IMG/VR virus record: IMGVR_UViG_3300044769_000080
Length of the DNA: 64,000 nucleotides
Source: a virus
Reading direction: 5' to 3' (one strand)
Part shown: positions 1 to 64,000 of the stretch, in pieces
How positions within the stretch are numbered: the first letter of the stretch is position 1
Layout: each line of letters starts with the position of its first letter
The notes under the pieces: model-generated
Seen by the model: the letters and a program-made list of their open reading frames with translations, nothing else
What the model was told of the DNA's origin: nothing
Database searches by the model: none
Program-made: the position numbers and the translations under genes

Positions 1-1987
1 GCTTTCAGGGTTGCGTTCTCGGCTGTGAGGCGAGCGATGTTGTCATCACCTGACTGGCTAAGAGCTGCCTTAAGGTCGTCTGGGGTTGTGCCAGCGAGGA
101 CACGATTGATGCCAACTGGAGCGGAGTCAGGGACGGCTGTAGCCGCTGCCTGTGGTGCGCCCTGTGTGGCTTTCTGAGCCGGAGTGTATTCAGCTTTCGG
201 TCCTGCTTGCAGGCCAAATCCCTTGCGGACTTGCTGGATTTTTGACATGACTGACTTACGTCCGGCGCCTTTGGCTACGTCAGCTTGTGCCCAAAGATTC
301 GTGAGTGACTGTTTGGCTTCGTCAGGCATGGCTGCTTGTGCAGCGGCATGCTGTTCGGCCTGTGCAGGGTTGCGGAACAGCCGAACGAAGTTCTGCCCAG
401 CAGGAGCCTTGGTTGGGATTGCGGTTGCCTGCTCTGCAATGGTTGGAGCAGCTGCTGTTGGGTCTGTCGAACGTTTACCACCAATGACAGGCTCTGATGT
501 TGGGCTACGCCGGTTGACTCGCGCGATAGCGGCTGCATCACCAGCTGGGTTGTTGACATACGGTTCAGCAGGCAGCTCACCCTTAGCGGTTGCTGGAGTC
601 TGGTAACCCTCACGGTCACCGAACCTCGCTTCGGCCACGTCATCGGCGAGCTTCATCGAGCCTGAGCCCTCGATCTGCGCGATGGTGTCTAGTTTTGCGT
701 TGCCTGTTGGTGCGAGTGGGGCTTCAGGCGCGACAGGAGCAATCGGCGCTACTGGCCTTGCAGCTGGCAGCATGCGTGATGCAAGTTCCTGCTCAAATAT
801 CACCTTCACGTCAGGTGTGATGGAAGGATCTTTTAGATAAGCCTGAAGGTCTTCTGGTCCCATCTGCTTTGCGAGTTGATCAAAGCCAACTGTAGCAGCT
901 GGGGTTGCTGTAGGTTGTGCTGGCGTAGCTCCGCCCTTCGCAGCCTTTGGGCCACGCTGACGTGTCTTGACTGGCTCAACTGCTCCAGACGCTGCTTCCT
1001 CACCGGCTTCTTCAGCCGGACGAGCATAGCCAACACGCTTAGACAGTTTCGTGCCATCTGCTGCCGTAGCTGAAATCGATTCGCTAACCGTTGGAGCCTT
1101 AGGAACTAGCCCCTCTGACTGAATCGTGTCAGCAATCTCAGTAGCCTTGTTGATGTTCTGCTGCGCCTTATCAGCAGCATTCATATTGCGAGCTTCTTGA
1201 GTCCACATATTCATGTGGTTCTTCTTAGATGCCTGCGAGTTCTTCGCATGCACCTTACGGCTCACTTCAGCAATCTCCTGCTGCGCCACAATCGCGTCAT
1301 CAATGTTCTTGACAGGATTCTTCGGATCGATAACCCTCAGCCCACGCATCCGGGCTTCACGAGCCGCCGGAATTGGTGCATCTGTGTTATCAACATAAGG
1401 CATTTCAGGCTTCTTGACAAGTCGTGGCCGGGCTTCACCCTGAACTTTCAGCTGAGTATCAAGCGCACCAGCGACATCATCAACAGCATTCTTTGGGGCC
1501 TTCGTGAAACGTCCAATCAAGCCACCTGTTGCTACGCCAATACCTGCTGACAGAGCTGCGCCCTTTAGGTTCGTCTCCTCACCAGCAACTTTCTGGCGGA
1601 CAAGCTCTCCAACACCAGTAATCGCGCCAGATCGAAGAGCCGACGCGCCAGCATGACCGGCCTTGACAAATGCACCACCGGGAATGGCTGTAAGGCCAGC
1701 TGCCACACCGGCACGAGCAAGCGATTCACGATCAAGAAGATCGTCATTGCCCTCAAGTGCCTGAGCTGCTAGCTCGCCTGCGCCACCAATAACTCCGCCA
1801 ACGAGCGAAGCTACGCCGGGAGCGATGACCTGACCGCCAGATGATGCAAGTCCACCAAGCCAGCCAGAGCCGACACGAGTAGCACCAGCACCGACCTTAC
1901 GCCATGTGATTGGGCCTTCCGGCTTAACTTCCTGCTGAGGAGCTGTCGATGTTGGAGGACGGAAAATTAGTCTACGCTGTTCTGGCA
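1..1987 (-). CDS. 3'-truncated large virion/internal (ejection-type) protein, at least 660 aa, Gly/Ala-rich N-terminal region; runs off left edge
   Basis: Manual reverse-complement translation from ATG at 1987 (MPEQRRLIFRPP...) stays open to position 1. Not in the ORF track because there is no in-window stop. The 2 kb has no other long ORF on either strand. Confidence 0.5.
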
Positions 1988-3232
1988 TTATTGTGCGCTT
2001 TTCAGATAGCCGATTACGGTTTGAAGTTGCTGTAGCTCGTCAGGCCGGAGGGGAGTTCCATCCTGAGCGTTGAGATATCCGCCTCTGACAAGTTCGTCAA
2101 GAGACATATTGCTGGCTTCTGGATGACTTGCGATGTCTGTTGCCACATCTACAATATACGGTCTAGCACCAGTTGATGAAACAATAGCCGTCCGTAGAGC
2201 ATCAAGCTGAGTTTGGAGGTTAATCTGCTCAGCATCTGGAGCACTATCCCAGATACGGCCGTGGCGCTTCTGTTCCTTCTCAGCCAGCGAACCTTTGATG
2301 GTTGCATAACGAGTAAGTAGACCAGCCGTAGGAGGCTTTGGTGCTGGAAGGTTGCCCTTAACAACTGGCCCCTGTGAGATGTTGTTAATGAGGGTGCCTT
2401 CTGATGCTTGCTGACCCGGCTTGACCCAGTAAGTGTCGTAGCCTGAGCCATCTGGCTTGGGGACTTGGATAGGTGCTGGAACATTTGCAGCGGCGCCGCC
2501 GAAATAGCCGCTAGGCTGCCAGTTGAGTTCTGAACCCTGACCACCGCGAGGAAGATTGATTGTAGGAAGCGCCTTCCCAGTCGGTGTGTATGGTGTGATT
2601 GATGGAGGAGCACCAACAAGATTCGCTGGTAGGCCCTCTGCAACGCCGCCACGAACCATTGCGATTCCGCGTGCTGTGTCAGCGTCTTTTGCAAGTGCAG
2701 GATTTGCCCGCATCATTTCGTCGATACGCGCAGTCTGCATGTCAATTTTCTGCTGTGTCTCACCACCGATGTAGCGGCGAGATGGCGCAGTCACGCTGGA
2801 TTTGAATGCCGCTCCAGCTGGCTGCTCAGGAGCTTCAGGTGTGGTGCCTGTCAGTGCATCCGTAGTAGGTGCTGGGTCGGCCGAGTGATCGATAACCTGT
2901 CCACCTGTGCCTGGAGTTGTACGGACATTGCCTGTGTCCTCAAGCATTTTCACGACATCTGCATTGCCAATGTCTTCGATATTCGCGCCAGCTTGCGGAG
3001 CCATTTTCGCAAGGTCGCTTGTAATGTTGTGCTTCTGTAGCTCGCCTGCACGAGCATCAGTATGCTGGTTGAGTTTCAGGTTTTCGTCCTGAATCCCCCA
3101 ACCATGCTCCGTATCCTTGCGCTGTAGCGCATCAAGCATAGCTTGACGCTGCTCAAGGTTACGCTGTTTGAGGAAGTCATGAACTGCTCCCGCAGCTGAT
3201 GCGCCGGGAGATTGAAAGTCGTAACGAGGCAT
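1988..3232 (-). CDS. hypothetical virion protein (414 aa), Pro/Gly-rich middle
   Basis: ORF track; same strand and tightly packed with neighbours in the structural operon. Confidence 0.5.
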   Translation of the reverse strand: MPRYDFQSPGASAAGAVHDFLKQRNLEQRQAMLDALQRKDTEHGWGIQDENLKLNQHTDARAGELQKHNITSDLAKMAPQAGANIEDIGNADVVKMLEDTGNVRTTPGTGGQVIDHSADPAPTTDALTGTTPEAPEQPAGAAFKSSVTAPSRRYIGGETQQKIDMQTARIDEMMRANPALAKDADTARGIAMVRGGVAEGLPANLVGAPPSITPYTPTGKALPTINLPRGGQGSELNWQPSGYFGGAAANVPAPIQVPKPDGSGYDTYWVKPGQQASEGTLINNISQGPVVKGNLPAPKPPTAGLLTRYATIKGSLAEKEQKRHGRIWDSAPDAEQINLQTQLDALRTAIVSSTGARPYIVDVATDIASHPEASNMSLDELVRGGYLNAQDGTPLRPDELQQLQTVIGYLKSAQ

Positions 3233-4323
3233 TACTTTTTCTCACCTGAGTAGGGATTACGATACTGGCCAGCGAATGAAAGTGCCGGACCCAGCCAGCT
3301 ACCAATCTTTTCACCTGCGCCAGCATGCATGAGGTTCGGATCGTTCTGGTAATAATTAGGCTGCTCAAGCTTTGGCAGCTGACTACCTTGTGTCAGCCGT
3401 GGCTGCACCTGAGTGTTCATGCTCATCGCGTTCTGAATCAAGCTATCTGACGGCTTAGCCATGCCGGTGCCGAAGTTTGGCAACGCAGATGGTCCCTGAC
3501 CGGGAACGAGGTTGAGCGATGCGGGCTGATAGCCTTTAGCGTTAGCCACGCGGTCAGCCTGAACGGATTTCGTGAATGCGTCTGTCAGCGACTCTCTGTC
3601 ATCCTGGGAGCGTTGAATCAGCTGGTTCTCAAACGATTCCTGCTGACGCTGCCGCATGAGCGCTGCTTGCTGTTCGGCATCAAGTGCAACGCCTCTATTG
3701 TTGGCAGCGGCCTGTGAGCCGCCTGCGAGTGCTGAGCCAGCCGAGCCAATTGCTCGCTGTGCGAAGTCTCCACCAAGCTGCTTACCGAGGCCACCGAGAT
3801 ATCCACCTATACCCATGCCTGCTCCTGCTCCCGAACCAATGCCGGGAACTGCTCCCATCGCTAGCGACGCTGGAATCGATGATGCACCAATCAGGCCCGG
3901 TGCTGAGCCTAGAGCAGCAGCTGTTCCGCCAGCTACACCTCCAGACATTCCAGAACCAGCCATGCTCGCAATGCCAGCAGCATTTGCTGCTTGGCCTCCA
4001 CCAGCACCCATAATGCCTGCTAATGGGCCAACCCCTGCTGCACCGAGGCCCAGTGTTCCAAGGCCAATCGCTGCGGGGATAATCCATTTCTTGTGCTTAG
4101 AGAACCCTTCGTCTTCGTTGGCGTTGCCAGCTGGGTCAATTTCAGCGCCTTTCGGTGTCTGAACGCCATGCTGCTGCATCCATTGAAGCAGCTGCTTACG
4201 CTGACGACTATCAAGCGTGATTGGGCCACCAACAGGTTCACCTACTGCTCGTAGGCCCTGCTCGTAAAGAGGTGACTGCCTCCACTGCTCGTTGAATGAA
4301 TTGATTCCGTTACTTGATGCCAT
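3232..4323 (-). CDS. Gly-rich virion/internal protein (363 aa) with long GxGxAG low-complexity core
   Basis: ORF track. ATGA overlap with the downstream gene. About 120 aa tract of G/A/S/M repeats (GLGTLGLGAAGVGPLAGIMGAGGG...). Confidence 0.5.
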   Translation of the reverse strand: MASSNGINSFNEQWRQSPLYEQGLRAVGEPVGGPITLDSRQRKQLLQWMQQHGVQTPKGAEIDPAGNANEDEGFSKHKKWIIPAAIGLGTLGLGAAGVGPLAGIMGAGGGQAANAAGIASMAGSGMSGGVAGGTAAALGSAPGLIGASSIPASLAMGAVPGIGSGAGAGMGIGGYLGGLGKQLGGDFAQRAIGSAGSALAGGSQAAANNRGVALDAEQQAALMRQRQQESFENQLIQRSQDDRESLTDAFTKSVQADRVANAKGYQPASLNLVPGQGPSALPNFGTGMAKPSDSLIQNAMSMNTQVQPRLTQGSQLPKLEQPNYYQNDPNLMHAGAGEKIGSWLGPALSFAGQYRNPYSGEKK

Positions 4324-5228
4324 TATGCTCTCGTTCTGAGAGGATCGTTCCAGTAATTATACTGGTTCTCTGCTCGTAGGCCAATGTCAGCCATGAACTG
4401 ATTGTTATTAAGAAGAGCACGCTGCCAGTCTTGGTCGAGTGACTTGCCCTGTAGCGCAATTCCCTGCTCCTTGATAGCTTGGTCAAGGATTGACAGCTCA
4501 CGTTGCAAGCCAGCTTGCTGGTCTGCATTAAGCATTCCAGTCATTGCATTGAGGGCTTGAGCGATTTCATCTCGCTTCGTCTGAAGCTCTCTACCAATCA
4601 ACTGAGCTTCGAAACCACCAGTGCGTTGACCCATGCGCTCAGCGGCCATTCGTGACTCGCCTCGGATATTTGCAAGCGGACCAGCGGATTCTGCAAGGTC
4701 GCCAATGTAATTTCGGCGGGCTCGCTCTTCGTTGGCGCTGTAAGCGTCAGCTTGCTGCCTGATGATTGGATCATTGCCGTTGATGTTGAGAGATGCCTGC
4801 GACCGTCCCAGCCATGTGTTGTAAAGGGAGTCAGCTTTCTGCTTACGCTCAGCTTCAGCAGAATTCGCCCTGTTCCGCATGTCATCAAAGTAACCCTTAT
4901 ACCAGTCTGGAGGATTAAAACCAGACTGTGGGGCCTGAGCAGGCTGTGTCGTCTGCTGCTTGGCATCAATATCGCTCTGATACGCGGAGCCTATACGACT
5001 GTAATCACCGGGATTGCGTCGGATGAAATCTTCTGCCCAACCAGTCGGCACACCTTGAGGAACCTGACTTGCATCGAACGGATTATCCTGTTGAGGAGTC
5101 TGTGCGGGAGCTGCCGTTGGCTGCTCAGGCTGTTGCTGTGTATACTGGTTGGTCTGTGGGCTGTAGTTATACTGTTCGTCCGGGTTCCACAGCTGCCCGT
5201 TGTTGTTGAGGTATGGTGATTCTGCCAT
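4323..5228 (-). CDS. Gln/Asn-rich virion protein (301 aa)
   Basis: ORF track. N-terminal Q/P-rich region, coiled-coil-like C-terminal half. Confidence 0.5.
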   Translation of the reverse strand: MAESPYLNNNGQLWNPDEQYNYSPQTNQYTQQQPEQPTAAPAQTPQQDNPFDASQVPQGVPTGWAEDFIRRNPGDYSRIGSAYQSDIDAKQQTTQPAQAPQSGFNPPDWYKGYFDDMRNRANSAEAERKQKADSLYNTWLGRSQASLNINGNDPIIRQQADAYSANEERARRNYIGDLAESAGPLANIRGESRMAAERMGQRTGGFEAQLIGRELQTKRDEIAQALNAMTGMLNADQQAGLQRELSILDQAIKEQGIALQGKSLDQDWQRALLNNNQFMADIGLRAENQYNYWNDPLRTRA

Positions 5229-5692
5229 TACTGTCCCTTAATGACTTTGTTGGTCATTGCGTTCTGATAAGCCTGCGATGAGCGGCGTGATGGGTCAAGG
5301 TTACTGACTGCATAAGCCGATTGGAGAGCACCAAGATTTGCTGCAATAGCGTCAGCAGCACGAGGGCTGAACCGTTTAATGAGTGATGTAACGCCTTTGG
5401 ATGCAGCAAGTCCTCCAAGCGCACCAAGAGCGGTCATTTCTGGATTGTTGTTTGCAAAACCCATCATTGCATTACCTTCTCGGCCTGTTCCGCGCTTGAG
5501 GAAATAATATGTTGACGCAGCATCAGCTAATCCACCAATTGTTGCAAGTCGGTGAGGGTCTATTGGGCTTATGCTGGGACCGCTTTGCAAACCAAGATCA
5601 AACTTGGGACGTGCAGCGTTGAATTGTTCAGGATCCCTCGCCAGCTCACGTTTCATGAGTTCATCGCCGAGGGCGCCGATTGATTGTGGCAT
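5228..5692 (-). CDS. hypothetical virion protein (about 154 aa; start chosen at MPQSIG, not the longer 5821 start)
   Basis: The ATG at 5692 lies 2 nt after the TAA of the upstream gene (TAATATG). The longer ORF-track version overlaps the tail-collar gene by 128 nt. Confidence 0.4.
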   Translation of the reverse strand: MPQSIGALGDELMKRELARDPEQFNAARPKFDLGLQSGPSISPIDPHRLATIGGLADAASTYYFLKRGTGREGNAMMGFANNNPEMTALGALGGLAASKGVTSLIKRFSPRAADAIAANLGALQSAYAVSNLDPSRRSSQAYQNAMTNKVIKGQ

Positions 5693-5693
5693 A

Positions 5694-6440
5694 TTAGAGC
5701 GTTGAAACCCCGCTGTAGACAATGTGATGGCAGACGATGTATGGAGGATTGGCTTCATCTGAATCGCCTGATGAAGTGCTGTCTGTGCTGCCAGAAACAG
5801 ACACAGTATGAGTGTGATCACCTACGGAAACTGAGTGAGCATGGTCTGACACACTATCTGTAGTGTGGTGGTGGTTATCGAGTGAAAAGAACGTTCCACC
5901 GGCAGTAGTCGCAATTCCTGCATTACTGTCTGGATCACCTGTTGTGTGTGAGTGACCACCAGCACTGCTGGTGTTGGCTGAGAAACCGCCGTTGCCTGAT
6001 GTGGTTCCAGACGCCGAGACGCTGTGGTTGTGTCCTGGCAGAGCGTGAGTATGATCAATCTCACCACCAGTTTCACCGAGCACTGATCCGGTGCCTGATG
6101 TTGATTTGTTGAGGGTAAATCTACCGCGTGCGTCAGGAGCGTTGAAGGTAGTAGAACCGTCTCCTACTCCGTAAGTCGTGCCCCAGATTTCGAACAAGCC
6201 CTTATACGTGACTCTGCTTAGCTGCTGTCCGATAAGGAAAATCCATTTATCGGGTGCAGTGTCACTCCACCACTCCATGCCACCACCAACTGGCACAACA
6301 CCAGCTGGTGCTGGAGTGATAAGTTCACCATCCTCGGTGAATGACACGCTCAGAAACTCATTGAGCCTCGCGTAAAGGCGCTCGAATTCCAGTTGCGTAA
6401 CCGGATCGAGCTGCCCTCGTGTTGTAAGTCCGCCAAACAT
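5694..6440 (-). CDS. tail fibre protein with phage tail-collar domain and His-rich C-terminal repeats (248 aa)
   Basis: Motif LFEIWGTTYGVGDGSTTFNAPDARGRF matches the tail-collar (MdpB-like) signature. C-terminus has repeated HSHT / DHAHSVSVGDHTHTVSV His-rich units. Confidence 0.6.
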   Translation of the reverse strand: MFGGLTTRGQLDPVTQLEFERLYARLNEFLSVSFTEDGELITPAPAGVVPVGGGMEWWSDTAPDKWIFLIGQQLSRVTYKGLFEIWGTTYGVGDGSTTFNAPDARGRFTLNKSTSGTGSVLGETGGEIDHTHALPGHNHSVSASGTTSGNGGFSANTSSAGGHSHTTGDPDSNAGIATTAGGTFFSLDNHHHTTDSVSDHAHSVSVGDHTHTVSVSGSTDSTSSGDSDEANPPYIVCHHIVYSGVSTL

Positions 6441-8404
6441 TAGCCCGATTGTCCTGACGTGATGATGAAAGAGAATTCATTGACTTCCCAACGCTCAGTT
6501 GGAATGTCTGGATCGAAGTAACTAATCTGTACAACCCCTAGCTCAGCAAACGTCAGATCCTTGAGGATGTTGATGATTTGTGTTTCATCTCCCGCTGGTG
6601 AACAGCTGATGTCTTCGCTGGTTGGATTTGTTTCTGCCCCGAAATCTCGAATCAAGCTCGCTCCAAGTGACGCTCCATCTACGGCTTTGGTGATGAGCGC
6701 ACAGCCTGCAACTTCGAACTGGTTGATGACGCCGACTGGAGTGTAAGGCTTGGTCACGATTCTGGCGGTAAAATTACTGCCATTATCATCGCTGCCGGTG
6801 TTGAGGCGCCAGATGAGGCCATTACCTTCGACGCCAATAAACGGCACAAGGTTGCGGGACCGTGATGTTGCGTCGTCGATGTTATCAGCAAACATACAGA
6901 CTGTCAGGGCTCCAGTAACCTCTCCGGTCCAAAGCACCCAACCTCTACGGTCACCGTCTTCGGTGTCGCGCATACGATTAGTGTGGAGAACCATCACGAG
7001 ATTTGGAACATCTGAGCCGTCAGTAGCAATCCACCAAATGACTTGCTGCTTCTTAGGAAAGTACACACCCCTCGCGACCACGTTAGTGGCGTCAAGGTTG
7101 ATTGATTCCCATGTTGTGCGAACATCTGCACCACAACTACGGACTTCGCCGTTACCTAGGGTGCATGGCCCGACGCTTGGGTCGAGGAAGAAAATCGTTG
7201 GTGCCCCACGTTCATCGAGCCCGCTCACGACAGAGCCGTAAAGAGCCCCACGCTGCTTGGTTAGGTTGTATGCTTGATAGGCGTTGGTGCGCCTGCCGGA
7301 TCTGATCAGCTGATAAATATGGCTGGACTTGAAAATATAGATATAACCCTGCACACCGCTGATCATATCTGTGATTGGTCCACCTTCGAGGCCGTCTAGG
7401 TCGAGAAACGGGTCTGTATCCTCTTCCATGCGCTCATCGTTGCCTGCACCTTCGGCCTTATTGACCGGAGTCCAGCCAACTCTGCTTGAGAGGGCTTCTG
7501 ACTCGAAACTCCCAGCCCACACAATACGGTCGTCATCGACGGCAACGAAGCGGGCGCTTGGGATAAGGCTATAATCACCGATATCTGGGGCAAGATCAAA
7601 GCCAGATGAGGGAGCAGCATAGCCGGGACTGAAGGCTGTGCTGTCATCGTATGTCGTTGTGCCAACCACAACAGTTGCGATAACGTAGAAATTCGCGTTA
7701 TCAACAGATGCCTCGATTTCCCAGTGAGTCTCTGACTCTCCAATCGTGGCTGGCTTAGTGATACGCGCAGCAGAGCCTGTGCCGGAAGGCACAAACGTTA
7801 CCGTATCAGATGGTTCGCCTCTGCGAAGTGTTGTTCCTGCTGACTGAACTGTGTAACGAACCCTGTAATAGCGGGTGCCGGTGAAAGAACCAGCGCCAGT
7901 GTCAGCTACTGATGGAACACCAGCTTCAGCGAGGCCGGTGCGGCGTAGCGTCGTGCCATCATAAACGTGCAACCTGTCTTGACTGCTTTTGTAGCAGAGG
8001 AATTTCTTCCCATGCAAGCTTGCGCCTCTCAGCTGATACTGATACGTCCCTGTGATGGTGATTGCATCAACCGGGGTAATCGTTGACCAGCTGGTTGTCT
8101 TATGGCACAAGGCAGATGATGACGTTCCAGTCACCCCAAGTGCCCACAGTTCAGCATCTCCCTCATTCGTGGTTGAGACGTGGCGATAGAGATAACTGAC
8201 CCGATCTTTTCCAACTAGATCACTCCCTGTAATGTTGATGCCGTCCGTGCCGAGGCGACGTTCGCCACACATAGAAACGACAAACTCGACATTCTCAGCA
8301 ACAGTCACCTGATCGTCAGGAATTGTGCTTGGTGGGTCTGAGTTGTTCAATCCTCCTCGCAGGTTAGCGATTCGGAGGATTGATGTTCCTGATGCCTTTG
8401 CCAT
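6440..8404 (-). CDS. large tail structural protein (654 aa)
   Basis: ORF track. TAATG-type overlap with neighbours. Lies among tail fibre genes. Confidence 0.5.
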   Translation of the reverse strand: MAKASGTSILRIANLRGGLNNSDPPSTIPDDQVTVAENVEFVVSMCGERRLGTDGINITGSDLVGKDRVSYLYRHVSTTNEGDAELWALGVTGTSSSALCHKTTSWSTITPVDAITITGTYQYQLRGASLHGKKFLCYKSSQDRLHVYDGTTLRRTGLAEAGVPSVADTGAGSFTGTRYYRVRYTVQSAGTTLRRGEPSDTVTFVPSGTGSAARITKPATIGESETHWEIEASVDNANFYVIATVVVGTTTYDDSTAFSPGYAAPSSGFDLAPDIGDYSLIPSARFVAVDDDRIVWAGSFESEALSSRVGWTPVNKAEGAGNDERMEEDTDPFLDLDGLEGGPITDMISGVQGYIYIFKSSHIYQLIRSGRRTNAYQAYNLTKQRGALYGSVVSGLDERGAPTIFFLDPSVGPCTLGNGEVRSCGADVRTTWESINLDATNVVARGVYFPKKQQVIWWIATDGSDVPNLVMVLHTNRMRDTEDGDRRGWVLWTGEVTGALTVCMFADNIDDATSRSRNLVPFIGVEGNGLIWRLNTGSDDNGSNFTARIVTKPYTPVGVINQFEVAGCALITKAVDGASLGASLIRDFGAETNPTSEDISCSPAGDETQIINILKDLTFAELGVVQISYFDPDIPTERWEVNEFSFIITSGQSG

Positions 8405-10239
8405 TAGTTATACATTTCCACAACAGATGCTTCGTATACGATGTCGTTGGAGTTGATTCCTTCACCAGTTAGAACAATTGGGATTGCGCTGGAATCAGTT
8501 TTAGCTGCTGTGGTTACTTCTGCTGCTGTTTGTGTAGACGATGTGCCGTTTGATGCGCCCATCAAGTGCGCTTTCGCAATGACACGTTGGGAGTTGGAAC
8601 CAATTCTGATAATTCTCAGCTCAACTTCGAAGCGTGTGTAGGCAGCTGCATTCTGTGAAACCACAATAATGATGGTGCCAGCAATGCTATCGAAACGAAC
8701 ACGAATGATTTTATTGTCTGTGTCAGCGGCTAGTGTTCCCCATGCTCTAAATACAACCATACGGCCGTTTGCGTTTAGCGTATTCGCTGGGATCGAATAG
8801 CTGTAAAGAGTAGCTTCAGTGCCTGCGGCAGTCGCTTGGGTGTCGTCCGTCTCGATAATGCCACCAAGTTTGAACTGTTCGGTTCCACCGCCTGCTGAGA
8901 CTTGGACATCTTCGGCCAGCCACTCACCAGTGGTTGGGAGGTCGGCTACGACGAGGGAACGGAACGTCGGAGTTGCTGCACCACCGCTTGTTGGCCCTGC
9001 ATACACTCTGTTAGCAGCCTGGGCTGTAGCATTTGCGGCAGTGTCAAGGACAGCCCCGTTTGACATGCTCAGGCCAGCACCTAGGGAGCACTCTTCCCAG
9101 TCACCACCAGCACCACTTCTGATGCCAACGATTTTTGAGCCTGTTGTAGACTGGACGAGGTTGGCGTAAGGAAGTCGGCCAGTGATATGGGATGCAACGT
9201 TGACGGCGTTGAGGGTGATGACCTGTGCCGCAAGCGACAAATAGTTATGCGTGCCAGCAAGTGTAATGTCGCCGGTGTTGGTGCCGCTTAGCGTGCCCGT
9301 AGCGCCATCAGAGATGGTGATACCGCTGTTCTGAATCGTATCACCGCCCGAGCCATTGAACCTGACAATAGCATTATCGGTTGATGATGCTGGACCTTGA
9401 ATTCCACCAACAGCTGTGATGATGTCTGCAACCGTGAGGCCTTGTAGGAAATTCGCATCGAGGTTGTCAACCATTGCAGAGCCTGAGCTGACTGCAAATG
9501 GAGCATCAGGGTCACGGTCGAAGGTAATGAGGCCGCTTTGCGTCCAAGATGTGCCACCACTAATGGCGCTTCCGCCTCCACCACTTGTGCCACCTACACC
9601 GAATCTGGATGAACCAGCTTCGTTCTGTCGAATCTGTGCGCCAATTGACTTGGCACGCCACATTCGAAGGTCAGAGATGCGCTTTTCATACTTACCAGCT
9701 GCACGGTCACTGAGCTGAATCTGCTGTTTCTTGAGATATTCCTCAACCAACACGCCATCGACAAGAGCGTCATGGAATGATTCTGGGAACGCTGGCTCGT
9801 CACTGCCCGTGAGAGTTGAGACGACGATGTAGCCGTCGGCTTTTAGGTTGAAAACGGTCTGTGGGAGTGCATCAATCCTTATGGTAACCGTGGTCGAAGT
9901 CCAAGACTCGACAGCCCATTTGCGAATAGTATCGCTAGCAGCCGGGTTGATGTCACGTAGCTGATCATATGTGACTTCTGGCAACATACGAATGCTGCCG
10001 GACGTATCATCATAGACGCGCTCAAGCTTTTCGACGCCAGTAAACGTAATCGTAGGGATACCAAGAGACGTTGATGCCGCGAGTGCTGCGACTCGCCGAG
10101 ACAGATCAATACCGATAGATGTTGTTATCTCTCGGTAAACATCATTCACCAGTCGCCCAATTCGGGCTCTCGAATCCAGTGCAGTTGCAGGAATGTTGAG
10201 GCGTTCTGCAATGCGGTCTACGATTTCATTAAACGTCAC
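8404..10239 (-). CDS. tail fibre/spike protein (611 aa), GTG start; globular N-terminus plus G/S/T-rich beta-rich C-terminal part
   Basis: ORF track (start codon GTG at 10239). C-terminal G/T/S/A-rich repeats typical of fibre shafts. Confidence 0.5.
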   Translation of the reverse strand: MTFNEIVDRIAERLNIPATALDSRARIGRLVNDVYREITTSIGIDLSRRVAALAASTSLGIPTITFTGVEKLERVYDDTSGSIRMLPEVTYDQLRDINPAASDTIRKWAVESWTSTTVTIRIDALPQTVFNLKADGYIVVSTLTGSDEPAFPESFHDALVDGVLVEEYLKKQQIQLSDRAAGKYEKRISDLRMWRAKSIGAQIRQNEAGSSRFGVGGTSGGGGSAISGGTSWTQSGLITFDRDPDAPFAVSSGSAMVDNLDANFLQGLTVADIITAVGGIQGPASSTDNAIVRFNGSGGDTIQNSGITISDGATGTLSGTNTGDITLAGTHNYLSLAAQVITLNAVNVASHITGRLPYANLVQSTTGSKIVGIRSGAGGDWEECSLGAGLSMSNGAVLDTAANATAQAANRVYAGPTSGGAATPTFRSLVVADLPTTGEWLAEDVQVSAGGGTEQFKLGGIIETDDTQATAAGTEATLYSYSIPANTLNANGRMVVFRAWGTLAADTDNKIIRVRFDSIAGTIIIVVSQNAAAYTRFEVELRIIRIGSNSQRVIAKAHLMGASNGTSSTQTAAEVTTAAKTDSSAIPIVLTGEGINSNDIVYEASVVEMYN

Positions 10240-10402
10240 TGTTTTCTACCTGATTCACCGCTGCGTCCTTGTCTTCTTTGCGATGACGATTTGCCTTGCG
10301 GAGCGCGATTGCGATGGCTTGCTTTTCTTTGTAGCCAGACTTACGAAGCTCACGGATGTTCTCGCTAATAACCTCGTCGCTGTGTCCATGTAGTAAAGGC
10401 AT
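10229..10402 (-). CDS. small basic protein (57 aa), not in ORF track
   Basis: ATG at 10402 overlaps the TAA of the upstream gene (TAATG). Translation MPLLHGHSDEVISENIRELRKSGYKEKQAIAIALRKANRHRKEDKDAAVNQVENSDV fills an otherwise empty 160 nt gap. Confidence 0.3.
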   Translation of the reverse strand: MPLLHGHSDEVISENIRELRKSGYKEKQAIAIALRKANRHRKEDKDAAVNQVENSDV

Positions 10403-10713
10403 TATTCTATGGCTTCTGCGTGGACAATCATTTCAGATGTCGCACCGTTCCAAGTGTTGAGGACAAAGTGGCCGCGAACTTCATAGCGACCTTCCTCAGT
10501 CCAACCATCACTTTCTGTCGTGTATTGAATCTTACCATCTTGACCGTCAGTGGAGAAGGTTGCGTCCTTTGTCAGAACTAAACCACCGGGCTTCTTGATA
10601 AGGATTTGTAGGCTTGCTGCTGCGCTGATGTTTTTGACCTCGTTGTCCTCGTAAACTGTGAGGACAATAACGGTTCCAACATCACCGACATGCACTTGAT
10701 GAATGTGGCTCAT
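10402..10713 (-). CDS. hypothetical virion protein (103 aa)
   Basis: ORF track. ATGA/TAATG coupling on both sides. Confidence 0.45.
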   Translation of the reverse strand: MSHIHQVHVGDVGTVIVLTVYEDNEVKNISAAASLQILIKKPGGLVLTKDATFSTDGQDGKIQYTTESDGWTEEGRYEVRGHFVLNTWNGATSEMIVHAEAIE

Positions 10714-12017
10714 TAGATTCTCACATCAGCTGCTAGGGTTGTGCTGACTTTCACTGGCTGCGTCATGGTTGTTGTGATGAAGACGTTTCCTTCAAGAACA
10801 GTTCCGATTGGGATCGTTGCATCAGTGATGACTGTGATGCTTGTGCCAGTTAGCGCATAGCTGCCACCATCGGCTGCAAGTGCAAAGGTTTGTGCAGTTT
10901 CGGTGTCTGTGCCGGTTAGGGTATATGAACCTGCTGACGCAGTAACATGAAACGCACGGTTTGTGCTTGCATTGGTGCCACTGACTGCGTAGCTGCCTGA
11001 ATCTGCAACAAGCTTATGGCTAACTTCAAGCGATGCGCTCGTGCCTGTGATGGCATAACTTCCGCTGTTTGCAGCCAGCAATCCTTTTGTGAGGGTTGCG
11101 TCTGTGCCAGTTAGGGCATAAGAGCCAGCGGATGCTGTAACTCGATAAGCTGTTCGAAGAGCTGCTGTAACGCCTGTGTAGGTATATGTGCCTGTTGATG
11201 CAGCAATAACGTAGGATTGAGATGCAAACAGGTCACGCGGTGGACGACGCTTGCTGACGAGCTGTCCGAATACTGATGGAGCAAACTGACGAGGCCACGT
11301 GCTGCGAGCCTTGATTCGCCGTGAAATCTGAGGCGTTGTCGCTGTTAGAGAAGCTGCTTCTCCGCCGATAATGTATTCACCTGGGTTTGCAGCAATGATG
11401 TAGTCTTGAACTGCTGTAAGTGCAATCCTGATCGGCTTGCGTAGGGTTGGGTGAAATGCTCTCGGGTAGTTGTGCCGTTTTAACTGGGTAATACTGAGGA
11501 AGTTCGCTGGTGCTGCAACATCGTTGAGGCCAGCATCTGCTCCTGTGATGAGGTAGCTTGAACCAGCGGCTGTGATTTTATAACCAACGAGCAGGTTGGC
11601 TGATGAGCCAGTGGCTGTGTATGTTCCTGGGTCCGCTGTCAACGTATAGTTGACAATTGGCACTGCGAAGCGCATTGGCTTTCGCAGGCTCGGATGGAAT
11701 GCTCGTGGGTAGTTCTTGCGACGAAGGTCTGTGAAGCTGAGTGATGCCGGAATGACCTCGGCTACGAGGTCGGCGTCCGTGCCAGAAATCGCGTAGCTGC
11801 CTGAGTCAGCAGCGATAAACCTTTCACCCTGTGAAAGAGTGGCATCTGTTCCGGTTACTGCATAGCTACCAGCATTGACTGGTGTAAGCTTGCGGTCAGC
11901 CCGCGTTCCGGCGTCTGCGCCTGTTATGTTGTATGTGCCAGCATCCGCCGTCAGGGTTAGATTAAGAGGTTCCCTGAACTTAAGTGGCTTAGCTGTGCGT
12001 AGCTGTGGGAAACCCAT
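10713..12017 (-). CDS. tandem-repeat tail fibre-like protein (434 aa); about 13 copies of a 21-23 aa unit GSYA(I/V/L)TGTDA.L
   Basis: Repeats visible directly in translation (AGSYAVTGTDATL, SGSYAISGTDADL, AGSYALTGTDATL, SGSYAITGTSASL, SGSYAVSGTNAST, AGSYTLTGTDTET, GGSYALTGTSITV...). A larger unit with the anchor NYPRAFHP(S/T)LRKP occurs twice. Confidence 0.55.
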   Translation of the reverse strand: MGFPQLRTAKPLKFREPLNLTLTADAGTYNITGADAGTRADRKLTPVNAGSYAVTGTDATLSQGERFIAADSGSYAISGTDADLVAEVIPASLSFTDLRRKNYPRAFHPSLRKPMRFAVPIVNYTLTADPGTYTATGSSANLLVGYKITAAGSSYLITGADAGLNDVAAPANFLSITQLKRHNYPRAFHPTLRKPIRIALTAVQDYIIAANPGEYIIGGEAASLTATTPQISRRIKARSTWPRQFAPSVFGQLVSKRRPPRDLFASQSYVIAASTGTYTYTGVTAALRTAYRVTASAGSYALTGTDATLTKGLLAANSGSYAITGTSASLEVSHKLVADSGSYAVSGTNASTNRAFHVTASAGSYTLTGTDTETAQTFALAADGGSYALTGTSITVITDATIPIGTVLEGNVFITTTMTQPVKVSTTLAADVRI

Positions 12018-12060
12018 CTATAGAGCCCTTTATGAATTACATAGCGGAGAGAGTCTCCTG

Positions 12061-12678
12061 TTAGCGGCCAAATCCTGGTGCGAATGCGTTTGGTCTGATG
12101 TTGTTTGACAGCCTGAATGATTTCTGTAGCGTAACAGCACCTTCTGTGTAATCAATGGTAAGATGAGCCATTCGAGTAGCATCGCCATCATTGAATCCAT
12201 AGATACGGGCGCTGTTATTGGAAGTAGAGCTGTTGTCGTTGATGCGAAACGCCATGTCGCTGCCAGATGACCATGTGCCATTGACAATTTCCTGCACGAT
12301 CGTCGTCACGGTTGCCACATATTCGTCTGCTGCGTCAACAGTCCAGACGGTTGGATCAAATGCTACAGTTGCTGTCGTGGGTGTGAAACCAACGTTTGGT
12401 GAGAACACTCCGTCAGCAAATGCTGGTGCATCGCCCTTGTGACCGGCAATCGTTCCATGCACGTTTGTAATCGTGCCTGTCAGGTTACGTGGTGTGAGTT
12501 TGATTGTAGCACTGTTGATTGTAGCGCTCGGGGCAATAGTAACGTTGTTCCACCTGAGCCCGATATGTACCGACGTGCTGTCATTGCCGACGTACGCAAT
12601 CGCCGCTGTCCAGACGCCTCCCTGCTCGAAGCCGTTTTCGGCGTTGCTGGCGATGTCTGATGGTCCGAATGTTGACAT
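12061..12678 (-). CDS. hypothetical tail protein (205 aa)
   Basis: ORF track. Confidence 0.45.
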   Translation of the reverse strand: MSTFGPSDIASNAENGFEQGGVWTAAIAYVGNDSTSVHIGLRWNNVTIAPSATINSATIKLTPRNLTGTITNVHGTIAGHKGDAPAFADGVFSPNVGFTPTTATVAFDPTVWTVDAADEYVATVTTIVQEIVNGTWSSGSDMAFRINDNSSTSNNSARIYGFNDGDATRMAHLTIDYTEGAVTLQKSFRLSNNIRPNAFAPGFGR

Positions 12679-12687
12679 TTAATTCCT

Positions 12688-14541
12688 TTAGGGGGTTGCT
12701 ACTGCCCACAACGTTGTTGATGCGTATAGTGGGTAAATACGTGCCTCAAACGTGCCAGCAGGGTCTGTGCATGTGAATGGAGAGTCGATGACCACCTGAT
12801 AAGGAATGCGGTCACTGAAGCAGACAACCATTCGAGTGATGGTTGCATCACTTGGGACAACCGTGCAGGTTGAGCCGTTGCACGTATACGTGCCAGAGAG
12901 CGTCCAGTTTGCTCGATACGGATGCGCGCCAATGGCATTGTCTACGGCATTATCTCCATAGTACACCCCGTCACCGTTCGCCCATGTGAAGGAGCTGGTG
13001 ACTGTGATGTTATTGCCGCTGATGCTGAGGATCCGTCGAACGTCCGTGCCGATCGTGATGATGTCACCCGCCGCGAGGTTGCCGCCGTACTGCGCGATGC
13101 TGGCATCGAAGCCGCGGAAGAATCCGGCCCCGCCAGAGGCCACCGTGAACGTGGTCCCCGTGCCGCTGCCACTGGTCGTCGTCAGCGGTCCAGCCGCGTT
13201 GCTCACGGGAGAACTGACGGTCGGCTGAAACAAGTCGTTGGCGTAGTCAGCAAACAACGGCTGCTGTGTCTTGATATTGGTTGCTGAGGCACCGAATACG
13301 CAGCAGTAGCTCTCCGCTGCACCAATCGACGCATCCCACGCGAGATTGAACGAGGACGTACCAGGGCTGCCGTCGAAATCATGCACAGCCGCATTGGTGA
13401 TGGCCGCGTTCCACACGTCTTGAAACAGACTATTGTTCACGCGCGTGAACGTGCCAAACCTGGTCAGGATCGAAGAGGTGCCTGCCGGGTCAGACACCTG
13501 TGTGTCGATATACGTCTCCTGCGCGATATACACCGTCGTGAAGTTGAAGATCCCATGCGCCCCACCCGCGTTGTTGTGGATGACATTCCGCCGATACAGC
13601 AGATTCCCCGAGTTATCTGGGCTCGTCTCCATGTTCGAGAAGTGCTGGTTATCGCCCGGAGGATTACCCACATAGAAATTTGCTTCAATGGTGGCGCCTT
13701 CCGTGCCGACCGTGCGCGAGCAACACCAGCCAGTCTGTGCAAAGTCCGAGTGCTGCCCGTTGTGCGGGGTATGCGCCGGACCCCAGGCGTAGTTATTGAA
13801 CACCCGAAAGCCAGGACCGTAGAACGTGTAGTAGTCGTTCCCGGCCATGTTGTGCGTGTTGTAGGCCGCGAGATTGTGCGAGCCGTAGATGGCGACCTGT
13901 TGGTTATCAACGCCATACACACCGTTCATCGTGTTCCCGAGGAAGATGAGGTTATCGTCGTTCTCACCAACAATCGGGCCAGTGGTGACGAGTGCCCCCT
14001 CGACAAACCCAGAGAAGGTGCTGTTCCAGACTTCGATCCCGTCGCTGTCCTGCGTGGAGACACAGGCCTGCGCGCCGCCACACACGAAGGTGAACCCGAT
14101 GATTCGGATGTAGTTGCCGGTCGTGGTGAATGTGCCGTTGAGGGTCACTGACGCAGGAGCCGCTGCACCTACGAATGTAATTGTGTTATTGACAGATGAT
14201 CCACTGTTGTTGATGGTAACTGTTTCTGTATACGTCCCGGCCGAGACTAGGCAGATATCACCAGCGGTTGCTGCCGCTGCACACAGATTAATGGTTGCAT
14301 ACTCACTCGGAACGCACCGTGTCGCTGTGTCTGAGCAATTGAGAGCAGTAGGCCCACCGCCTCCGGTTGGGGCTGGTGCATTGATATTGACATTTGTCGG
14401 AGCAGACGGAGCTTGCTCCACTGCTTCAGCAACACCTGAATACTCCGCTTTGTTAGGCGGATACTCGACAATCTGCTGTGGTGTAGCAGCTAGTGACGCT
14501 AGAATAGCAAGGCCGGTGAGGAGGTTCTTGAAGAATTTCAT
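12688..14541 (-). CDS. secreted right-handed beta-helix (pectate-lyase-fold) protein, putative polysaccharide depolymerase (617 aa) with N-terminal Sec signal peptide
   Basis: N-terminus MKFFKNLLTGLAILASLAATPQQ is a signal peptide. NxxG/T-rich beta-helix-like repeats. Gene is about 62% GC against about 52% flanks, giving many spurious antisense ORFs in the track. Confidence 0.6.
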   Translation of the reverse strand: MKFFKNLLTGLAILASLAATPQQIVEYPPNKAEYSGVAEAVEQAPSAPTNVNINAPAPTGGGGPTALNCSDTATRCVPSEYATINLCAAAATAGDICLVSAGTYTETVTINNSGSSVNNTITFVGAAAPASVTLNGTFTTTGNYIRIIGFTFVCGGAQACVSTQDSDGIEVWNSTFSGFVEGALVTTGPIVGENDDNLIFLGNTMNGVYGVDNQQVAIYGSHNLAAYNTHNMAGNDYYTFYGPGFRVFNNYAWGPAHTPHNGQHSDFAQTGWCCSRTVGTEGATIEANFYVGNPPGDNQHFSNMETSPDNSGNLLYRRNVIHNNAGGAHGIFNFTTVYIAQETYIDTQVSDPAGTSSILTRFGTFTRVNNSLFQDVWNAAITNAAVHDFDGSPGTSSFNLAWDASIGAAESYCCVFGASATNIKTQQPLFADYANDLFQPTVSSPVSNAAGPLTTTSGSGTGTTFTVASGGAGFFRGFDASIAQYGGNLAAGDIITIGTDVRRILSISGNNITVTSSFTWANGDGVYYGDNAVDNAIGAHPYRANWTLSGTYTCNGSTCTVVPSDATITRMVVCFSDRIPYQVVIDSPFTCTDPAGTFEARIYPLYASTTLWAVATP

Positions 14542-14542
14542 A

Positions 14543-14887
14543 TTACGTCAGTGGGAGGGAGAAATCGTCGCCAGTTGATTCGCTGGTGCCACCTGAACCG
14601 ATAGCGGCTACCTTGACGGTGTAGTTGCCAGCCGAGAGAGGCGTAAGGATATCAGTAATGTCGGCTCGGATGTTACCGTTGCTCTCAGGCACCGGCTTTC
14701 CGATGTTTTTGTTCACAAGAATCGTGCTACCACCTTGGGAATAAACTCTAACATCATAGGACTGCACTGAGGCGTGTTCAGTGGACTTAGTGAACGTAAC
14801 CACGCCACTCTTGTCGCTAATACCTTGCAGCCCAGTAACTTTGGTTCCTCGGTTGCGATGAACGTGGAAGTCGTCAGAAAACGGCAT
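14543..14887 (-). CDS. hypothetical virion protein (114 aa)
   Basis: ORF track. ATGA overlap downstream. Confidence 0.45.
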   Translation of the reverse strand: MPFSDDFHVHRNRGTKVTGLQGISDKSGVVTFTKSTEHASVQSYDVRVYSQGGSTILVNKNIGKPVPESNGNIRADITDILTPLSAGNYTVKVAAIGSGGTSESTGDDFSLPLT

Positions 14888-15591
14888 TATTTGAATCCAG
14901 CCCTTTCACCGACAGAGATTCCGCTGCCCGCCCGAACGGATTTGAATACATTGATGTTGCGAGGTGGGGTTTCTTTGTAATATGCTGCCACTGCGCCCCA
15001 GTCATCTGATGTGCCAAACGTCCAGCTCAAGGTGTGTGAGCCAAGGCCTGGGTTGAGAATATACTGCTCTCCACCACCTGTTGCTCCGTCGTCGGTGTTC
15101 GCGATGATTGTGCCGACCTGAGCTGATGGGCTCCATGTCTGCCAGCCACCTGCTGCGATGCCGAAGGCAATGTCATTAGCCGTTGTAACAGTAACCGCTC
15201 CTGGAGTTGGGTTGGTTGATGTTGCGTTACCGCCTGAAGCTGCGTCAAAAGCAGAATACCCACCACCAGCGGCACGTCCAATAGCCACAGTGTGGAGGAT
15301 CGTCAATGCGCCAGTGTTGGGTATTGTGAGGGTAGCTGTGCCTGGAAATGGGTTCAAAACATCCCACAACTCTGCACTAGCTTCAGGAGAAGAAGCGGCT
15401 TTCTGTGTGCTGCTTCTCTGTGTAAATGTATAACTTCCCCACGTAGGTGAACCTCCGGCTCGGCTAGTTCCACTAGCTACGTTCAGCAGCAAACAGATGA
15501 CGGTATCACCTGCTGCTACTGTGTAGGAAAAAGTTATAGGGTTCCCAGCCGACGACGCACGAGCCCGACCAAGCGAATAGGTATGAGCCAT
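14887..15591 (-). CDS. hypothetical virion protein (234 aa), T/G/A/S-rich
   Basis: ORF track. Confidence 0.45.
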   Translation of the reverse strand: MAHTYSLGRARASSAGNPITFSYTVAAGDTVICLLLNVASGTSRAGGSPTWGSYTFTQRSSTQKAASSPEASAELWDVLNPFPGTATLTIPNTGALTILHTVAIGRAAGGGYSAFDAASGGNATSTNPTPGAVTVTTANDIAFGIAAGGWQTWSPSAQVGTIIANTDDGATGGGEQYILNPGLGSHTLSWTFGTSDDWGAVAAYYKETPPRNINVFKSVRAGSGISVGERAGFK

Positions 15592-15607
15592 GAAGGCCCC
15601 CTTTCTC

Positions 15608-16186
15608 TTAGTTCAGGCCTTCGACGACGTAGATGTTACCCTGAAGACTGTTTGCAGCGTTAGCAGTGCCCCATGTAGTTGTCAGCGAGAGTGCTGTATC
15701 AGCTGTGAGGTCTGCGGTGACTGCGACCGGCGTTGTGCCGCCTGTTGAACCTGATGCAAGCACGACCGGCATGCCGTAGTTTGTCACGGTGCCTGCGGTG
15801 CCAACTGTAGATGTGAACAGGTTAATAGCGCCGTCGGTGAAGAGGGTTCCTGACGAACCATTTGAACGGGTCTGGATGAGGATTTCAAGCTCCCAGATAG
15901 CTGTCATTGATGCGCCGCCACCTGTGCCTGATGTGGTAACCGCTGCACCTGTTTTACCGAGGACAGTGCCTGCCACGCCACCCCAGCGAACGCTGAACGT
16001 TAGGGTAGGAGTTGCGGTGGTGCCATATGCACCGAATGCCCGAAGGCGTAGCACACGACCATCCTGCATGTAATTCGCAGGAATCGTAATGTTAGGGAAC
16101 ACGATTGTTTCGGTTGTGGTGTTCGCAACCGCCGTGCCGTTAGCTGTTGCCCATGCAAGGGCTTCTGACCAAAACTGTCTTGACAT
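15608..16186 (-). CDS. hypothetical virion protein (192 aa), T/G/A-rich beta-rich
   Basis: ORF track. Confidence 0.45.
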   Translation of the reverse strand: MSRQFWSEALAWATANGTAVANTTTETIVFPNITIPANYMQDGRVLRLRAFGAYGTTATPTLTFSVRWGGVAGTVLGKTGAAVTTSGTGGGASMTAIWELEILIQTRSNGSSGTLFTDGAINLFTSTVGTAGTVTNYGMPVVLASGSTGGTTPVAVTADLTADTALSLTTTWGTANAANSLQGNIYVVEGLN

Positions 16187-16197
16187 TTATGATTTCC

Positions 16198-16362
16198 TTA
16201 TCGTTTACCTAGAGGATTTAGGATAGCACCGAGTCTTCCCGGCTCTGCTTTCATGTTGAAGTGTCTGCAACCACAGACGGTGCAGGTTGATGTTTTCAGG
16301 TCTGGACGGATTGAATCCGTGTGGACGCTGAGGTTATCTGGGTTAGAGCAGCATTCTTTCAT
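16198..16362 (-). CDS. small 4-Cys zinc-ribbon protein (54 aa), not in ORF track
   Basis: Manual translation MKECCSNPDNLSVHTDSIRPDLKTSTCTVCGCRHFNMKAEPGRLGAILNPLGKR. ATG 4 nt after the stop of the upstream gene. CxxC...CxxC pattern. Confidence 0.35.
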   Translation of the reverse strand: MKECCSNPDNLSVHTDSIRPDLKTSTCTVCGCRHFNMKAEPGRLGAILNPLGKR

Positions 16363-16365
16363 AGA

Positions 16366-16788
16366 TTAGGCTAGGGTGAAGACAGATGCGCCGAAATCGA
16401 CGGTAAAGGATTCGCCGTCCTGTAGTGTGATTGATGAACCGTAATCCCACCACGCAACGAGTGCGTCTGCGGGAGAGGTTGCTGTGTCGTTGTAGAGAAC
16501 CACGTAGCGGAACGCACCAATAGTGCCGCCTGATGCTGTCCATGCAACGTCTGTTGCGGCGACAGTGGCTGTGCCGGTGGTTTCTGATAGTGTGTTCTGG
16601 ACGTCAGTTCCGCCAGCTGTGTAACCATTGCCTGCTGAGATGTCAGCGATGTCGGTCTTGATGGTGTCTGTGGCTAGAGGAGCCTCGTTAGAGAGGTAGA
16701 CCTTGAAGACATGCCCTGATGCAGTGAAATCGTGCTTTGCAGTCAGAACCTGCTCTACGAAGTCTTGAAATTTGTTATACGTTGCCAT
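16366..16788 (-). CDS. hypothetical virion protein (140 aa)
   Basis: ORF track. TAATG coupling with the upstream small ORF. Confidence 0.45.
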   Translation of the reverse strand: MATYNKFQDFVEQVLTAKHDFTASGHVFKVYLSNEAPLATDTIKTDIADISAGNGYTAGGTDVQNTLSETTGTATVAATDVAWTASGGTIGAFRYVVLYNDTATSPADALVAWWDYGSSITLQDGESFTVDFGASVFTLA

Positions 16789-16916
16789 TAGTTAGTAGAA
16801 TCCTTCTTTGTCAGTTCCTCGATGAGTTTCTTGACCAAGGCTTCGACAAGTTTCTCGACTGCATCTGGGTTTGATTCCAGATATTTCAGCACGGCTTTGA
16901 TGATGACACTGCTCAT
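16788..16916 (-). CDS. small helical protein (42 aa), not in ORF track
   Basis: ATG at 16916, stop overlapping the ATG of the next gene (TAATG). Translation MSSVIIKAVLKYLESNPDAVEKLVEALVKKLIEELTKKDSTN. Confidence 0.25.
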   Translation of the reverse strand: MSSVIIKAVLKYLESNPDAVEKLVEALVKKLIEELTKKDSTN

Positions 16917-16933
16917 AATTGTTTGCTCAGGGA

Positions 16934-16969
16934 TAAAAAAAGCGGGCCACCCGAATTGGATAGCCCGCT
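16934..16969 (-). terminator. rho-independent terminator on minus strand
   Basis: Minus strand reads AGCGGGC-15 nt loop-GCCCGCT followed by TTTTTTT, 33 nt downstream of the stop of gene 17002-17520. Confidence 0.55.
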
Positions 16970-17001
16970 AACGTGGGGATTACGTCAAGTTGTTTGGAAA
17001 C

Positions 17002-17520
17002 TTACTCGTCGTCTTCGATCTCAAGCGGCTTTGGCGCTGAGGCTTCTGCGACACACCGCTGTAAAAGCTCTAGGAATGTGCGGATTCCGAATTCGTTACT
17101 GAGGCGGAGTCGCTGAGAGTTGGTGCGGATAGGGTAGTCGATGTCGATTCCCTTATCGCGGCGTCTGACGACTTTGACGTAGCCGTTGCAGTAACTGCCC
17201 GGCTTGAGTTTGTTGAACAGCTCAACTTCCGCAGGGAGGAGTCGGTTGTTTGGTTCTGTTGGGTCACCAAGCAGAAGACCGTGATGGTAGACTCGGCGCT
17301 TCAGGCGAGGCTTAGCGCTTCCGTCCTTTGGCATCCAAGGGGTCTTGGATGGCTTGTTGAACTGGGTGCGCTTCGTGATAGGCTGTGCTGCGTGGATAGC
17401 CTGAAGCAGTGCAGCCGCGAGTTCTTTTGATGAGTCGCTCGGCTTTGGAGCGGTTACGTCTTCTGTTTTCCCAACCTGAGCTTCTGGCTCAGTTGGTGCA
17501 ACTTTGCGTGGTCGTGCCAT
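17002..17520 (-). CDS. hypothetical protein (172 aa), basic N-terminus
   Basis: ORF track. Followed by the intrinsic terminator. Confidence 0.45.
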   Translation of the reverse strand: MARPRKVAPTEPEAQVGKTEDVTAPKPSDSSKELAAALLQAIHAAQPITKRTQFNKPSKTPWMPKDGSAKPRLKRRVYHHGLLLGDPTEPNNRLLPAEVELFNKLKPGSYCNGYVKVVRRRDKGIDIDYPIRTNSQRLRLSNEFGIRTFLELLQRCVAEASAPKPLEIEDDE

Positions 17521-17619
17521 TTGATTGTCCTTGTTTCAGCTTCCAGTCTATGGTAAACCGACGCAAATAACAGGGAAGCTCCTGAGCGTCAGTCACAGTG
17601 GTTATGTTACTGTGATAAA

Positions 17620-17880
17620 TTATGTTGTAACGATAATTGCAACAGTCCGTCCTTCATTTGACGAAACTGCATAAAGAGAGTCACCGTTGCCCAGCTCAAT
17701 GTATAGTGTTTCTCCCTGAACTGCCTGAAGCCCGTTGCTGGTGGAAACTGATGAAGCTCCGTAGAACACATCATTTGTTGGTGTGATGTTCTTTACAATC
17801 ACCTTTGTTGTCTTTCCAGAGCCGGTATGAAGCAGTATTGGAGATGTGCCAACTGATATCTGAGCATTTGATATTGACAA
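17620..17880 (-). CDS. hypothetical small virion protein (86 aa)
   Basis: ORF track. Confidence 0.4.
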   Translation of the reverse strand: MSISNAQISVGTSPILLHTGSGKTTKVIVKNITPTNDVFYGASSVSTSNGLQAVQGETLYIELGNGDSLYAVSSNEGRTVAIIVTT

Positions 17881-17883
17881 GCT

Positions 17884-18342
17884 TTATCCCTTCGCTATGG
17901 CATAAATAGCCAATGTTGTGCTTCCTGCATAGGTGCCAACACTTGTATACTTAACACGAATCCTATCGCCGAGGATTCCTGGGACTGCTGTACTTGCTGT
18001 CAGTGCTCCATCCGAAGGTGTGACAGGCGCATAAGGTGATGCACTGGTCTGATAAACAGATACTGAGTTTACCTTTTTCAACGTCGCCGTTGTAAAAGCA
18101 AATTCCATGATGTCTATCCATGTTAGTCCACCGTCAATAGACGTTTGGATATAAACATCTACAGTAGTTCCGCCAGAACCGTATGTAAACTGCGGATTTA
18201 CAACGAGATACTTCATCCCGGCAAGCTTTGGACTAACCACAGTAGGAGATGCAGTGACGCCAGCAGCTGCGGTTGTAATAACCGTAGGAGCCAAGAGGAT
18301 CATTCTCTGGGCGTTATTATGAACGTTATCTGATGCTCCCAT
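17884..18342 (-). CDS. hypothetical virion protein (152 aa)
   Basis: ORF track. Confidence 0.45.
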   Translation of the reverse strand: MGASDNVHNNAQRMILLAPTVITTAAAGVTASPTVVSPKLAGMKYLVVNPQFTYGSGGTTVDVYIQTSIDGGLTWIDIMEFAFTTATLKKVNSVSVYQTSASPYAPVTPSDGALTASTAVPGILGDRIRVKYTSVGTYAGSTTLAIYAIAKG

Positions 18343-18350
18343 TATAACCT

Positions 18351-18947
18351 TTAGAAAGATGCTGCGTAAAATTCGTTATGGGGTGCGTAGCCATAGAGAG
18401 GGCCAACATACGTGGCTGGATCTCCGGCTTCGGTGATTTCTACATCCGGTGGGATATAGACTTCAATTCCCCTTGCTCTGGCCTGCTCGACCCAGTAAAA
18501 GAAACACGGTCGTTCGTGGTCGTATTGATGTTCTCGTCGGAGCTGGAAGCCCCAGAGTTCGATGCGCTCGAACTTCTCAACGATGGCGAACGCAATTTGC
18601 CACGCGACTGAGCAGGTAAAAAATTTGAACGGTGTGCCGTCTGTGCTGAACGTTGCCTGAATCTGTTCCCGTGGGAAGGCGATGCTTGACGGGATGTCAG
18701 GGTTGGCTTCGTGCAGATAGATTGGTTTGCTCTGATGCGAATACCAGTTCCAAGCTGACGGGTAGCGTGTCTTGATGTGGTTCAACGTATGCATGTTGAA
18801 CCAGCGGGTGTAGGTGTCTAAGGCTTGCTTGAAGCCCTTAAGACGGTAAGAGCGGGGGACATTGCTGCACCACCGCTCTACACCTTCGATTGTTGGTGTC
18901 TCCACAACATTGGGAGCGACTCCCAATATTTGGACGACTTTAGTCAT
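18351..18947 (-). CDS. hypothetical virion protein (198 aa)
   Basis: ORF track. Confidence 0.45.
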   Translation of the reverse strand: MTKVVQILGVAPNVVETPTIEGVERWCSNVPRSYRLKGFKQALDTYTRWFNMHTLNHIKTRYPSAWNWYSHQSKPIYLHEANPDIPSSIAFPREQIQATFSTDGTPFKFFTCSVAWQIAFAIVEKFERIELWGFQLRREHQYDHERPCFFYWVEQARARGIEVYIPPDVEITEAGDPATYVGPLYGYAPHNEFYAASF

Positions 18948-19435
18948 TAGACGGCTGCTGAGAATGGATTCGTTGGGTCTGTCTCACCCTGTAGAACGCC
19001 ACGGACTGCGTAGAACCCGGCTGCATAGTCTTCTAGCTCAATGAAGTCACCAGCCTTACCAGCACCGATTGACGCTGTTAGCGTAATCGTGTCTGAGGTT
19101 GATGCTGTTGGGAAGAAGTCTGCCGTTGCAGCTGTTGAGTCGCCGATGTCGTTGATGACCACTCCACCACGCATCACGTCTGTTGCGTTGGCAACCTGAA
19201 TGACGATTGTGTTGGATGTCAGTGTCGTGCCGACCAGAATGCGGTATGTGCGTCCTGAGCCGCTTGATGCTGGCAGTGTCAGGGTTAGGCCTGCTGCTGC
19301 GGTGACGAGCATCGTGCGCCCTGCGTGATCCTGACGGTTTAGTGTAGCCGTTGCTGTGAACGCCTGCACACCGTTCTGCTGAAACCCGTGGGCTAGAATC
19401 GGGCCGTTAAAGCGCCGAACATTACGTTTTGCCAT
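18947..19435 (-). CDS. hypothetical virion protein (162 aa)
   Basis: ORF track. TAATG overlap with the upstream gene. Confidence 0.45.
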   Translation of the reverse strand: MAKRNVRRFNGPILAHGFQQNGVQAFTATATLNRQDHAGRTMLVTAAAGLTLTLPASSGSGRTYRILVGTTLTSNTIVIQVANATDVMRGGVVINDIGDSTAATADFFPTASTSDTITLTASIGAGKAGDFIELEDYAAGFYAVRGVLQGETDPTNPFSAAV

Positions 19436-19507
19436 TTAAGATACTCACTTTCAAACGCGCGAGGCGTAAGTGAAAAAACTAAAGGGGAGTTGCCTCCCCC
19501 TCAGTTA

Positions 19508-19960
19508 TTAGTCGACTGCTAGGTCAAGAGCGAACGGATACGCAATCTGGAATGTTGACATACCAGTTGTTGTATCACGGTCGGTAAGACCGATTGCATT
19601 GTGAACCGCGTCACTTGCAACGTCAGCGTCGTCAACCGACCCTGCTGTTGATGTGAGGTAGGTTCCAGCTCCGTTGGTTCCGTCGAAGGACGCAAGACAT
19701 AGGCCAGTCTCATTGCCCCATACTGTGAACCAGCCGAACTTTGTTGCTGCGTCAACGGCTGCGTTTGCAATAGCAAGCATACCCTGTGCGTCAGCAACGG
19801 CTAGGACTGCTGTCCATGAAGCTGCGATTGAAACCCATGAACCGTCAGCGCAGGATGTCACACCTTTCAGGTAGACATACTCGTTGGCGTTTTTGCCCTT
19901 TAGGCGAGTTCCAAGACGATACTTCTGGACCGCGTGAACATCATCATACCACTGTGGCAT
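19508..19960 (-). CDS. hypothetical head-associated protein (150 aa), immediately downstream of capsid gene
   Basis: ORF track. Position after the major capsid protein. Confidence 0.45.
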   Translation of the reverse strand: MPQWYDDVHAVQKYRLGTRLKGKNANEYVYLKGVTSCADGSWVSIAASWTAVLAVADAQGMLAIANAAVDAATKFGWFTVWGNETGLCLASFDGTNGAGTYLTSTAGSVDDADVASDAVHNAIGLTDRDTTTGMSTFQIAYPFALDLAVD

Positions 19961-19982
19961 TTTCTTTCTTTCTCTCCCAACT

Positions 19983-20000
19983 TATCTGCATAAGCAGATA
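19983..20000 (-). promoter_or_regulatory. perfect stem-loop TATCTGC-ATAA-GCAGATA between capsid gene and next gene (RNA stabiliser or attenuator candidate)
   Basis: 7 bp perfect inverted repeat with 4 nt loop seen in sequence. No T-run, so not a classic terminator. Confidence 0.3.
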
Positions 20001-20062
20001 CCCACATCCTGTGTGGGGAGGGAGTGTCAAAAAGGGCCAGCGTTATGCCAGCCCCTTAGTTA

Positions 20063-28999: not shown

Positions 29000-29282
29000 G
29001 CAACCAGCCTTTACGGTCCACCCACACCCAGACTTGGTGTTTGTAAGCCTGAAACCCAGACGGTAGATTAGGGCGCTGGTAACGAGCCATTAGGAGCTTA
29101 GCACCTCTGATGGTGTTGGCCCGTTTGATAGTGATACAAATGATGGGCTCAGTGGGTTGTGATTCGTTTACCGCAACCAGCTGCCATGCATAGCTATCGT
29201 CGGTTTGGACAACGGTATAGCCAGTGGTTTCTAGTTCGACCTTGGCGATGCGCTTCACTCGTTCTGAGTCTAGTCGTGCCAA
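28950..29282 (-). CDS. hypothetical protein (110 aa), possible nuclease-fold
   Basis: ORF track. D...E.K-like arrangement (TDDSYAWQLVAVNESQ...ITIKR), not conclusive. Confidence 0.35.
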   Translation of the reverse strand: MARLDSERVKRIAKVELETTGYTVVQTDDSYAWQLVAVNESQPTEPIICITIKRANTIRGAKLLMARYQRPNLPSGFQAYKHQVWVWVDRKGWLHDIEAGEHGTTLVPSN

Positions 29283-29630
29283 TTAAATTTTCCTGCCGTC
29301 AAAATCGGATGATAGGTAATCAAGCATGCGTTTGGCTGTAAATACGGTGTTATTGCCTACCCTGAGTTTGTTACAGGCCCAACAAAGCAAGCCTCTGACT
29401 CGGCCGGTTTTGTGATCATGGTCTACGTGAGCAGTCATCTTACCTAGGTGGTTACCCGGTTTGTTGAGGCGCTTGAAGCAGATAGGACAGATACCGGATT
29501 GATGATCGAACATAGCATCCCACTGGTCGGATGTGATGCCATAATTACGGTTGAGGGAATAACAGCGCTTACAGAGTCCTTTAGCGGTTGAGGGACGGTC
29601 GGGATGACAGGTGGCTTGCTTAGGAGGCAT
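29283..29630 (-). CDS. recombination endonuclease VII-like Holliday-junction resolvase (115 aa)
   Basis: CxxC pairs plus HVDHDHKTGRVRGLLCWACN, matching the T4 gp49 / endonuclease VII motif H.DH.H.TG..RG.LC..CN. Confidence 0.7.
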   Translation of the reverse strand: MPPKQATCHPDRPSTAKGLCKRCYSLNRNYGITSDQWDAMFDHQSGICPICFKRLNKPGNHLGKMTAHVDHDHKTGRVRGLLCWACNKLRVGNNTVFTAKRMLDYLSSDFDGRKI

Positions 29631-29640
29631 CGATTCGGGG

Positions 29641-29670
29641 ATTATACCTCACCGGGCCTCGGATTGTCAA
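29641..29670 (-). promoter_or_regulatory. strong sigma70-like promoter on minus strand (TTGACA-18-TATAAT) driving the endonuclease VII gene and downstream block; near-leaderless
   Basis: Minus strand reads cgcTTGACAatccgaggcccggtgaggTATAATccccgaatcgATG. The -10 ends about 10 nt before the ATG at 29630. Confidence 0.5.
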
Positions 29671-29852
29671 GCGGCTGTAACTTTACCGCCAGTTTGGCTG
29701 TAGAGACTTCCCATGAAGTTAGCTAGGTTCATCATTACCCTGTCTCGCCTATGGGACCAAAGAACGGTCCTCCCGGCTTCGAAAGGGTAATTCCGTTGGG
29801 AGTGCTTTGGTGGCTGGGACTGGCACTGCAAAAAACCCCTACTCTTATAGAG

Positions 29853-29975
29853 TACTGAAATATTTCAGTAATTGGTTGCAGTAGAAAATTGCAGTAAATA
29901 AGTCCTTTAGATTCATGGGGTTGGCGGGTTACTGAAAATGCACTGCAACTGCAATTTACTGAATTTTTCATGAAA
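29853..29975. promoter_or_regulatory. AT-rich operator array in the divergent region: 18 bp perfect palindrome TACTGAAATATTTCAGTA, repeated TGCAGTA / TACTGAA half-sites, 10 bp palindrome TTTCATGAAA
   Basis: Seen directly: palindrome at 29853-29870. TGCAGTAgaaaatTGCAGTA at about 29877-29897. TTACTGAAAATGCACTGCAACTGCAATTTACTGAA at about 29929-29963. TTTCATGAAA at 29966-29975. Confidence 0.45.
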
Positions 29976-30389
29976 TGTGAGTCTGGAGCACTCAACCTTT
30001 GGTCCCTGGCGGCTGTCTGGTGGCGGGACTTTAGTCTCATTCCCGCATGCTGAGGCTAAAGCATGCTTTTTCTCAGGTACCCGTCCTGCGGGGGGGACTT
30101 TTAACCCCTACCCCCCATTGCCAAAATCGACAAGGTTTTGAATTTTCCCTAGGAACAACCGCGAGGCTACCCTCCCCGCCTAAAAAATGACACCCCCCGT
30201 CAGAGAATTGACCCCGAACTGGCGCACACTCGGCCCAAGGTTGTCAAGGCTTGACACGCTAAGTCGTTGTGTGGTAGGCACTTAGCGCCTAGCACGTCTC
30301 AGGCCCAGCGTCAACGCCAATCTATTGACGCTCGCAGGGCGTCAAGCGGGACCATAGGCGGGAATTGTAAGTCGTTGATTCTAAAGGAC

Positions 30390-30419
30390 TTGACCCTATG
30401 GCCGGGGTTGTGCTACCAT
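30390..30419 (+). promoter_or_regulatory. candidate early promoter on plus strand (TTGACC-18-TACCAT); a second weaker candidate is TTGACA-18-TAGGCA at 30251-30280
   Basis: Sequence acTTGACCctatggccggggttgtgcTACCATg. 10-mer TAAGTCGTTG repeated at about 30260 and 30367. Confidence 0.3.
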
Positions 30420-30508
30420 GTTTGCGGGCCGAAGTCTACCCGACACGGCCCAGCCCGCCGCATGATGTCCAATACAGGGCACAATGCAAGGGCAAAGGAC
30501 GGTATCAG

Positions 30509-30907
30509 ATGGGACAAGTCAAAATCGGTGACAAGGTGTTCAAGGATCAACCATCCGCGATGGAGTGGATGAACCAAGAGATGACGCGACTCGCAGAGGC
30601 TAACAAGGCGCTTGAAGCCAAAGCGGCCAATGGCGGCACGGTTGCCAGCGAGCGGTCATTTTCGGTGACGGAAGCGACCTACTCGGCCGGTGACAAGGCG
30701 AAAGCCAAGTCATTCCTTCAGGGCAAGCCGAAAGGGAACTTGAAGATCACCGGCCCGGGACTCGACTACGGCGTCGAAGTCTCTCCGCTCGGCATCAGGA
30801 CGATCTTGGAGCACAAGGATGAGATCATGACCTTCGTGACCGAGAACGAAGCGAAGCTTGCCGCGAACGCGGCAACGGTCAAGGAACTCAAAGCCAAGAA
30901 TCGCTAG
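30509..30907 (+). CDS. hypothetical early protein (132 aa; internal ATG with RBS preferred over ORF-track start 30398)
   Basis: AGGA 8-10 nt upstream of ATG 30509. In frame with the ORF-track entry. Confidence 0.45.
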   Translation: MGQVKIGDKVFKDQPSAMEWMNQEMTRLAEANKALEAKAANGGTVASERSFSVTEATYSAGDKAKAKSFLQGKPKGNLKITGPGLDYGVEVSPLGIRTILEHKDEIMTFVTENEAKLAANAATVKELKAKNR

Positions 30908-31177
30908 ACAGGTGCACGTTGGGAGTGCAGCAGGCGTGGCTTGTTGCACTCACAAGGTCCACGGTCAACAGCAGGGACAAGGCAAACCGCGAATCGAGTT
31001 CGGGCAAGGGCTCGCGGCAGGATGGCCCGGCAAGGCCCCTAGCCGCCCCCAGGACGCGAAAACGGCAGGCACGACGCGGGTTAGGCCACAACGGTTCGCC
31101 GAACGCAGGCAGGGCAGCCAATCGAGACTTTCGCCACGAAAAGCGAAACCGGCCGCCAGACAGAGCATCAAGAGCAC

Positions 31178-31375
31178 TTGGAGCGTAGACAGATGGTAGA
31201 CAAGCCAGCACAGACCGACAGAGCACAGCCTATGTGCTCGTATTGCGACCGTCCAGCTTATGCATGGGACGCATTGAGCGGGACTAACCACTATGGCTGC
31301 GTCCAGCACGAGTCAATGCTTGCGATCCCTGTGCTGATGTCGGTAATGGTTGCGCGTCCGAAACGCATTCGGTGA
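31178..31375 (+). CDS. small Cys-rich protein (65 aa)
   Basis: ORF track. CSYCDRPAY...GCVQHE zinc-ribbon-like. Confidence 0.35.
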   Translation: MERRQMVDKPAQTDRAQPMCSYCDRPAYAWDALSGTNHYGCVQHESMLAIPVLMSVMVARPKRIR

Positions 31376-31456
31376 TGGACGCTCTGACTCGTGCAATACG
31401 GTAACATGGGCCTTTAGTATGCTGAGAACCACCGGGAGTCACTAACGGTGGTTTGA

Positions 31457-31678
31457 TTGGACACTATGAAACAAACGATGAAAGAGCAGTGGGTTAAGCT
31501 GGCAGTCTCCACTAAGCTGCCCTGTCCTGTGGGACATGGTTGGACGTGGATGACTGTCGAAGGCGAGCCATCTGCTGACGGTTGCTGGATGGAACATTCA
31601 CACGCTGTCAGCATTGCTGAGCAGATTGAAGCCATTCGGCCTGATGTCAAGACTGAGATTTATCCGATCTTCGGATAG
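31457..31678 (+). CDS. hypothetical protein (73 aa)
   Basis: ORF track. Confidence 0.4.
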   Translation: MDTMKQTMKEQWVKLAVSTKLPCPVGHGWTWMTVEGEPSADGCWMEHSHAVSIAEQIEAIRPDVKTEIYPIFG

Positions 31679-31689
31679 GAGCTGAGACG

Positions 31690-31878
31690 ATGGAAGGAAC
31701 AACACCAGTGCAACAGCAACAATACACTATCCTGATCACATCCAACGGGGCTGAGGCTCGATTCACCTACCGTCGGCCTGTGGATGCGAGCATTAAAATG
31801 CATTCACTGATGCAGGTTTTCGGTGTGTTTGATTACACCTACGACGTTCTGAGCAGAACGTATCTGATTGAGTGGTAG
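31690..31878 (+). CDS. hypothetical protein (62 aa)
   Basis: ORF track. Confidence 0.4.
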   Translation: MEGTTPVQQQQYTILITSNGAEARFTYRRPVDASIKMHSLMQVFGVFDYTYDVLSRTYLIEW

Positions 31879-31888
31879 GAGGACTGAG

Positions 31889-32149
31889 ATGGCTGATATT
31901 AAAAACTGTGGAGAAGCTGTGAAATACTTCATGCTTCACATTTTCCTGCACGATGATGAATGTGCTGTGTATCTGAGCAAGTTTACAGGTGCACAGATAC
32001 GCTTCACGTTCCACAACTACGGTGGTGACATTGACTGGGGAACGGTGTTCAAATGCATCCGGTTCTTTGAGCCGGAAAACGTCATCATCAGCCCTCGAGC
32101 GCAAGCTGCTGATGGAATGACTGACGCTCAGGAGGTTAGCTGTGGTTAG
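31889..32149 (+). CDS. hypothetical protein (86 aa)
   Basis: AGGAGG RBS then ATG at 31889. In frame with ORF-track entry 31868. Confidence 0.45.
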   Translation: MADIKNCGEAVKYFMLHIFLHDDECAVYLSKFTGAQIRFTFHNYGGDIDWGTVFKCIRFFEPENVIISPRAQAADGMTDAQEVSCG

Positions 32150-32303
32150 TAGCATCATTTACATTACAGTCAAGGCAGTCATCAAAGCTGATGACGAGCG
32201 ACAAGCGAAGGAGCGGATTGACGCCTTGCGCGAGTGTATCGAGGGCTCTTGCAAGGTGCTTCCGTTCGTTGGTCACGTTTCATTGATAGAACAAGAAAGG
32301 TAA
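32142..32303 (+). CDS. small protein (53 aa), GTG start, not in ORF track
   Basis: CAGGAGGttagctGTG. Translation MVSSIIYITVKAVIKADDERQAKERIDALRECIEGSCKVLPFVGHVSLIEQER. Confidence 0.4.
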   Translation: MVSSIIYITVKAVIKADDERQAKERIDALRECIEGSCKVLPFVGHVSLIEQER

Positions 32304-32313
32304 CGGCCCTGTA

Positions 32314-32493
32314 ATGACTGCCAAACGCCGTCGGCCAACAGACATTAGTGATCTTGAATCACTTACGTTCCACCTGACGTGGTGGAATGTATTTGATTGC
32401 CTTGTACAACGGTATGTGCTTGGCTATATCACGATTCAGGATTACATGGCGGCACGGCTGCTGTTTCACAATCATTTCAACAAGGAAGACTGA
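32314..32493 (+). CDS. small protein (59 aa), not in ORF track
   Basis: Translation MTAKRRRPTDISDLESLTFHLTWWNVFDCLVQRYVLGYITIQDYMAARLLFHNHFNKED. Fills the gap between neighbours. Confidence 0.35.
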   Translation: MTAKRRRPTDISDLESLTFHLTWWNVFDCLVQRYVLGYITIQDYMAARLLFHNHFNKED

Positions 32494-32495
32494 AA

Positions 32496-32633
32496 ATGCA
32501 CAACTATCGAATCACCTTGACTGATGACAACGGCGATCCATTGAGTGCCGCACGCGGGATCATGGTTGGGCTGATTATGGGTATGTTCTGCCTTGCCGTG
32601 ATCAGTGCAGTTGCTTACGTGCTTGTGCACTAG
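32496..32633 (+). CDS. small membrane protein (45 aa)
   Basis: GGAAG RBS. Translation MHNYRITLTDDNGDPLSAARGIMVGLIMGMFCLAVISAVAYVLVH. In frame with ORF-track entry 32397. Confidence 0.4.
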   Translation: MHNYRITLTDDNGDPLSAARGIMVGLIMGMFCLAVISAVAYVLVH

Positions 32634-32645
32634 GGAGGACAACGA

Positions 32646-32951
32646 ATGGCCGCAAGACTATATAGCCTGTTTCGCAAGGACGGTAGGAACTGGGTTCGTG
32701 AGCAAGGTGCTGGTGCGTATCAGCGGAGCACAGCTGTTCGCATCTTTCAGTCTCGCCTGATTGATTCAGCGTTCAGCCCAGCACCGCTCAGCCTCCGTCC
32801 AGTCAAGTCTCAGACCCCGACTGCATTGGAAGCGTCCGAGCTACTGTGCAAACGCTGCGAAGCACACTTGCACAATGCGTGTTTGGGCGGAACGTGTGCA
32901 TGTATCTGTCGCCGGTTCAAGACAGTGGACAAGGGAGGAAATGATGCGTAA
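32646..32951 (+). CDS. hypothetical protein (101 aa), C-terminal Cys cluster
   Basis: ORF track. Confidence 0.4.
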   Translation: MAARLYSLFRKDGRNWVREQGAGAYQRSTAVRIFQSRLIDSAFSPAPLSLRPVKSQTPTALEASELLCKRCEAHLHNACLGGTCACICRRFKTVDKGGNDA

Positions 32952-33162
32952 GCGTCCATCAGGACTCAAGTCACTGCCTAAGAGCAGCAACGGCACGCAC
33001 CGAATCGCTGGCAGTTTTGGGATACTGAAATACCAGCGGGAGGAGATCCGTCGCCGTGCTTGGTCAAAAGGCTGGACCGTGAGCCGATACGTGAATCACC
33101 TGCTCTGGTCTGATTGGCTGCAAGAGCAGGATCGTCGGGTGACTCGTAAGCGGATAAAGTGA
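32941..33162 (+). CDS. hypothetical basic protein (73 aa)
   Basis: GGGAGG RBS before ATGATG at 32941. In frame with ORF-track entry 32761. Confidence 0.4.
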   Translation: MMRKRPSGLKSLPKSSNGTHRIAGSFGILKYQREEIRRRAWSKGWTVSRYVNHLLWSDWLQEQDRRVTRKRIK

Positions 33163-33374
33163 GGCCGTTTGTGTTTATTGTAAAGTTCAAGCAAGACGGC
33201 AAACTCATGCAGCTATGGACGCATGAGCCCATCGCTTGCGAGCTTGGGACCGTCAAGATTGGAGATGTTGTTTACGTCCCAGATCCGCCTGAGGATGATT
33301 ACAAGGGACTGGTTATCGATACGGTGCATGCAACGCTGCTGCCATTGCTGAATGCGAGGAATTTCGAACCATGA
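33159..33374 (+). CDS. hypothetical protein (71 aa)
   Basis: ORF track. ATGA overlap. Confidence 0.4.
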   Translation: MRPFVFIVKFKQDGKLMQLWTHEPIACELGTVKIGDVVYVPDPPEDDYKGLVIDTVHATLLPLLNARNFEP

Positions 33375-33598
33375 AACAGCTCACACGCACAGCCGTCCTC
33401 GACATTGCTGGTGGGTTACGTATCGCGGCTGCTCAGATGGGACGCGAAGCAAAATCAGCTAGGGATCTTGGCTTCGTTGACTTGGCTGCGGCCTGCACAT
33501 CGAAAGCTGCGAAATACAGCACACTGGCGGAACTGATTGGCAGAAGTCTGACGGGCAACCCTCAGGCTACCCGTCAGCGTCAGGTCAGTAAACCTTAG
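33371..33598 (+). CDS. hypothetical protein (75 aa)
   Basis: ORF track. ATGA overlap. Confidence 0.4.
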   Translation: MKQLTRTAVLDIAGGLRIAAAQMGREAKSARDLGFVDLAAACTSKAAKYSTLAELIGRSLTGNPQATRQRQVSKP

Positions 33599-33667
33599 GC
33601 TTACTTTTCAGGATCACTAATGCTGCCACGACTAGCAGGAAAACCACTAAGGGATCTGGCATGGGCC

Positions 33668-34369
33668 TTAGCCAGCGGTGCCGGTCCTCGGGATCTCTTC
33701 CTCTGTCGTGGTGGTCAGTGTCGGAACGACAAGTCTGAGTGCGCCAAGCGCATGAACCCCTCTGGGCTCACGCAGCGTGACCAGTGGCTCGATGTTCCGA
33801 GCTTCGTTCTCGATCCTGCTGACCGTGCGATCCGGCCAGTGCAGCTGGATCTTGAGTGCGTCGAACAACGACCGTGCCTGATCGGGAGGGATGAATCCCA
33901 TGATGGTTTTCATAGCCCTCGCCATCGCGACGGTTGGAGAGACGGGCGCATTCGCTATTCTGTGCGACCGTTCTACGGGCGTTTCGGCTGTGGCTGTTCC
34001 TGCTTGTTTACCTGCCACCCGGCGGAGATACTCAGCGGCCTGATACGCAGGGTGGTCACGGTAACCCAGAGACTGAGGCTTGGATCGGCTCTGCTCTGGC
34101 AGGTCAGGAATGAACAAGCGAACGAACGTGGCAAACGTCCCTCCACCTGTTTCCTGTTGCCATGCAGCAAAAGCCGTCATAAATTTGGGCGCAAGCTCCG
34201 CCCGAGATTCAGATACGATCTTGAACTCATCCACGTAAGACGTGAACGCACGTCTGAGGTTGTTCACGGTTTTCCGAAGCTTCGCAGACAGAGCGGCCAT
34301 CACAGACGGTTCAGCCGCTGCTCTGATCTTGCGCGCTGTTTTCTTTGCCATACTACACACTCCACTCAT
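33668..34369 (-). CDS. reverse-oriented gene in the early block: candidate regulator (about 230 aa), GC-rich
   Basis: The only minus-strand gene between 30.4 and 57 kb. Divergent from the plus gene at 34628, with two palindromic operators between. About 60% GC. The plus-strand 424 aa ORF across it is its antisense artefact. Confidence 0.5.
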   Translation of the reverse strand: MSGVCSMAKKTARKIRAAAEPSVMAALSAKLRKTVNNLRRAFTSYVDEFKIVSESRAELAPKFMTAFAAWQQETGGGTFATFVRLFIPDLPEQSRSKPQSLGYRDHPAYQAAEYLRRVAGKQAGTATAETPVERSHRIANAPVSPTVAMARAMKTIMGFIPPDQARSLFDALKIQLHWPDRTVSRIENEARNIEPLVTLREPRGVHALGALRLVVPTLTTTTEEEIPRTGTAG

Positions 34370-34558
34370 GCCGGGCAAAATGCACGGCTAGCCGGGAACC
34401 TGCAACCCGCGTGCCAAACCGCTAAATCGTTGCGGGTCAACGAGTTGCACGGCAGAGCGGCAATGGGCTACATGAGTTTCGGGATGCGCCGATGCCACCT
34501 CTTACGCCTCTGTTACACACCGAAGCTCTACATTCAACTGTATTGTTTCCATACACAG

Positions 34559-34607
34559 CAGTGTAATTCTTACACTGTCACTGTATTGGATCGTGTAATT
34601 ATTACAC
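34559..34607. promoter_or_regulatory. two palindromic operators GTGTAA-N3-TTACAC (O1 CAGTGTAATTCTTACACTG 34559-34577; O2 GTGTAATTATTACAC 34593-34607), centres about 32 bp apart
   Basis: Perfect inverted repeats read directly. Located between the divergent gene pair 33668-34369 (-) and 34628-34894 (+). Confidence 0.55.
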
Positions 34608-34627
34608 TGTTCTCAGTGGAAACAGCC

Positions 34628-34894
34628 ATGGAAACAGCCATTCAGATGATTGAGCAGGCGAAGAAAAAGCGAAACCCACTCATGAAACAGCCGGGCTTCT
34701 ATGGCTGGGTCGGCGGTAATATTACAGCCACTTACGCGCATAAGAACGCGGCAAACGCGCGATATTCGAATGAGAACCCCTGGGGGTTGGGTCGATTTGA
34801 CAAACCGGCTGGCCCGGGCGTAGGCTTGTCGCGACCCGAGTTGTGGCCAGTCGGCCAAAAACGGCCTGCAAGTGCTCTTATACAAGTTGATTGA
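34628..34894 (+). CDS. hypothetical protein (88 aa) starting within a 12 bp tandem duplication GGAAACAGCCAT x2
   Basis: ATG immediately after operator O2. Tandem 12-mer at 34618-34641 gives METAMETA. Contains an internal TTGACAAACC-18-TAGGCT promoter-like element at 34796-34825. Confidence 0.4.
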   Translation: METAIQMIEQAKKKRNPLMKQPGFYGWVGGNITATYAHKNAANARYSNENPWGLGRFDKPAGPGVGLSRPELWPVGQKRPASALIQVD

Positions 34895-35352
34895 GGATTC
34901 AGGTGCTGAAACAAATTATCTCAGGTGGACAGTATGGAGCTGACCAAGGAGGCTCTGAAGCTGCCATCACACTTGGCCTTGAGCCGGGAGGATTCATTCC
35001 GAAGAATTATCTGACTGAGCGTGGTGCTTTGTCACTGGACTTTGTGCGGCGTTGGAAGCTTACTGAGCACAATGCAACTGGTTATCCTCCGAGGACCGCT
35101 GCTAATGTCCGTTGGGGACATGGAACAGTGATCTTCGGTGACGTTACCAGTGCTGGCTCGAAGCTTACGCTTCGTCTGTGCAAGGAAGAAGGCAAACCGT
35201 GTCTTACGAATCCAACATCTGATCAGCTAAAGAGGTGGGTGGAGGAGAATAAGATCGAGATACTGAATGTCGCTGGTAATCGTGAGAGCAAAGCTCCCGG
35301 TATTTACCAGCAAGTGCATGATACCATCGTCGCAGCCTTCGGAGGCAAGTAA
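34891..35352 (+). CDS. Rossmann-like nucleotide-binding protein, LOG/SLOG/DprA-like (153 aa)
   Basis: N-terminal ISGGQYGADQGGSEAA and later NVAGNRES resemble GGxxGxD motifs of the SLOG/LOG superfamily. Low certainty. Confidence 0.35.
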   Translation: MRIQVLKQIISGGQYGADQGGSEAAITLGLEPGGFIPKNYLTERGALSLDFVRRWKLTEHNATGYPPRTAANVRWGHGTVIFGDVTSAGSKLTLRLCKEEGKPCLTNPTSDQLKRWVEENKIEILNVAGNRESKAPGIYQQVHDTIVAAFGGK

Positions 35353-36077
35353 TGGGTGTTTTCTACGATCAGACCAGCAAAGACGAGCTTGAGATTCGCC
35401 GTCAGCCATCTGAATACGTCTCCTCATTACCGACCATGATGCAGTGGACACTGTGGCTCGCATTCACTCGCCCTGAGCACGCAGCTGTCCTCACACATAG
35501 TCAATTCTCGTTAGTGCTCTACACCTGTATCGCATGCGGTGCTCAGTTCAACGAGTATCCGAATGCTGACCACACAGCCATGTCGAAGCAAGCGCCGAAG
35601 CGGGTTCACAAGATCCGTGTCGGTGCGAAGGTTCGGAAGGAAAAGATCGACCACTACCTTCGCATGAGTGACAGCATGAAAGTAACTGAGAAAGAACAGA
35701 TTCCCGTCACCGTGACAAAGCAAGGGCTTGGCTGCCCTGATTGTGTTGCTCTCTACGCTGAGAAAGAATCTGAGGCAGCTGGAGTGAACATCACTCGCGA
35801 ACAGATCAACACCATACAGGCTCATATGGCACAGCTGAAAGGCTGTGCTAACAGCGGCTGCGGGAAGCCTTACAACGAATGCAAGTGCAAGAAGTTCAAG
35901 CCTCATACGTTCCGAGCAATGGGGCTGGTGCAGCCTTACTTAACCGTGCTTGAAACACCTGAATGCAAGGTCTGCAAGGATACGCTGCATCGATGGGACG
36001 CAACGAAATGGAACACTGAGCGTAAGGCTCTAGGCGCCTATGTTCGGTGTCGGTGCTCGCCTGAGAGATTGAGTTGA
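35352..36077 (+). CDS. multi-Cys (zinc-finger-like) protein (241 aa)
   Basis: CIACG, CPDC, CANSGCGKPYNECKCKK, CKVCKD, CRCSPE clusters. Confidence 0.4.
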   Translation: MGVFYDQTSKDELEIRRQPSEYVSSLPTMMQWTLWLAFTRPEHAAVLTHSQFSLVLYTCIACGAQFNEYPNADHTAMSKQAPKRVHKIRVGAKVRKEKIDHYLRMSDSMKVTEKEQIPVTVTKQGLGCPDCVALYAEKESEAAGVNITREQINTIQAHMAQLKGCANSGCGKPYNECKCKKFKPHTFRAMGLVQPYLTVLETPECKVCKDTLHRWDATKWNTERKALGAYVRCRCSPERLS

Positions 36078-36138
36078 CCACCACATCCGAACCTCCTAAG
36101 CTGCACGAGATGTGTGAGGGCTAAGGGGGACGTAGGGT

Positions 36139-36348
36139 GTGGTGGTCTGTGACCGAGTGAACGGAGGCCCAATGAGACTGAGAGCGGATCGTCTTGAGAT
36201 GAGGCGAAGTGAAGCTGCTCAGCGTAATGCTGAGTGGCGGAAGCTGTCGCCAAAAGAAAAACTAGATGCCCTCGACACGAGATTAGGTGTCGGTAAGGGT
36301 GCAACGAGACAGCGGAAGCTGCTTGGAAAAGCCGAGGCGAAGTCATGA
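36139..36348 (+). CDS. hypothetical basic protein (69 aa)
   Basis: ORF track. Confidence 0.35.
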   Translation: MVVCDRVNGGPMRLRADRLEMRRSEAAQRNAEWRKLSPKEKLDALDTRLGVGKGATRQRKLLGKAEAKS

Positions 36349-36776
36349 GACTGATCATCAAGGGTGCGAGCATGGAGAACATGAAGCTCCTCATGCTGGC
36401 TGTCGAAAACGTCAACTCTATCGCTGGTGCGAACCTGGAGATGGAGATTGATCCTGAATTCCCTGCCCTGCCGAAGCGTCGTGGCCGTGGCCCGAGGGTT
36501 CAGTATCGTTCGCTGGTCAGCCCTGATCACTTCAAGACCGTGCTTGAGGGGATCGGTGAGAAAACATGGGAAGGCGTGATCTTCACTCACATCCATCAAT
36601 CTGGTCCTTGCACGGAGAAACAGCTGCGAGGATCTATTGTGGGCCTCAAGCAGAAAGCTGCTGAGTCTGCCATCCATCGCCTGAAAGGCATGACGTGGAT
36701 TCAGGCTGAAGAGCTTGGGACAACCGACCAGCCTGCCGATGACGACGAGATCATCATCATCGGTGACCAGCGATGA
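36345..36776 (+). CDS. hypothetical protein (143 aa) with acidic C-terminal tail ...ADDDEIIIIGDQR
   Basis: ORF track. The C-terminal motif is shared with gene 45415-45975. Confidence 0.45.
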   Translation: MRLIIKGASMENMKLLMLAVENVNSIAGANLEMEIDPEFPALPKRRGRGPRVQYRSLVSPDHFKTVLEGIGEKTWEGVIFTHIHQSGPCTEKQLRGSIVGLKQKAAESAIHRLKGMTWIQAEELGTTDQPADDDEIIIIGDQR

Positions 36777-36934
36777 GCCTCGTTGACAAGGCACGTCGGC
36801 GACGGAATCGTGAGGTTCGTGTCACTGAACGTTTGAGGGCGATTGCGAACGCGGCATTCCCCAAACCCGTGGCACACAGGAGCACTCGCAACCACTTCAA
36901 ACGCCTGAAGGAACAGCTGCAAGGGGGTAAGTGA
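36773..36934 (+). CDS. small basic protein (53 aa), not in ORF track
   Basis: ATGA overlap. Translation MSLVDKARRRRNREVRVTERLRAIANAAFPKPVAHRSTRNHFKRLKEQLQGGK. Confidence 0.35.
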   Translation: MSLVDKARRRRNREVRVTERLRAIANAAFPKPVAHRSTRNHFKRLKEQLQGGK

Positions 36935-37296
36935 TGGAAACCAAGTGTGTCCTCACACCTGTCACAGAGTTCGAGATCAGTCGCAAGGTGTGGCTGAGGG
37001 GCGAGGGCGGAGTCAAGAGCTGGCTCAGGCGACGCGATGACGGCAAGATGTGCTGTGTCGGTATCTACGTCAAAGCGATGGGCGCATCTGATGATGACAT
37101 TACAGATATTAAGTCTGTGAATGGCCTGATCGACGCTGGTGTTGACGTGCCGTACTGGATGGATGGTCGAGGTTTCGATCACATTGGAGGGCTGTACCGC
37201 AACAACGACAACCAAGCCCTCAGCCCGGATGAACGTGAACGCCTCATTACAGAAGGCTTCGCAGCCAACAGCATCAAGGTGACGTTCATCGATTAA
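36931..37296 (+). CDS. hypothetical protein (121 aa)
   Basis: ORF track. Followed by a strong terminator. Confidence 0.45.
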   Translation: MMETKCVLTPVTEFEISRKVWLRGEGGVKSWLRRRDDGKMCCVGIYVKAMGASDDDITDIKSVNGLIDAGVDVPYWMDGRGFDHIGGLYRNNDNQALSPDERERLITEGFAANSIKVTFID

Positions 37297-37333
37297 CGGC
37301 TCGCCAGCAAGTTCCCTCGGACGGGGAGCGGAG

Positions 37334-37370
37334 AAGGCTCATTCACATGTGTGGGTGGGCCTTTTTTATT
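37334..37370 (+). terminator. rho-independent terminator on plus strand
   Basis: Stem of about 13 bp AAGGCTCATTCACA / TGTGGGTGGGCCTT (3 G-U pairs) followed by TTTTTTATTT, 38 nt after the stop at 37296. Confidence 0.55.
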
Positions 37371-37488
37371 TGAAGCTGACCATTGCTGAGGAGACGACAT
37401 ATGCGCTAAACCATGAATGCTTCCTATCCGCACATAAGAGTAGTAACCCCCTAAAATCCTGTGGTGGGAAACGCTCAGCGCATCGTGG

Positions 37489-37902
37489 ATGGGAAGTTTT
37501 GATGGCTTAGGCCCCAGTCTGAACAGAAAGTATGGTGATGTGATGAGGCGGTTCAAGGAAAACAAGCTCTATCATCGTGAGATTGAGAAGCTCGAACGAA
37601 GTTTGGTCTTGTCTGCGATGACATTGCACAGAGGCAACGTCAAGGCAGCTGCTCAATACCTTGGCATTGCACGCACATCGTTGTTTGAGAAAGTCATCAA
37701 ATTCGGAATCGCGAAGCAGAACAAGCAGCATGATGTTGTCGAACCTCCCAAGAAACATCAATACATTGTGAGGTTCATCAACAAACACGGCAGGCTGACT
37801 AATGGCTACACGAACCTCGATGATGTCAGCTACGATGATGTGTGTGTTTGGCTCGCTGAGGGCATCGCATTCATCGAGCAGCTTGACGAGAGGTCGAAAT
37901 GA
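37489..37902 (+). CDS. Fis/NtrC-type HTH DNA-binding regulator (137 aa; true start may be internal ATG at about 37543)
   Basis: ERSLVLSAMTLHRGNVKAAAQYLGIARTSLFEKVIKFGI matches the Fis-family C-terminal HTH (E..LI..AL...GN...AA..LGI.R.TL..K.KK.GI). Confidence 0.5.
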   Translation: MGSFDGLGPSLNRKYGDVMRRFKENKLYHREIEKLERSLVLSAMTLHRGNVKAAAQYLGIARTSLFEKVIKFGIAKQNKQHDVVEPPKKHQYIVRFINKHGRLTNGYTNLDDVSYDDVCVWLAEGIAFIEQLDERSK

Positions 37903-38000
37903 TTGAGTTCATTGCAGCTGCCATCGTTGTTGTCGCTGTTGCTGTTTTCTTAACGTTCATCATTGCTGTGGCTGTGGAGGCCCTAGGGGAATACTTGTGA
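37899..38000 (+). CDS. tiny membrane peptide (33 aa), not in ORF track
   Basis: ATGA overlap. Translation MIEFIAAAIVVVAVAVFLTFIIAVAVEALGEYL. Confidence 0.25.
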   Translation: MIEFIAAAIVVVAVAVFLTFIIAVAVEALGEYL

Positions 38001-38170
38001 AAACCGTTATCACTGCACGATCGAGGGGAGTCGTAGTCACGCGGACGCTGTATGGTGACATGTCGCAGGCACGTTTCGAGGCCGAGATGCTTGATATTAA
38101 GCATCGTGCGAAGCAGCTTGACATTGATGGGATGAAGGTGAGAAGCCCACGGATGCCGGGGGAGGAGTAG
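37997..38170 (+). CDS. small protein (57 aa), GTG start, not in ORF track
   Basis: GTGA overlap with previous. Fills the gap to gene 38174. Confidence 0.25.
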   Translation: MKTVITARSRGVVVTRTLYGDMSQARFEAEMLDIKHRAKQLDIDGMKVRSPRMPGEE

Positions 38171-38173
38171 CTT

Positions 38174-38641
38174 ATGAACGTTTCGCCCGCTCTCGTGACC
38201 CAGATGGAAGCCCTGATCGAGCAGTGGCGAGACAAGGCCGATCTATTACACCCACTGTTGTCAGCGACATACTTGCGCGACTGCGCCGATCAATTACAGC
38301 CCCTCCTGGTCCTCCTCCTTGAGCAGCAGCGAGGCCAGCGAACGATTAAATCCATCGCGACGATGCTTGGATGGGACAACGTGCCGCCACAGCGGACGCT
38401 GGAGATGGACATCAGTACCCTAAAGGCTCGCGTGGTCGATTCGCAGGCCGAGGTCCAGCGGCTCAAAGCAATCAACAGTGAACTATGTTCGGAGCATAAC
38501 GGGTTACTGGCAGACGGTGCCAGATGGCAACGACGCGCTGAAGCTGCCGAGGCCGAGATCCAGCGGCTCACGGACGCCCTGGACGCGGAAAACGATATCA
38601 TTGTTTGCACTGACCGAACAACTCAACCTGCTGAGGGATGA
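38174..38641 (+). CDS. coiled-coil protein (155 aa)
   Basis: ORF track. Heptad-like L/E/A/Q-rich sequence. Confidence 0.4.
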   Translation: MNVSPALVTQMEALIEQWRDKADLLHPLLSATYLRDCADQLQPLLVLLLEQQRGQRTIKSIATMLGWDNVPPQRTLEMDISTLKARVVDSQAEVQRLKAINSELCSEHNGLLADGARWQRRAEAAEAEIQRLTDALDAENDIIVCTDRTTQPAEG

Positions 38642-38647
38642 CAAGTG

Positions 38648-38824
38648 ATGGAATACATCCTCGTTGATATTCGAACAAAACGTCTTCTATCAGCTGGTTG
38701 TCAGAACTTCGGCAGCAAGCTTGACCAGTACCTGTTCGAGCAGCTGCAAGAGTCCGTTGGCCGAGAGGTTCATTGGGACAAGCTGCCAGACGAACTTCGT
38801 GAGCCTGAGGGAGAGCCCAAATGA
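38648..38824 (+). CDS. small protein (58 aa), not in ORF track
   Basis: Translation MEYILVDIRTKRLLSAGCQNFGSKLDQYLFEQLQESVGREVHWDKLPDELREPEGEPK. Confidence 0.3.
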   Translation: MEYILVDIRTKRLLSAGCQNFGSKLDQYLFEQLQESVGREVHWDKLPDELREPEGEPK

Positions 38825-38988
38825 GCCCAACAGTCATTACTGTCATGGTGATTAGTGCGTTTTTCCTCGGCTACATCTCACGGTGGTTGCAAGACACCGA
38901 CACCGCTGCGCCGCTCAGTGAGGATTACGTATCCGCCGATTGCCTCAATTGGCTGCTCAGACAGGAACAACGAAAGGGAATGCTATGA
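38821..38988 (+). CDS. small membrane protein (55 aa), not in ORF track
   Basis: ATGA overlap. Translation MSPTVITVMVISAFFLGYISRW... Confidence 0.3.
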   Translation: MSPTVITVMVISAFFLGYISRWLQDTDTAAPLSEDYVSADCLNWLLRQEQRKGML

Positions 38989-39173
38989 TCCTACCGCTTG
39001 GAATTTTTATTGCCCTTGTTTGGTTCCTTGTTTGGCTGGTGGTTGGATATGCCGAGGACGAAAAATGGATGTTTCCTGTGATGCTGTTTGGAACGATTGC
39101 CATTGGTATCGCAACTGCCCTCATTCACCATAATTGGCCGGTAGCGCAGACACTTGCGGAGGCGGTGAAGTGA
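38985..39173 (+). CDS. small two-TM membrane protein (about 63 aa)
   Basis: Translation MILPLGIFIALVWFLVWLVVGYAEDEKWMFPVMLFGTIAIGIATALIHHNWP. In frame with ORF-track entry 38940. Confidence 0.35.
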   Translation: MILPLGIFIALVWFLVWLVVGYAEDEKWMFPVMLFGTIAIGIATALIHHNWPVAQTLAEAVK

Positions 39174-39637
39174 AAGAAGTCAAGGGCGACCTCTGGACCT
39201 ACGCCCCTGCTGAGTCAGTTGTTCGCTGCATCACAACGAATGGCTTCGTCAAGAAATCAGGTGAGGCTGTGATGGGTGCAGGATGTGCGAAGGAAGCCAC
39301 TCAACAATGGCCTGTTATTGCTCACGACGTTGGCCTGAGGATCACAAATTTTGGCAACAAGGTTCAAGACCTCGGTGAGTATTTCGATGAGAACGATAGG
39401 CCAGTTAATTTGGCAATGTTCCCAGTCAAGCACAACTGGTGGGAAAAAGCTGACCTCGCACTGATTGAGCAGAGCTGTAAAGAGCTTCTTGCTCTCGCTG
39501 CGATGTATCCTCACAGCACTGTGTTTGTCATCCCGAGGCCGGGTTGTGGAAACGGGAAGCTTCGATGGGAGGACGTCAGGCCAGTGTTGTTGAAATATTT
39601 CGATGCAGACGACAGATTCCACGTCATTACGTGGTAA
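39134..39637 (+). CDS. macro domain (ADP-ribose binding/processing) protein (about 155-167 aa)
   Basis: GDLW...VVRCITTNGFVKKSGEAVMGAGCAKEA and VFVIPRPGCGNG correspond to the macro-domain N.AN...GGGV..AI and P.I(S/G)TG..G motifs. Confidence 0.55.
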   Translation: MAGSADTCGGGEVKEVKGDLWTYAPAESVVRCITTNGFVKKSGEAVMGAGCAKEATQQWPVIAHDVGLRITNFGNKVQDLGEYFDENDRPVNLAMFPVKHNWWEKADLALIEQSCKELLALAAMYPHSTVFVIPRPGCGNGKLRWEDVRPVLLKYFDADDRFHVITW

Positions 39638-39663
39638 CACGAAGCGCGGCGAACGGCTGAGTT

Positions 39664-39681
39664 GGCGGTAAAATTACCGCC
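39664..39681 (+). repeat. copy of 18 bp hairpin repeat GGCGGTAAAATTACCGCC
   Basis: Perfect 7 bp stem with 4 nt A/T loop. 27 nt after the macro gene stop, 56 nt before the dsbA start. Confidence 0.5.
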
Positions 39682-39736
39682 GCCCCAGCAACGGTCAAAA
39701 GGTCCCAAACGAAAGTCCATCAGAGGAGCGTGATAA

Positions 39737-40402
39737 GTGATTGAGAAAACGTTGAACATCATCACTGCTGTTGCGTTGATCATTGCATCCAGCATCATCA
39801 GCTGGAAATTCATCTATCCACAACAGGCTGCCGGGGTTCAGCAGCCGCCTCCAGCAGTAGAACAGATCGACCAGAAAATCGAGGTGGATGCCCAACAACA
39901 CACGTTCGGAACCGGCCGAATAGCTGTGATTGAATTCACAGACTACGAGTGTCCATATTGCAAGCTGTTCGCTCAGAGTGAACTGTCCGTCCTCAAGCGG
40001 GACTTCAGCAATAGGATCAGCTTTTACTCGTACAACTTTCCATTGTCGATCCATGCTCAAGCTGAGGGCGCTGCTAGGGCCGCTGTTTGTGCATCATGGC
40101 AGAAGAAACTTGGTGACATGCACGACAAGCTGTTTTCGTCACCGCTCAGCCAAGATGTATACAGCACCTATGCAGTCCAGATTGGCTTGGACACAAAGCA
40201 GTTTTCAAGCTGCATGACCACAGATCTTTCACAGACTGCAATCAACAACCACAAGAAAATTGGTGATTTCCTTAGGGTGCAGGGAACACCATCGTTCTTT
40301 GTTGGGACCATTGCCGGGGACGGGAGGACCGTGCAACTGAAGTCTCGTGTTGCAGATCGTTCCAAGCTGGTGTCAGAAATCCAAAGATTGGCAGCAATCT
40401 AA
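39737..40402 (+). CDS. dsbA: DsbA-like thiol:disulfide oxidoreductase with N-terminal membrane anchor (221 aa)
   Basis: Active-site CPYC, cis-Pro loop VQGTPSFFVG, thioredoxin-fold layout. N-terminal TM helix IITAVALIIASSIISW. Confidence 0.65.
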   Translation: MIEKTLNIITAVALIIASSIISWKFIYPQQAAGVQQPPPAVEQIDQKIEVDAQQHTFGTGRIAVIEFTDYECPYCKLFAQSELSVLKRDFSNRISFYSYNFPLSIHAQAEGAARAAVCASWQKKLGDMHDKLFSSPLSQDVYSTYAVQIGLDTKQFSSCMTTDLSQTAINNHKKIGDFLRVQGTPSFFVGTIAGDGRTVQLKSRVADRSKLVSEIQRLAAI

Positions 40403-40432
40403 GCTGCCAGTGTAAGGGCCAATAACGGCCGG

Positions 40433-40723
40433 GTGAAAGAGAGAATGCTTGTGAAGAAATCAATCATGCGATTGTTGGCAGCTGTAGTGTTCGTGGCTGC
40501 AACATTCGTCTACCAGTCCGAACAGCAGCCGCTGCAAGCACAGTGGCCGAGCTGCCAGAATGCGTGGATGGACTGCCAGCAGAGGCTGGGCTGTCTGGTC
40601 ACGGCTGGGGATAATCAGTGTTATCAGGGTCATTTGATCGTGCAAGTGGCCTGCACCGTCTGCGGGTACCAATGGTGGGTGCTCAGTTCCGGTGGCTGTG
40701 ACTACGGCTGGTGTCCGTCCTAG
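40433..40723 (+). CDS. secreted Cys-rich small protein (96 aa; 10 Cys)
   Basis: Signal peptide MKERMLVKKSIMRLLAAVVFVAATFVYQ. Cys spacing CQNAWMDCQQRLGC...CYQGH...CTVCGYQWW...GGCDYGWC. Confidence 0.45.
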   Translation: MKERMLVKKSIMRLLAAVVFVAATFVYQSEQQPLQAQWPSCQNAWMDCQQRLGCLVTAGDNQCYQGHLIVQVACTVCGYQWWVLSSGGCDYGWCPS

Positions 40724-40780
40724 ATCCACAAAACTGAGGGTGTGGGGACTTCGGTCCCCCACCTCTCAAAGGAAACAACC

Positions 40781-41272
40781 ATGAAGAGATTTTCGATATT
40801 GCTGTTGGTCTGTGCTGCGGCATGCGCGCCATCTCCGGTTGCACCGACGCCTCAGCCAGTTCCATCGTTCCCATCACAGCTGCGAGCTGAGGCATCATGT
40901 GAACAACCAACCAATGTGTGGGTTGGACAGACACAAGGCAGGACTGATATTACATGGGATGGCGCCGGTGACAAGTTTCTCGTGTGGTTCGAAGTGGAGG
41001 ACCACAATGTTTACGTTTCCGTTCCGGGCAGCCCTGCAACGGCTGATGGCAATCGTTACGAGACGCGCAGCCTCGACAGCGCTCGAACCCATGCCGTGCA
41101 AGTGCAGTCAGTGTGTGGAGATTCGTACAGTCCTCGCAGCGCCTCGGTCGTTTTCGGAGGAAGCAGCGGCCCGATTGTGCCAGCGCCTCAGCCACCTGTG
41201 AACCCTTGTGTCACACTAAAAACAACTGGTCAACGCTGCACTGGAGGCGGTTGTGGCAACGAATGCCCCTAG
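40781..41272 (+). CDS. lipoprotein (about 163 aa) with C-terminal Cys-rich tail
   Basis: AAGGAAA RBS. MKRFSILLLVCAAACAPSP lipobox-type signal. C-terminus CVTLKTTGQRCTGGGCGNECP. Confidence 0.45.
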   Translation: MKRFSILLLVCAAACAPSPVAPTPQPVPSFPSQLRAEASCEQPTNVWVGQTQGRTDITWDGAGDKFLVWFEVEDHNVYVSVPGSPATADGNRYETRSLDSARTHAVQVQSVCGDSYSPRSASVVFGGSSGPIVPAPQPPVNPCVTLKTTGQRCTGGGCGNECP

Positions 41273-41493
41273 CAAGCAACGACGATACAACGAGGAACGA
41301 AAGCTGGAAGGAAAATGTTTGCGATGCCGCAGGCCCTCCCGTCCTGACAGAGTAACATGCGAGGGTTGTTGGGTGAAACAGAAACAATACGTTGTCAGCC
41401 GTGCAGCGTAAGTGTCTTCGGGAAGCCTCTACGGAGGCTTGTCGTAGCTACTTAGCTGGCTAGATTTACCTTAACAAAACAATCAAATTTTCA

Positions 41494-41511
41494 GGCGGTA
41501 TTTTTACCGCC
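41494..41511 (+). repeat. copy of hairpin repeat GGCGGTATTTTTACCGCC
   Basis: Intergenic, about 117 nt upstream of gene 41628. Confidence 0.5.
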
Positions 41512-41627
41512 AGTGCGAGGTGCATCTAATGCGCGTCGTGGCTCTACTCGTTTGCCTGCTTGCAGCTGGCTGCGAGGACATATGAGAGAGTAGTTGAGAC
41601 AACTGGCAGCTGCCAGTAGGAGGTCAA

Positions 41628-41819
41628 ATGGGTCGAATCCGAGACATACACATTGTTGCAACCATCGACGGGCCTGATGGTCCGATCTTGGTGGATTGCG
41701 CCGCTCGCGAACGAGACATCGAGGCTGAGGTGCTTGTTTATCTGAGGGAGAAGGCAAATGGGATTACGACGGATGCTATCCTGGATGAGTTTGAGCGTAG
41801 TGATGCTCTTGGCGGCTAG
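41628..41819 (+). CDS. hypothetical protein (63 aa)
   Basis: ORF track. AGGAGG RBS. Confidence 0.4.
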   Translation: MGRIRDIHIVATIDGPDGPILVDCAARERDIEAEVLVYLREKANGITTDAILDEFERSDALGG

Positions 41820-41961
41820 TTGCGAAAAGTCCGATGAGACACGTCATACCGCAAAACGGTGTGAGGAGCTTGGTGGGCTTGTCATCTGGGACAACGACTA
41901 TCCACAACGGGTTCTTAGCTGCATCATTCCATGTAACTATCCTCAGGCGGAACACAAATGA
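41758..41961 (+). CDS. small lipoprotein (about 59-67 aa)
   Basis: MSLSVVMLLAASCEK lipobox (LAASC). Confidence 0.35.
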   Translation: MGLRRMLSWMSLSVVMLLAASCEKSDETRHTAKRCEELGGLVIWDNDYPQRVLSCIIPCNYPQAEHK

Positions 41962-42085
41962 CTCCACAGCATGATGTATATTCGAGTTTTGCAACATTGG
42001 TTTTCTTCGTCGGTTTGTTGGTTGCGATTGCTGCGTTCTCCATCATAGTAACACAAGCTATCCGGGTGCTGCTGGAAGGATAAGC

Positions 42086-42298
42086 ATGAACGAACCACTC
42101 CCCAACGACCCGACATTGGCTGATATCATCAACGTGTTTCAGCGCCGAATCGCAGAACTTGAGGAGTCGCTCGCGACGAGAGGGCGGGCCATCATGATGT
42201 TCTCTCGGATGAACATTGACCAGCGGAAACGAATTGACCAGCTCGAACACGAGGTGCAGTGTCTGAAATCGGCTGCATCATCTGGCTATAAGACGTAA
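42086..42298 (+). CDS. hypothetical coiled-coil protein (70 aa)
   Basis: ORF track. Confidence 0.4.
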   Translation: MNEPLPNDPTLADIINVFQRRIAELEESLATRGRAIMMFSRMNIDQRKRIDQLEHEVQCLKSAASSGYKT

Positions 42299-42310
42299 AG
42301 GAGGAGCAGC

Positions 42311-42499
42311 ATGCCACTTCATCGTCATCAATGCGGTGATGCTGACAAGTTCAAGTACAAAAGCTTTGATCCCTCGAAGGGCTGCGGTCACGTTTTCGAG
42401 CATGATGACTCGTTCTTCGGTAAGGATGAGGAACACATGTGCCCTGAGTGTGGCCGAGGACCGTGGGTTATCAAGTATCCTGAGGAGATGAAGCCGTGA
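42311..42499 (+). CDS. zinc-ribbon protein (62 aa)
   Basis: HQCGD...GCGHVFEH...CPECG. Confidence 0.4.
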   Translation: MPLHRHQCGDADKFKYKSFDPSKGCGHVFEHDDSFFGKDEEHMCPECGRGPWVIKYPEEMKP

Positions 42500-42855
42500 A
42501 CCTCGACGACATTGAAATCCCGACCTTCGAGATCGACCTGACACCTCAGCCTGAGCCAACCCGCGAGTCGCGCGCTGCCCTAACCGGCAAGGAAAGGGTT
42601 GTGACCATCGTCGAAGCTACCCGTGCCGTAGCCGCAACTGATAGGGTTCGGGCACGTCTGAAGCCAGAGCTGATTGATCACTGGAAGAAAACCGGCACGA
42701 TGGATGAATATACCTATGGCAGTTATCGCATTTGTCATTCAAAGCTGACCGGCAAGTGGTGGGTGATGACTGAGGATGGTGTCTTCATGGGCTACGCTGA
42801 TGACTACATCGGAGGTCGAATGATGATTGATCAGGCAATAGCAAGGGACAAATGA
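42496..42855 (+). CDS. hypothetical protein (119 aa)
   Basis: ORF track. ATGA overlap. Confidence 0.4.
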   Translation: MNLDDIEIPTFEIDLTPQPEPTRESRAALTGKERVVTIVEATRAVAATDRVRARLKPELIDHWKKTGTMDEYTYGSYRICHSKLTGKWWVMTEDGVFMGYADDYIGGRMMIDQAIARDK

Positions 42856-43022
42856 ACATCAACGTTGCCATGATCCTCTCAACCGTGATGGTGCTTCAAT
42901 GCTTGGTTGTGATGGCATGGGCAGCACTGCACGGCACGTTCCTCAGCTTCGCTGCTGGGCTTACTGATTTCAGTCTATCGTTCTACATCGTAGGGATACT
43001 ACTCCCTGCCAAGGAGGAATAA
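42852..43022 (+). CDS. small membrane protein (56 aa), not in ORF track
   Basis: ATGA overlap. Translation MNINVAMILSTVMVLQCLVVMAWAALHGTFLSFAAGLTDFSLSFYIVGILLPAKEE. Confidence 0.3.
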   Translation: MNINVAMILSTVMVLQCLVVMAWAALHGTFLSFAAGLTDFSLSFYIVGILLPAKEE

Positions 43023-43024
43023 GC

Positions 43025-44359
43025 ATGTCACTGATTCTCGTTGGGATCGCAGCTGCGGCTGTTGTCCTCTCAGTCGGACTCGTCCTCGCCTTTGCATGGC
43101 GTGTGGTGGTGCCGACAAACATTGTTCACATTGTGCAGTCCAGCAAGAAAACCACAAGCTATGGTGCTGGAAGCGCGTCTGGGAACACATACTACAACAT
43201 TCCATCGTTCGTTCCGGTGTTTGGTGTCAATCGCATCACGCTGCCGATCAACAACTTCTCAATCCCGCTGCACGCCTACGAGGCGTATGACAAGGACCGA
43301 GCCCCGTTCGAGCTTGACCTGATTGGGTTTTTTGTCGTGACTGACACCAACCTCGCGGCATCCAGGTGTGCAAGCTTCGACGAGCTGAAAGGCCAGTTGA
43401 TGTCAATCATGCAGGGTGCGGCACGAACCATCCTCGCACGGCATGATATCAATGAAATCATGGGCGACCGTGCAACGTTTGGCAAGGCGTTTACTGACGA
43501 GGTTGACCACGGCCTCACAGCATGGGGCGTGCAGACTGTCAAGTCGTTGGAACTGATGGACATTCGGGATGCCAAGGCCAGCAAAATCATTGCTGACATT
43601 ATGGCGAAGAAATCCTCGAAAATCTCGATGGAATCCCGCACAACCGTGGCCGAGAACGGCCGCCTCGCACAGCTGGCAGAGATTGAAGCGAATCAGGCTG
43701 TTGAGGTTCGCAAGCAAGAACAGATACAGCAGGTTGGACAGCGCAAGGCTGAACAGGAACGGGAGGTTGGTATCGCGAACGAGCGCTCCAAACAGCAGGT
43801 GCAGGCCGAGGCGAAGACCACCAAGGAACGTGAGATGGCCGTTGCTCAGGTGCAAGCTGTGAAGCAGGCTGAGATTAACAAGGAAGCTGCGATTATCAGT
43901 GCTGAACAGCAGCGCCAGACACAAGTCATCTCGGCTCAAGCACAACGTGCAGTTCAGGTCACCGAGGCTGAAGGCGAACGCGATGCCCTCACACTCAAGG
44001 CCGCTGGCGTCAGGGCTGAAGGTGAGGCCAAGGGTGCAGCCAAGCTCGCCGTTGATATGGTTCCCATCACAACGCAGGTTGCGCTGGCGAAGGAAATCGG
44101 TGAGAACAAGGAATACCAGCATTACCTTGTCACGGTTGAGCAGATCAAGGCGAACAAGGAAGTTGGTGTTGCGAACGCTGCTGCCCTCGACAAGGCCGAA
44201 GTCAGGGTGATTGTGAACTCTGGCAACGTGCAGAGCGGCATTTCGACTGTGACTGACCTCATCAGCTCCAAGGGTGGAACAGCGATTGCTGGCTTGCTTG
44301 AGGGGCTGGCTGGTACCGAAGCCGGGGAAAGCTTGGTAAAGAAACTGACCGGCAAGTGA
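43025..44359 (+). CDS. SPFH/band-7 (flotillin/YqiK-like) membrane protein (444 aa)
   Basis: N-terminal TM helix, SPFH-type domain, then a long E/A/Q/K-rich coiled coil with flotillin-like EA repeats. The 374 aa minus-strand ORF across it is antisense artefact. Confidence 0.6.
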   Translation: MSLILVGIAAAAVVLSVGLVLAFAWRVVVPTNIVHIVQSSKKTTSYGAGSASGNTYYNIPSFVPVFGVNRITLPINNFSIPLHAYEAYDKDRAPFELDLIGFFVVTDTNLAASRCASFDELKGQLMSIMQGAARTILARHDINEIMGDRATFGKAFTDEVDHGLTAWGVQTVKSLELMDIRDAKASKIIADIMAKKSSKISMESRTTVAENGRLAQLAEIEANQAVEVRKQEQIQQVGQRKAEQEREVGIANERSKQQVQAEAKTTKEREMAVAQVQAVKQAEINKEAAIISAEQQRQTQVISAQAQRAVQVTEAEGERDALTLKAAGVRAEGEAKGAAKLAVDMVPITTQVALAKEIGENKEYQHYLVTVEQIKANKEVGVANAAALDKAEVRVIVNSGNVQSGISTVTDLISSKGGTAIAGLLEGLAGTEAGESLVKKLTGK

Positions 44360-44535
44360 TCGGTCGATAAGCCCCGATACCTTGCGGTGTGTGTCGGTAA
44401 CGGTTGGTAAGGTTAACCGCGAGGACGAAGAGTCCCTGCAACCCGAGAGGGTTGCGGCCTTCTTGCGAAGGCTGTTCTTGACAAACAGCAACCGCAGGCA
44501 GACCGGAATCCTCTCACACAGTAACAATTAAATTC

Positions 44536-44611
44536 GCATCCGTAGCTCAATTGGCAGAGCAGCGGGCTTTTAACTCGTGGGCTGGAGGTTCGACTCCTCC
44601 CGGATGCACCA
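44536..44611 (+). tRNA. tRNA-Lys (anticodon UUU)
   Basis: GCATCCGTAGCTCAATTGGCAGAGCAGCGGGCTTTTAACTCGTGGGCTGGAGGTTCGACTCCTCCCGGATGCACCA. Perfect 7 bp acceptor, D-arm with GG, anticodon loop CTTTTAA, T-arm GGAGG/TTCGACT/CCTCC, encoded CCA. Confidence 0.8.
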
Positions 44612-44632
44612 TTTGGATCAGCCGTGGGAAGT

Positions 44633-44685
44633 GGCGGTAAATGTCCGCCTGTTTCTATCTGGCGTGTGGCGGTAATTTTACCGCC
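44633..44685 (+). repeat. two copies of the hairpin repeat (GGCGGTAAATGTCCGCC partial; GGCGGTAATTTTACCGCC perfect) right after tRNA-Lys
   Basis: Seen in sequence. A fifth imperfect copy GGCTGTAACTTTACCGCC lies at 29673-29690. Confidence 0.5.
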
Positions 44686-44778
44686 CAACACCAGCCAAGA
44701 TTGGCGTCTAGCTGTTCCGCCATGAAATTGAGCAGCTTTGCTTCGCAGATAGAATAACCAATCGTAGGAGAAAACTCA

Positions 44779-45165
44779 ATGAAGAAGCTCGTAATCGGCC
44801 TCGCACTGGCTATGCTGGCAATCAGTGCAACCCCGTCGTTCGCTCAAGTTCCTCCGGTCAAGAATCCTGTCGGTATTGCATTCGATTCGCCCGACCATGC
44901 GAATGCAGCCGTCACTGGTTACATGGTTGAAATCGTCAAGACCGACGGCTCAGTCCTCCAGACCTTGCAGATTCAGAAATCCAACACGACTGTTCGTGTG
45001 TCTGATGGTAAGGTTGTGGTTACCATCAACGTGCAGCCGATCACGTTTGGAACGTATACGTTCCGTGCGTTCACAGTCGCCGGAACGGTATTCAGCGTGC
45101 CGTCGCCTCTTTCTGACCCGTGGGAGCGTGTCGCTGGGTCGCCGAGCAAGCCAATCGTCCAATAA
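44779..45165 (+). CDS. secreted beta-rich protein (128 aa) with signal peptide
   Basis: MKKLVIGLALAMLAISATPSFAQ signal peptide. Ig/FN3-like beta-strand pattern. Confidence 0.45.
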   Translation: MKKLVIGLALAMLAISATPSFAQVPPVKNPVGIAFDSPDHANAAVTGYMVEIVKTDGSVLQTLQIQKSNTTVRVSDGKVVVTINVQPITFGTYTFRAFTVAGTVFSVPSPLSDPWERVAGSPSKPIVQ

Positions 45166-45218
45166 CAAGCTACGGGGGCAGGGGCTGTTGCCCCTCCCCT
45201 ACTCCAAAGGAGGATTAT

Positions 45219-45395
45219 ATGGCGAAGAGAATCGTGAAGGTGAAGGTGTTTCCGAAGGAAATCTTTGCTATTTATCGTGAAAACGGCGGCGAACTCCAGG
45301 TTATCGAAAAGCAATATCTGAGCAATGGCAGGAGAGCTGCAACCTACAAGCTTGTGAAGGTTGGTAAGGCCAAAGTCAAGACAACAGTCGAGTAA
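45219..45395 (+). CDS. small basic protein (58 aa)
   Basis: CTCCAAAGGAGGATT RBS, identical to that of the next gene. In frame with ORF-track entry 45120. Confidence 0.4.
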   Translation: MAKRIVKVKVFPKEIFAIYRENGGELQVIEKQYLSNGRRAATYKLVKVGKAKVKTTVE

Positions 45396-45414
45396 ACTCC
45401 AAAGGAGGATTCAA

Positions 45415-45975
45415 ATGCCCAGAACATCACGTAACACGGTCGAATTCGAGTCAGACGGCATCAAGCTCAAGGCAGAGTTCAAGCACCAGCATGCTGAGGA
45501 GCATGATCATCGCGAGGCCCTTCCTGTTTACAAGGATGCTGTCAAGGAAGTTGAGCTGATTGAGCTGGTTGGGGGTACCCTCGGCAGCGGACGTGAGGTT
45601 CGCAAGAACGTCCTGATGGTTGAGCGTATCCTCGTCCGTAACGACTGGGAATACGCTGTCAAGACTCCGATCATCGAGGAAGTAGAGATCGACGGTCGCC
45701 GGGCTGAACGTAAGCTGCGCCACATCACGACATGCTTGCTCTATACATCAGCTGATGGTATCGAATGGAAAAACCCCATCGGGCAGGGAACGTCCCGTTG
45801 CTCGGTCAAGGACAAGTACAACTGGCGTTTCGGTATCAAGGAATCGCTGGTTGAGGCTATCAAGTCGGCTGGCATCGAGAACTCTGGGCCGGTCCTCGGG
45901 GCGTTTTACACCGAGCTGCCGAAACGTCCGAAGCAGGTTGAGGCGGACGACGATGAAATCATCGTCATCGGTTAA
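45415..45975 (+). CDS. hypothetical protein (186 aa) with acidic C-terminal tail ...ADDDEIIVIG
   Basis: Same 15 nt RBS context as 45219. C-terminal motif shared with gene 36345-36776. Confidence 0.45.
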   Translation: MPRTSRNTVEFESDGIKLKAEFKHQHAEEHDHREALPVYKDAVKEVELIELVGGTLGSGREVRKNVLMVERILVRNDWEYAVKTPIIEEVEIDGRRAERKLRHITTCLLYTSADGIEWKNPIGQGTSRCSVKDKYNWRFGIKESLVEAIKSAGIENSGPVLGAFYTELPKRPKQVEADDDEIIVIG

Positions 45976-45985
45976 GAGGTGAGTC

Positions 45986-46843
45986 ATGAAGCTGCCGAAG
46001 TTCGAAGACAAACATCCGAAACACACGGCTGAGGGCTATGCAGCCACGAACGAGGAGCCGGAAGCTCATCGTAAGCTGATCAGCAACAAGCGATTCAAGC
46101 GCGCGGCTTCCATTGCATCTGGTGGAGAGATCCCTTATTGTGTATTGCTCAGCCGGTCGGATGAGGTGGTTGCTGTTGACCACTCATATCGAGCAATCAT
46201 TATGTGTTATCTGAAGGCTGTGTTGCTCAACACGCTCGGCCCGAGGGGAATGAAGGCATTGTTTGTCGAATCAAGCTATGAAGACGTGAAGGCTGTGTTG
46301 CTGGAAGCGGCAAAGTTGATGCCTCAGGTGTTACAGGACAAAGTGAATTGGGCTGATAAACAGCCTTACTACGATTACTATTCGGAATCAGCAAACCGAC
46401 GGTACTCGGTACTTTCGATCAGTGACATCAAGTATCTTCGTCGAGAAGCCTTCTTCACTCCACTGGCCACCCTCGAAGCAGTTGTGAAGCGACTGGATCA
46501 GGTCACCCTCGTGCACGGCGACCTGAGTGACCTCAAGCTATACGGTGGAAACTTCGATATTTTGTATGCCTCAAACGCGATGGGACATACCAATCGAGAC
46601 AAGAAATATCCGACCTTTAGCCAGTTCGAGGAACTCGTCAAACCTGACGGATATATCTTGATGACAACAGGCTATGGCACCAAAACAGATCCCAAGCTTC
46701 CAACCACCCTGAAGGAAATCAAGCGCATTAGTGGTCTGAGGTCTGATTGGGACCATGTTCTGTTGCAGAAAGCGGTAAAGAATGAGCCTGCCAAAGAAAC
46801 AACCCAAGCCGAAGCCCAAGTTTCCTCGAGTCCCAGTGCCTAA
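45986..46843 (+). CDS. hypothetical protein (285 aa), possible methyltransferase-like fold
   Basis: ORF track. No clear catalytic motif. Confidence 0.35.
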   Translation: MKLPKFEDKHPKHTAEGYAATNEEPEAHRKLISNKRFKRAASIASGGEIPYCVLLSRSDEVVAVDHSYRAIIMCYLKAVLLNTLGPRGMKALFVESSYEDVKAVLLEAAKLMPQVLQDKVNWADKQPYYDYYSESANRRYSVLSISDIKYLRREAFFTPLATLEAVVKRLDQVTLVHGDLSDLKLYGGNFDILYASNAMGHTNRDKKYPTFSQFEELVKPDGYILMTTGYGTKTDPKLPTTLKEIKRISGLRSDWDHVLLQKAVKNEPAKETTQAEAQVSSSPSA

Positions 46844-46888
46844 GCCCACAAAGGTGATTCCGAACAAGAAGAAAGACGCCAAAGAAAG

Positions 46889-47161
46889 GTGGGACGAATG
46901 CGATTTCTAGTATGGCTCGGTTGTATGACGATCCTCATCGGTGGCGCATGGCTTGGTGAGGTTTACGTGATGCCAATCACGCATGCTCAGTCGGCAGCTG
47001 TGAATCCTGAATGGGCTTACACCTGCTACAAGACACCTGATGCAGTCATCAACTTCCTCAACACCCTGAACTCTGTGAAGGCAGAGAAGGCAAAGTTGTT
47101 TGTAACTCGTGATGCTGTTCTGTCACACGTTCACATCTATTGCGTGGCGTATTGGAAGTGA
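46889..47161 (+). CDS. membrane-anchored or secreted small protein (90 aa)
   Basis: Hydrophobic N-terminus FLVWLGCMTILIGGAWLG. Confidence 0.35.
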   Translation: MGRMRFLVWLGCMTILIGGAWLGEVYVMPITHAQSAAVNPEWAYTCYKTPDAVINFLNTLNSVKAEKAKLFVTRDAVLSHVHIYCVAYWK

Positions 47162-47337
47162 TGGAAGACCGGGATACACAAATCAGGCGCATCGCGCCTC
47201 TCCTGATGCAACAACTCGGTATCAAGCGGCCTGAAGCCATCGATAGGCTGTGCAAGATGTCGCGTGAGGAGCGGTTGCGAGTGCGTCAACGTTTCAGGGC
47301 AGCGTTAGGAGGTAAGCGTGGGACACCACAAGTGTGA
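47161..47337 (+). CDS. hypothetical protein (about 58 aa)
   Basis: In frame with ORF-track entry 47140. Confidence 0.3.
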   Translation: MEDRDTQIRRIAPLLMQQLGIKRPEAIDRLCKMSREERLRVRQRFRAALGGKRGTPQV

Positions 47338-47518
47338 ATGGGTCTACGTGGGACACATCACATTCAGCACTGACAGCACTACAGTTGGCAAACACGAATG
47401 GGAATGTCCTCAATGTACGAGCAAGATGCATTCACAGCGTATTGCACCGGCTGGGAGGATCGAGGTTCGCAAGCCGACGAGGCGGTTCAGCAACGAACAT
47501 AGGCTGGTGGGCAAATGA
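47318..47518 (+). CDS. zinc-ribbon protein (66 aa)
   Basis: HKCEW...CPQC. Confidence 0.35.
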   Translation: MGHHKCEWVYVGHITFSTDSTTVGKHEWECPQCTSKMHSQRIAPAGRIEVRKPTRRFSNEHRLVGK

Positions 47519-47706
47519 ACTGCACCGTGCATGAGACGATCGAAACATTGCCGAACCGAGTGAGGATTTATCCCTATCGATGTGCTCGCTGTGGTGAGTG
47601 CTTTCTCTGTCAGCACAAACAGGAATCGACGACTGCGTGGATCTGTCCTGACGGATTCCGAATGACAACCCGGTGGACACCAGGTGTTAGAGCGGAGGAG
47701 CTATGA
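47515..47706 (+). CDS. zinc-ribbon protein (63 aa)
   Basis: CARCGECFLC...C. Confidence 0.35.
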   Translation: MNCTVHETIETLPNRVRIYPYRCARCGECFLCQHKQESTTAWICPDGFRMTTRWTPGVRAEEL

Positions 47707-47882
47707 AGGTTCAAACTCTTATCGAAATCCTCAGTCGTCGTAGTCCTGAGCTTGATGTTGTTCTTTACATTCCAGAGCTGGATTACTTGCCTGATGGCAG
47801 TGGAATTCGTGAGATTGCTGACGTAGAGCTGGAGGAATCTGATCACTCTGACGCTGCGCTCATCTGGGCAAAGGAGAAGTAA
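47703..47882 (+). CDS. small acidic protein (59 aa), not in ORF track
   Basis: ATGA overlap. Translation MKVQTLIEILSRRSPELDVVLYIPELDYLPDGSGIREIADVELEESDHSDAALIWAKEK. Confidence 0.3.
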   Translation: MKVQTLIEILSRRSPELDVVLYIPELDYLPDGSGIREIADVELEESDHSDAALIWAKEK

Positions 47883-48047
47883 ATGGCATCGAAGAGCACG
47901 ATCATCAAGTTCGGGCCTCAGAACAAAGCCAAGCTGCGGATGAAGGTGCAGCACTCACGAACTGGGGCATGCACCGCGAAGGGAAAGTGTTATCACGGCA
48001 TGATCCAGAGCCATAACCGGAAAAAAAGCAAGGGAGGGGGTCTGTGA
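47883..48047 (+). CDS. small basic protein (54 aa), not in ORF track
   Basis: Translation MASKSTIIKFGPQNKAKLRMKVQHSRTGACTAKGKCYHGMIQSHNRKKSKGGGL. Confidence 0.3.
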   Translation: MASKSTIIKFGPQNKAKLRMKVQHSRTGACTAKGKCYHGMIQSHNRKKSKGGGL

Positions 48048-48109
48048 TGGAGATGTGGGAAATCAATTCCACCTCCTGCGGATTCCTCGGAAACTGACGG
48101 AGGTCGATA

Positions 48110-49159
48110 ATGACAAAAACACGTTACGTTGATGATGTGAAAGTGCAGGCTCCGATTGATCAGGCCCTCATCAACCATGTTGCCCTCGTCGTTGACGGGT
48201 CAGGTAGCATGGCGGGCCTCGAAACCACGGTTGTGCGAGTCGTGGATGAGCTGATGGCAACCCTCGCGAGCAAGTCTCGTGAAACCGATCAGGAAACTCG
48301 TGTCAGTCTGTATGTGTTCGAGAACACCCTGTCAATCAAATGTCTCACATATGACAAGGATGTCCTCCGCATGCCATCGATGAAAGGCCTGTATCGAGCT
48401 GTCGGTAACACGCCCCTCATCGATGCTACGCTCAAGTCGATTGATGATTTGAAACAGTCAGCCACGCTGTATGGTGATCATGCGTTCCTCATCTATGTCC
48501 TGACGGATGGCGCTGAGAATGCGTCGAAGCATGCGCCTGATTCGCTTCGCAAGACAATCCAACAGTTGGACGAGAACTGGACCCTCGCGTGCTTCGTTCC
48601 TGACCGGACTAGTAAGAACGCAGCTGAGAGATTCGGTTTCCCTGCTGATAACGTGCAGCTATGGGAAGTGACCGAGGGTGGCTTGAAAGATGCTGCTCGG
48701 ACGATTACCAATAGCGTTTCCAGCTATTACACGATGCGCTCTAGCGGCGTGCGTGGTAGCAAGAACCTGTTTTCGATGGACCTCAGTAAACTGTCGAAGT
48801 CAACAATAGCAAAGAAACTGACGCCGCTCACGTTCGGCCAGTATCGCATGTTCGACGTGAAAGACAAGACACCGATTGCACATTTCGTGGAGGTGCAGCT
48901 ACGTCGGCCGTATAAGCTGGGTGAGGCTTACTACCAGCTAACCGAGCCGGTCAAGGTCCAGCCACAGAAACAAGTGTGTATCTGGGACCGTAAGAAGCAT
49001 GTCCTCTACGCCGGTAACGAAGCACGTCAGTTGCTTGGTCTGCCGAGCTACGAGGTCAAGCTGGAGCCTGCGGCTACGCCTGACTTCGATATCTTTATCC
49101 AGAGCACGAGCGTAAACCGAAACCTCTTGCCGGGACAGAAGGTTGTGGTGCTATCATGA
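48110..49159 (+). CDS. von Willebrand factor A (vWA) domain protein (349 aa)
   Basis: MIDAS motif VALVVDGSGSMAG (DxSxS) near N-terminus, later T and D positions. Stop overlaps the start of the NAMPT-family gene. Confidence 0.55.
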   Translation: MTKTRYVDDVKVQAPIDQALINHVALVVDGSGSMAGLETTVVRVVDELMATLASKSRETDQETRVSLYVFENTLSIKCLTYDKDVLRMPSMKGLYRAVGNTPLIDATLKSIDDLKQSATLYGDHAFLIYVLTDGAENASKHAPDSLRKTIQQLDENWTLACFVPDRTSKNAAERFGFPADNVQLWEVTEGGLKDAARTITNSVSSYYTMRSSGVRGSKNLFSMDLSKLSKSTIAKKLTPLTFGQYRMFDVKDKTPIAHFVEVQLRRPYKLGEAYYQLTEPVKVQPQKQVCIWDRKKHVLYAGNEARQLLGLPSYEVKLEPAATPDFDIFIQSTSVNRNLLPGQKVVVLS

Positions 49160-50649
49160 ACCTGCTCCCACCTCTGCGGAAAGATCAATACTATGTCAAG
49201 GTGCTGACAATGCAGTTGTTACCTCCCCTGAGGGCCGACGGATATAAGTGCGACCACCGTTCACAGTACCCCAAGGGCACGACCCTCGTGTACTCGAACG
49301 CCACCTGTCGTGGCAGCCGCCTCGCTGGTGTCGATCAGGCAGTTGTCTTCGGCCCTCAATATTGGGTCATCGAGCATCTGTCCCGAAGATGGTTTGCTGA
49401 TTTCTTCAACAAGCCCCTCGACCGGGTGATGCGGACCTACAAGCGTAGGATTGATAACTACCTCGGCCCTGGCGCGATTACGTATGACCACATCGAGGCG
49501 CTCCACAAGCTGGGCTACTTGCCACTATGCGTGAAGGCGCTGCCCGAGGGAACCCTCGTGCCGATGCGTGTACCCTATCTGACTATCAGAAACACGCATC
49601 CAGACTTCTTCTGGCTGACTAACATGCTCGAAACCAACCTCAGCAACGTGGTGTGGGGAATGGTGAACAGCGCAACGATTGCGTTCACGTATCGCAGGCA
49701 GTTTGAAGCCTTCGCCCGCATAACCGGATTTCCTCGTGAGATGATCAAGTGGATGGGACATGATTTCAGCTACCGGGGCATGTTTGGTGAGGACGCTGCC
49801 ATCATGTCTGGCATGGCTCATTTGCTGTCATTCACCGGAACCGACACCATCCCTGCTATCGACGGGCTGGAGGAGTATTATGGAGCAAATTCTGACACCG
49901 AACTCGTTGGGGGCTCCGTTCCGGCTACTGAGCACAGTGTTATGTCTATGGGCGGGCAGGAGTCCGAGATTGACACCTACCGGCGACTCATTAGTGAGGT
50001 TTACCCCAAAGGCATCGTGTCCGTTGTCTCAGATACATGGGATTACTTCAACGTGCTCGATACTATCCTTCCGGCGCTCAGAGAAGTTATTCTGGGGCGA
50101 GATGGAAAGGTAGTCATCCGGCCCGATAGCGGTGACCCGGTTGAGGTTATCTGCCAGAGCATGGAGAAGTTGTGGGCCACCTTTGGCGGGACGGTCAACG
50201 AGAAGGGTTATAAGGAGCTTGATCCTCACATCGGTCTGATCTATGGTGATAGCATCACGCTTGAGAGGCAGGGGAAGATTCTCAGCAGGCTTGAGGAGAT
50301 GGGCTTTGCGAGCTTGCCTGTGCTGGGGATTGGGAGCTTCACGTATCAGTACAACACAAGAGACACCTTGGGGCAGGCAATTAAGGCTACGTATGGAGAG
50401 GTCAACGGTGAGAGGCGTGAAATCTTCAAGCAGCCCAAGACTGATGACGGGACGAAGAACAGCGCGAGGGGCTTACTTGCGGTTCATCGGGCTGATGGCG
50501 ATCTTCCAGGTGGTAGGCTGTATCTCAAGGAGTCATGTAGCTGGAAGGAGGAAGCTGGCGGTGAGCTGCTGACCGTGTTCATGGACGGTGAGGTTAGAAA
50601 CTTTCAGACACTTGCCCAGATTCGAGCGCGGCTGGAGGCGCAACTCTGA
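49156..50649 (+). CDS. nadV: nicotinamide phosphoribosyltransferase family enzyme (NAMPT/NadV; possibly Namat-type) (497 aa)
   Basis: Long colinear matches to NAMPT: GTDTI, SVPATEHSV, VSVVSDTWDYFNV, VIRPDSGDP, NEKGYKEL, LIYGDSI, GIGSF, KQPKTDDGTKNSARGLLAVHR. Confidence 0.75.
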   Translation: MNLLPPLRKDQYYVKVLTMQLLPPLRADGYKCDHRSQYPKGTTLVYSNATCRGSRLAGVDQAVVFGPQYWVIEHLSRRWFADFFNKPLDRVMRTYKRRIDNYLGPGAITYDHIEALHKLGYLPLCVKALPEGTLVPMRVPYLTIRNTHPDFFWLTNMLETNLSNVVWGMVNSATIAFTYRRQFEAFARITGFPREMIKWMGHDFSYRGMFGEDAAIMSGMAHLLSFTGTDTIPAIDGLEEYYGANSDTELVGGSVPATEHSVMSMGGQESEIDTYRRLISEVYPKGIVSVVSDTWDYFNVLDTILPALREVILGRDGKVVIRPDSGDPVEVICQSMEKLWATFGGTVNEKGYKELDPHIGLIYGDSITLERQGKILSRLEEMGFASLPVLGIGSFTYQYNTRDTLGQAIKATYGEVNGERREIFKQPKTDDGTKNSARGLLAVHRADGDLPGGRLYLKESCSWKEEAGGELLTVFMDGEVRNFQTLAQIRARLEAQL

Positions 50650-50888
50650 TGTGTGCCATTGAAGGATCAAGCCCATACATCTGGACGATCTACGAGAAAA
50701 TCCCAGAGAACAGGCTCACCGACGACCAGAAGCGCTTTGGCATCACCCATGAGCGTATGTCATGCGGTGATTTTTCAAGCGAGGAACGTGCCAAGATGTG
50801 GCTGGACAATGCTCGTCGTGCCAAAGAACATCCTGAGAACTTCAAGGTCGAGAAGCACATGCTCGACTATCTGTTGAGGTGTCACTAA
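50649..50888 (+). CDS. hypothetical protein (79 aa)
   Basis: ORF track. Confidence 0.4.
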   Translation: MCAIEGSSPYIWTIYEKIPENRLTDDQKRFGITHERMSCGDFSSEERAKMWLDNARRAKEHPENFKVEKHMLDYLLRCH

Positions 50889-51052
50889 TGAAATACAACA
50901 ACTTCCTCACTCCACTGATGGTTGGTGCGTGGATTCCTGTGCCGATTATCATGGCAACCTCAGGCCAGGTTCGACAGGCTTCATGGATCTGGTTGTCTAT
51001 CGTCACTACAGCATGGGTTCTGGCCTGCGTATTCGGCAAGGAAAACGAATGA
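50888..51052 (+). CDS. small membrane protein (54 aa), not in ORF track
   Basis: Translation MKYNNFLTPLMVGAWIPVPIIMATSGQVRQASWIWLSIVTTAWVLACVFGKENE. Confidence 0.3.
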   Translation: MKYNNFLTPLMVGAWIPVPIIMATSGQVRQASWIWLSIVTTAWVLACVFGKENE

Positions 51053-51168
51053 ACATCCTAGAATTCATAGACAAGCACGCAGATGGCCTCGGTTTCCTGT
51101 TGTTCATCTTTATCGTTTTTGTGCTACCAGAGATCATTGATGCGTTTCGGAGGAAGCGTGGCTAAGTC

Positions 51169-51858
51169 ATGACAGCTAAGTTCTATCAAGTCGGTGGGTC
51201 GGTGCGGGACGAGTTCCTCGGCCTGCGCTCGAAGGACATCGACTATTCTGTGGAGGCTGAATCCTATGCAGCAATGCGACAAGCCATTCTTGACCGAGGC
51301 GGAGATATCTTCCTTGAAACGCCTAAGTACTTTACCATTCGGGCGAAGGTTCCCGGCCTCGGTGCGTGTGACTACGTGCTTTGTCGGAAAGACGGAGCTT
51401 ACAGTGATGGCCGACGCCCTGAGACAGTCGAGGTCGGGAGCATCTATGATGATCTCGCGAGACGCGATTTCACGATGAACGCCATCGCTCGGGCTGAGGA
51501 CGGCACAATCATTGACCCGTTTGACGGCAGAGCTGATATCGAGCAGCGTCTTATCAGATGTGTTGGAACAGCGAAAGCTCGTTTCACTGAAGACGGCCTC
51601 AGGATGCTGCGAGCCATCAGGTTCTCGGTAACCAAAAACTTCCGTATCGCAGACGACATCGTTACCTGTATCCGGCATGAGGACTTCTTAGGAACTCGAA
51701 TGTGGGGTGTTTCCGATGAGCGCATTCGTGAAGAGCTTCACAAAATGTTCCAGCACGACAGTGATTATTCGTTTAGCTTGCTTGGGACGTTTCCAGAATT
51801 CAGGCATTTTCTACTGCGTGGAAATCTCTGGCTCAAGCCGACATTGGAGGCGCGATGA
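51169..51858 (+). CDS. Pol-beta-like nucleotidyltransferase of the CCA-adding/poly(A) polymerase head-domain type (229 aa)
   Basis: FYQVGGSVRDEFLGLRSKDIDYSV matches the GG.VRD..LG....D.D signature of class II tRNA nucleotidyltransferases. Protein is short (head plus neck only). Confidence 0.55.
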   Translation: MTAKFYQVGGSVRDEFLGLRSKDIDYSVEAESYAAMRQAILDRGGDIFLETPKYFTIRAKVPGLGACDYVLCRKDGAYSDGRRPETVEVGSIYDDLARRDFTMNAIARAEDGTIIDPFDGRADIEQRLIRCVGTAKARFTEDGLRMLRAIRFSVTKNFRIADDIVTCIRHEDFLGTRMWGVSDERIREELHKMFQHDSDYSFSLLGTFPEFRHFLLRGNLWLKPTLEAR

Positions 51859-52025
51859 AAGTTTAACAAAGTCATCATCGTCTGGTGGAACAACCGCAGG
51901 TTTGCTGAGATTCATGAGGCGAGCTACGAGATCATCGCTGGCGAGCTTCTGCGGCTCTAACGAGGATGGACACCGGTATCTGTGTTTCATCGCAACCGGG
52001 CTTTTGAGCTTGGGGAGGAGATGAA

Positions 52026-52424
52026 GTGAAACTTTTCATACCAGAGCTCCAAACTGTCCTCAAGCTTACCAAAGCTTGGACGTTCCCTGTCGAACTGGAG
52101 CACCGTAACTCAACTCTAATTGAGGTGATGAGCGGTCACAAGGCACAGGACTTCTATCCAACTGTCACCTACGACTGGAAGAATCTTAGTAAGCACTCCC
52201 GTCAGATGACTAATCGCATAGAGCATCCTCCCAAGGTCGAGTGGACTGGGTTACAGGGTAGGATGCCTAAGGGGACGCTTCTCACGGTGGACCGAATCTA
52301 TATCCGTGCAGGTAATGCAACGTTCTCGTCAGTCACGTTCAAGACGAAGTTGAACGGCAAGTCTGTACGTTTCTGGGCAAAACTATCATCGGTCAATACA
52401 ATAGAAGCAGAGGTGGTTGAGTGA
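52026..52424 (+). CDS. hypothetical protein (132 aa), GTG start
   Basis: GGGAGGAG RBS before GTG. Confidence 0.4.
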   Translation: MKLFIPELQTVLKLTKAWTFPVELEHRNSTLIEVMSGHKAQDFYPTVTYDWKNLSKHSRQMTNRIEHPPKVEWTGLQGRMPKGTLLTVDRIYIRAGNATFSSVTFKTKLNGKSVRFWAKLSSVNTIEAEVVE

Positions 52425-53260
52425 GAATCTATACACGAGCTGGAGACTTAGCGTTCGAAGAATTCACATTCCCAGACGGGCAGCCTCACTTCAAGTTGCT
52501 CACTTGGACGAGGGAATTCCGCGATGTGACCATTGAGATTGCGATCAAGTCGCCTCTCGACATCTTCCGTGTACTGTTGGCTGGGAGGGTGCTTTCGGAC
52601 AACAGCTATCACGTTCACCTCAACATCCGTTACTTGCTCGGTGCGAGGATGGACCGACCAATCGACAAGTGGCAGCCTGACACGCTTGCGCTCGTGCGCC
52701 TTATGCTACAGGCTGACGGGCCATTCCATAGTATCCGAGTGTTGGATGTTCACAACCCATCAGCTACCATCGGAATGATTAATGTCCTCCCATTTAAGGT
52801 GGTGAAGGCTGTCTATGATACGGTTGGCGATCCAATCATCATCGTTCCTGACAAGGGAGCGGTGCAGCGGGTTGAGGCATTGACTGCGGCGCTGCGCGTC
52901 AAGAACCGGATTTACTGTGAGAAAACTCGCGACGTGGCAACCGGGAAGATCACTGGTTTCAAGATCCTCAACGCTTTAGTCGCCAATGACGAGGACTGCC
53001 TCATCATTGACGACATCTGCGACGGTGGTGCAACCTTTACGAGCCTTGCGATGGGCCTGAAGGATATTGGTGCGAAGACAGTTAATCTCTATGTCACGCA
53101 TGGCATCTTCAGCAAGGGATTCAAGGATCTTGTAAATGCTCCTGACATGGGCATGAAAGGCCAGATTGATCGCATCTTTACCACGGATTCGTATCGTGAC
53201 TGGCACGTAGTGCCTCATGTGCCTGTGAGCTGTATCCCGGTGAGAATGGAGAATATGTGA
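52421..53260 (+). CDS. prs: ribose-phosphate pyrophosphokinase (PRPP synthetase) homologue, possibly ADPR-PP synthetase type (279 aa)
   Basis: FPDGQ, IRYLLGARMDR (compare IPYFGYARQDR), RVLDVHNP, IIVPDKGAVQRV, IIDDICDGGATF (PRPP-binding DDxxDTGGT-like), YVTHGIFS. Confidence 0.65.
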   Translation: MRIYTRAGDLAFEEFTFPDGQPHFKLLTWTREFRDVTIEIAIKSPLDIFRVLLAGRVLSDNSYHVHLNIRYLLGARMDRPIDKWQPDTLALVRLMLQADGPFHSIRVLDVHNPSATIGMINVLPFKVVKAVYDTVGDPIIIVPDKGAVQRVEALTAALRVKNRIYCEKTRDVATGKITGFKILNALVANDEDCLIIDDICDGGATFTSLAMGLKDIGAKTVNLYVTHGIFSKGFKDLVNAPDMGMKGQIDRIFTTDSYRDWHVVPHVPVSCIPVRMENM

Positions 53261-53535
53261 TGTTGAGAGCTGCATTTGCTGTCGTCATCTTGGTAGCACT
53301 TCTCGCAGGAGCATGCCTCCCAGCAGGCTGCAATGTCAATGCAGTCTTCGGGCAGCAAGCTGAGGCCCACTACGTGCGGTTTCATCGTTACAGCTATAGC
53401 CAGATTGACAACTTCACGAACATTGATATGGTGAAGGATACGCGGGATGACACCTGTTATGTGGTGTACAACCACTCTAATATGACTTATCCGGTGACGT
53501 ATACATCCGTCCCACTCGGACAAGTCAAGTGCTAA
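53257..53535 (+). CDS. lipoprotein (92 aa)
   Basis: MMLRAAFAVVILVALLAGACLPAGC lipobox. Confidence 0.4.
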   Translation: MMLRAAFAVVILVALLAGACLPAGCNVNAVFGQQAEAHYVRFHRYSYSQIDNFTNIDMVKDTRDDTCYVVYNHSNMTYPVTYTSVPLGQVKC

Positions 53536-53608
53536 TCGACACCATCGGGGCAATGATTTTCATCTCATTCCCAGCCACGCTACTTGCGATCTGGATGAGG
53601 AACGATGA

Positions 53609-53794
53609 GTGGAGGCGAAAGTGATCAACAACCCGCCGCGTGTGTTACTTGGTATTGTGCTTGGCTTTGTGGGAGGTGCACTGATATCAAACTCCCTTGG
53701 CCTTGGCTGGGGCATTGGCAACCTCATCGGTGCCATCATTGGGGCAGTTGGAATGGACTGGATACTAGGAACTGATAATGACAACCAAGCCTGA
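53609..53794 (+). CDS. small Gly-zipper membrane protein (61 aa)
   Basis: LLGIVLGFVGGALISNSLGLGWGIGNLIGAIIGAVG. Confidence 0.35.
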   Translation: MEAKVINNPPRVLLGIVLGFVGGALISNSLGLGWGIGNLIGAIIGAVGMDWILGTDNDNQA

Positions 53795-54818
53795 AGTGCT
53801 CATCCTCTCCGGCTTGCCGGGGTCTGGGAAGAGCACATTTGCCGAGGACTGGCTTGTCCAGAAACAAGGACAAGGCGTCCGTATCAACTACGACAACATC
53901 CGCCTTGAACTGTTCGGCACGGACTGGAATTGGAACCGTACTGACGAGGGCAAGATGAAGGACCACGCTATGGAGACGGCGAACGATGCCCTCAAATGTG
54001 GTTATAGCCTTATCATCGACAACACGAACCTGACGCCTAAGGCGAGGGCACCGTGGGAGAACCTTGCTCGCAGCTATGGGCTGACGCCCGAGAACATGGA
54101 ATTTGATACACCTGTTGCCGAGTGTGTCCGTCGCGACTCTTTGAGGAGCGATCGTAGCCGAGTCGGGCGTGCGGTGATTGAACGGTTCGCGCTGTTCAAT
54201 GGATTCATCGACTGGAACGACCGATCTCTGTATCCGAGGGATTTCATCATCGTTGACATGGACGGAACGGTAGCGGATTGTGATTGGCGACGGAAGCTGG
54301 CGTTTGAGGGACCAACCAAGCACAAGGATGTTAAGATTTTCCTTGAATCCTCGAATGGAGTCACCGTTCCGTGTTCATTGAAGAACAAGGTAGTGGACCG
54401 TGAGTGTCCCGAGTGTGGTGGGAAGGCTCGCAAAAACTGGCCTCTGTTCGCGGCGAACGTGGAGAACGATCCACCGATTCAGCCAATCGTGAGTCTTGTC
54501 CAGACGCTCGAAATGTATGGTGGTGAGGATACTAGCGGAGATTTCTCAGGGCTTGATGTGATCGTGGTGTCTGGCCGTGAGATTGGCCCCTCCGGTAAGG
54601 GAACTGAAGCGTGGTTGGAAAAGATGCCGTGGCACACTCTCCACTTGTTCATGCGTAACTCACAAGACTACCGCCCAGATGACGTGATCAAACAGGAAAT
54701 CCTCGACCTCCTGCCGAAGAATCGCATCCGCTACGTCCTCGACGACCGCCAGCGTGTTGTCGATATGTGGCGCAGAAACGGCTTAACGTGCTTGCAGGTG
54801 GCAGATGGCAAATTCTGA
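53778..54818 (+). CDS. pseT: polynucleotide 5'-kinase/3'-phosphatase (T4 Pnk/PseT-like) with inserted zinc ribbon (346 aa)
   Basis: P-loop LSGLPGSGKST, DNTNL, HAD motif IIVDMDGTVAD, VVSGREIG. C-terminus DDRQRVVDMWRRNGLTCLQVADGKF nearly identical in pattern to the T4 Pnk C-terminus. CPECGG insert. Confidence 0.8.
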   Translation: MTTKPEVLILSGLPGSGKSTFAEDWLVQKQGQGVRINYDNIRLELFGTDWNWNRTDEGKMKDHAMETANDALKCGYSLIIDNTNLTPKARAPWENLARSYGLTPENMEFDTPVAECVRRDSLRSDRSRVGRAVIERFALFNGFIDWNDRSLYPRDFIIVDMDGTVADCDWRRKLAFEGPTKHKDVKIFLESSNGVTVPCSLKNKVVDRECPECGGKARKNWPLFAANVENDPPIQPIVSLVQTLEMYGGEDTSGDFSGLDVIVVSGREIGPSGKGTEAWLEKMPWHTLHLFMRNSQDYRPDDVIKQEILDLLPKNRIRYVLDDRQRVVDMWRRNGLTCLQVADGKF

Positions 54819-54993
54819 GTGTCAACCAACCAAAAACATCATGTGCCTCAACTGCTGGAAGGTGGTGGAACAACACTGCGGCTGTTCTCCTCTTCCAGGC
54901 ACTAACACCTGCAAGTGTCCAGAACCAGATCGGTTTGACGCAGAAGCTGCGATTGACGAGCTTCTGGAGGAACTCAAGCATGAGCATATCTAG
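54805..54993 (+). CDS. small Cys-rich protein (62 aa)
   Basis: ORF track. CLNC...CGC...CKC. Confidence 0.3.
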   Translation: MANSECQPTKNIMCLNCWKVVEQHCGCSPLPGTNTCKCPEPDRFDAEAAIDELLEELKHEHI

Positions 54994-55507
54994 CCGCTTC
55001 TCGGAGGAAGTCGAGTCCAAGCTGTACCATCTCGACATCTGTACTCACATCAAGAACGAAGAAGACATTGACATTCTCACTCGTCGTGGCTTCAACGTTA
55101 ACCTTCGCCTGATGAAGACCTCGCCAGTCTATCACGCCATCATAGCTCAGTGCGTGCATTACATCCGCGACTGTGCGACGACCAAGAGGGCTGGCTACTC
55201 CCGGCCGATGGGCTTCAGCGGCGCTAATGCTGGCATCCCGTTCAACATCATTGCGATGCGGGATGGGACGTATATGATCAATCCTCAAGTGATCGAAGCT
55301 AGCGACAAGATGAGGATTACGAGCAGTGACTGTGGCAGCTTGACGCTGAAGAAGCCAATCAACGTGCAGCGTCCGACTTATGTCACCATCGAATACTACG
55401 ACCTCGATGGGAAGCCGCATGTTGTTAGTGGTTTCTTGCCGACTGAGCAGCACGAAATCGACCACAACAATGGGATTCTGATTACTGACCCGCGCAGGAG
55501 GGCCTGA
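54980..55507 (+). CDS. def: peptide deformylase (175 aa)
   Basis: GFSGANAGIP (G.G.AA.Q-like), SDCGSL (EGCLS-like), EQHEIDHNNG (HE.DH metal motif). In frame with ORF-track entry 54767. Confidence 0.65.
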   Translation: MSISSRFSEEVESKLYHLDICTHIKNEEDIDILTRRGFNVNLRLMKTSPVYHAIIAQCVHYIRDCATTKRAGYSRPMGFSGANAGIPFNIIAMRDGTYMINPQVIEASDKMRITSSDCGSLTLKKPINVQRPTYVTIEYYDLDGKPHVVSGFLPTEQHEIDHNNGILITDPRRRA

Positions 55508-55668
55508 TGACTTGGAAAGAATTCAAAGCATGGATGGAAAAGCAGGGTGTCACTGATAAGATTCACGTTGAAACTGTAGACATCAGGGGTTATGACTTTG
55601 ACGAAAAGCATCCTCCAAATGTCCACTGGGGCCGTGATGGCCGTAAACGAACTGTGAGTGTCTGGTAA
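55507..55668 (+). CDS. small protein (53 aa), not in ORF track
   Basis: TGATG overlap with def. Translation MTWKEFKAWMEKQGVTDKIHVETVDIRGYDFDEKHPPNVHWGRDGRKRTVSVW. Confidence 0.35.
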   Translation: MTWKEFKAWMEKQGVTDKIHVETVDIRGYDFDEKHPPNVHWGRDGRKRTVSVW

Positions 55669-55679
55669 AGGAGAGTCTA

Positions 55680-55958
55680 GTGTCATTCAAGCTCCAACCA
55701 ACATCAGATACGCTCTGTCTAAGCTGCCGCTTCGCAAACATTGCTGAGTTTTCAAACGGTGACCGTATGATTGGCTGTTTGAAATTCGGGAATTTTGAGC
55801 TGTCGAAAATCATACCGTATCCTGTCATCAAGTGTAATGTGTTTGAGAACAAGAACTCAGCGACTGAGTGGGAAATGCGACAAATCGCATGGGACGTCAA
55901 AGTTTCCTCCAAAGGTGGGTTCATTGGGTTCGAAGCGCCACCGAAGGAGGACAGGTGA
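55680..55958 (+). CDS. hypothetical protein (92 aa)
   Basis: ORF track. Confidence 0.35.
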   Translation: MSFKLQPTSDTLCLSCRFANIAEFSNGDRMIGCLKFGNFELSKIIPYPVIKCNVFENKNSATEWEMRQIAWDVKVSSKGGFIGFEAPPKEDR

Positions 55959-56186
55959 GGGATGCTCATGTTGCCGATACTGAGGTCAGTGCAGCGATTC
56001 GTGGTTGTCTTGTTCCATTCGGAGACATGGCGATTACTGACTTGCCGAGGAAGCGATTCAGTTGGCCCAAAGTCTACGCCTACACCGACCACGTTAGGGC
56101 CGCTGAAGTTCGTTCAGTTGGAAGTCTCAGACTGGACACAAGGCGGGAGGATCAAGACAGCTAAGGGCATAGGTCATCACGAATCG

Positions 56187-56534
56187 ATGCTTGATGCTCT
56201 GAAACATGACCCGTGTGCGTATTGTGGCGGTAAATTTCCTGCCGGTTCCCACAACAACGGGAAGCGAACGTATGCGTCGATTGACCATATCGCTCCTCTG
56301 AACAGGCATCACGTGAAGGCCAAGCAGGGGAGGGACCATTGGTCGAACATGACTGGTTGCTGCTCTACGTGCAACAACAAAAAACAAAATATCAAGTTGA
56401 TTTACTTCCTCTGGTGGAAGCGAGACGGCTTCAAGCGACCACTGGCACACGTTCTCAGACAGCGCAAGGAGCGATATGGTAGCAGGCTTAACAGAATTCA
56501 ACACATCGTGGCATTCCTACCCGTCGGTGCATAA
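56187..56534 (+). CDS. HNH endonuclease (115 aa; C-terminal part of ORF-track entry 55962-56534)
   Basis: CAYCGGKF...SIDHIAPL...HWSNMTGCCSTCNNKK is an HNH motif. The upstream 75 codons of the ORF-track entry look like out-of-frame overlap. Confidence 0.55.
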   Translation: MLDALKHDPCAYCGGKFPAGSHNNGKRTYASIDHIAPLNRHHVKAKQGRDHWSNMTGCCSTCNNKKQNIKLIYFLWWKRDGFKRPLAHVLRQRKERYGSRLNRIQHIVAFLPVGA

Positions 56535-57495
56535 TCTAGGGCATCCCGCCATCTCCCAGCTTCTCACCGTTCCAGTCCAAGTCGAGGAAAAAATCGACGG
56601 GAGCCAGTTCAGCTTCGGGCTGTTTCCTGACACTGATACGCCTGTCGTGCGGATGGATGGCGGGGTCGGGTATGGCCTGAAGATTCGGTCGCGTGGTGCT
56701 GTGATGCACCCTGACGCTCCGGTGGATATGTTCAAGCGTCCCACCGAGACGGTCAAGTCACTGATTCCCATGCTGAAACTGGGTTGGACGTATCGGGGTG
56801 AGGTGCTTGTCAAGAAACAACACAACGCCCTCGCCTATGACCGCACCCCTGAAGGCTATATCATCATCTGGGACATCAACCCTGGATATGAGGAATACCT
56901 TGATTATCAAGCTAAAGCAGCGGAAGCCGCTAGACTCGGCCTTGAGTGCGTTCCATTACTATATACAGGTATGGTGGCTGGCATTGAGCAATTCCGAACG
57001 TTCCTCGATACGACAAGCTGTCTCGGAGGGCAAAAGATTGAAGGGGTTGTCGTCAAGCCTCTTGGATATAGCTTGTTTGGCACAGACAAAAAAGTCCTCA
57101 TCGGGAAGTTCGTCTCGGAAGCGTTCAAAGAAGTCCACCGCAAAACCTGGGGCGAAAGCAACCCAGCGGGCAAGGACATCCTCGCGCTGATCGGGGCAAA
57201 GTACACGACTGCTGCGAGGTGGCAGAAAGCGCTTGCTCATTTAAGGGAAACAGGAAAGATCGAGGACAGTCCACGAGATATTGGTTTGTTAATCAATGAG
57301 GTACCAGTTGATGTGCTCAGTGATTCTCAAGACGAAATAAAGGAGGCTCTATTCAAATGGGCTTGGCCTCACATTAAAAGACAAGTCACTCGTGGGTTGG
57401 CTGAATGGTACAAAGAGAAACTTTTGGAGAAGTCTTTCTCTTCAGTCGAATCTCACGAATCTGTTGACCAAGAACAAGCATCTCCTGATAAGTGA
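56476..57495 (+). CDS. RNA ligase, Rnl2-like (339 aa)
   Basis: Motif I VQVEEKIDGSQFSF (KxDG), motif IV EGVVVKP, motif V LIGKFV. Size and layout like T4 Rnl2. Confidence 0.7.
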   Translation: MVAGLTEFNTSWHSYPSVHNLGHPAISQLLTVPVQVEEKIDGSQFSFGLFPDTDTPVVRMDGGVGYGLKIRSRGAVMHPDAPVDMFKRPTETVKSLIPMLKLGWTYRGEVLVKKQHNALAYDRTPEGYIIIWDINPGYEEYLDYQAKAAEAARLGLECVPLLYTGMVAGIEQFRTFLDTTSCLGGQKIEGVVVKPLGYSLFGTDKKVLIGKFVSEAFKEVHRKTWGESNPAGKDILALIGAKYTTAARWQKALAHLRETGKIEDSPRDIGLLINEVPVDVLSDSQDEIKEALFKWAWPHIKRQVTRGLAEWYKEKLLEKSFSSVESHESVDQEQASPDK

Positions 57496-57898
57496 AGAAA
57501 TCGCTCTTTGCTGTGTTGCACACCCAACAGCACTGGACAACGTTGTCAATCTCGTAGCCTATTGACGAGTCAATTCTGTCAAGCCCTACTCCTGAAATAT
57601 TCAGAGGGAAGCCACAATAGTGGCAAGGCTGTTCAATCAATTTAACATAGGTATCTCTGTCTATGTTTGTACCTTTTCTTTTCATGATGGTATATCGGCC
57701 ATCTGGCGTTTGGCCGTACCCACGTCTACGTAGTTTATTGCAAAGCTTGCATTCGCTCTGGAGTCCATCACTTGAGGACGAAGATTTCCAGAAATCGGAT
57801 ACTGGCTTAGAAAGATCACACGAACAGCAGAATTTGGTGGAAGTTGACATACTTCCATTTAACCACAATTCATCTGAATTGTCAAGTTCCTTTATCAA
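57386..57898 (-). CDS. HNH homing endonuclease (170 aa) on opposite strand, AT-rich cassette
   Basis: CHYCGF...LDRIDSSIGYEIDNVVQCCWVCNTAKSD. Low-GC segment. Converges on, and overlaps, the 3' end of the RNA ligase gene by about 110 nt. Confidence 0.6.
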   Translation of the reverse strand: MIKELDNSDELWLNGSMSTSTKFCCSCDLSKPVSDFWKSSSSSDGLQSECKLCNKLRRRGYGQTPDGRYTIMKRKGTNIDRDTYVKLIEQPCHYCGFPLNISGVGLDRIDSSIGYEIDNVVQCCWVCNTAKSDFFTYQEMLVLGQQIREIRLKRKTSPKVSLCTIQPTHE

Positions 57899-57922
57899 AG
57901 ATCGCGACCCAGGAGATGAGGC

Positions 57923-58255
57923 ATGAGAAAAATTCTATACTCTCCCGGTTATGGTGCTGGATGGAGCACATGGAACAGTGGTGAAGTAGCGCGTTTCATG
58001 CTAGTCTATCAGCCAATCATTGATTTCATCGAAGGTGGTAATTCGTTTACCAACGATGACACTGACGAAAAAACAATTCATCCTTTACTTAAACAGCTTC
58101 AGGATGAATGCCGGGAGAAGTTTGGCAAGGAGTATGTATGCATGCTGGGTGCTGATGACCTAGAAATCTTCACAACTAACAAGCGTGTTCGTATTAGTGA
58201 ATACGACGGCTTTGAGTCGATAGAAGAAGAAGGCGAGTTTGAGGAGTGGCTATGA
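57923..58255 (+). CDS. hypothetical acidic protein (110 aa)
   Basis: ORF track. Confidence 0.4.
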   Translation: MRKILYSPGYGAGWSTWNSGEVARFMLVYQPIIDFIEGGNSFTNDDTDEKTIHPLLKQLQDECREKFGKEYVCMLGADDLEIFTTNKRVRISEYDGFESIEEEGEFEEWL

Positions 58256-58953
58256 AAGAAATAATCGTCCCCGACATTCACGAACAGTTTGAGAAGCTAA
58301 ATAAGCTTGAGTCCCGACTGCTTCAGGCCGACCGGGTAATCTTCCTCGGTGACTGGTTTGATAGTTTCAACGAGCCTCAGCACATCCAGACTGCTTGGTG
58401 GCTGAAGAAGCACATCGACATCAAGGGCTGGGAATTTCTGCTCGGCAACCATGACTGTCATTATGCGTTCAGCAACGCTGGTTTTATCTGTTCCGGCTAT
58501 AGCCCAAAGAAAAAGGAAGACATCGCAAACATCCTGACCATCGAGGACTGGGCGAAGTTCAAGGTTTTCGCCTACACGCATGACAAGGAGTTTCTCCTCA
58601 GCCACGCTGGCCTGCGGCCTGAGACTGCCCACTTCCTGAACGAAGAGGATGCGGCGCTTCAGATTGCCCAACATGGTGGGTTTGGGAATTTCTGGTCAGC
58701 TGGCGTAGCCAGAGGCGGTTATGCTAAGTTCGGTGGCCCAACATGGCTGGATTTCAATCGAGAGTTTCGGCCCATTGACGCACAGAGGCAGATCGTCGGA
58801 CACACGTCAGCGAGCGCTGAAATACGTAGAGTCCGTGGCGCAGGGAAGAACGGCAGCACCGGCAACAATTACTGCATCGATACTGGCTTTCGACACGCAG
58901 CTTTCTACGAGGACGGCACGTTGGAATTCTTGAAACTGGAGGACTTGAAGTGA
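58246..58953 (+). CDS. calcineurin-like metallophosphoesterase / Ser-Thr protein phosphatase (235 aa)
   Basis: FLGDWFD (GDxxD), LLGNHDC (GNH[DE]), later H residues. Lambda-PPase-like. Confidence 0.65.
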   Translation: MAMKEIIVPDIHEQFEKLNKLESRLLQADRVIFLGDWFDSFNEPQHIQTAWWLKKHIDIKGWEFLLGNHDCHYAFSNAGFICSGYSPKKKEDIANILTIEDWAKFKVFAYTHDKEFLLSHAGLRPETAHFLNEEDAALQIAQHGGFGNFWSAGVARGGYAKFGGPTWLDFNREFRPIDAQRQIVGHTSASAEIRRVRGAGKNGSTGNNYCIDTGFRHAAFYEDGTLEFLKLEDLK

Positions 58954-59330
58954 CGAGCAGAAAAACCCGGTTATTCAGAAGCGGCTCTCTGTCCAACAGA
59001 CAGAAGGACAATATCATGCGGCAGGCTAGCCGTTATGCTGCGATGGTCGATGCAGTGTGCATCTCGATGGTCAAGACCCTCGGTAGCAGCCTGAAGCAAG
59101 GTGAATGGAGCATCACCCTCACCAAGGACGAGGTAAACAGCGCAAAGACTTACGAGAAACTTGTCATCAACGAAGGGCCGAACGGAGAGGTCATCTTAAC
59201 AGTCCAGACCGACCCTGATATGCAGGCACAAATCGATGCATTCAAGGCAGAACTTACAACACCTGAGACTGCTACGAGTGAGCAGCCCGTTGTGGAGGTG
59301 CCAGATGATTTCAATTCCATTGAAGGCTAA
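58950..59330 (+). CDS. hypothetical protein (126 aa)
   Basis: ORF track. Confidence 0.4.
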   Translation: MTSRKTRLFRSGSLSNRQKDNIMRQASRYAAMVDAVCISMVKTLGSSLKQGEWSITLTKDEVNSAKTYEKLVINEGPNGEVILTVQTDPDMQAQIDAFKAELTTPETATSEQPVVEVPDDFNSIEG

Positions 59331-59496
59331 GTATCGGATACCGGGACGCATTCTGCACCGGGACGGCATTGACCCTCCCTTCGGGACTGGTGTCTACAAC
59401 GCCGGTCGGTTTAAGTCCAAGAGTAGCAATGCTGGCACGAAAGGCAAGTCTGGACAGACCTTGAAGCCGCGTCAGAGGGCATACGGGCCGTGGTAA
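59305..59496 (+). CDS. small basic protein (63 aa)
   Basis: In frame with ORF-track entry 59236. Translation MISIPLKAKYRIPGRILHRDGIDPPFGTGVYNAGRFKSKSS... Confidence 0.3.
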   Translation: MISIPLKAKYRIPGRILHRDGIDPPFGTGVYNAGRFKSKSSNAGTKGKSGQTLKPRQRAYGPW

Positions 59497-59575
59497 GGCT
59501 AAGAGCGCCGCTGTCGTGGAACAGTAGGGGCAGCCTATACCTAAACTGGCTCTGGCTTCGTAAGCTGGACCAGCG

Positions 59576-59818
59576 ATGGTGGGTGTGGAGGAATCGATGA
59601 TTAAGTTAGTTAACGGTGCTGAGTGCCTGTCTGTGGGCGAACTCAAGAAAGCGCTTGAGGGAGTTGATGAAAACTTGCCAGTTGAGGTTTTCTTTTCAGC
59701 CGATGTTCCATCTGGCAATCCTGATGGTGCATACATAGACAAGGCACTGGAATCTAAGGGCTCACCATTCAGCTGGCCCTGCTTTGACCTCTACGTGACC
59801 CGTTTCTTTTGGTATTGA
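59576..59818 (+). CDS. hypothetical protein (80 aa)
   Basis: ORF track. Confidence 0.35.
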   Translation: MVGVEESMIKLVNGAECLSVGELKKALEGVDENLPVEVFFSADVPSGNPDGAYIDKALESKGSPFSWPCFDLYVTRFFWY

Positions 59819-59829
59819 TGGAGGAATCG

Positions 59830-60189
59830 ATGAGTGATAAGAAATATTTTGGTGGATTCAATAACCTTGAGGACATTGCACGAGAGTTTGCTGATGAACC
59901 TTACAATAGGAAGCGCAAAATCCCAGAAAACCTCCCAACCGAGGAGCAGATTATCTTCGCTGCTTATGAAGGTGGCAGTTATGAAGGTGCAGCCATCGTT
60001 GTGTATGAGAAAGACGGAAAGCTGTATGAGGTCAATGGCAGTCACTGTTCATGCTATGGCCTAGAAGGTCAGTGGGCGCCTGAGGAGACAACTCGGGAAG
60101 CTTTAGCGATGCGTAAGCTTGCGAGCTACGATTACGAAAAGGACACCCGCACCCGATTCCATGAGCTGTTTGGAGGCACAGATGGGTAA
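59830..60189 (+). CDS. hypothetical protein (119 aa)
   Basis: GGAGG RBS then ATG 59830. In frame with ORF-track entry 59809. Confidence 0.4.
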   Translation: MSDKKYFGGFNNLEDIAREFADEPYNRKRKIPENLPTEEQIIFAAYEGGSYEGAAIVVYEKDGKLYEVNGSHCSCYGLEGQWAPEETTREALAMRKLASYDYEKDTRTRFHELFGGTDG

Positions 60190-60586
60190 GTATAGGATTT
60201 TCGTTTACGGTACGTTGCTGCGAGGGTTCGGCAACTACCGTCGGCTGCTGGAGAAGCAAGCAACGTTCATCACTGAGGCTGAGACGCCTCCAACCTATAC
60301 GCTCCTACACCTTGGTGGTTTCCCCGGCCTGATCGCCGAAGGCACCACCGCTGTGAAGGGAGAGGTGTTTGAATTCGATTCTGATGGTGTCCTGCAAGGC
60401 CTTGATTGGCTAGAGGGCCACCCAACGTTCTATACTCGTACTCCGATCAAGCTGGCCGATGGGACGGATGCTGAGACATACATCCTCAACCTGACCGGCA
60501 AGCATTCATATCGAGCTGTTGAAAACGGTAGCTGGCGCACCGAAACTGGAATCAAAGCGCCAGAACAGGAGGTTGTGAATGGGTAA
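60182..60586 (+). CDS. gamma-glutamyl cyclotransferase-like (AIG2/GGCT family) protein (134 aa)
   Basis: N-terminal FVYGTLLRG (YGTL motif), later VKGEVFEF with the conserved Glu. In frame with ORF-track entry 60119. Confidence 0.55.
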   Translation: MGKYRIFVYGTLLRGFGNYRRLLEKQATFITEAETPPTYTLLHLGGFPGLIAEGTTAVKGEVFEFDSDGVLQGLDWLEGHPTFYTRTPIKLADGTDAETYILNLTGKHSYRAVENGSWRTETGIKAPEQEVVNG

Positions 60587-61790
60587 TCTGGTTATCGTCA
60601 ATCCGGGCGTTACAATCGGCGCTGACCCGGAACTATTCCTCGTCAAGCGCGGCAAGACAAAGGAACACGTCATCGGTTCGGAGACGATCATTAAGGAATC
60701 GCTTGAGAACCCATTCAATAAGGGCTATGGCACCGTTGTCACTGATGGTGTTCAGGTTGAGTTGCATCCGAACGGCAATGGCAGCTGTCGTCAGTCAATG
60801 GTTGAATACCTCAAAGCATGTCTCAGTGCTTTGCACACAGAGGTCAGTAAACACCAGGACCTCAGAGTCAGCTTCGATCAAATGGTGACGGTTTCCCGTA
60901 AAGAGCTTATGCAGTTGAGTGATCATGCCAAGTTCCTCGGCTGCAAGCCTAGTCTCAACTTCTATGGCCGTGAGTCAAAGCTGGTTGACGGCTTAGTATA
61001 TCGTAAGCGAAGCGCATCTGGCCATATTCATCTTGGCTCACAGTACATCGCCAATGCTGCTCACCCTGTGGGGGCCGTCAAGGCTGACCGTATCATCCCA
61101 GCCCTCGATATTCTTGTCGGCATCATTGGTGTTCTCCTCGACCGTGACCCGAAAGCTGTTGAACGACGCAAGTTGTATGGTCGTGCTGGTGAGTATCGCC
61201 TCCCAAATCATGGCATCGAGTATCGGACGCTCAGCAACTTCTGGCTGATCAGCTATCCTGTGATGTCCCTCATGATGGCACAGGCGAAGACGGCTTTTTG
61301 CCTGGCGTTTACCGAGACATCGGCAGCAGATCGTTTTAAGTCTAGCTTCCACGACCTGCTCGCCAAGGATGCTTTGAATGAACTCATCAACCTTGCCAAC
61401 CTCAAGCAGGTCGAGAAAGCCATTAACAAGAATGACTTCGACCTCGCATATAGCATCTACGACCGTGCCATCAAACCAGTAATGATGCAGACTAACGGAT
61501 GCATGGGCCTCGGTCCCAACACCGAAGCTGGCGAAGGTGTCTTCAATGATTTTGAGTACTTCATCAGCAAGCCGCTGAAGGAATGGTTTCCGCATGACCC
61601 CATCGAGCATTGGCTGAATGCGAAGGGCCGTGACTATGGCTGGGAAAGCTATGCACAACGTACGATTCGCAGTGCGAGGCTCGGAACACCGACCATAGTT
61701 GATGTTCCAACGCAAGATGTGGCTGTTCCTACCACTGCCCCGCCTCCCAACGGTGGTTCATACGTAACATACACCATCCAAACTAGTTAG
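60579..61790 (+). CDS. glutamine-synthetase-fold carboxylate-amine ligase (GCS2/YbdK-like amidoligase) (403 aa)
   Basis: N-terminal TIGADPELFLV (acidic metal-ligand strand) and SGHIHLGS (G.H.H.G signature) of the GS/GCS2/amidoligase superfamily. Confidence 0.45.
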   Translation: MGNLVIVNPGVTIGADPELFLVKRGKTKEHVIGSETIIKESLENPFNKGYGTVVTDGVQVELHPNGNGSCRQSMVEYLKACLSALHTEVSKHQDLRVSFDQMVTVSRKELMQLSDHAKFLGCKPSLNFYGRESKLVDGLVYRKRSASGHIHLGSQYIANAAHPVGAVKADRIIPALDILVGIIGVLLDRDPKAVERRKLYGRAGEYRLPNHGIEYRTLSNFWLISYPVMSLMMAQAKTAFCLAFTETSAADRFKSSFHDLLAKDALNELINLANLKQVEKAINKNDFDLAYSIYDRAIKPVMMQTNGCMGLGPNTEAGEGVFNDFEYFISKPLKEWFPHDPIEHWLNAKGRDYGWESYAQRTIRSARLGTPTIVDVPTQDVAVPTTAPPPNGGSYVTYTIQTS

Positions 61791-61798
61791 GAGGGATT

Positions 61799-62302
61799 GT
61801 GAACATCGACATCAAGCAAGAGAAAGAAACCGTCATCCATACCTACCTCAAGCGCACCAAACATGGGGTGCGTGTGGATGTGCTGGTCGATCCTGAGGTT
61901 GAGGAATTTTTCCAGCATTGGGGCACTGGAAAGCAGGCAAATGTGACCCTCAATGGCAGGTCATGGAAACCCTATCCTCTCCCAAAGGAAGGTCAAACTG
62001 AAACTGAGTTGCTGGCATGGCAAATCAACGGCCTCAGGGATGACACGACCGGGGCATATGACATCTACAGTACTGGTCGCAGCTTGACAACACCAACAGA
62101 ACGTGGTCAGAACATCTCTTTCATCCGGCTCGTTGGCGCAAGCAAGGGAGTCAGTTTCCTGTACGAGGACGTTGTAGGCTGGGACGGAATGCTTGCGATG
62201 GCTGAGCGCATCCGCAACGCAAGCGGTAGGTTTTATGATCAATTCATCCGTCCCGCTCACCTCCACATCACGGTGAACACGGACATTGAAAGGTTGGAGT
62301 GA
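61799..62302 (+). CDS. hypothetical protein (167 aa) inside the amidoligase cluster
   Basis: ORF track. Confidence 0.4.
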   Translation: MNIDIKQEKETVIHTYLKRTKHGVRVDVLVDPEVEEFFQHWGTGKQANVTLNGRSWKPYPLPKEGQTETELLAWQINGLRDDTTGAYDIYSTGRSLTTPTERGQNISFIRLVGASKGVSFLYEDVVGWDGMLAMAERIRNASGRFYDQFIRPAHLHITVNTDIERLE

Positions 62303-62306
62303 TTGC

Positions 62307-63125
62307 ATGGCGAAGCGAGTAGGCATTAGAAACCGAATCTATCGTGTCGGTGTCGAGCTTGAGGGGGGTTGGGAACAGTTACCGAGTGGGAGCAGGATTG
62401 AGCATGATGGAAGTGTAGTGATCAGTCTACCCGGCGCCATTGATGCCAATGGAAGGCCGCTAAGTCCTCCTCAGGCACCACAGCCTAGGGGCCTTCTCAT
62501 TGATGAGAATGCTGTGCCTCCACGCAAGATGCCAGCGATTGTGGTAGGGGAGATCCCATCACCGCCTCTTGACATGGATGCATATGCAGGCTGGATGAAA
62601 AACTGTTACCCAAAGCACGTCAATGAAACATGTGGCCTCCATACCCATATGAGCTTCAAGTTCAAGATCCATTACATGCGTTTGATGACACCAGAGCTGA
62701 CACCTCATATCGTGAATGGGCTTCTGCGCTGGGCGGAGGAAGAAAAGCTAGCACCAAGTCATCCTATCTGGCCGAGGTTGCAGCGCAAGGACCATCGTCA
62801 CTGTGCTCATATCTATCTAGGTGACAATCAGGTTCGTATAGCACGGAAAGACTACAACAGCCGAGGAACAGCGTATTCTCGATACACCGCTTTGAATTAC
62901 TGTTACTCAAAAGAACAGCCAGACGGCACCAGACTCGGCACTGTTGAGTGTCGTCTGCTGCCTATGATGGAAACATCAGATCAAGCTGTGCGAGCAGTCA
63001 CAACTGTCTTCGACTTGACTAACAGATTCCTCTCCCAGCTGAAGAGAAAAGAGCCTCGGGTGGAAGCGAAAGTTGCGCTTGCTCCAATGCTAAGTGCGAC
63101 ATACAGAACCGGAAGGAGAACGTAA
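62307..63125 (+). CDS. Amidoligase_2-type enzyme (GS-like) (about 272 aa)
   Basis: YRVGVELEGG (G.E.E) and CGLHTHMS (GLH.H) motifs. GGAG RBS before ATG 62307. In frame with ORF-track entry 62286. Confidence 0.5.
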   Translation: MAKRVGIRNRIYRVGVELEGGWEQLPSGSRIEHDGSVVISLPGAIDANGRPLSPPQAPQPRGLLIDENAVPPRKMPAIVVGEIPSPPLDMDAYAGWMKNCYPKHVNETCGLHTHMSFKFKIHYMRLMTPELTPHIVNGLLRWAEEEKLAPSHPIWPRLQRKDHRHCAHIYLGDNQVRIARKDYNSRGTAYSRYTALNYCYSKEQPDGTRLGTVECRLLPMMETSDQAVRAVTTVFDLTNRFLSQLKRKEPRVEAKVALAPMLSATYRTGRRT

Positions 63126-64000
63126 ATGTGTGTGATTTTTGGAGCATTCAAGGGTGAACGTCCTACCGAGGAAATGATTCGCCTTGGCTTTGTCAAAAAC
63201 AATGCTGGAGGTGGGGCGGCGTGGCGTGAGAACGGTAAGGTGCGTTATATGAAAGGGATGACGCTGAGTGAGGTACAAGTCATCAACAAGCACTTGCCTT
63301 TTCCGTATGTGCTACATCTTCGCAATCCATCAACCGGGACAGCGATTGGACCTTTCGCAACCCAGCCGTTTGTGGTAAGTGAGGACGCAGATTTCACCCT
63401 CAAGGGTGAAGCTCCGCAGGGTGTGCTGTTTCACAATGGTTTCTGGTCGGACTGGCGGAATAAGATTCTCGAAGCCGCTATCAATGGAGGTTGGAAGCTG
63501 CCAGATGGTCCGTGGACTGATACGAGAGCCCTTGCAATTATGGCACATCATGTGGGCGGAGGTGCGCTGGAATTCGCTGATGAAAAGCTGATTTGGTTCA
63601 AGGAACATGACATCCGTATCTATGGACCCGTCGGTGGACACCGAGGTTGGGTACAGGTGAACAAGATTCTTTGTTCCAATCGTGATTGGGAGCCAGTTGG
63701 AGGGACAAGATCAATGGGTTTTATCCCAGCCTCGTCCACCCAAGTGAGCATACCGGAGACGAGGCAGCAGGATACTGGGGATGCGGGTTCAACTAAAGAG
63801 ACGGCCGGAGGTGCGTCTCAAAATCGATCCTTTCGTAGTGGCGACGCTTTCGGCACAGCGGGATCGAGGGGAGATAAGCAAGAACGCCTTCAAGCGGGAA
63901 ATGAAAAAACTGTTCGGGAAGGGGTGGCCGAACAACGCGCAGCTCTAGTCCTCTTTCCAGGTGAACACATGTGCGAGGACTGTGACAAGGCTCTTGCACG
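63126..64000 (+). CDS. class II (Ntn) glutamine amidotransferase-like protein, 3'-truncated at window edge (more than 290 aa)
   Basis: Starts MCVIFGAF (Cys2 nucleophile right after Met). Open to the end of the window, so absent from the ORF track. Confidence 0.5.
   Translation, partial: MCVIFGAFKGERPTEEMIRLGFVKNNAGGGAAWRENGKVRYMKGMTLSEVQVINKHLPFPYVLHLRNPSTGTAIGPFATQPFVVSEDADFTLKGEAPQGVLFHNGFWSDWRNKILEAAINGGWKLPDGPWTDTRALAIMAHHVGGGALEFADEKLIWFKEHDIRIYGPVGGHRGWVQVNKILCSNRDWEPVGGTRSMGFIPASSTQVSIPETRQQDTGDAGSTKETAGGASQNRSFRSGDAFGTAGSRGDKQERLQAGNEKTVREGVAEQRAALVLFPGEHMCEDCDKALA

What the first reader, a model, noticed from the sequence alone, without database searches (positions are those of the whole stretch)
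48110..53260. NAD+ block: vWA protein, NAMPT-family enzyme and PRPP-synthetase homologue, a candidate phage NAD+ reconstitution (anti-NADase immunity) pathway
The 497 aa protein aligns across its length with nicotinamide phosphoribosyltransferase (GTDT, VSVVSDTWDY, RPDSGDP, GIGSF). The 279 aa protein is a PRPP-synthetase homologue (FPDGQ, GARMDR, DDICDGGAT).

This pairing matches either the NARP1 logic (Prs-like ADPR-PP synthetase plus Nampt-like transferase rebuilding NAD+ from ADPR) or NARP2-like Nampt salvage supported by Prs. No NMNAT is seen in the window. A vWA protein is translationally coupled upstream, and a CCA-type nucleotidyltransferase lies between the two enzymes.

Such modules let phages survive Thoeris, DSR, SIR2 and SEFIR NAD+ depletion.
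Basis: partly seen in the sequence, partly recalled or inferred. Interest (0 to 1): 0.75.

Follow-up and report, generated by a model that had tools for sequence, protein, structure and literature searches.

The report
Split phage NARP1 NAD+ rebuilding genes
An uncultivated phage carries the two enzymes of the known NARP1 pathway, which rebuilds NAD+ from the fragments left by bacterial NAD+-destroying defences; the neighbouring vWA and tRNA-repair genes do not appear to belong to that pathway.

Summary
All ORFs and quoted motifs are at the stated coordinates.

**Which pathway.** The evidence favours NARP1.
- The 497-aa protein is a Namat (nicotinamide ADPR-transferase), not a plain Nampt. Its best solved relative is SPbetaL1 Namat (E 3e-146, against 1e-62 for human Nampt). 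It carries the published ADPR-PP selectivity clamp intact (GSFTYQYNTRD plus the loop Arg).
- The 279-aa protein is Adps-like. It fails every curated Prs cut-off, as the validated ICP1 Adps does. It keeps the catalytic Lys, the acceptor residues and the Phe cap of the ATP-donor site.
- No NMNAT, Nudix, NadR, PnuC, Macro or RyR domain was found in the ORFs scanned.

**What is unusual.** Only the layout: Namat comes first, and four ORFs (1.77 kb) separate it from Adps.

**What does not belong.** The vWA protein is a real vWA/MIDAS protein, but 78 of 80 homologous loci have no Namat within 10 kb. The short CCA-type nucleotidyltransferase groups with PNKP and an RNA ligase as an RNA-repair set.

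**Verdict.** A new member of a known kind, in a phage lineage with no sequenced relative. Interest is low to moderate.

The parts
49156..50649 (+). Namat (nicotinamide ADPR-transferase, Nampt-like), 497 aa. This is the second enzyme of NARP1. An alternative start lies at 49210.
   Evidence: - Best PDB match is 9W5W/9W5X, SPbetaL1 Namat, at 3e-146; human Nampt scores about 1e-62.
- 51.6% identity to SPbetaL1 Namat. 13 of 14 catalytic-core residues are identical (A362->S366).
- The selectivity-clamp helix G393-D403, GSFTYQYNTRD, is identical at 11 of 11 positions. The clamp-loop residue R40 maps to R55 (motif definition in PMC12774641).
- At least 66 of the 79 Namats beside IMG/VR Adps genes carry the strict form of the same motif.
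52421..53260 (+). Adps (ADPR-pyrophosphate synthetase, PRPS-like), 279 aa. This is the first enzyme of NARP1.
   Evidence: - phrog_619 at 8e-56.
- Fails all NCBIfam Prs cut-offs: TIGR01251 gives 71 bits against a cut-off of 113. ICP1 Adps gives 98 bits and E. coli Prs 423.
- ICP1 residues F18, R87, H121, D161, K185, D212, D213, D216 and F221 map to F17, R76, H111, D144, K168, D197, D198, D201 and F206. All are invariant in 33 homologues.
- The PP loop is DDICDGGATF, against DDMIDTGGTL in E. coli Prs.
- 79 of 80 family loci in IMG/VR have a Namat within 10 kb on the same strand.
48110..49159 (+). vWA/MIDAS protein with a beta-rich C-terminal domain, 349 aa. It is an upstream neighbour and is judged not to be part of NARP1.
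   Evidence: - phrog_26613 at 3e-97.
- AlphaFold2 model with pLDDT 85.7 matches vWA/I-domains at Foldseek probability 1.0.
- MIDAS residues D29, S31, S33, T101 and D133 are invariant.
- Only 2 of 80 homologous loci have a Namat within 10 kb.
- No NAD-related gene is annotated within 6 kb of the homologues in Myrna, Kela, BUCT-ZZ01 and Cr30.
- Next to Namat only in same-lineage contigs L006 and L012. It lies 7.5 kb away in L013, and L014 has no NARP1 gene within 8 kb.
50649..51165 (+). Two small ORFs (79 aa at 50649-50888; 78 aa at 50929-51165, with a hydrophobic stretch). These are passengers between Namat and Adps.
   Evidence: No Pfam or PHROG family. No tblastn match in the syntenic relative L006. 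Another gene caller split the second ORF differently.
51169..51858 (+). Short class-II CCA-type nucleotidyltransferase, 229 aa, head and neck only. It sits between Namat and Adps and probably belongs to the RNA-repair set.
   Evidence: - Pfam PolyA_pol head domain at 1e-20; phrog_24229 'tRNA nucleotidyltransferase' at 7e-52.
- Covers positions 24-205 of the 396-position CCA model, at 145 bits against a cut-off of 290.
- 60% identical copy in the same position in L006.
- Absent between Namat and Adps in L007, L008 and L012, and absent from all 80 IMG/VR Adps loci.
52026..52424 (+). Uncharacterised 132-aa protein (p132). Its stop overlaps the Adps GTG start (GTGA). Judged a passenger.
   Evidence: - phrog_22676, function unknown.
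- Absent from L006.
- Homologues sit beside Thg1 or a COOH-NH2 ligase, not beside NARP1.
- AlphaFold2 pLDDT 84.3; no PDB fold match (best E 0.3); no Macro or RyR signal.

Best explanation
The region encodes NARP1, the known two-enzyme phage NAD+ reconstitution pathway, in a split and order-inverted layout.

**Proposed mechanism.**
1. A host NADase effector (SIR2, TIR, SEFIR, DSR or similar) cleaves NAD+ to ADP-ribose and nicotinamide.
2. The PRPS-like Adps (52421-53260) transfers the beta,gamma-pyrophosphate of ATP to the terminal ribose of ADPR, giving ADPR-PP.
3. The Nampt-like Namat (49156-50649) couples nicotinamide to ADPR-PP and regenerates NAD+ directly, with no NMN intermediate and no NMNAT.

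**Shown here.** Homology, the family-defining residues and motifs of both enzymes, their linkage on one strand in a tightly packed gene array, and the near-universal Adps-Namat linkage in the family.

**Inferred.** The enzymatic activities and the anti-defence phenotype. These rest on published work on SPbetaL1, Bas63 and ICP1 homologues.

**Neighbours.** The vWA protein, the two small ORFs, the short CCA-type nucleotidyltransferase and the 132-aa protein are neighbours or insertions. They are not pathway components.
For: **Namat**
- Best solved relative is SPbetaL1 Namat (9W5W/9W5X, 490 bits, E 3e-146). An unidentified 'Nampt' (9KE8) scores 370 bits and human Nampt about 215 bits.
- The published signature GS-X-phi-X-phi-X-phi-TRD with aromatic X (PMC12774641) is present as GSFTYQYNTRD, identical to SPbetaL1 at 11 of 11 positions.
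- The clamp-loop Arg (R40) is R55. 13 of 14 NAM/NMN-site residues are identical, and the catalytic His is present (H260).
- The strict motif occurs in at least 66 of the 79 Namats next to IMG/VR Adps genes, and near-variants account for most of the rest.

**Adps**
- Below every curated Prs cut-off, like the validated ICP1 Adps and unlike E. coli Prs.
- Keeps K185 and the acceptor residues. Its PP loop is DDICDGGATF, with the Phe that caps the ATP adenine.
- 279 aa, ending about 36 residues before E. coli Prs, consistent with loss of the alpha11-alpha12 module.

**Linkage**
- 79 of 80 family loci have a Namat within 10 kb on the same strand. This matches the criterion that 97% of Adps-clade genes have a Namat in the immediate vicinity.
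- The closest relatives show Namat-Adps overlapping (L007, L008) or in the same split layout (L006, L012).

**Other**
- No NMNAT, Nudix, NadR or PnuC domain in the ORFs scanned.
- No promoter-like or terminator-like excess inside the array.
Against: - No biochemistry was done.
- The Adps is only 27-35% identical to the three validated Adps proteins (68-104 bits), and 26% identical to E. coli Prs (52 bits). Sequence placement alone is therefore weak.
- Two ICP1 contact residues are not conserved: F92 is I81 and F223 is S208. 31 of 33 aligned homologues also have Ile at the first, and the Felixounavirus Adps (the genus of the tested phage Bas63) has Met.
- Short length and the K-x-R-D-x-x-T-G hairpin also occur in archaeal class III Prs, so they are not unique to Adps.
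- My NJ tree had a single Prs outgroup, so it does not test monophyly.
- The two genes are 1.77 kb apart, beyond the largest gap (about 1.5 kb) seen in 79 other loci.
- Namat retains PRPP-dependent NMN synthesis in vitro, so some Nampt-type activity is not excluded.
Confidence: 0.88

Rival explanations
1. Ordinary or NARP2-like salvage. The Prs homologue makes PRPP, the Nampt homologue makes NMN from nicotinamide and PRPP, and a host NMNAT or an unseen phage NMNAT finishes NAD+.
For: - Both proteins carry the generic family domains and are annotated this way in databases.
- NCBIfam names the 497-aa protein 'nicotinate phosphoribosyltransferase' above its cut-off, but ICP1 Namat gets the same name.
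- Namat enzymes keep PRPP-dependent NMN synthesis in vitro.
- The contig is probably an incomplete genome, so an NMNAT could lie outside the window.
Against: - The ADPR-PP selectivity clamp is complete.
- The Prs-like protein fails all Prs cut-offs and belongs to a family that is Namat-linked in 79 of 80 loci.
- In the published analysis, NARP2-type Nampts form a separate clade found in phages that lack Adps.
- No NMNAT or Nudix domain in the ORFs scanned.
Confidence: 0.06
2. Extended NARP1. One or more embedded or adjacent genes (vWA, the short CCA-type nucleotidyltransferase, the 132-aa protein) is a functional accessory of the pathway. Published precedents are the Macro-domain phosphatase Adpp (NARP1-AP) and the RyR-domain glycosidase RyDEP.
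For: - Accessory genes inside NARP1 operons have precedent.
- vWA-Namat and p132-Adps have overlapping stop and start codons.
- The vWA, Namat, NTase and Adps order is kept at about 60% protein identity in L006.
Against: - The vWA family is almost never near NARP1 (2 of 80 loci), and no NTase occurs in 80 Adps loci.
- p132 is absent from L006, and its homologues sit elsewhere.
- No Macro or RyR domain; p132 has no known fold.
- Conserved order between two 60%-identical phages is what whole-genome synteny gives (PNKP, deformylase, HNH and RNA ligase follow in the same order).
- Overlapping stop and start codons are the norm along this array.
Confidence: 0.06
3. The two genes no longer work together. 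After separation by insertions, one of them is decaying or has been recruited to another role.
For: The separation and the Namat-first order are atypical. The Namat N-terminus is duplicated.
Against: - Both ORFs are intact and full length with all catalytic residues.
- Both are conserved at 56-60% identity in L006, and at 48-61% in L007, L008 and L012 where compared.
- Both genes are on the same strand, with no terminator excess between them.
Confidence: 0.02

Closest known systems
NARP1 of Bacillus phage SPbetaL1, E. coli phage Bas63 and Vibrio phage ICP1 (Adps + Namat; ICP1 calls them NrsA/NrsB). Sources: Osterman et al. bioRxiv 10.1101/2024.02.11.579819; PMC12774641; PMC13586617.
   Same: - The same two protein families.
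- Namat clamp helix identical to SPbetaL1, and the loop Arg conserved.
- Adps catalytic Lys, acceptor residues and Phe-capped PP loop conserved.
- Both genes on one strand in an accessory gene array of a virulent-looking phage.
   Different: - Gene order is Namat then Adps, seen in 6 of 79 IMG/VR loci, rather than Adps then Namat.
- The genes are 1.77 kb apart with four ORFs between them; the usual arrangement is adjacent or overlapping.
- The Adps is only 27-35% identical to the validated enzymes.
- F92 and F223 of ICP1 Adps are not conserved.
- The host phage has no nucleotide-level relative in 50,697 phage records.
NARP1-AP (Adps-Adpp-Namat, Vibrio phage Gary) and RyDEP-associated NARP1 (mycobacteriophage DyoEdafos)
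   Same: Extra genes sit inside or beside the NARP1 gene pair.
   Different: The extra genes here have no Macro or RyR domain. They do not recur with NARP1 outside this lineage, so there is no evidence that they feed the pathway.
NARP2 (Vibrio phage KVP40 Nampt NadV plus a bifunctional NMNAT/Nudix) and NARP3 (PnuC-like plus NadR-like, Bas30)
   Same: The goal is the same: restoring NAD+ during infection. NARP2 also uses a Nampt-family enzyme.
   Different: No NMNAT, Nudix, NadR or PnuC was found in the ORFs scanned. The Nampt-family enzyme here has the ADPR-PP clamp and an Adps partner.
Cellular ribose-phosphate diphosphokinase (Prs; E. coli, and archaeal class III such as PDB 4TWB)
   Same: PRPS fold, the RxDR, H and DD..D catalytic framework, and a length similar to class III enzymes.
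   Different: Scores 71 bits against the 113-bit cut-off of TIGR01251. The PP loop is DDICDGGATF rather than DDxxDTGGT(L/I/M). It is linked to a Namat, as is the rest of its family.
Phage tRNA-repair sets (T4 Pnkp plus Rnl; phage CCA-type tRNA nucleotidyltransferases)
   Same: PNKP (53778-54818), an RNA ligase (56476-57495) and a CCA-type NTase (51169-51858) lie around NARP1. Relatives add Thg1, RlaP and Ro60.
   Different: The NTase has only the head and neck domains and fails the CCA equivalog cut-offs. The RNA-repair role is inferred from domains and context only.

Membership tests
Namat (NARP1 enzyme 2) | Nampt-like catalytic core: the NAM/NMN-site residues D13', Y15', F189, S190, R192, D215, A242, R306, D308, G360, D361, A362, G390, S391, plus the catalytic His. 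| tested here: met
   13 of 14 are identical when mapped through the HMMER alignment to 9W5W (A362->S366). The His is present at H260 in ATEHS.
Namat (NARP1 enzyme 2) | Selectivity-clamp helix signature GS-X-phi1-X-phi2-X-phi3-TRD with aromatic X. It is absent from Nampt; human Nampt has GSGGGLLQKLTRD. | tested here: met
   GSFTYQYNTRD at residues 393-403, identical to SPbetaL1 F392...D400. The strict motif occurs in at least 66 of 79 Adps-linked Namats in IMG/VR.
Namat (NARP1 enzyme 2) | Selectivity-clamp loop that supplies a stacking residue; its third residue is Arg, Lys or Tyr. | tested here: met
   G53-S54-R55 aligns without gaps to SPbetaL1 T38-S39-R40. This rests on alignment only, with no structure.
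Namat (NARP1 enzyme 2) | Catalyses ADPR-PP + nicotinamide -> NAD+ and prefers ADPR-PP over PRPP. | not testable with these tools
   Needs purified protein and LC-MS.
Adps (NARP1 enzyme 1) | PRPS-like acceptor groove residues (ICP1 R87, H121, D161, D212, D213, D216) and the catalytic beta-hairpin Lys185. | tested here: met
   These map to R76, H111, D144, D197, D198, D201 and K168. All are invariant in 33 aligned homologues that include ICP1 and a Felixounavirus Adps.
Adps (NARP1 enzyme 1) | Remodelled PP loop / ATP-donor site (ICP1 C215-S220) with a Phe221/Phe223 lid. | tested here: inconclusive
   The loop is DDICDGGATF. C200, G202 and F206 are conserved. F223 is S208. SPbetaL1 itself has DDLSSFGGTF, so the loop varies within the family. 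The Phe after the Thr/Ser is shared by all Adps compared here and is Leu, Ile or Met in the three Prs enzymes compared.
Adps (NARP1 enzyme 1) | Adenine contacts for ADPR: Phe18 (from the neighbouring protomer) and Phe92. | tested here: inconclusive
   F18 maps to F17 and is invariant. F92 maps to I81; 31 of 33 aligned homologues have Ile and the Felixounavirus Adps has Met.
Adps (NARP1 enzyme 1) | Lacks the C-terminal alpha11-alpha12 module of PRPS. | tested here: met
   279 aa against 315 aa for E. coli Prs, and the alignment ends before the Prs C-terminal extension. Caveat: archaeal class III Prs enzymes are similarly short.
Adps (NARP1 enzyme 1) | A Namat gene in the immediate vicinity (97% of the Adps clade in Osterman et al.). 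| tested here: met
   Namat ends 1,771 bp upstream on the same strand. 79 of 80 family loci in IMG/VR have a Namat within 10 kb. Four ORFs intervene here, so the genes are not adjacent.
Adps (NARP1 enzyme 1) | Catalyses ADPR + ATP -> ADPR-PP + AMP and does not make PRPP. | not testable with these tools
   Needs an enzyme assay.
Canonical ribose-phosphate diphosphokinase (Prs) | Reaches the curated score of TIGR01251, NF002320 or the other NCBIfam Prs models. | tested here: not met
   71.2 bits against a cut-off of 113 (TIGR01251), and 64.2 against 297 (NF002320). E. coli Prs scores 422.7 and 532.6. ICP1 Adps also fails, at 98.3 bits.
NARP2 | A Nampt without the ADPR-PP clamp, plus an NMNAT (often a Nudix fusion) in the same genome, with no Adps. 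| tested here: not met
   The clamp is present and an Adps is present. No CTP_transf_like or Nudix hit in the ORFs scanned. Caveats: the structural block at about 180-22,000 was not scanned, and the genome is probably incomplete.
NARP1-AP / RyDEP-extended NARP1 | A Macro-domain ADPR-1P phosphatase (Adpp) or a RyR-domain glycosidase encoded in the NARP1 operon. | tested here: not met
   No Macro or RyR Pfam hit in any ORF from 48110 to 55507, even at E<=5 for the small ORFs. The only weak hit was RIH_assoc at E 0.014, below its cut-off, in the 92-aa ORF. p132 shows no fold match.
vWA / MIDAS domain proteins | A Rossmann-like vWA fold with the MIDAS motif DxSxS...T...D. | tested here: met
   D29-G-S31-G-S33, T101 and D133 are invariant in 37 homologues. 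The AlphaFold2 model (pLDDT 85.7) matches ANTXR2 and integrin I-domains at probability 1.0.
Class II CCA-adding tRNA nucleotidyltransferase | Head, neck, body and tail domains, reaching the equivalog cut-off. | tested here: not met
   Only model positions 24-205 of 396 are covered, at 145 bits against a cut-off of 290. The head-domain motifs GGSVRD, DID, RRD and EDGLR are visible in the sequence. It resembles a CCA-type NTase, but full membership is not shown.

The most novel reading that the evidence does not exclude
The short head-and-neck-only CCA-type nucleotidyltransferase is kept between Namat and Adps in two phages that are only about 60% identical. It, or the vWA or 132-aa protein whose stop codons overlap the Namat and Adps starts, could be a third working part of an extended NARP1, as Adpp and RyDEP are elsewhere. 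For example, it might act on an NAD-derived nucleotide or signal rather than on tRNA 3' ends.
Probability: 0.06. Interest if true: 0.6.

Novelty: new member of a known kind. Interest (0 to 1): 0.27.

Why it matters
- It adds a NARP1 counter-defence module in a phage lineage with no sequenced relative. The Adps is a divergent variant, 27-35% identical to the tested enzymes.
- It shows the two genes need not be adjacent or in the usual order. This matters for automated NARP1 detection that relies on adjacency.
- The Namat clamp motif published in 2026 classified this gene from sequence alone, which supports using it as an annotation rule.
- The region also suggests an accessory gene array that combines NAD+ rebuilding with tRNA/RNA repair. 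This would help when predicting which host defences (NADases, anticodon nucleases) such phages face.
- None of this changes the current understanding of the pathway.

Tried and rejected
1. **Nucleotide search.** Megablast of the region against 50,697 phage records gave no match. tblastn of the putative portal also gave no match. The phage cannot be named.
2. **Close relatives in IMG/VR.** Single-protein scans for Adps and vWA found nothing. Alignment-based scans were needed.
3. **vWA as a NARP1 partner.** Rejected on neighbourhood statistics and on four annotated phage genomes. The fold search returned only generic vWA domains and gave no clue for the C-terminal domain.
4. **p132 as an Adpp/RyDEP-like accessory.** Rejected. 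It has no Pfam hit even at E<=5 and no PDB fold match, is absent from the syntenic relative, and its homologues sit elsewhere.
5. **NTase as an NMNAT substitute.** No support. It is a PolyA_pol/CCA-type head domain and is absent from 80 other Adps loci.
6. **Identifying PDB 9KE8/9KEO as a NARP2 reference.** No paper was found, and the best phage match is only 55%. It was used only as an unnamed comparator.
7. **NJ tree of nine Adps/Prs sequences.** With one outgroup it cannot test clade membership, so it is not used as evidence.
8. **Promoter and terminator scan.** Counts were at or below the shuffle expectation, so it is uninformative beyond 'no obvious internal signals'.
9. **Adps structures.** They are not in the PDB copy; the best Adps hit was an archaeal Prs at 1.9e-12. 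The residue comparison used the ICP1 sequence and the paper's numbering.

Full report
**1. What is there**

The window is most of a 64,128-bp metagenomic phage contig. It has a minus-strand block from about 2 to 30 kb whose large ORFs mostly lack Pfam hits (terminase-like ORF), which I take to be structural, and a plus-strand array of tightly packed genes from about 30 to 64 kb.

The finding's interval contains seven + strand ORFs:

| Coordinates | Size | Identity |
|---|---|---|
| 48110-49159 | 349 aa | vWA protein |
| 49156-50649 | 497 aa | Nampt-family protein |
| 50649-50888 | 79 aa | small ORF |
| 50929-51165 | 78 aa | small ORF |
| 51169-51858 | 229 aa | CCA-type nucleotidyltransferase |
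| 52026-52424 | 132 aa | unknown (p132) |
| 52421-53260 | 279 aa | Prs homologue |

Family assignments are far beyond chance:
- The 497-aa protein hits NAPRTase at 3e-38 and phrog_448 at 9e-184.
- The 229-aa protein hits the PolyA_pol head domain at 1e-20.
- The 279-aa protein hits phrog_619 at 8e-56.

The region has no nucleotide-level match in 50,697 phage records. The putative portal has no protein-level match there either. This is an uncultivated lineage.

**2. The Nampt-like protein is a Namat**

Against all PDB sequences, the best hits are 9W5W/9W5X at 490 bits (E 3e-146). An unidentified 'Nampt' (9KE8) scores 370 bits and human Nampt about 215 bits. 9W5W and 9W5X are the SPbetaL1 Namat structures.

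The paper that solved them defines what separates Namat from Nampt. This is an adenine-binding 'selectivity clamp' with two parts:
- a helix with the signature GS-X-phi-X-phi-X-phi-TRD, where X is aromatic;
- a loop whose third residue (Arg, Lys or Tyr) supplies a stacking side chain.

I mapped the paper's residues through the HMMER alignment. The numbering was checked, because every named SPbetaL1 residue had the expected letter. Results:
- The clamp helix is GSFTYQYNTRD (393-403), identical at 11 of 11 positions.
- The loop Arg40 is R55.
- 13 of 14 nicotinamide/NMN-site residues are identical (A362 becomes S366).
- The catalytic His is present.

Human Nampt has GSGGGLLQKLTRD at the clamp position.

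As an independent check, I extracted this motif from the 80 IMG/VR loci anchored on an Adps homologue. At least 66 of the 79 Namats there carry the strict GS-aromatic-x-aromatic-x-aromatic-x-TRD form, and near-variants account for most of the rest.

**3. The Prs-like protein is an Adps**

*Curated models.* NCBIfam's Prs models reject it: TIGR01251 gives 71 bits against a cut-off of 113. They reject the biochemically validated ICP1 Adps in the same way (98 bits). E. coli Prs scores 423.

*Key residues.* I used the residues from the ICP1 Adps structures and an alignment of 33 homologues that includes ICP1 and a Felixounavirus (the Bas63 genus) Adps.
- F18, R87, H121, D161, K185, D212, D213, D216 and F221 all map to identical residues. 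All are invariant.
- The PP loop reads DDICDGGATF, against DDMIDTGGTL in E. coli Prs.
- The protein ends well before the Prs C-terminal alpha11-alpha12 region.

*Weak points.*
- Identity to validated Adps proteins is only 27-35% (68-104 bits), against 26% (52 bits) to E. coli Prs.
- F92 and F223 are not conserved.
- SPbetaL1's own PP loop differs (DDLSSFGGTF).
- Archaeal class III Prs shares the short length and the hairpin motif.

*Genomic linkage.* The strongest argument is linkage. Of 80 IMG/VR loci that encode a relative of this protein, 79 have a Namat homologue within 10 kb on the same strand. This mirrors the published criterion that 97% of Adps-clade genes have a Namat in the immediate vicinity, whereas bacterial prs genes rarely do.

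**4. Layout**

In those 79 loci the order is Adps then Namat in 73, and Namat then Adps in 6. The largest gap between the matches is about 1.5 kb.

Here the order is Namat then Adps, with 1,771 bp and four ORFs between them.

Relatives from the large protein collection show how this arose:

| Contig | Adps identity to window | Layout |
|---|---|---|
| L007, L008 | about 50% | Namat and Adps overlap directly |
| L012 | 48% | two small ORFs between them |
| L006 | 60% | same layout as the window, including the nucleotidyltransferase |

So a Namat-Adps pair was pried apart by insertions in this lineage. Promoter-like and terminator-like sites in the array do not exceed the shuffle expectation. 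Start and stop codons overlap at several junctions. This is consistent with co-transcription but does not prove it.

**5. The neighbours**

*vWA protein.* It is a real vWA/MIDAS protein. The AlphaFold2 model has pLDDT 85.7 and matches ANTXR2 and integrin I-domains at probability 1.0. D29, S31, S33, T101 and D133 are invariant. Its family is large (2,893 hits) and is not linked to NARP1:
- Only 2 of 80 IMG/VR loci have a Namat within 10 kb, and only 1 has an Adps. Only 2 of 80 Adps loci have a vWA.
- In Myrna, Kela, BUCT-ZZ01 and Cr30 no NAD-related gene is annotated within 6 kb of it.
- Within the window's own lineage it sits next to Namat in L006 and L012, 7.5 kb from Adps in L013, and with no NARP1 gene within 8 kb in L014.

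I conclude it is a syntenic neighbour.

*Nucleotidyltransferase.* It covers only the head and neck of a class II CCA enzyme: model positions 24-205 of 396, at 145 bits against a cut-off of 290. It does not occur in the 80 other Adps loci.

Together with PNKP (53778-54818), an RNA ligase (56476-57495) and a phage tRNA-Lys(UUU) (44536-44611), it suggests an RNA/tRNA-repair set around NARP1. Relatives add Thg1, RlaP and Ro60.

*p132.* The 132-aa protein has no Pfam hit even at E<=5 and no solved-structure fold match. It is missing from L006, and its homologues lie beside Thg1 or a COOH-NH2 ligase.

*Known NARP1 accessories.* The Macro-domain phosphatase Adpp and the RyR-domain RyDEP are both absent.

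**6. NARP2 and other pathways**

No NMNAT, Nudix, NadR or PnuC domain was found in the + strand ORFs or in the part of the - strand block that I scanned. The Serglycin hits are artefacts of the Gly-Ser linkers I used to join ORFs.

The block at about 180-22,000 was not scanned, and the genome is probably incomplete. Absence is therefore only supportive. With the clamp and an Adps present, NARP2-type salvage is unlikely (about 6%).

**7. Mechanism**

This is inferred from published biochemistry on homologues.
1. After a host NADase splits NAD+ into ADPR and nicotinamide, Adps transfers the beta,gamma-pyrophosphate of ATP to the terminal ribose of ADPR.
2. Namat then joins nicotinamide to ADPR-PP to give NAD+ directly.

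This would blunt the defences reported as NARP1-sensitive (SIR2-HerA, DSR2, type I Thoeris, Kongming, SPARSA). It would not blunt aRES, whose product ADPR-1P needs the Adpp phosphatase that is absent here.

*Shown here:* family membership by defining residues, and linkage.

*Not shown:* enzyme activity, expression and phenotype.

**8. Verdict**

The vWA protein and the nucleotidyltransferase are not part of the pathway on present evidence.

This is a new, divergent and unusually arranged member of a known system. It is useful for annotation and for mapping counter-defence gene arrays, but it would not surprise a specialist.

Noticed in passing
window 51169-51858, 53778-54818, 55962-56534, 56476-57495, 44536-44611: An RNA/tRNA-repair-like gene set surrounds NARP1. 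It comprises a short CCA-type nucleotidyltransferase, a PNKP (AAA_33 kinase plus HAD_PNKP phosphatase), an HNH endonuclease, an RNA ligase (PF09414, phrog_548) and a phage tRNA-Lys(UUU). Related contigs add Thg1, RlaP and a Ro60/TROVE protein (L006, L012, L013). This points to counter-defence against anticodon nucleases alongside NADases.
   Followed up: partly
window 34891-35352 (+): A 153-aa protein matches the circularly permuted YpsA SLOG family (PF12694, 2e-33) and has no PHROG match. SLOG domains bind nucleotide or ADPR-type ligands (from my own knowledge, not tested), so it could relate to NAD-derived signalling. Its start overlaps the stop of the 424-aa ORF upstream, and the 241-aa ORF downstream starts on the last base of its stop codon; both lack family hits.
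   Followed up: no
window 49156-49248: The Namat ORF begins with an 18-codon leader that repeats its own N-terminus (MNLLPPLRKDQY..., then MQLLPPLRADGYK...). The relative L012 starts VNLLPPLRKDGYK. A second ATG at 49210 has AAGGTG 7 nt upstream. The true start, and hence the translational coupling to vWA, is uncertain.
   Followed up: partly
window 52026-52424 (+): A 132-aa protein of a small phage family (50 hits) has conserved MKLFIPEIGT...W.F...E.RN and DRIYIR.G...FSSVTF...RFWAKL.DVN motifs. The AlphaFold2 model is confident (pLDDT 84) but matches no solved fold. The only weak matches are to uncharacterised phage proteins such as one from Agrobacterium phage Atu_ph07.
   Followed up: partly
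window 48110-49159 (+), residues ~235-349: The C-terminal beta-rich domain of the vWA protein also occurs without the vWA domain's match in Virus Rctr197k and Rhizobium phage RHph_I1_18 (tblastn covers residues 234-346 only). It carries invariant Q331, S332, S334, N336 and R337 (window motif QSTSVNR). Its function is unknown.
   Followed up: no
window 43025-44359 (+): A 444-aa protein has an SPFH/Band-7 domain (2.6e-06) and no PHROG match. It lies just upstream of the tRNA-Lys gene.
   Followed up: no
window 54767-55507, 58246-58953, 60119-60586, 60579-61790: Further accessory genes lie downstream: a peptide deformylase, a calcineurin-like phosphoesterase, a GGACT-type gamma-glutamyl cyclotransferase and a phiEco32-like COOH-NH2 ligase. 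The last two also recur near Adps or vWA in related contigs (L007, L008, L013, L178).
   Followed up: no
window 28271-28434 (-): ARAGORN calls two adjacent tRNA genes: tRNA-Arg(tcg) and an 87-nt tRNA-Ala(agc). The second is unusually long for a tRNA-Ala.
   Followed up: no
PDB 9KE8/9KEO (external): A deposited 'nicotinamide phosphoribosyltransferase' of unidentified source scores 370 bits with the window Namat. It has GAQTYQRNTRD where Namat has its clamp helix. No paper was found, and the best phage match is 55% (SPbetaL1).
   Followed up: partly

Follow-up and report, generated by a model that had tools for sequence, protein, structure and literature searches.

The end of the 64,000-nucleotide stretch of viral DNA analysed here (IMG/VR record IMGVR_UViG_3300044769_000080, called the window below) raises the question of what a phage might make with a cluster of ligase- and amidotransferase-like genes. 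An earlier note had read five genes there: a GGCT-type cyclotransferase, two ligases of the glutamine synthetase (GS) fold, a protein of no assigned function and a class-II glutamine amidotransferase (GAT). When the open reading frames of the window were checked, all five were present on the plus strand in operon-like packing. The first gene overlaps the second by 8 nt, gaps of 8 nt and 4 nt separate the second from the third and the third from the fourth, and the TAA stop of the fourth abuts the ATG of the fifth. The genes are translationally coupled, and every motif that had been quoted (YGTL, DPELF...GHIHLG, VGVELEGG...GLHTHM and MCVIFG) was found in the translations. Since independent phage contigs from metagenomes carry the same five genes in the same order, with proteins 35-60% identical, the cluster is conserved and not a chance arrangement. 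Pfam, PHROG, profile-profile comparison and predicted structure upheld all four enzyme identifications. Genes of tRNA repair (PNKP, RNA ligase and a CCA-adding-type nucleotidyltransferase) adjoin the cluster.

The first gene (60182-60586) encodes a protein of 134 aa that matched Pfam PF06094 over its full length (E 2.6e-23) and phrog_2520 (E 2.1e-22). Judged by these matches, the product is a gamma-glutamylamine cyclotransferase-like protein of the GGACT/AIG2 fold. YGTL lies N-terminally, and the presumed catalytic Glu is held by the motif LDWLEGHP. The same 134 aa gene was called in a near-identical contig (L032), and homologues occupy the same cluster position in loci L006, L007, L010, L011 and L013.

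The product of the second gene (60579-61790, 403 aa) matched PF14395 (COOH-NH2_lig, E 1.6e-9, 37.8 bits for a cut-off of 25), phrog_3815 (E 2.5e-39) and, by BLASTP, NV1 gp16 (E 1.4e-26). A tblastn search matched 291 phage records annotated as COOH.NH2 ligase, at 27-31% identity. By homology, this protein is a phiEco32-type carboxylate-amine (COOH-NH2) ligase type 2 of the GS/GCS-like superfamily. The initial reading as a YbdK/GCS2-like carboxylate-amine ligase was right as to the type of ligase, the family being PF14395 and not Pfam GCS2/YbdK proper. The catalytic core covers approximately residues 10-290, and the C-terminal ~110 aa are missing from the 265-282 aa versions found in cultured phages.

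Profile searches, which had been proposed as a check, reached the cyclotransferase and the ligase and gave no match in Pfam, PHROGs or NCBIfam for the fourth and fifth gene products; routine scans of this kind miss both. For this reason, the assignment of the fourth protein rests on homologues and profile-profile comparison, and that of the fifth on predicted structure. None of 219 metagenomic homologues of the fourth protein (62307-63125, 272 aa; the gene call is 99% identical in P0001) carried a precomputed Pfam domain. Weak matches to PF12224, the sole recurrent family, were obtained for 37 of 68 family members (best E 1.1e-4). Upon comparison by hhalign, the window protein aligned with the amidoligases of NV1, Privateer, PaP3 and WD615 with a probability of 91% (E 1e-6) over the CGLHxH...RY...ExR half, and comparisons with other cassette proteins were negative. 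The motifs GVELEGG, DGS, GEIPSP, CGLHxH, SRY and ECR are invariant. These data point, by remote homology, to a divergent Amidoligase_2-type ATP-dependent carboxylate-amine ligase of GS-like fold, as had been claimed. The cluster has two members of the GS-like superfamily, both ATP-dependent carboxylate-amine ligases: one is of the COOH-NH2_lig type 2 and one is related to Amidoligase_2.

A tblastn search of 50,697 phage records matched neither the amidoligase nor the GAT. As no relative of the amidoligase family was found among 185,579 species-representative genomes, the gene was not captured from a host. This bears on a role in auxiliary metabolism, already proposed for Phage-ZRK32 and OM43 phages, in which the genes would enhance the nitrogen, glutamine or glutathione metabolism of the host as the phage's own gamma-glutamyl cycle (GshA-like ligase, GshB-like ATP-grasp, GGCT and glutaminase). 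The fold classes do equal those of GshA/GCS2, GshB, GGCT and glutaminase domains, but the cluster proteins are far from housekeeping enzymes, with no match to GCS2, GSH synthase or GlnA and no NCBIfam equivalog. Furthermore, the core holds a strictly linked protein of no assigned function, and zinc ribbons with a disordered linker (see below) are unusual for a metabolic enzyme. Of the explanations weighed here, this is the least probable.

The fifth gene (63126 to beyond 64000) reads open to the window end. The AF2 model of its first domain (63126-63710; pLDDT 93, pTM 0.90) was compared with the PDB by Foldseek, and the best match was the Ntn hydrolase EgtC (4zfj, E 9e-5, TMq 0.63); the GlmS glutaminase domain and PurF were also matched. 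As modelled, the N-terminal part has the class-II (Ntn) glutamine-amidotransferase fold. R66, N104-G105 and D132 are invariant, and Cys2 is the predicted N-terminal nucleophile once Met is removed. By hhalign, the MC, HxR..G, HPF and HNG motifs align with phage GATs that Pfam recognises, and distant family members gave weak matches to GATase_6 and GATase_4. Since EgtC, GlmS and PurF match almost equally, the model does not separate a hydrolase role from a glutaminase role.

The remaining 63711-64000 encodes a low-complexity linker rich in Gly, Ser, Thr and Gln, and CEDC (residues 283-286), the first CxxC of a C-terminal zinc ribbon. The rest of the gene was recovered from a metagenome strain variant (L034; ~97% identity across the final kilobase), whose full 384 aa amidotransferase ends in two zinc ribbons (CEDC..CWNCW and CQFC..CPVCW). 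The GATs of L006 and L007 have the same linker and zinc-ribbon architecture, and those of NV1, PaP3, WD615 and Privateer also carry C-terminal CxxC pairs. In L034, the amidotransferase stop overlaps the start of a next gene (MIRLTNEQG...), the product of which resembles the N-terminus of the L006 zinc-ribbon protein. In metagenomic relatives, the conserved order is GGACT-LIG2-U167-AML-GAT-ZnR-U148-ATP-grasp; the last two genes, added in more distant relatives, encode a ~148 aa protein of no assigned function and a RimK-like ATP-grasp ligase. The latter gave weak matches to RimK and R2K models and matched PaP3 orf43 at E 5e-14. By this comparison, the cassette is larger than five genes, roughly eight. 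A third ligase is absent from the window itself and, because relatives encode one after the cluster, probably lies just past it in this phage. The peptidase, Nudix or ubiquitin-like partners that the earlier note had envisaged were not found downstream in the relatives.

The third gene (61799-62302, GTG start) encodes a 167 aa protein, U167, which gave no match in Pfam, PHROG or NCBIfam searches, no PDB sequence match and no fold match (the AF2 model had a pLDDT of only 61). At E<=1e-3, its family numbers 611 cluster representatives. Most of the 150 listed among these are standalone proteins of ~140-245 aa, and no Pfam family recurred in 144 members. E35 and W56 are invariant, and R19, G23, G53, G93, N105, S107, R110, G113, S115, G117, F120 and F145 nearly so. 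The conserved polar residues suggest that U167 is more than a scaffold. With a deep profile HMM, homologues were found directly 5' of the amidoligase in L017 (three times), L019, L022, L025 and L026, and L024 encodes an amidoligase fused to a U167 piece. In one phage (L017), three copies of the U167-amidoligase-Ntn triad stand in tandem; the overlapping loci L022/L025, which belong to one contig, have two, and L019 and L026 have one each. Most amidoligase-amidotransferase pairs examined have a U167 homologue directly upstream, and the amidoligase and Ntn genes adjoin in 20 of 22 IMG/VR loci. This three-gene unit is the conserved core of the cassette. On family evidence, U167 is a member of a large unannotated family, a conserved partner and a new element of the cassette.

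Several target bases would fit such multiple paralogous triads if the cassette served nucleic-acid hypermodification, the amidoligase and amidotransferase putting an amino-acid or amide group on a phage DNA or tRNA base for nuclease evasion. The zinc ribbons of the Ntn protein and of the next gene product, a domain often binding nucleic acids, and the neighbouring tRNA-repair genes are in line with this idea, as is a report by Lee et al. (PMC8989533) of viral contigs in which thymidine-hypermodification genes lie together with Pfam domains for amidoligase and glutaminotransferase. However, no gene for a 5-hmdU DNA kinase, aGPT-pyrophosphorylase, dUMP hydroxymethylase or TET/JBP enzyme was found among the larger ORFs of window 33-60 kb or, in three relatives, in the ~20 kb surrounding the cluster. 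What GGACT and a gamma-glutamyl-type ligase would do in this chemistry is not obvious, and hypermodified DNA is not known from the cultured carriers LUZ24, PaP3 and phiEco32. We regard hypermodification as a distinctly improbable function.

By homology and gene order, the window cluster is a very divergent variant of the phage amidoligase cassette described by Iyer et al. (2009, Mol Biosyst) and known from PaP3, LUZ24, NV1, phiEco32 and Privateer. Both contain COOH-NH2_lig type 2, Amidoligase_2, AIG2/GGACT and a class-II GAT with an N-terminal Cys and a C-terminal zinc ribbon, and both have the one-strand core order ligase, small ORF, amidoligase, GAT in an early/middle region. This order is that of NV1, Privateer and PaP3, to which NV1 and PaP3 add the RimK-like ATP-grasp, shared with the relatives of the window, and PaP3 a GGCT. 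In contrast, the window ligase has only 27-31% identity to that of cultured phages, the amidoligase is shorter (272 aa versus 384-524 aa), and so is the GAT (384 aa in L034 versus 450-590 aa). The small ORF between the ligases is U167, with no detectable relationship to the PaP3 orf47/NV1 gp17 family; GGACT stands first and not last as in PaP3; and the two ~300 aa hypotheticals 5' of the ligase in PaP3, NV1 and Privateer have no counterpart.

The same gene set and order are annotated in NV1, Privateer, PaP3 and WD615, in agreement with the earlier statement that bioinformatics had already picked out this combination in phages and that no product is known for it. The label "peptide-tagging" given there is not the usual one, which is "putative peptidoglycan modification module", an expression that PMC5498523 credits to Hardies et al. 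(2013). In papers as late as 2025, the cassette is still termed a putative or hypothesised module, and our literature search found none reporting an experiment on it, which also weakens the peptidoglycan assignment. That assignment has been stated for RIO-1, phiEco32, LUZ24 and PaP3 in papers that cite Iyer 2009 and Hardies 2013. In it, the three ligases would form unusual bonds on the stem peptide of cytoplasmic murein precursors, and the recycling of cell-wall peptides would fall to GAT and GGCT, as a means of blocking superinfection or of readying the wall for lysis. A gamma-glutamyl bond does occur in murein stem peptides, and the enzymes all need ATP and would act in the cytoplasm, where murein precursors arise. 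Some bacteria amidate stem peptides with ligase and amidotransferase pairs (MurT/GatD, AsnB-type LtsA), an analogy that may support this target. Nevertheless, no murein-binding, Mur-ligase or membrane domain was matched in the cluster proteins of the window or its relatives, and three paralogous triads in one phage are hard to reconcile with a single wall target. GGACT requires that the alpha-amino group of the glutamyl residue be free, and L-Ala acylates this group in the intact stem peptide. Poseidoniales archaea lack murein, and amidoligase-GATase pairs reported in viruses assigned to them likewise tell against peptidoglycan, which we consider an unlikely target.

We find it fairly probable, instead, that the region comprises the first five genes of a phage cassette of about eight that makes and then trims glutamate-type amide bonds, gamma-glutamyl or isopeptide, in the infected-cell cytoplasm. 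Characterised relatives of the Ntn protein, which has the complete Cys/Arg/Asn-Gly/Asp set, and of GGACT act on a gamma-glutamyl or glutamine amide. With ATP, the amidoligase would couple an amine to the carboxylate of glutamate (or to another carboxylate), and the Ntn protein would then, in the reading that we prefer, hydrolyse the resulting gamma-glutamyl amide in an EgtC-like manner. According to the Pfam description of Amidoligase_2, its neighbour is a thiol peptidase resembling GAT or else a cyclotransferase of the AIG2 type, which favours ligation followed by cleavage. Alternatively, the Ntn protein might supply glutamine ammonia within a three-subunit amidotransferase of GatCAB or PurLQS type. 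In these, synthetase, glutaminase and a small obligatory third subunit are encoded together; the resemblance is one of gene pattern, all three folds being different. U167 could conceivably be an obligatory, specificity-setting third subunit or the enzyme of an in-between step. Against the proposal, making a bond only to hydrolyse it is a futile cycle unless an intermediate step exists, and the amidoligase and Ntn proteins of the window score under every curated family threshold.

For the ligate-then-cleave reading, mycobacterial ergothioneine synthesis offers a precedent: the GCS-type ligase EgtA adds a gamma-glutamyl group that EgtC, a stand-alone Ntn/class-II GAT-fold hydrolase, later removes. 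EgtC, the best structural match of the window Ntn domain, has ~15% sequence identity to it and lacks the linker and zinc-ribbon domain; equivalents of EgtB, EgtD and EgtE are missing from the cluster. Further residues might be added by the COOH-NH2 ligase and the ATP-grasp, and candidates for the acceptor are small amines, cell-wall precursors, proteins and nucleic acids. GGACT would take off the gamma-glutamyl group as 5-oxoproline, matching the transient protecting group of butirosin synthesis, in which the ATP-grasp BtrJ adds it and the AIG2/GGACT-fold cyclotransferase BtrG removes it as 5-oxoproline. Unlike the butirosin system, the cassette has no acyl carrier protein or aminoglycoside genes; both BtrJ and BtrG folds occur in it, a likeness of fold and logic.

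The cluster consists of five genes on the plus strand. The first, encoding a 134 aa GGACT protein (60182-60586), overlaps by 8 nt the gene of a 403 aa COOH-NH2 ligase (60579-61790). After a gap of 8 nt, a gene with a GTG start encodes a 167 aa protein, called U167 here (61799-62302). It is separated by 4 nt from the gene of a 272 aa amidoligase-like protein (62307-63125), whose TAA stop abuts the ATG of the fifth gene, encoding a glutamine-amidotransferase-like (GAT-like) protein with a reading frame that runs from 63126 and is still open at the window end (>64000). All the motifs quoted in the earlier note were found in the translation of the window. Since promoter- and terminator-like sites between 55 and 64 kb were no more numerous than in shuffled sequence, the cluster looks like part of a single long rightward transcription unit.

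The window is part of a phage genome, as it encodes a major head protein (20063-21007) and a terminase large-subunit ATPase (26668-27540). When 50,697 deposited phage records were searched by megablast and tblastn, no match was obtained to the cluster region, the amidoligase or the Ntn domain of the fifth protein, and a 617 aa ORF at 12688-14541 was likewise unmatched. Nor was any record found for the exact 403 aa ligase sequence. The phage has no close relative in this collection. Its terminase large subunit is apparently split (26030-27540, minus strand): the 290 aa ORF at 26668-27540 matches terminase profiles in its N-terminal ATPase part only, and the abutting 212 aa ORF (26030-26668), which has no Pfam match, could be the nuclease half.

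The GGACT protein matched the Pfam family GGACT/AIG2 (PF06094) over its full length (E 2.6e-23), as well as phrog_2520. An AIG2/GGACT cyclotransferase is therefore present here as a part of the cassette, its counterpart in phage PaP3 being orf42. The ligase matched PF14395, the phiEco32-like COOH-NH2 ligase type 2 family, with 37.8 bits for a curated cut-off of 25, and phrog_3815 with an E value of 2.5e-39. By tblastn, it was recognised in 291 phage records at 27-31% identity, among them phages of Pseudomonas, Escherichia, Vibrio and Proteus. Nothing pointed to the housekeeping families GCS2, GshA or GshB, as no GCS2 or glutathione-synthase Pfam match and no NCBIfam match were obtained.

The amidoligase-like protein gave no match in Pfam, PHROGs or NCBIfam, nor by tblastn against the deposited phages; its metagenomic homologues number 219. 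Weak matches to Amidoligase_2 (PF12224), the only family that recurred, were obtained for 37 of 68 aligned members. Furthermore, hhalign aligned the family profile with the amidoligases of phages NV1, Privateer, PaP3 and WD615 (probability 91%, E 1e-6) over the half of the enzyme that contains CGLHxH...RY...ExR, and as a control no match was observed with the other proteins of the known cassette. GVELEGG, DGS, GEIPSP, CGLHxH, SRY and ECR are invariant in the family, and these residues fit a GS-like carboxylate-amine ligase. The gene two positions downstream of the ligase is thus predicted, at the level of remote homology only, to encode an Amidoligase_2 enzyme. No cellular homologue of this family was detected among the 185,579 bacterial and archaeal genomes that represent species in GTDB. 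The view of the cassette as a plain metabolic booster fits poorly with this result, and with the distance that separates its proteins from housekeeping enzymes.

The GAT-like protein had no family match in Pfam, PHROGs or NCBIfam. An AlphaFold2 model of its residues 1-195 was obtained with a pLDDT of 93 and a pTM of 0.90, and the best PDB matches of this model by Foldseek were the Ntn hydrolase EgtC, the glutaminase domain of GlmS, and PurF. According to the model, the fifth gene would encode a protein of Ntn alpha-beta-beta-alpha fold with Cys as the first residue after Met. All members of the family share Cys2, Arg66, Asn104-Gly105 and Asp132, which align by hhalign with the MC, HxR, HNG and D motifs of Pfam-recognised phage GATs. 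Putative roles were assigned to Arg66, Asn104-Gly105 and Asp132 according to where these residues fall in the matches obtained by hhalign and Foldseek. The presence of the whole set (Cys/Arg/Asn-Gly/Asp) suggests binding of a glutamine-like moiety whose alpha-amino and alpha-carboxyl groups are free.

The earlier note had proposed to look beyond position 64000 for the rest of this gene, which could be recovered in a variant. A 41-mer taken from the end of the window has no exact match in IMG/VR; it was found in a single 3.4 kb JGI contig (L034), which is about 97% identical to the window over the last kilobase. In this variant the completed protein has 384 aa: the Ntn domain is followed by a low-complexity linker and then by two zinc ribbons, with the motifs CEDC..CWNCW and CQFC..CPVCW. 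The stop codon of the gene overlaps the start of a further one, the product of which resembles, at its N-terminus, the zinc-ribbon protein found after the GAT in relatives.

These relatives, which are more distant, comprise contigs L006 (98 kb), L007, L010, L011 and L013 and a 91 kb JGI contig, and they keep the gene order: GGACT, ligase, U167, amidoligase, GAT with zinc ribbons, zinc-ribbon protein, an unknown protein of about 148 aa, ATP-grasp, then an Acb5-family gene. The ATP-grasp gene lies three genes after the GAT gene in the five numbered contigs, and the window ends inside the GAT gene. The relatives' ATP-grasp protein scored 21.0 bits with RimK, at the cut-off, and matched PaP3 orf43 by BLASTP (E 5e-14). 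Because the relatives add the zinc-ribbon protein, the unknown of about 148 aa and the ATP-grasp, the cassette probably has about eight genes. The five-gene cluster described earlier is real as far as its five genes are concerned, and would represent the visible portion of a larger set.

The ligase, a small ORF, the amidoligase and the GAT occur in the same order in NV1, Privateer and PaP3. A RimK-like ATP-grasp is also found in NV1 and PaP3, and a GGCT in PaP3, whereas WD615 has the same parts but with the GAT relocated upstream of the ligase. A class-II GAT with an N-terminal Cys, placed directly after the amidoligase and bearing a zinc ribbon (seen in the full-length variant L034), is common to the present cluster and the phiEco32/PaP3-type cassette; the GATs of NV1, PaP3, WD615 and Privateer likewise end in CxxC pairs. 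These matching gene sets and orders support, with the corrections made here, the earlier reading of the cluster as a known phage amide-ligation system. It was concluded that the cluster is real and conserved, and that it is a divergent variant of a known, experimentally uncharacterised cassette. This cassette was reportedly predicted by Iyer et al. in 2009, and full-text searching of the literature returned no experiment on it and none identifying a product or target. It has been met in phages that infect Pseudomonas, Escherichia, Vibrio and Proteus, in marine OM43 phages as well as, reportedly, in viruses of archaea. Among enzyme modules without an assigned product, it is one of those most widely distributed in virulent phages, and its annotation since 2009 has been by prediction alone. 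The present instance shows that the family extends well beyond the reach of routine profile libraries.

The small ORF between the two ligases differs here from that of the known cassettes: U167 has no detectable homology to PaP3 orf47 or NV1 gp17. No similarity was detected by hhalign or HMM searches between U167 and the same-position gene of PaP3, NV1, Privateer and WD615, or the other known-cassette proteins. The hypothesis that U167 is a divergent middle gene of the PaP3 orf47 type was rejected, the hhalign probability being 0.1-0.2% with both shallow and deep profiles. The deep U167 HMM found nothing in L001, L002, L008 and L009. U167 has no Pfam, PDB or BFVD relative either, and its structure model was poor, chiefly in the most conserved segment. 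When its profile was searched against 1.84 billion representatives, 611 clusters were retrieved, and the 150 of these that were listed are mostly stand-alone proteins of about 140-245 aa. Throughout the family E35 and W56 do not vary, and R19, G53, N105, S107, R110, G113, S115 and G117 hardly vary; a conserved loop of the protein reads NxSFxRLVGxS. What is new here is that, according to these profile searches, U167 belongs to a large unannotated family and is not a local orphan. A Pup-like tag, with a C-terminal RLE beside a GS-like ligase, was also considered for U167 and was rejected, as the family does not conserve its C-terminus: of 144 members, 10 end in Glu and the others vary widely, RLE being kept in close relatives only. 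In addition, no cluster protein matched the Pup-ligase family.

With the deep profile, the gene immediately before the amidoligase proved to encode a U167 homologue in distant phage contigs that do not have the other ligases, and the amidoligase gene adjoins the Ntn gene in 20 of 22 IMG/VR loci. In a 121 kb IMG/VR phage contig (L017), the triad U167-amidoligase-Ntn occurs three times in tandem as paralogous units (7564-15074). Two copies are present in L022/L025, which are overlapping loci of one contig, and L019 and L026 have one each. A 450 aa protein in L024 (7479-8831) has its amidoligase domain between residues 16 and 327 and, C-terminal to this domain, a U167-like segment (350-432), and is followed by an Ntn protein; it is possibly a fusion linking the two families, although the segment is partial and the match weak (E 9e-5). 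The conserved core of this branch is thus the triad, including an unannotated family of at least 611 clusters, and some phages carry several tandem copies. A minimal triad and a large partner family are thereby defined, which narrows experimental work to three small proteins suited to co-expression.

In the inventory there are as many as three ATP-dependent ligases for amide bonds, each of a different kind (PF14395, Amidoligase_2 and, in relatives, ATP-grasp), together with an Ntn/GAT-II protein and a GGACT, whose characterised relatives act on glutamine or on a gamma-glutamyl amide. The reading that we prefer is a pathway of ligation, transformation and cleavage. A gamma-glutamyl group would be attached to an amine and later removed, either through hydrolysis by the Ntn protein, as in EgtC, or as 5-oxoproline by GGACT, as in BtrG. 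U167 would be a specificity subunit or the enzyme of an intermediate step, and the remaining two ligases would lengthen the product. For the core, the main alternative, by analogy with the gene pattern of GatCAB or PurLQS, would be a three-subunit glutamine-dependent amidotransferase. We also considered, as an unlikely proposal, that the triad is a self-contained covalent-modification system, phage-only so far, which is used in conflict with the host, with U167 as specificity subunit or modified carrier, and which diversifies by tandem duplication. The phage might then, for example, disarm a host immune protein, an immune signal or a nucleic-acid target by amidating or glutamylating it, and the larger cassette would be an elaboration of the triad.

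As regards the target of the cassette, modification of murein is possible but would be the less likely reading. No wall-related domain was found in the cluster proteins of the window or its relatives, and the three paralogous triads in one phage (L017) suggest several targets. Moreover, Poseidoniales archaea have, to our knowledge, no murein, and amidoligase-GATase pairs have been reported in their viruses. The reach of the family, the triad core and the tandem copies also weaken an explanation by murein only. Hypermodification of DNA or tRNA is suggested by the zinc ribbons, by the tRNA-repair genes nearby, and by the co-occurrence, noted in viral contigs by Lee et al. (PMC8989533), of amidoligase and glutaminotransferase domains with genes for thymidine hypermodification. 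Against it, no 5-hmdU pathway gene (5-hmdU DNA kinase, aGPT-pyrophosphorylase or dUMP hydroxymethylase) was detected in the window ORFs scanned or in about 20 kb around the cluster in three relatives.

The region that surrounds the cassette, both here and in relatives, is rich in candidate counter-defence genes: NAMPT, PRPP-synthetase-like, PNKP, RNA ligase and a CCA-adding-type enzyme, with Acb5 in relatives. A NAMPT-type nicotinamide phosphoribosyltransferase (PF04095, E 3e-38) and a PRPP-synthetase-like phosphoribosyltransferase are encoded a few genes apart (49156-50649 and 52421-53260), and also in relatives; the pair resembles a phage route of NAD+ salvage or reconstitution, such as those which counteract defence systems that deplete NAD. 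The name Acb5 comes up in a preprint of 2025 dealing with viral proteins by which immune signalling nucleotides are sequestered or cleaved. The Acb5-family gene (PF26761) follows the ATP-grasp gene directly in L010 (11824-12069), and after one or two small genes in L006 (13829-14065), L007 (13907-14176), L011 (12293-12511) and L013 (11991-12206); the window phage probably carries one just past 64 kb.

Just upstream of the cluster, a full RNA-repair set (51169-51858, 53778-54818, 56476-57495 and 58246-58953) consists of a CCA-adding/poly(A)-polymerase head-domain nucleotidyltransferase, a polynucleotide kinase-phosphatase (PNKP), an RNA ligase and a calcineurin-like metallophosphoesterase. Papers on OM43 and Poseidoniales viruses list a metallophosphoesterase together with amidoligase and GATase; one also flanks the L017 triads, along with two family-2 glycosyltransferases, an HD-domain protein and an SMC/SbcC-like ATPase. 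In L007, a Ro60/TROVE RNA-binding protein with a vWA domain (422-2056) is encoded upstream of the PNKP and RNA ligase genes. A peptide deformylase (PF01327, E 3.5e-13) was recognised at 54767-55507, over residues 168-242 only of a 246 aa ORF; this ORF overlaps the end of the PNKP gene, and the true start probably lies well inside it. The version in L006 has 175 aa. An HNH endonuclease ORF (PF01844, E 8.6e-7) is located just before the RNA ligase (55962-56534), and a Cys-rich 170 aa ORF with no credible family match overlaps the 3' end of the ligase gene on the minus strand (57386-57898). Further upstream, genes of the same rightward block (39737-40402, 43025-44359, 45986-46843 and 48110-49159) encode a DsbA-like thioredoxin, an SPFH/band-7 protein, a methyltransferase-like protein and a weak vWA-domain protein; Privateer has a band-7 protein near its cassette too. 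Finally, three tRNA genes were found within 28271-28434 and 44536-44611: Arg(TCG) and an unusually long Ala(AGC) of 87 nt are adjacent on the minus strand, and Lys(TTT) is on the plus strand.
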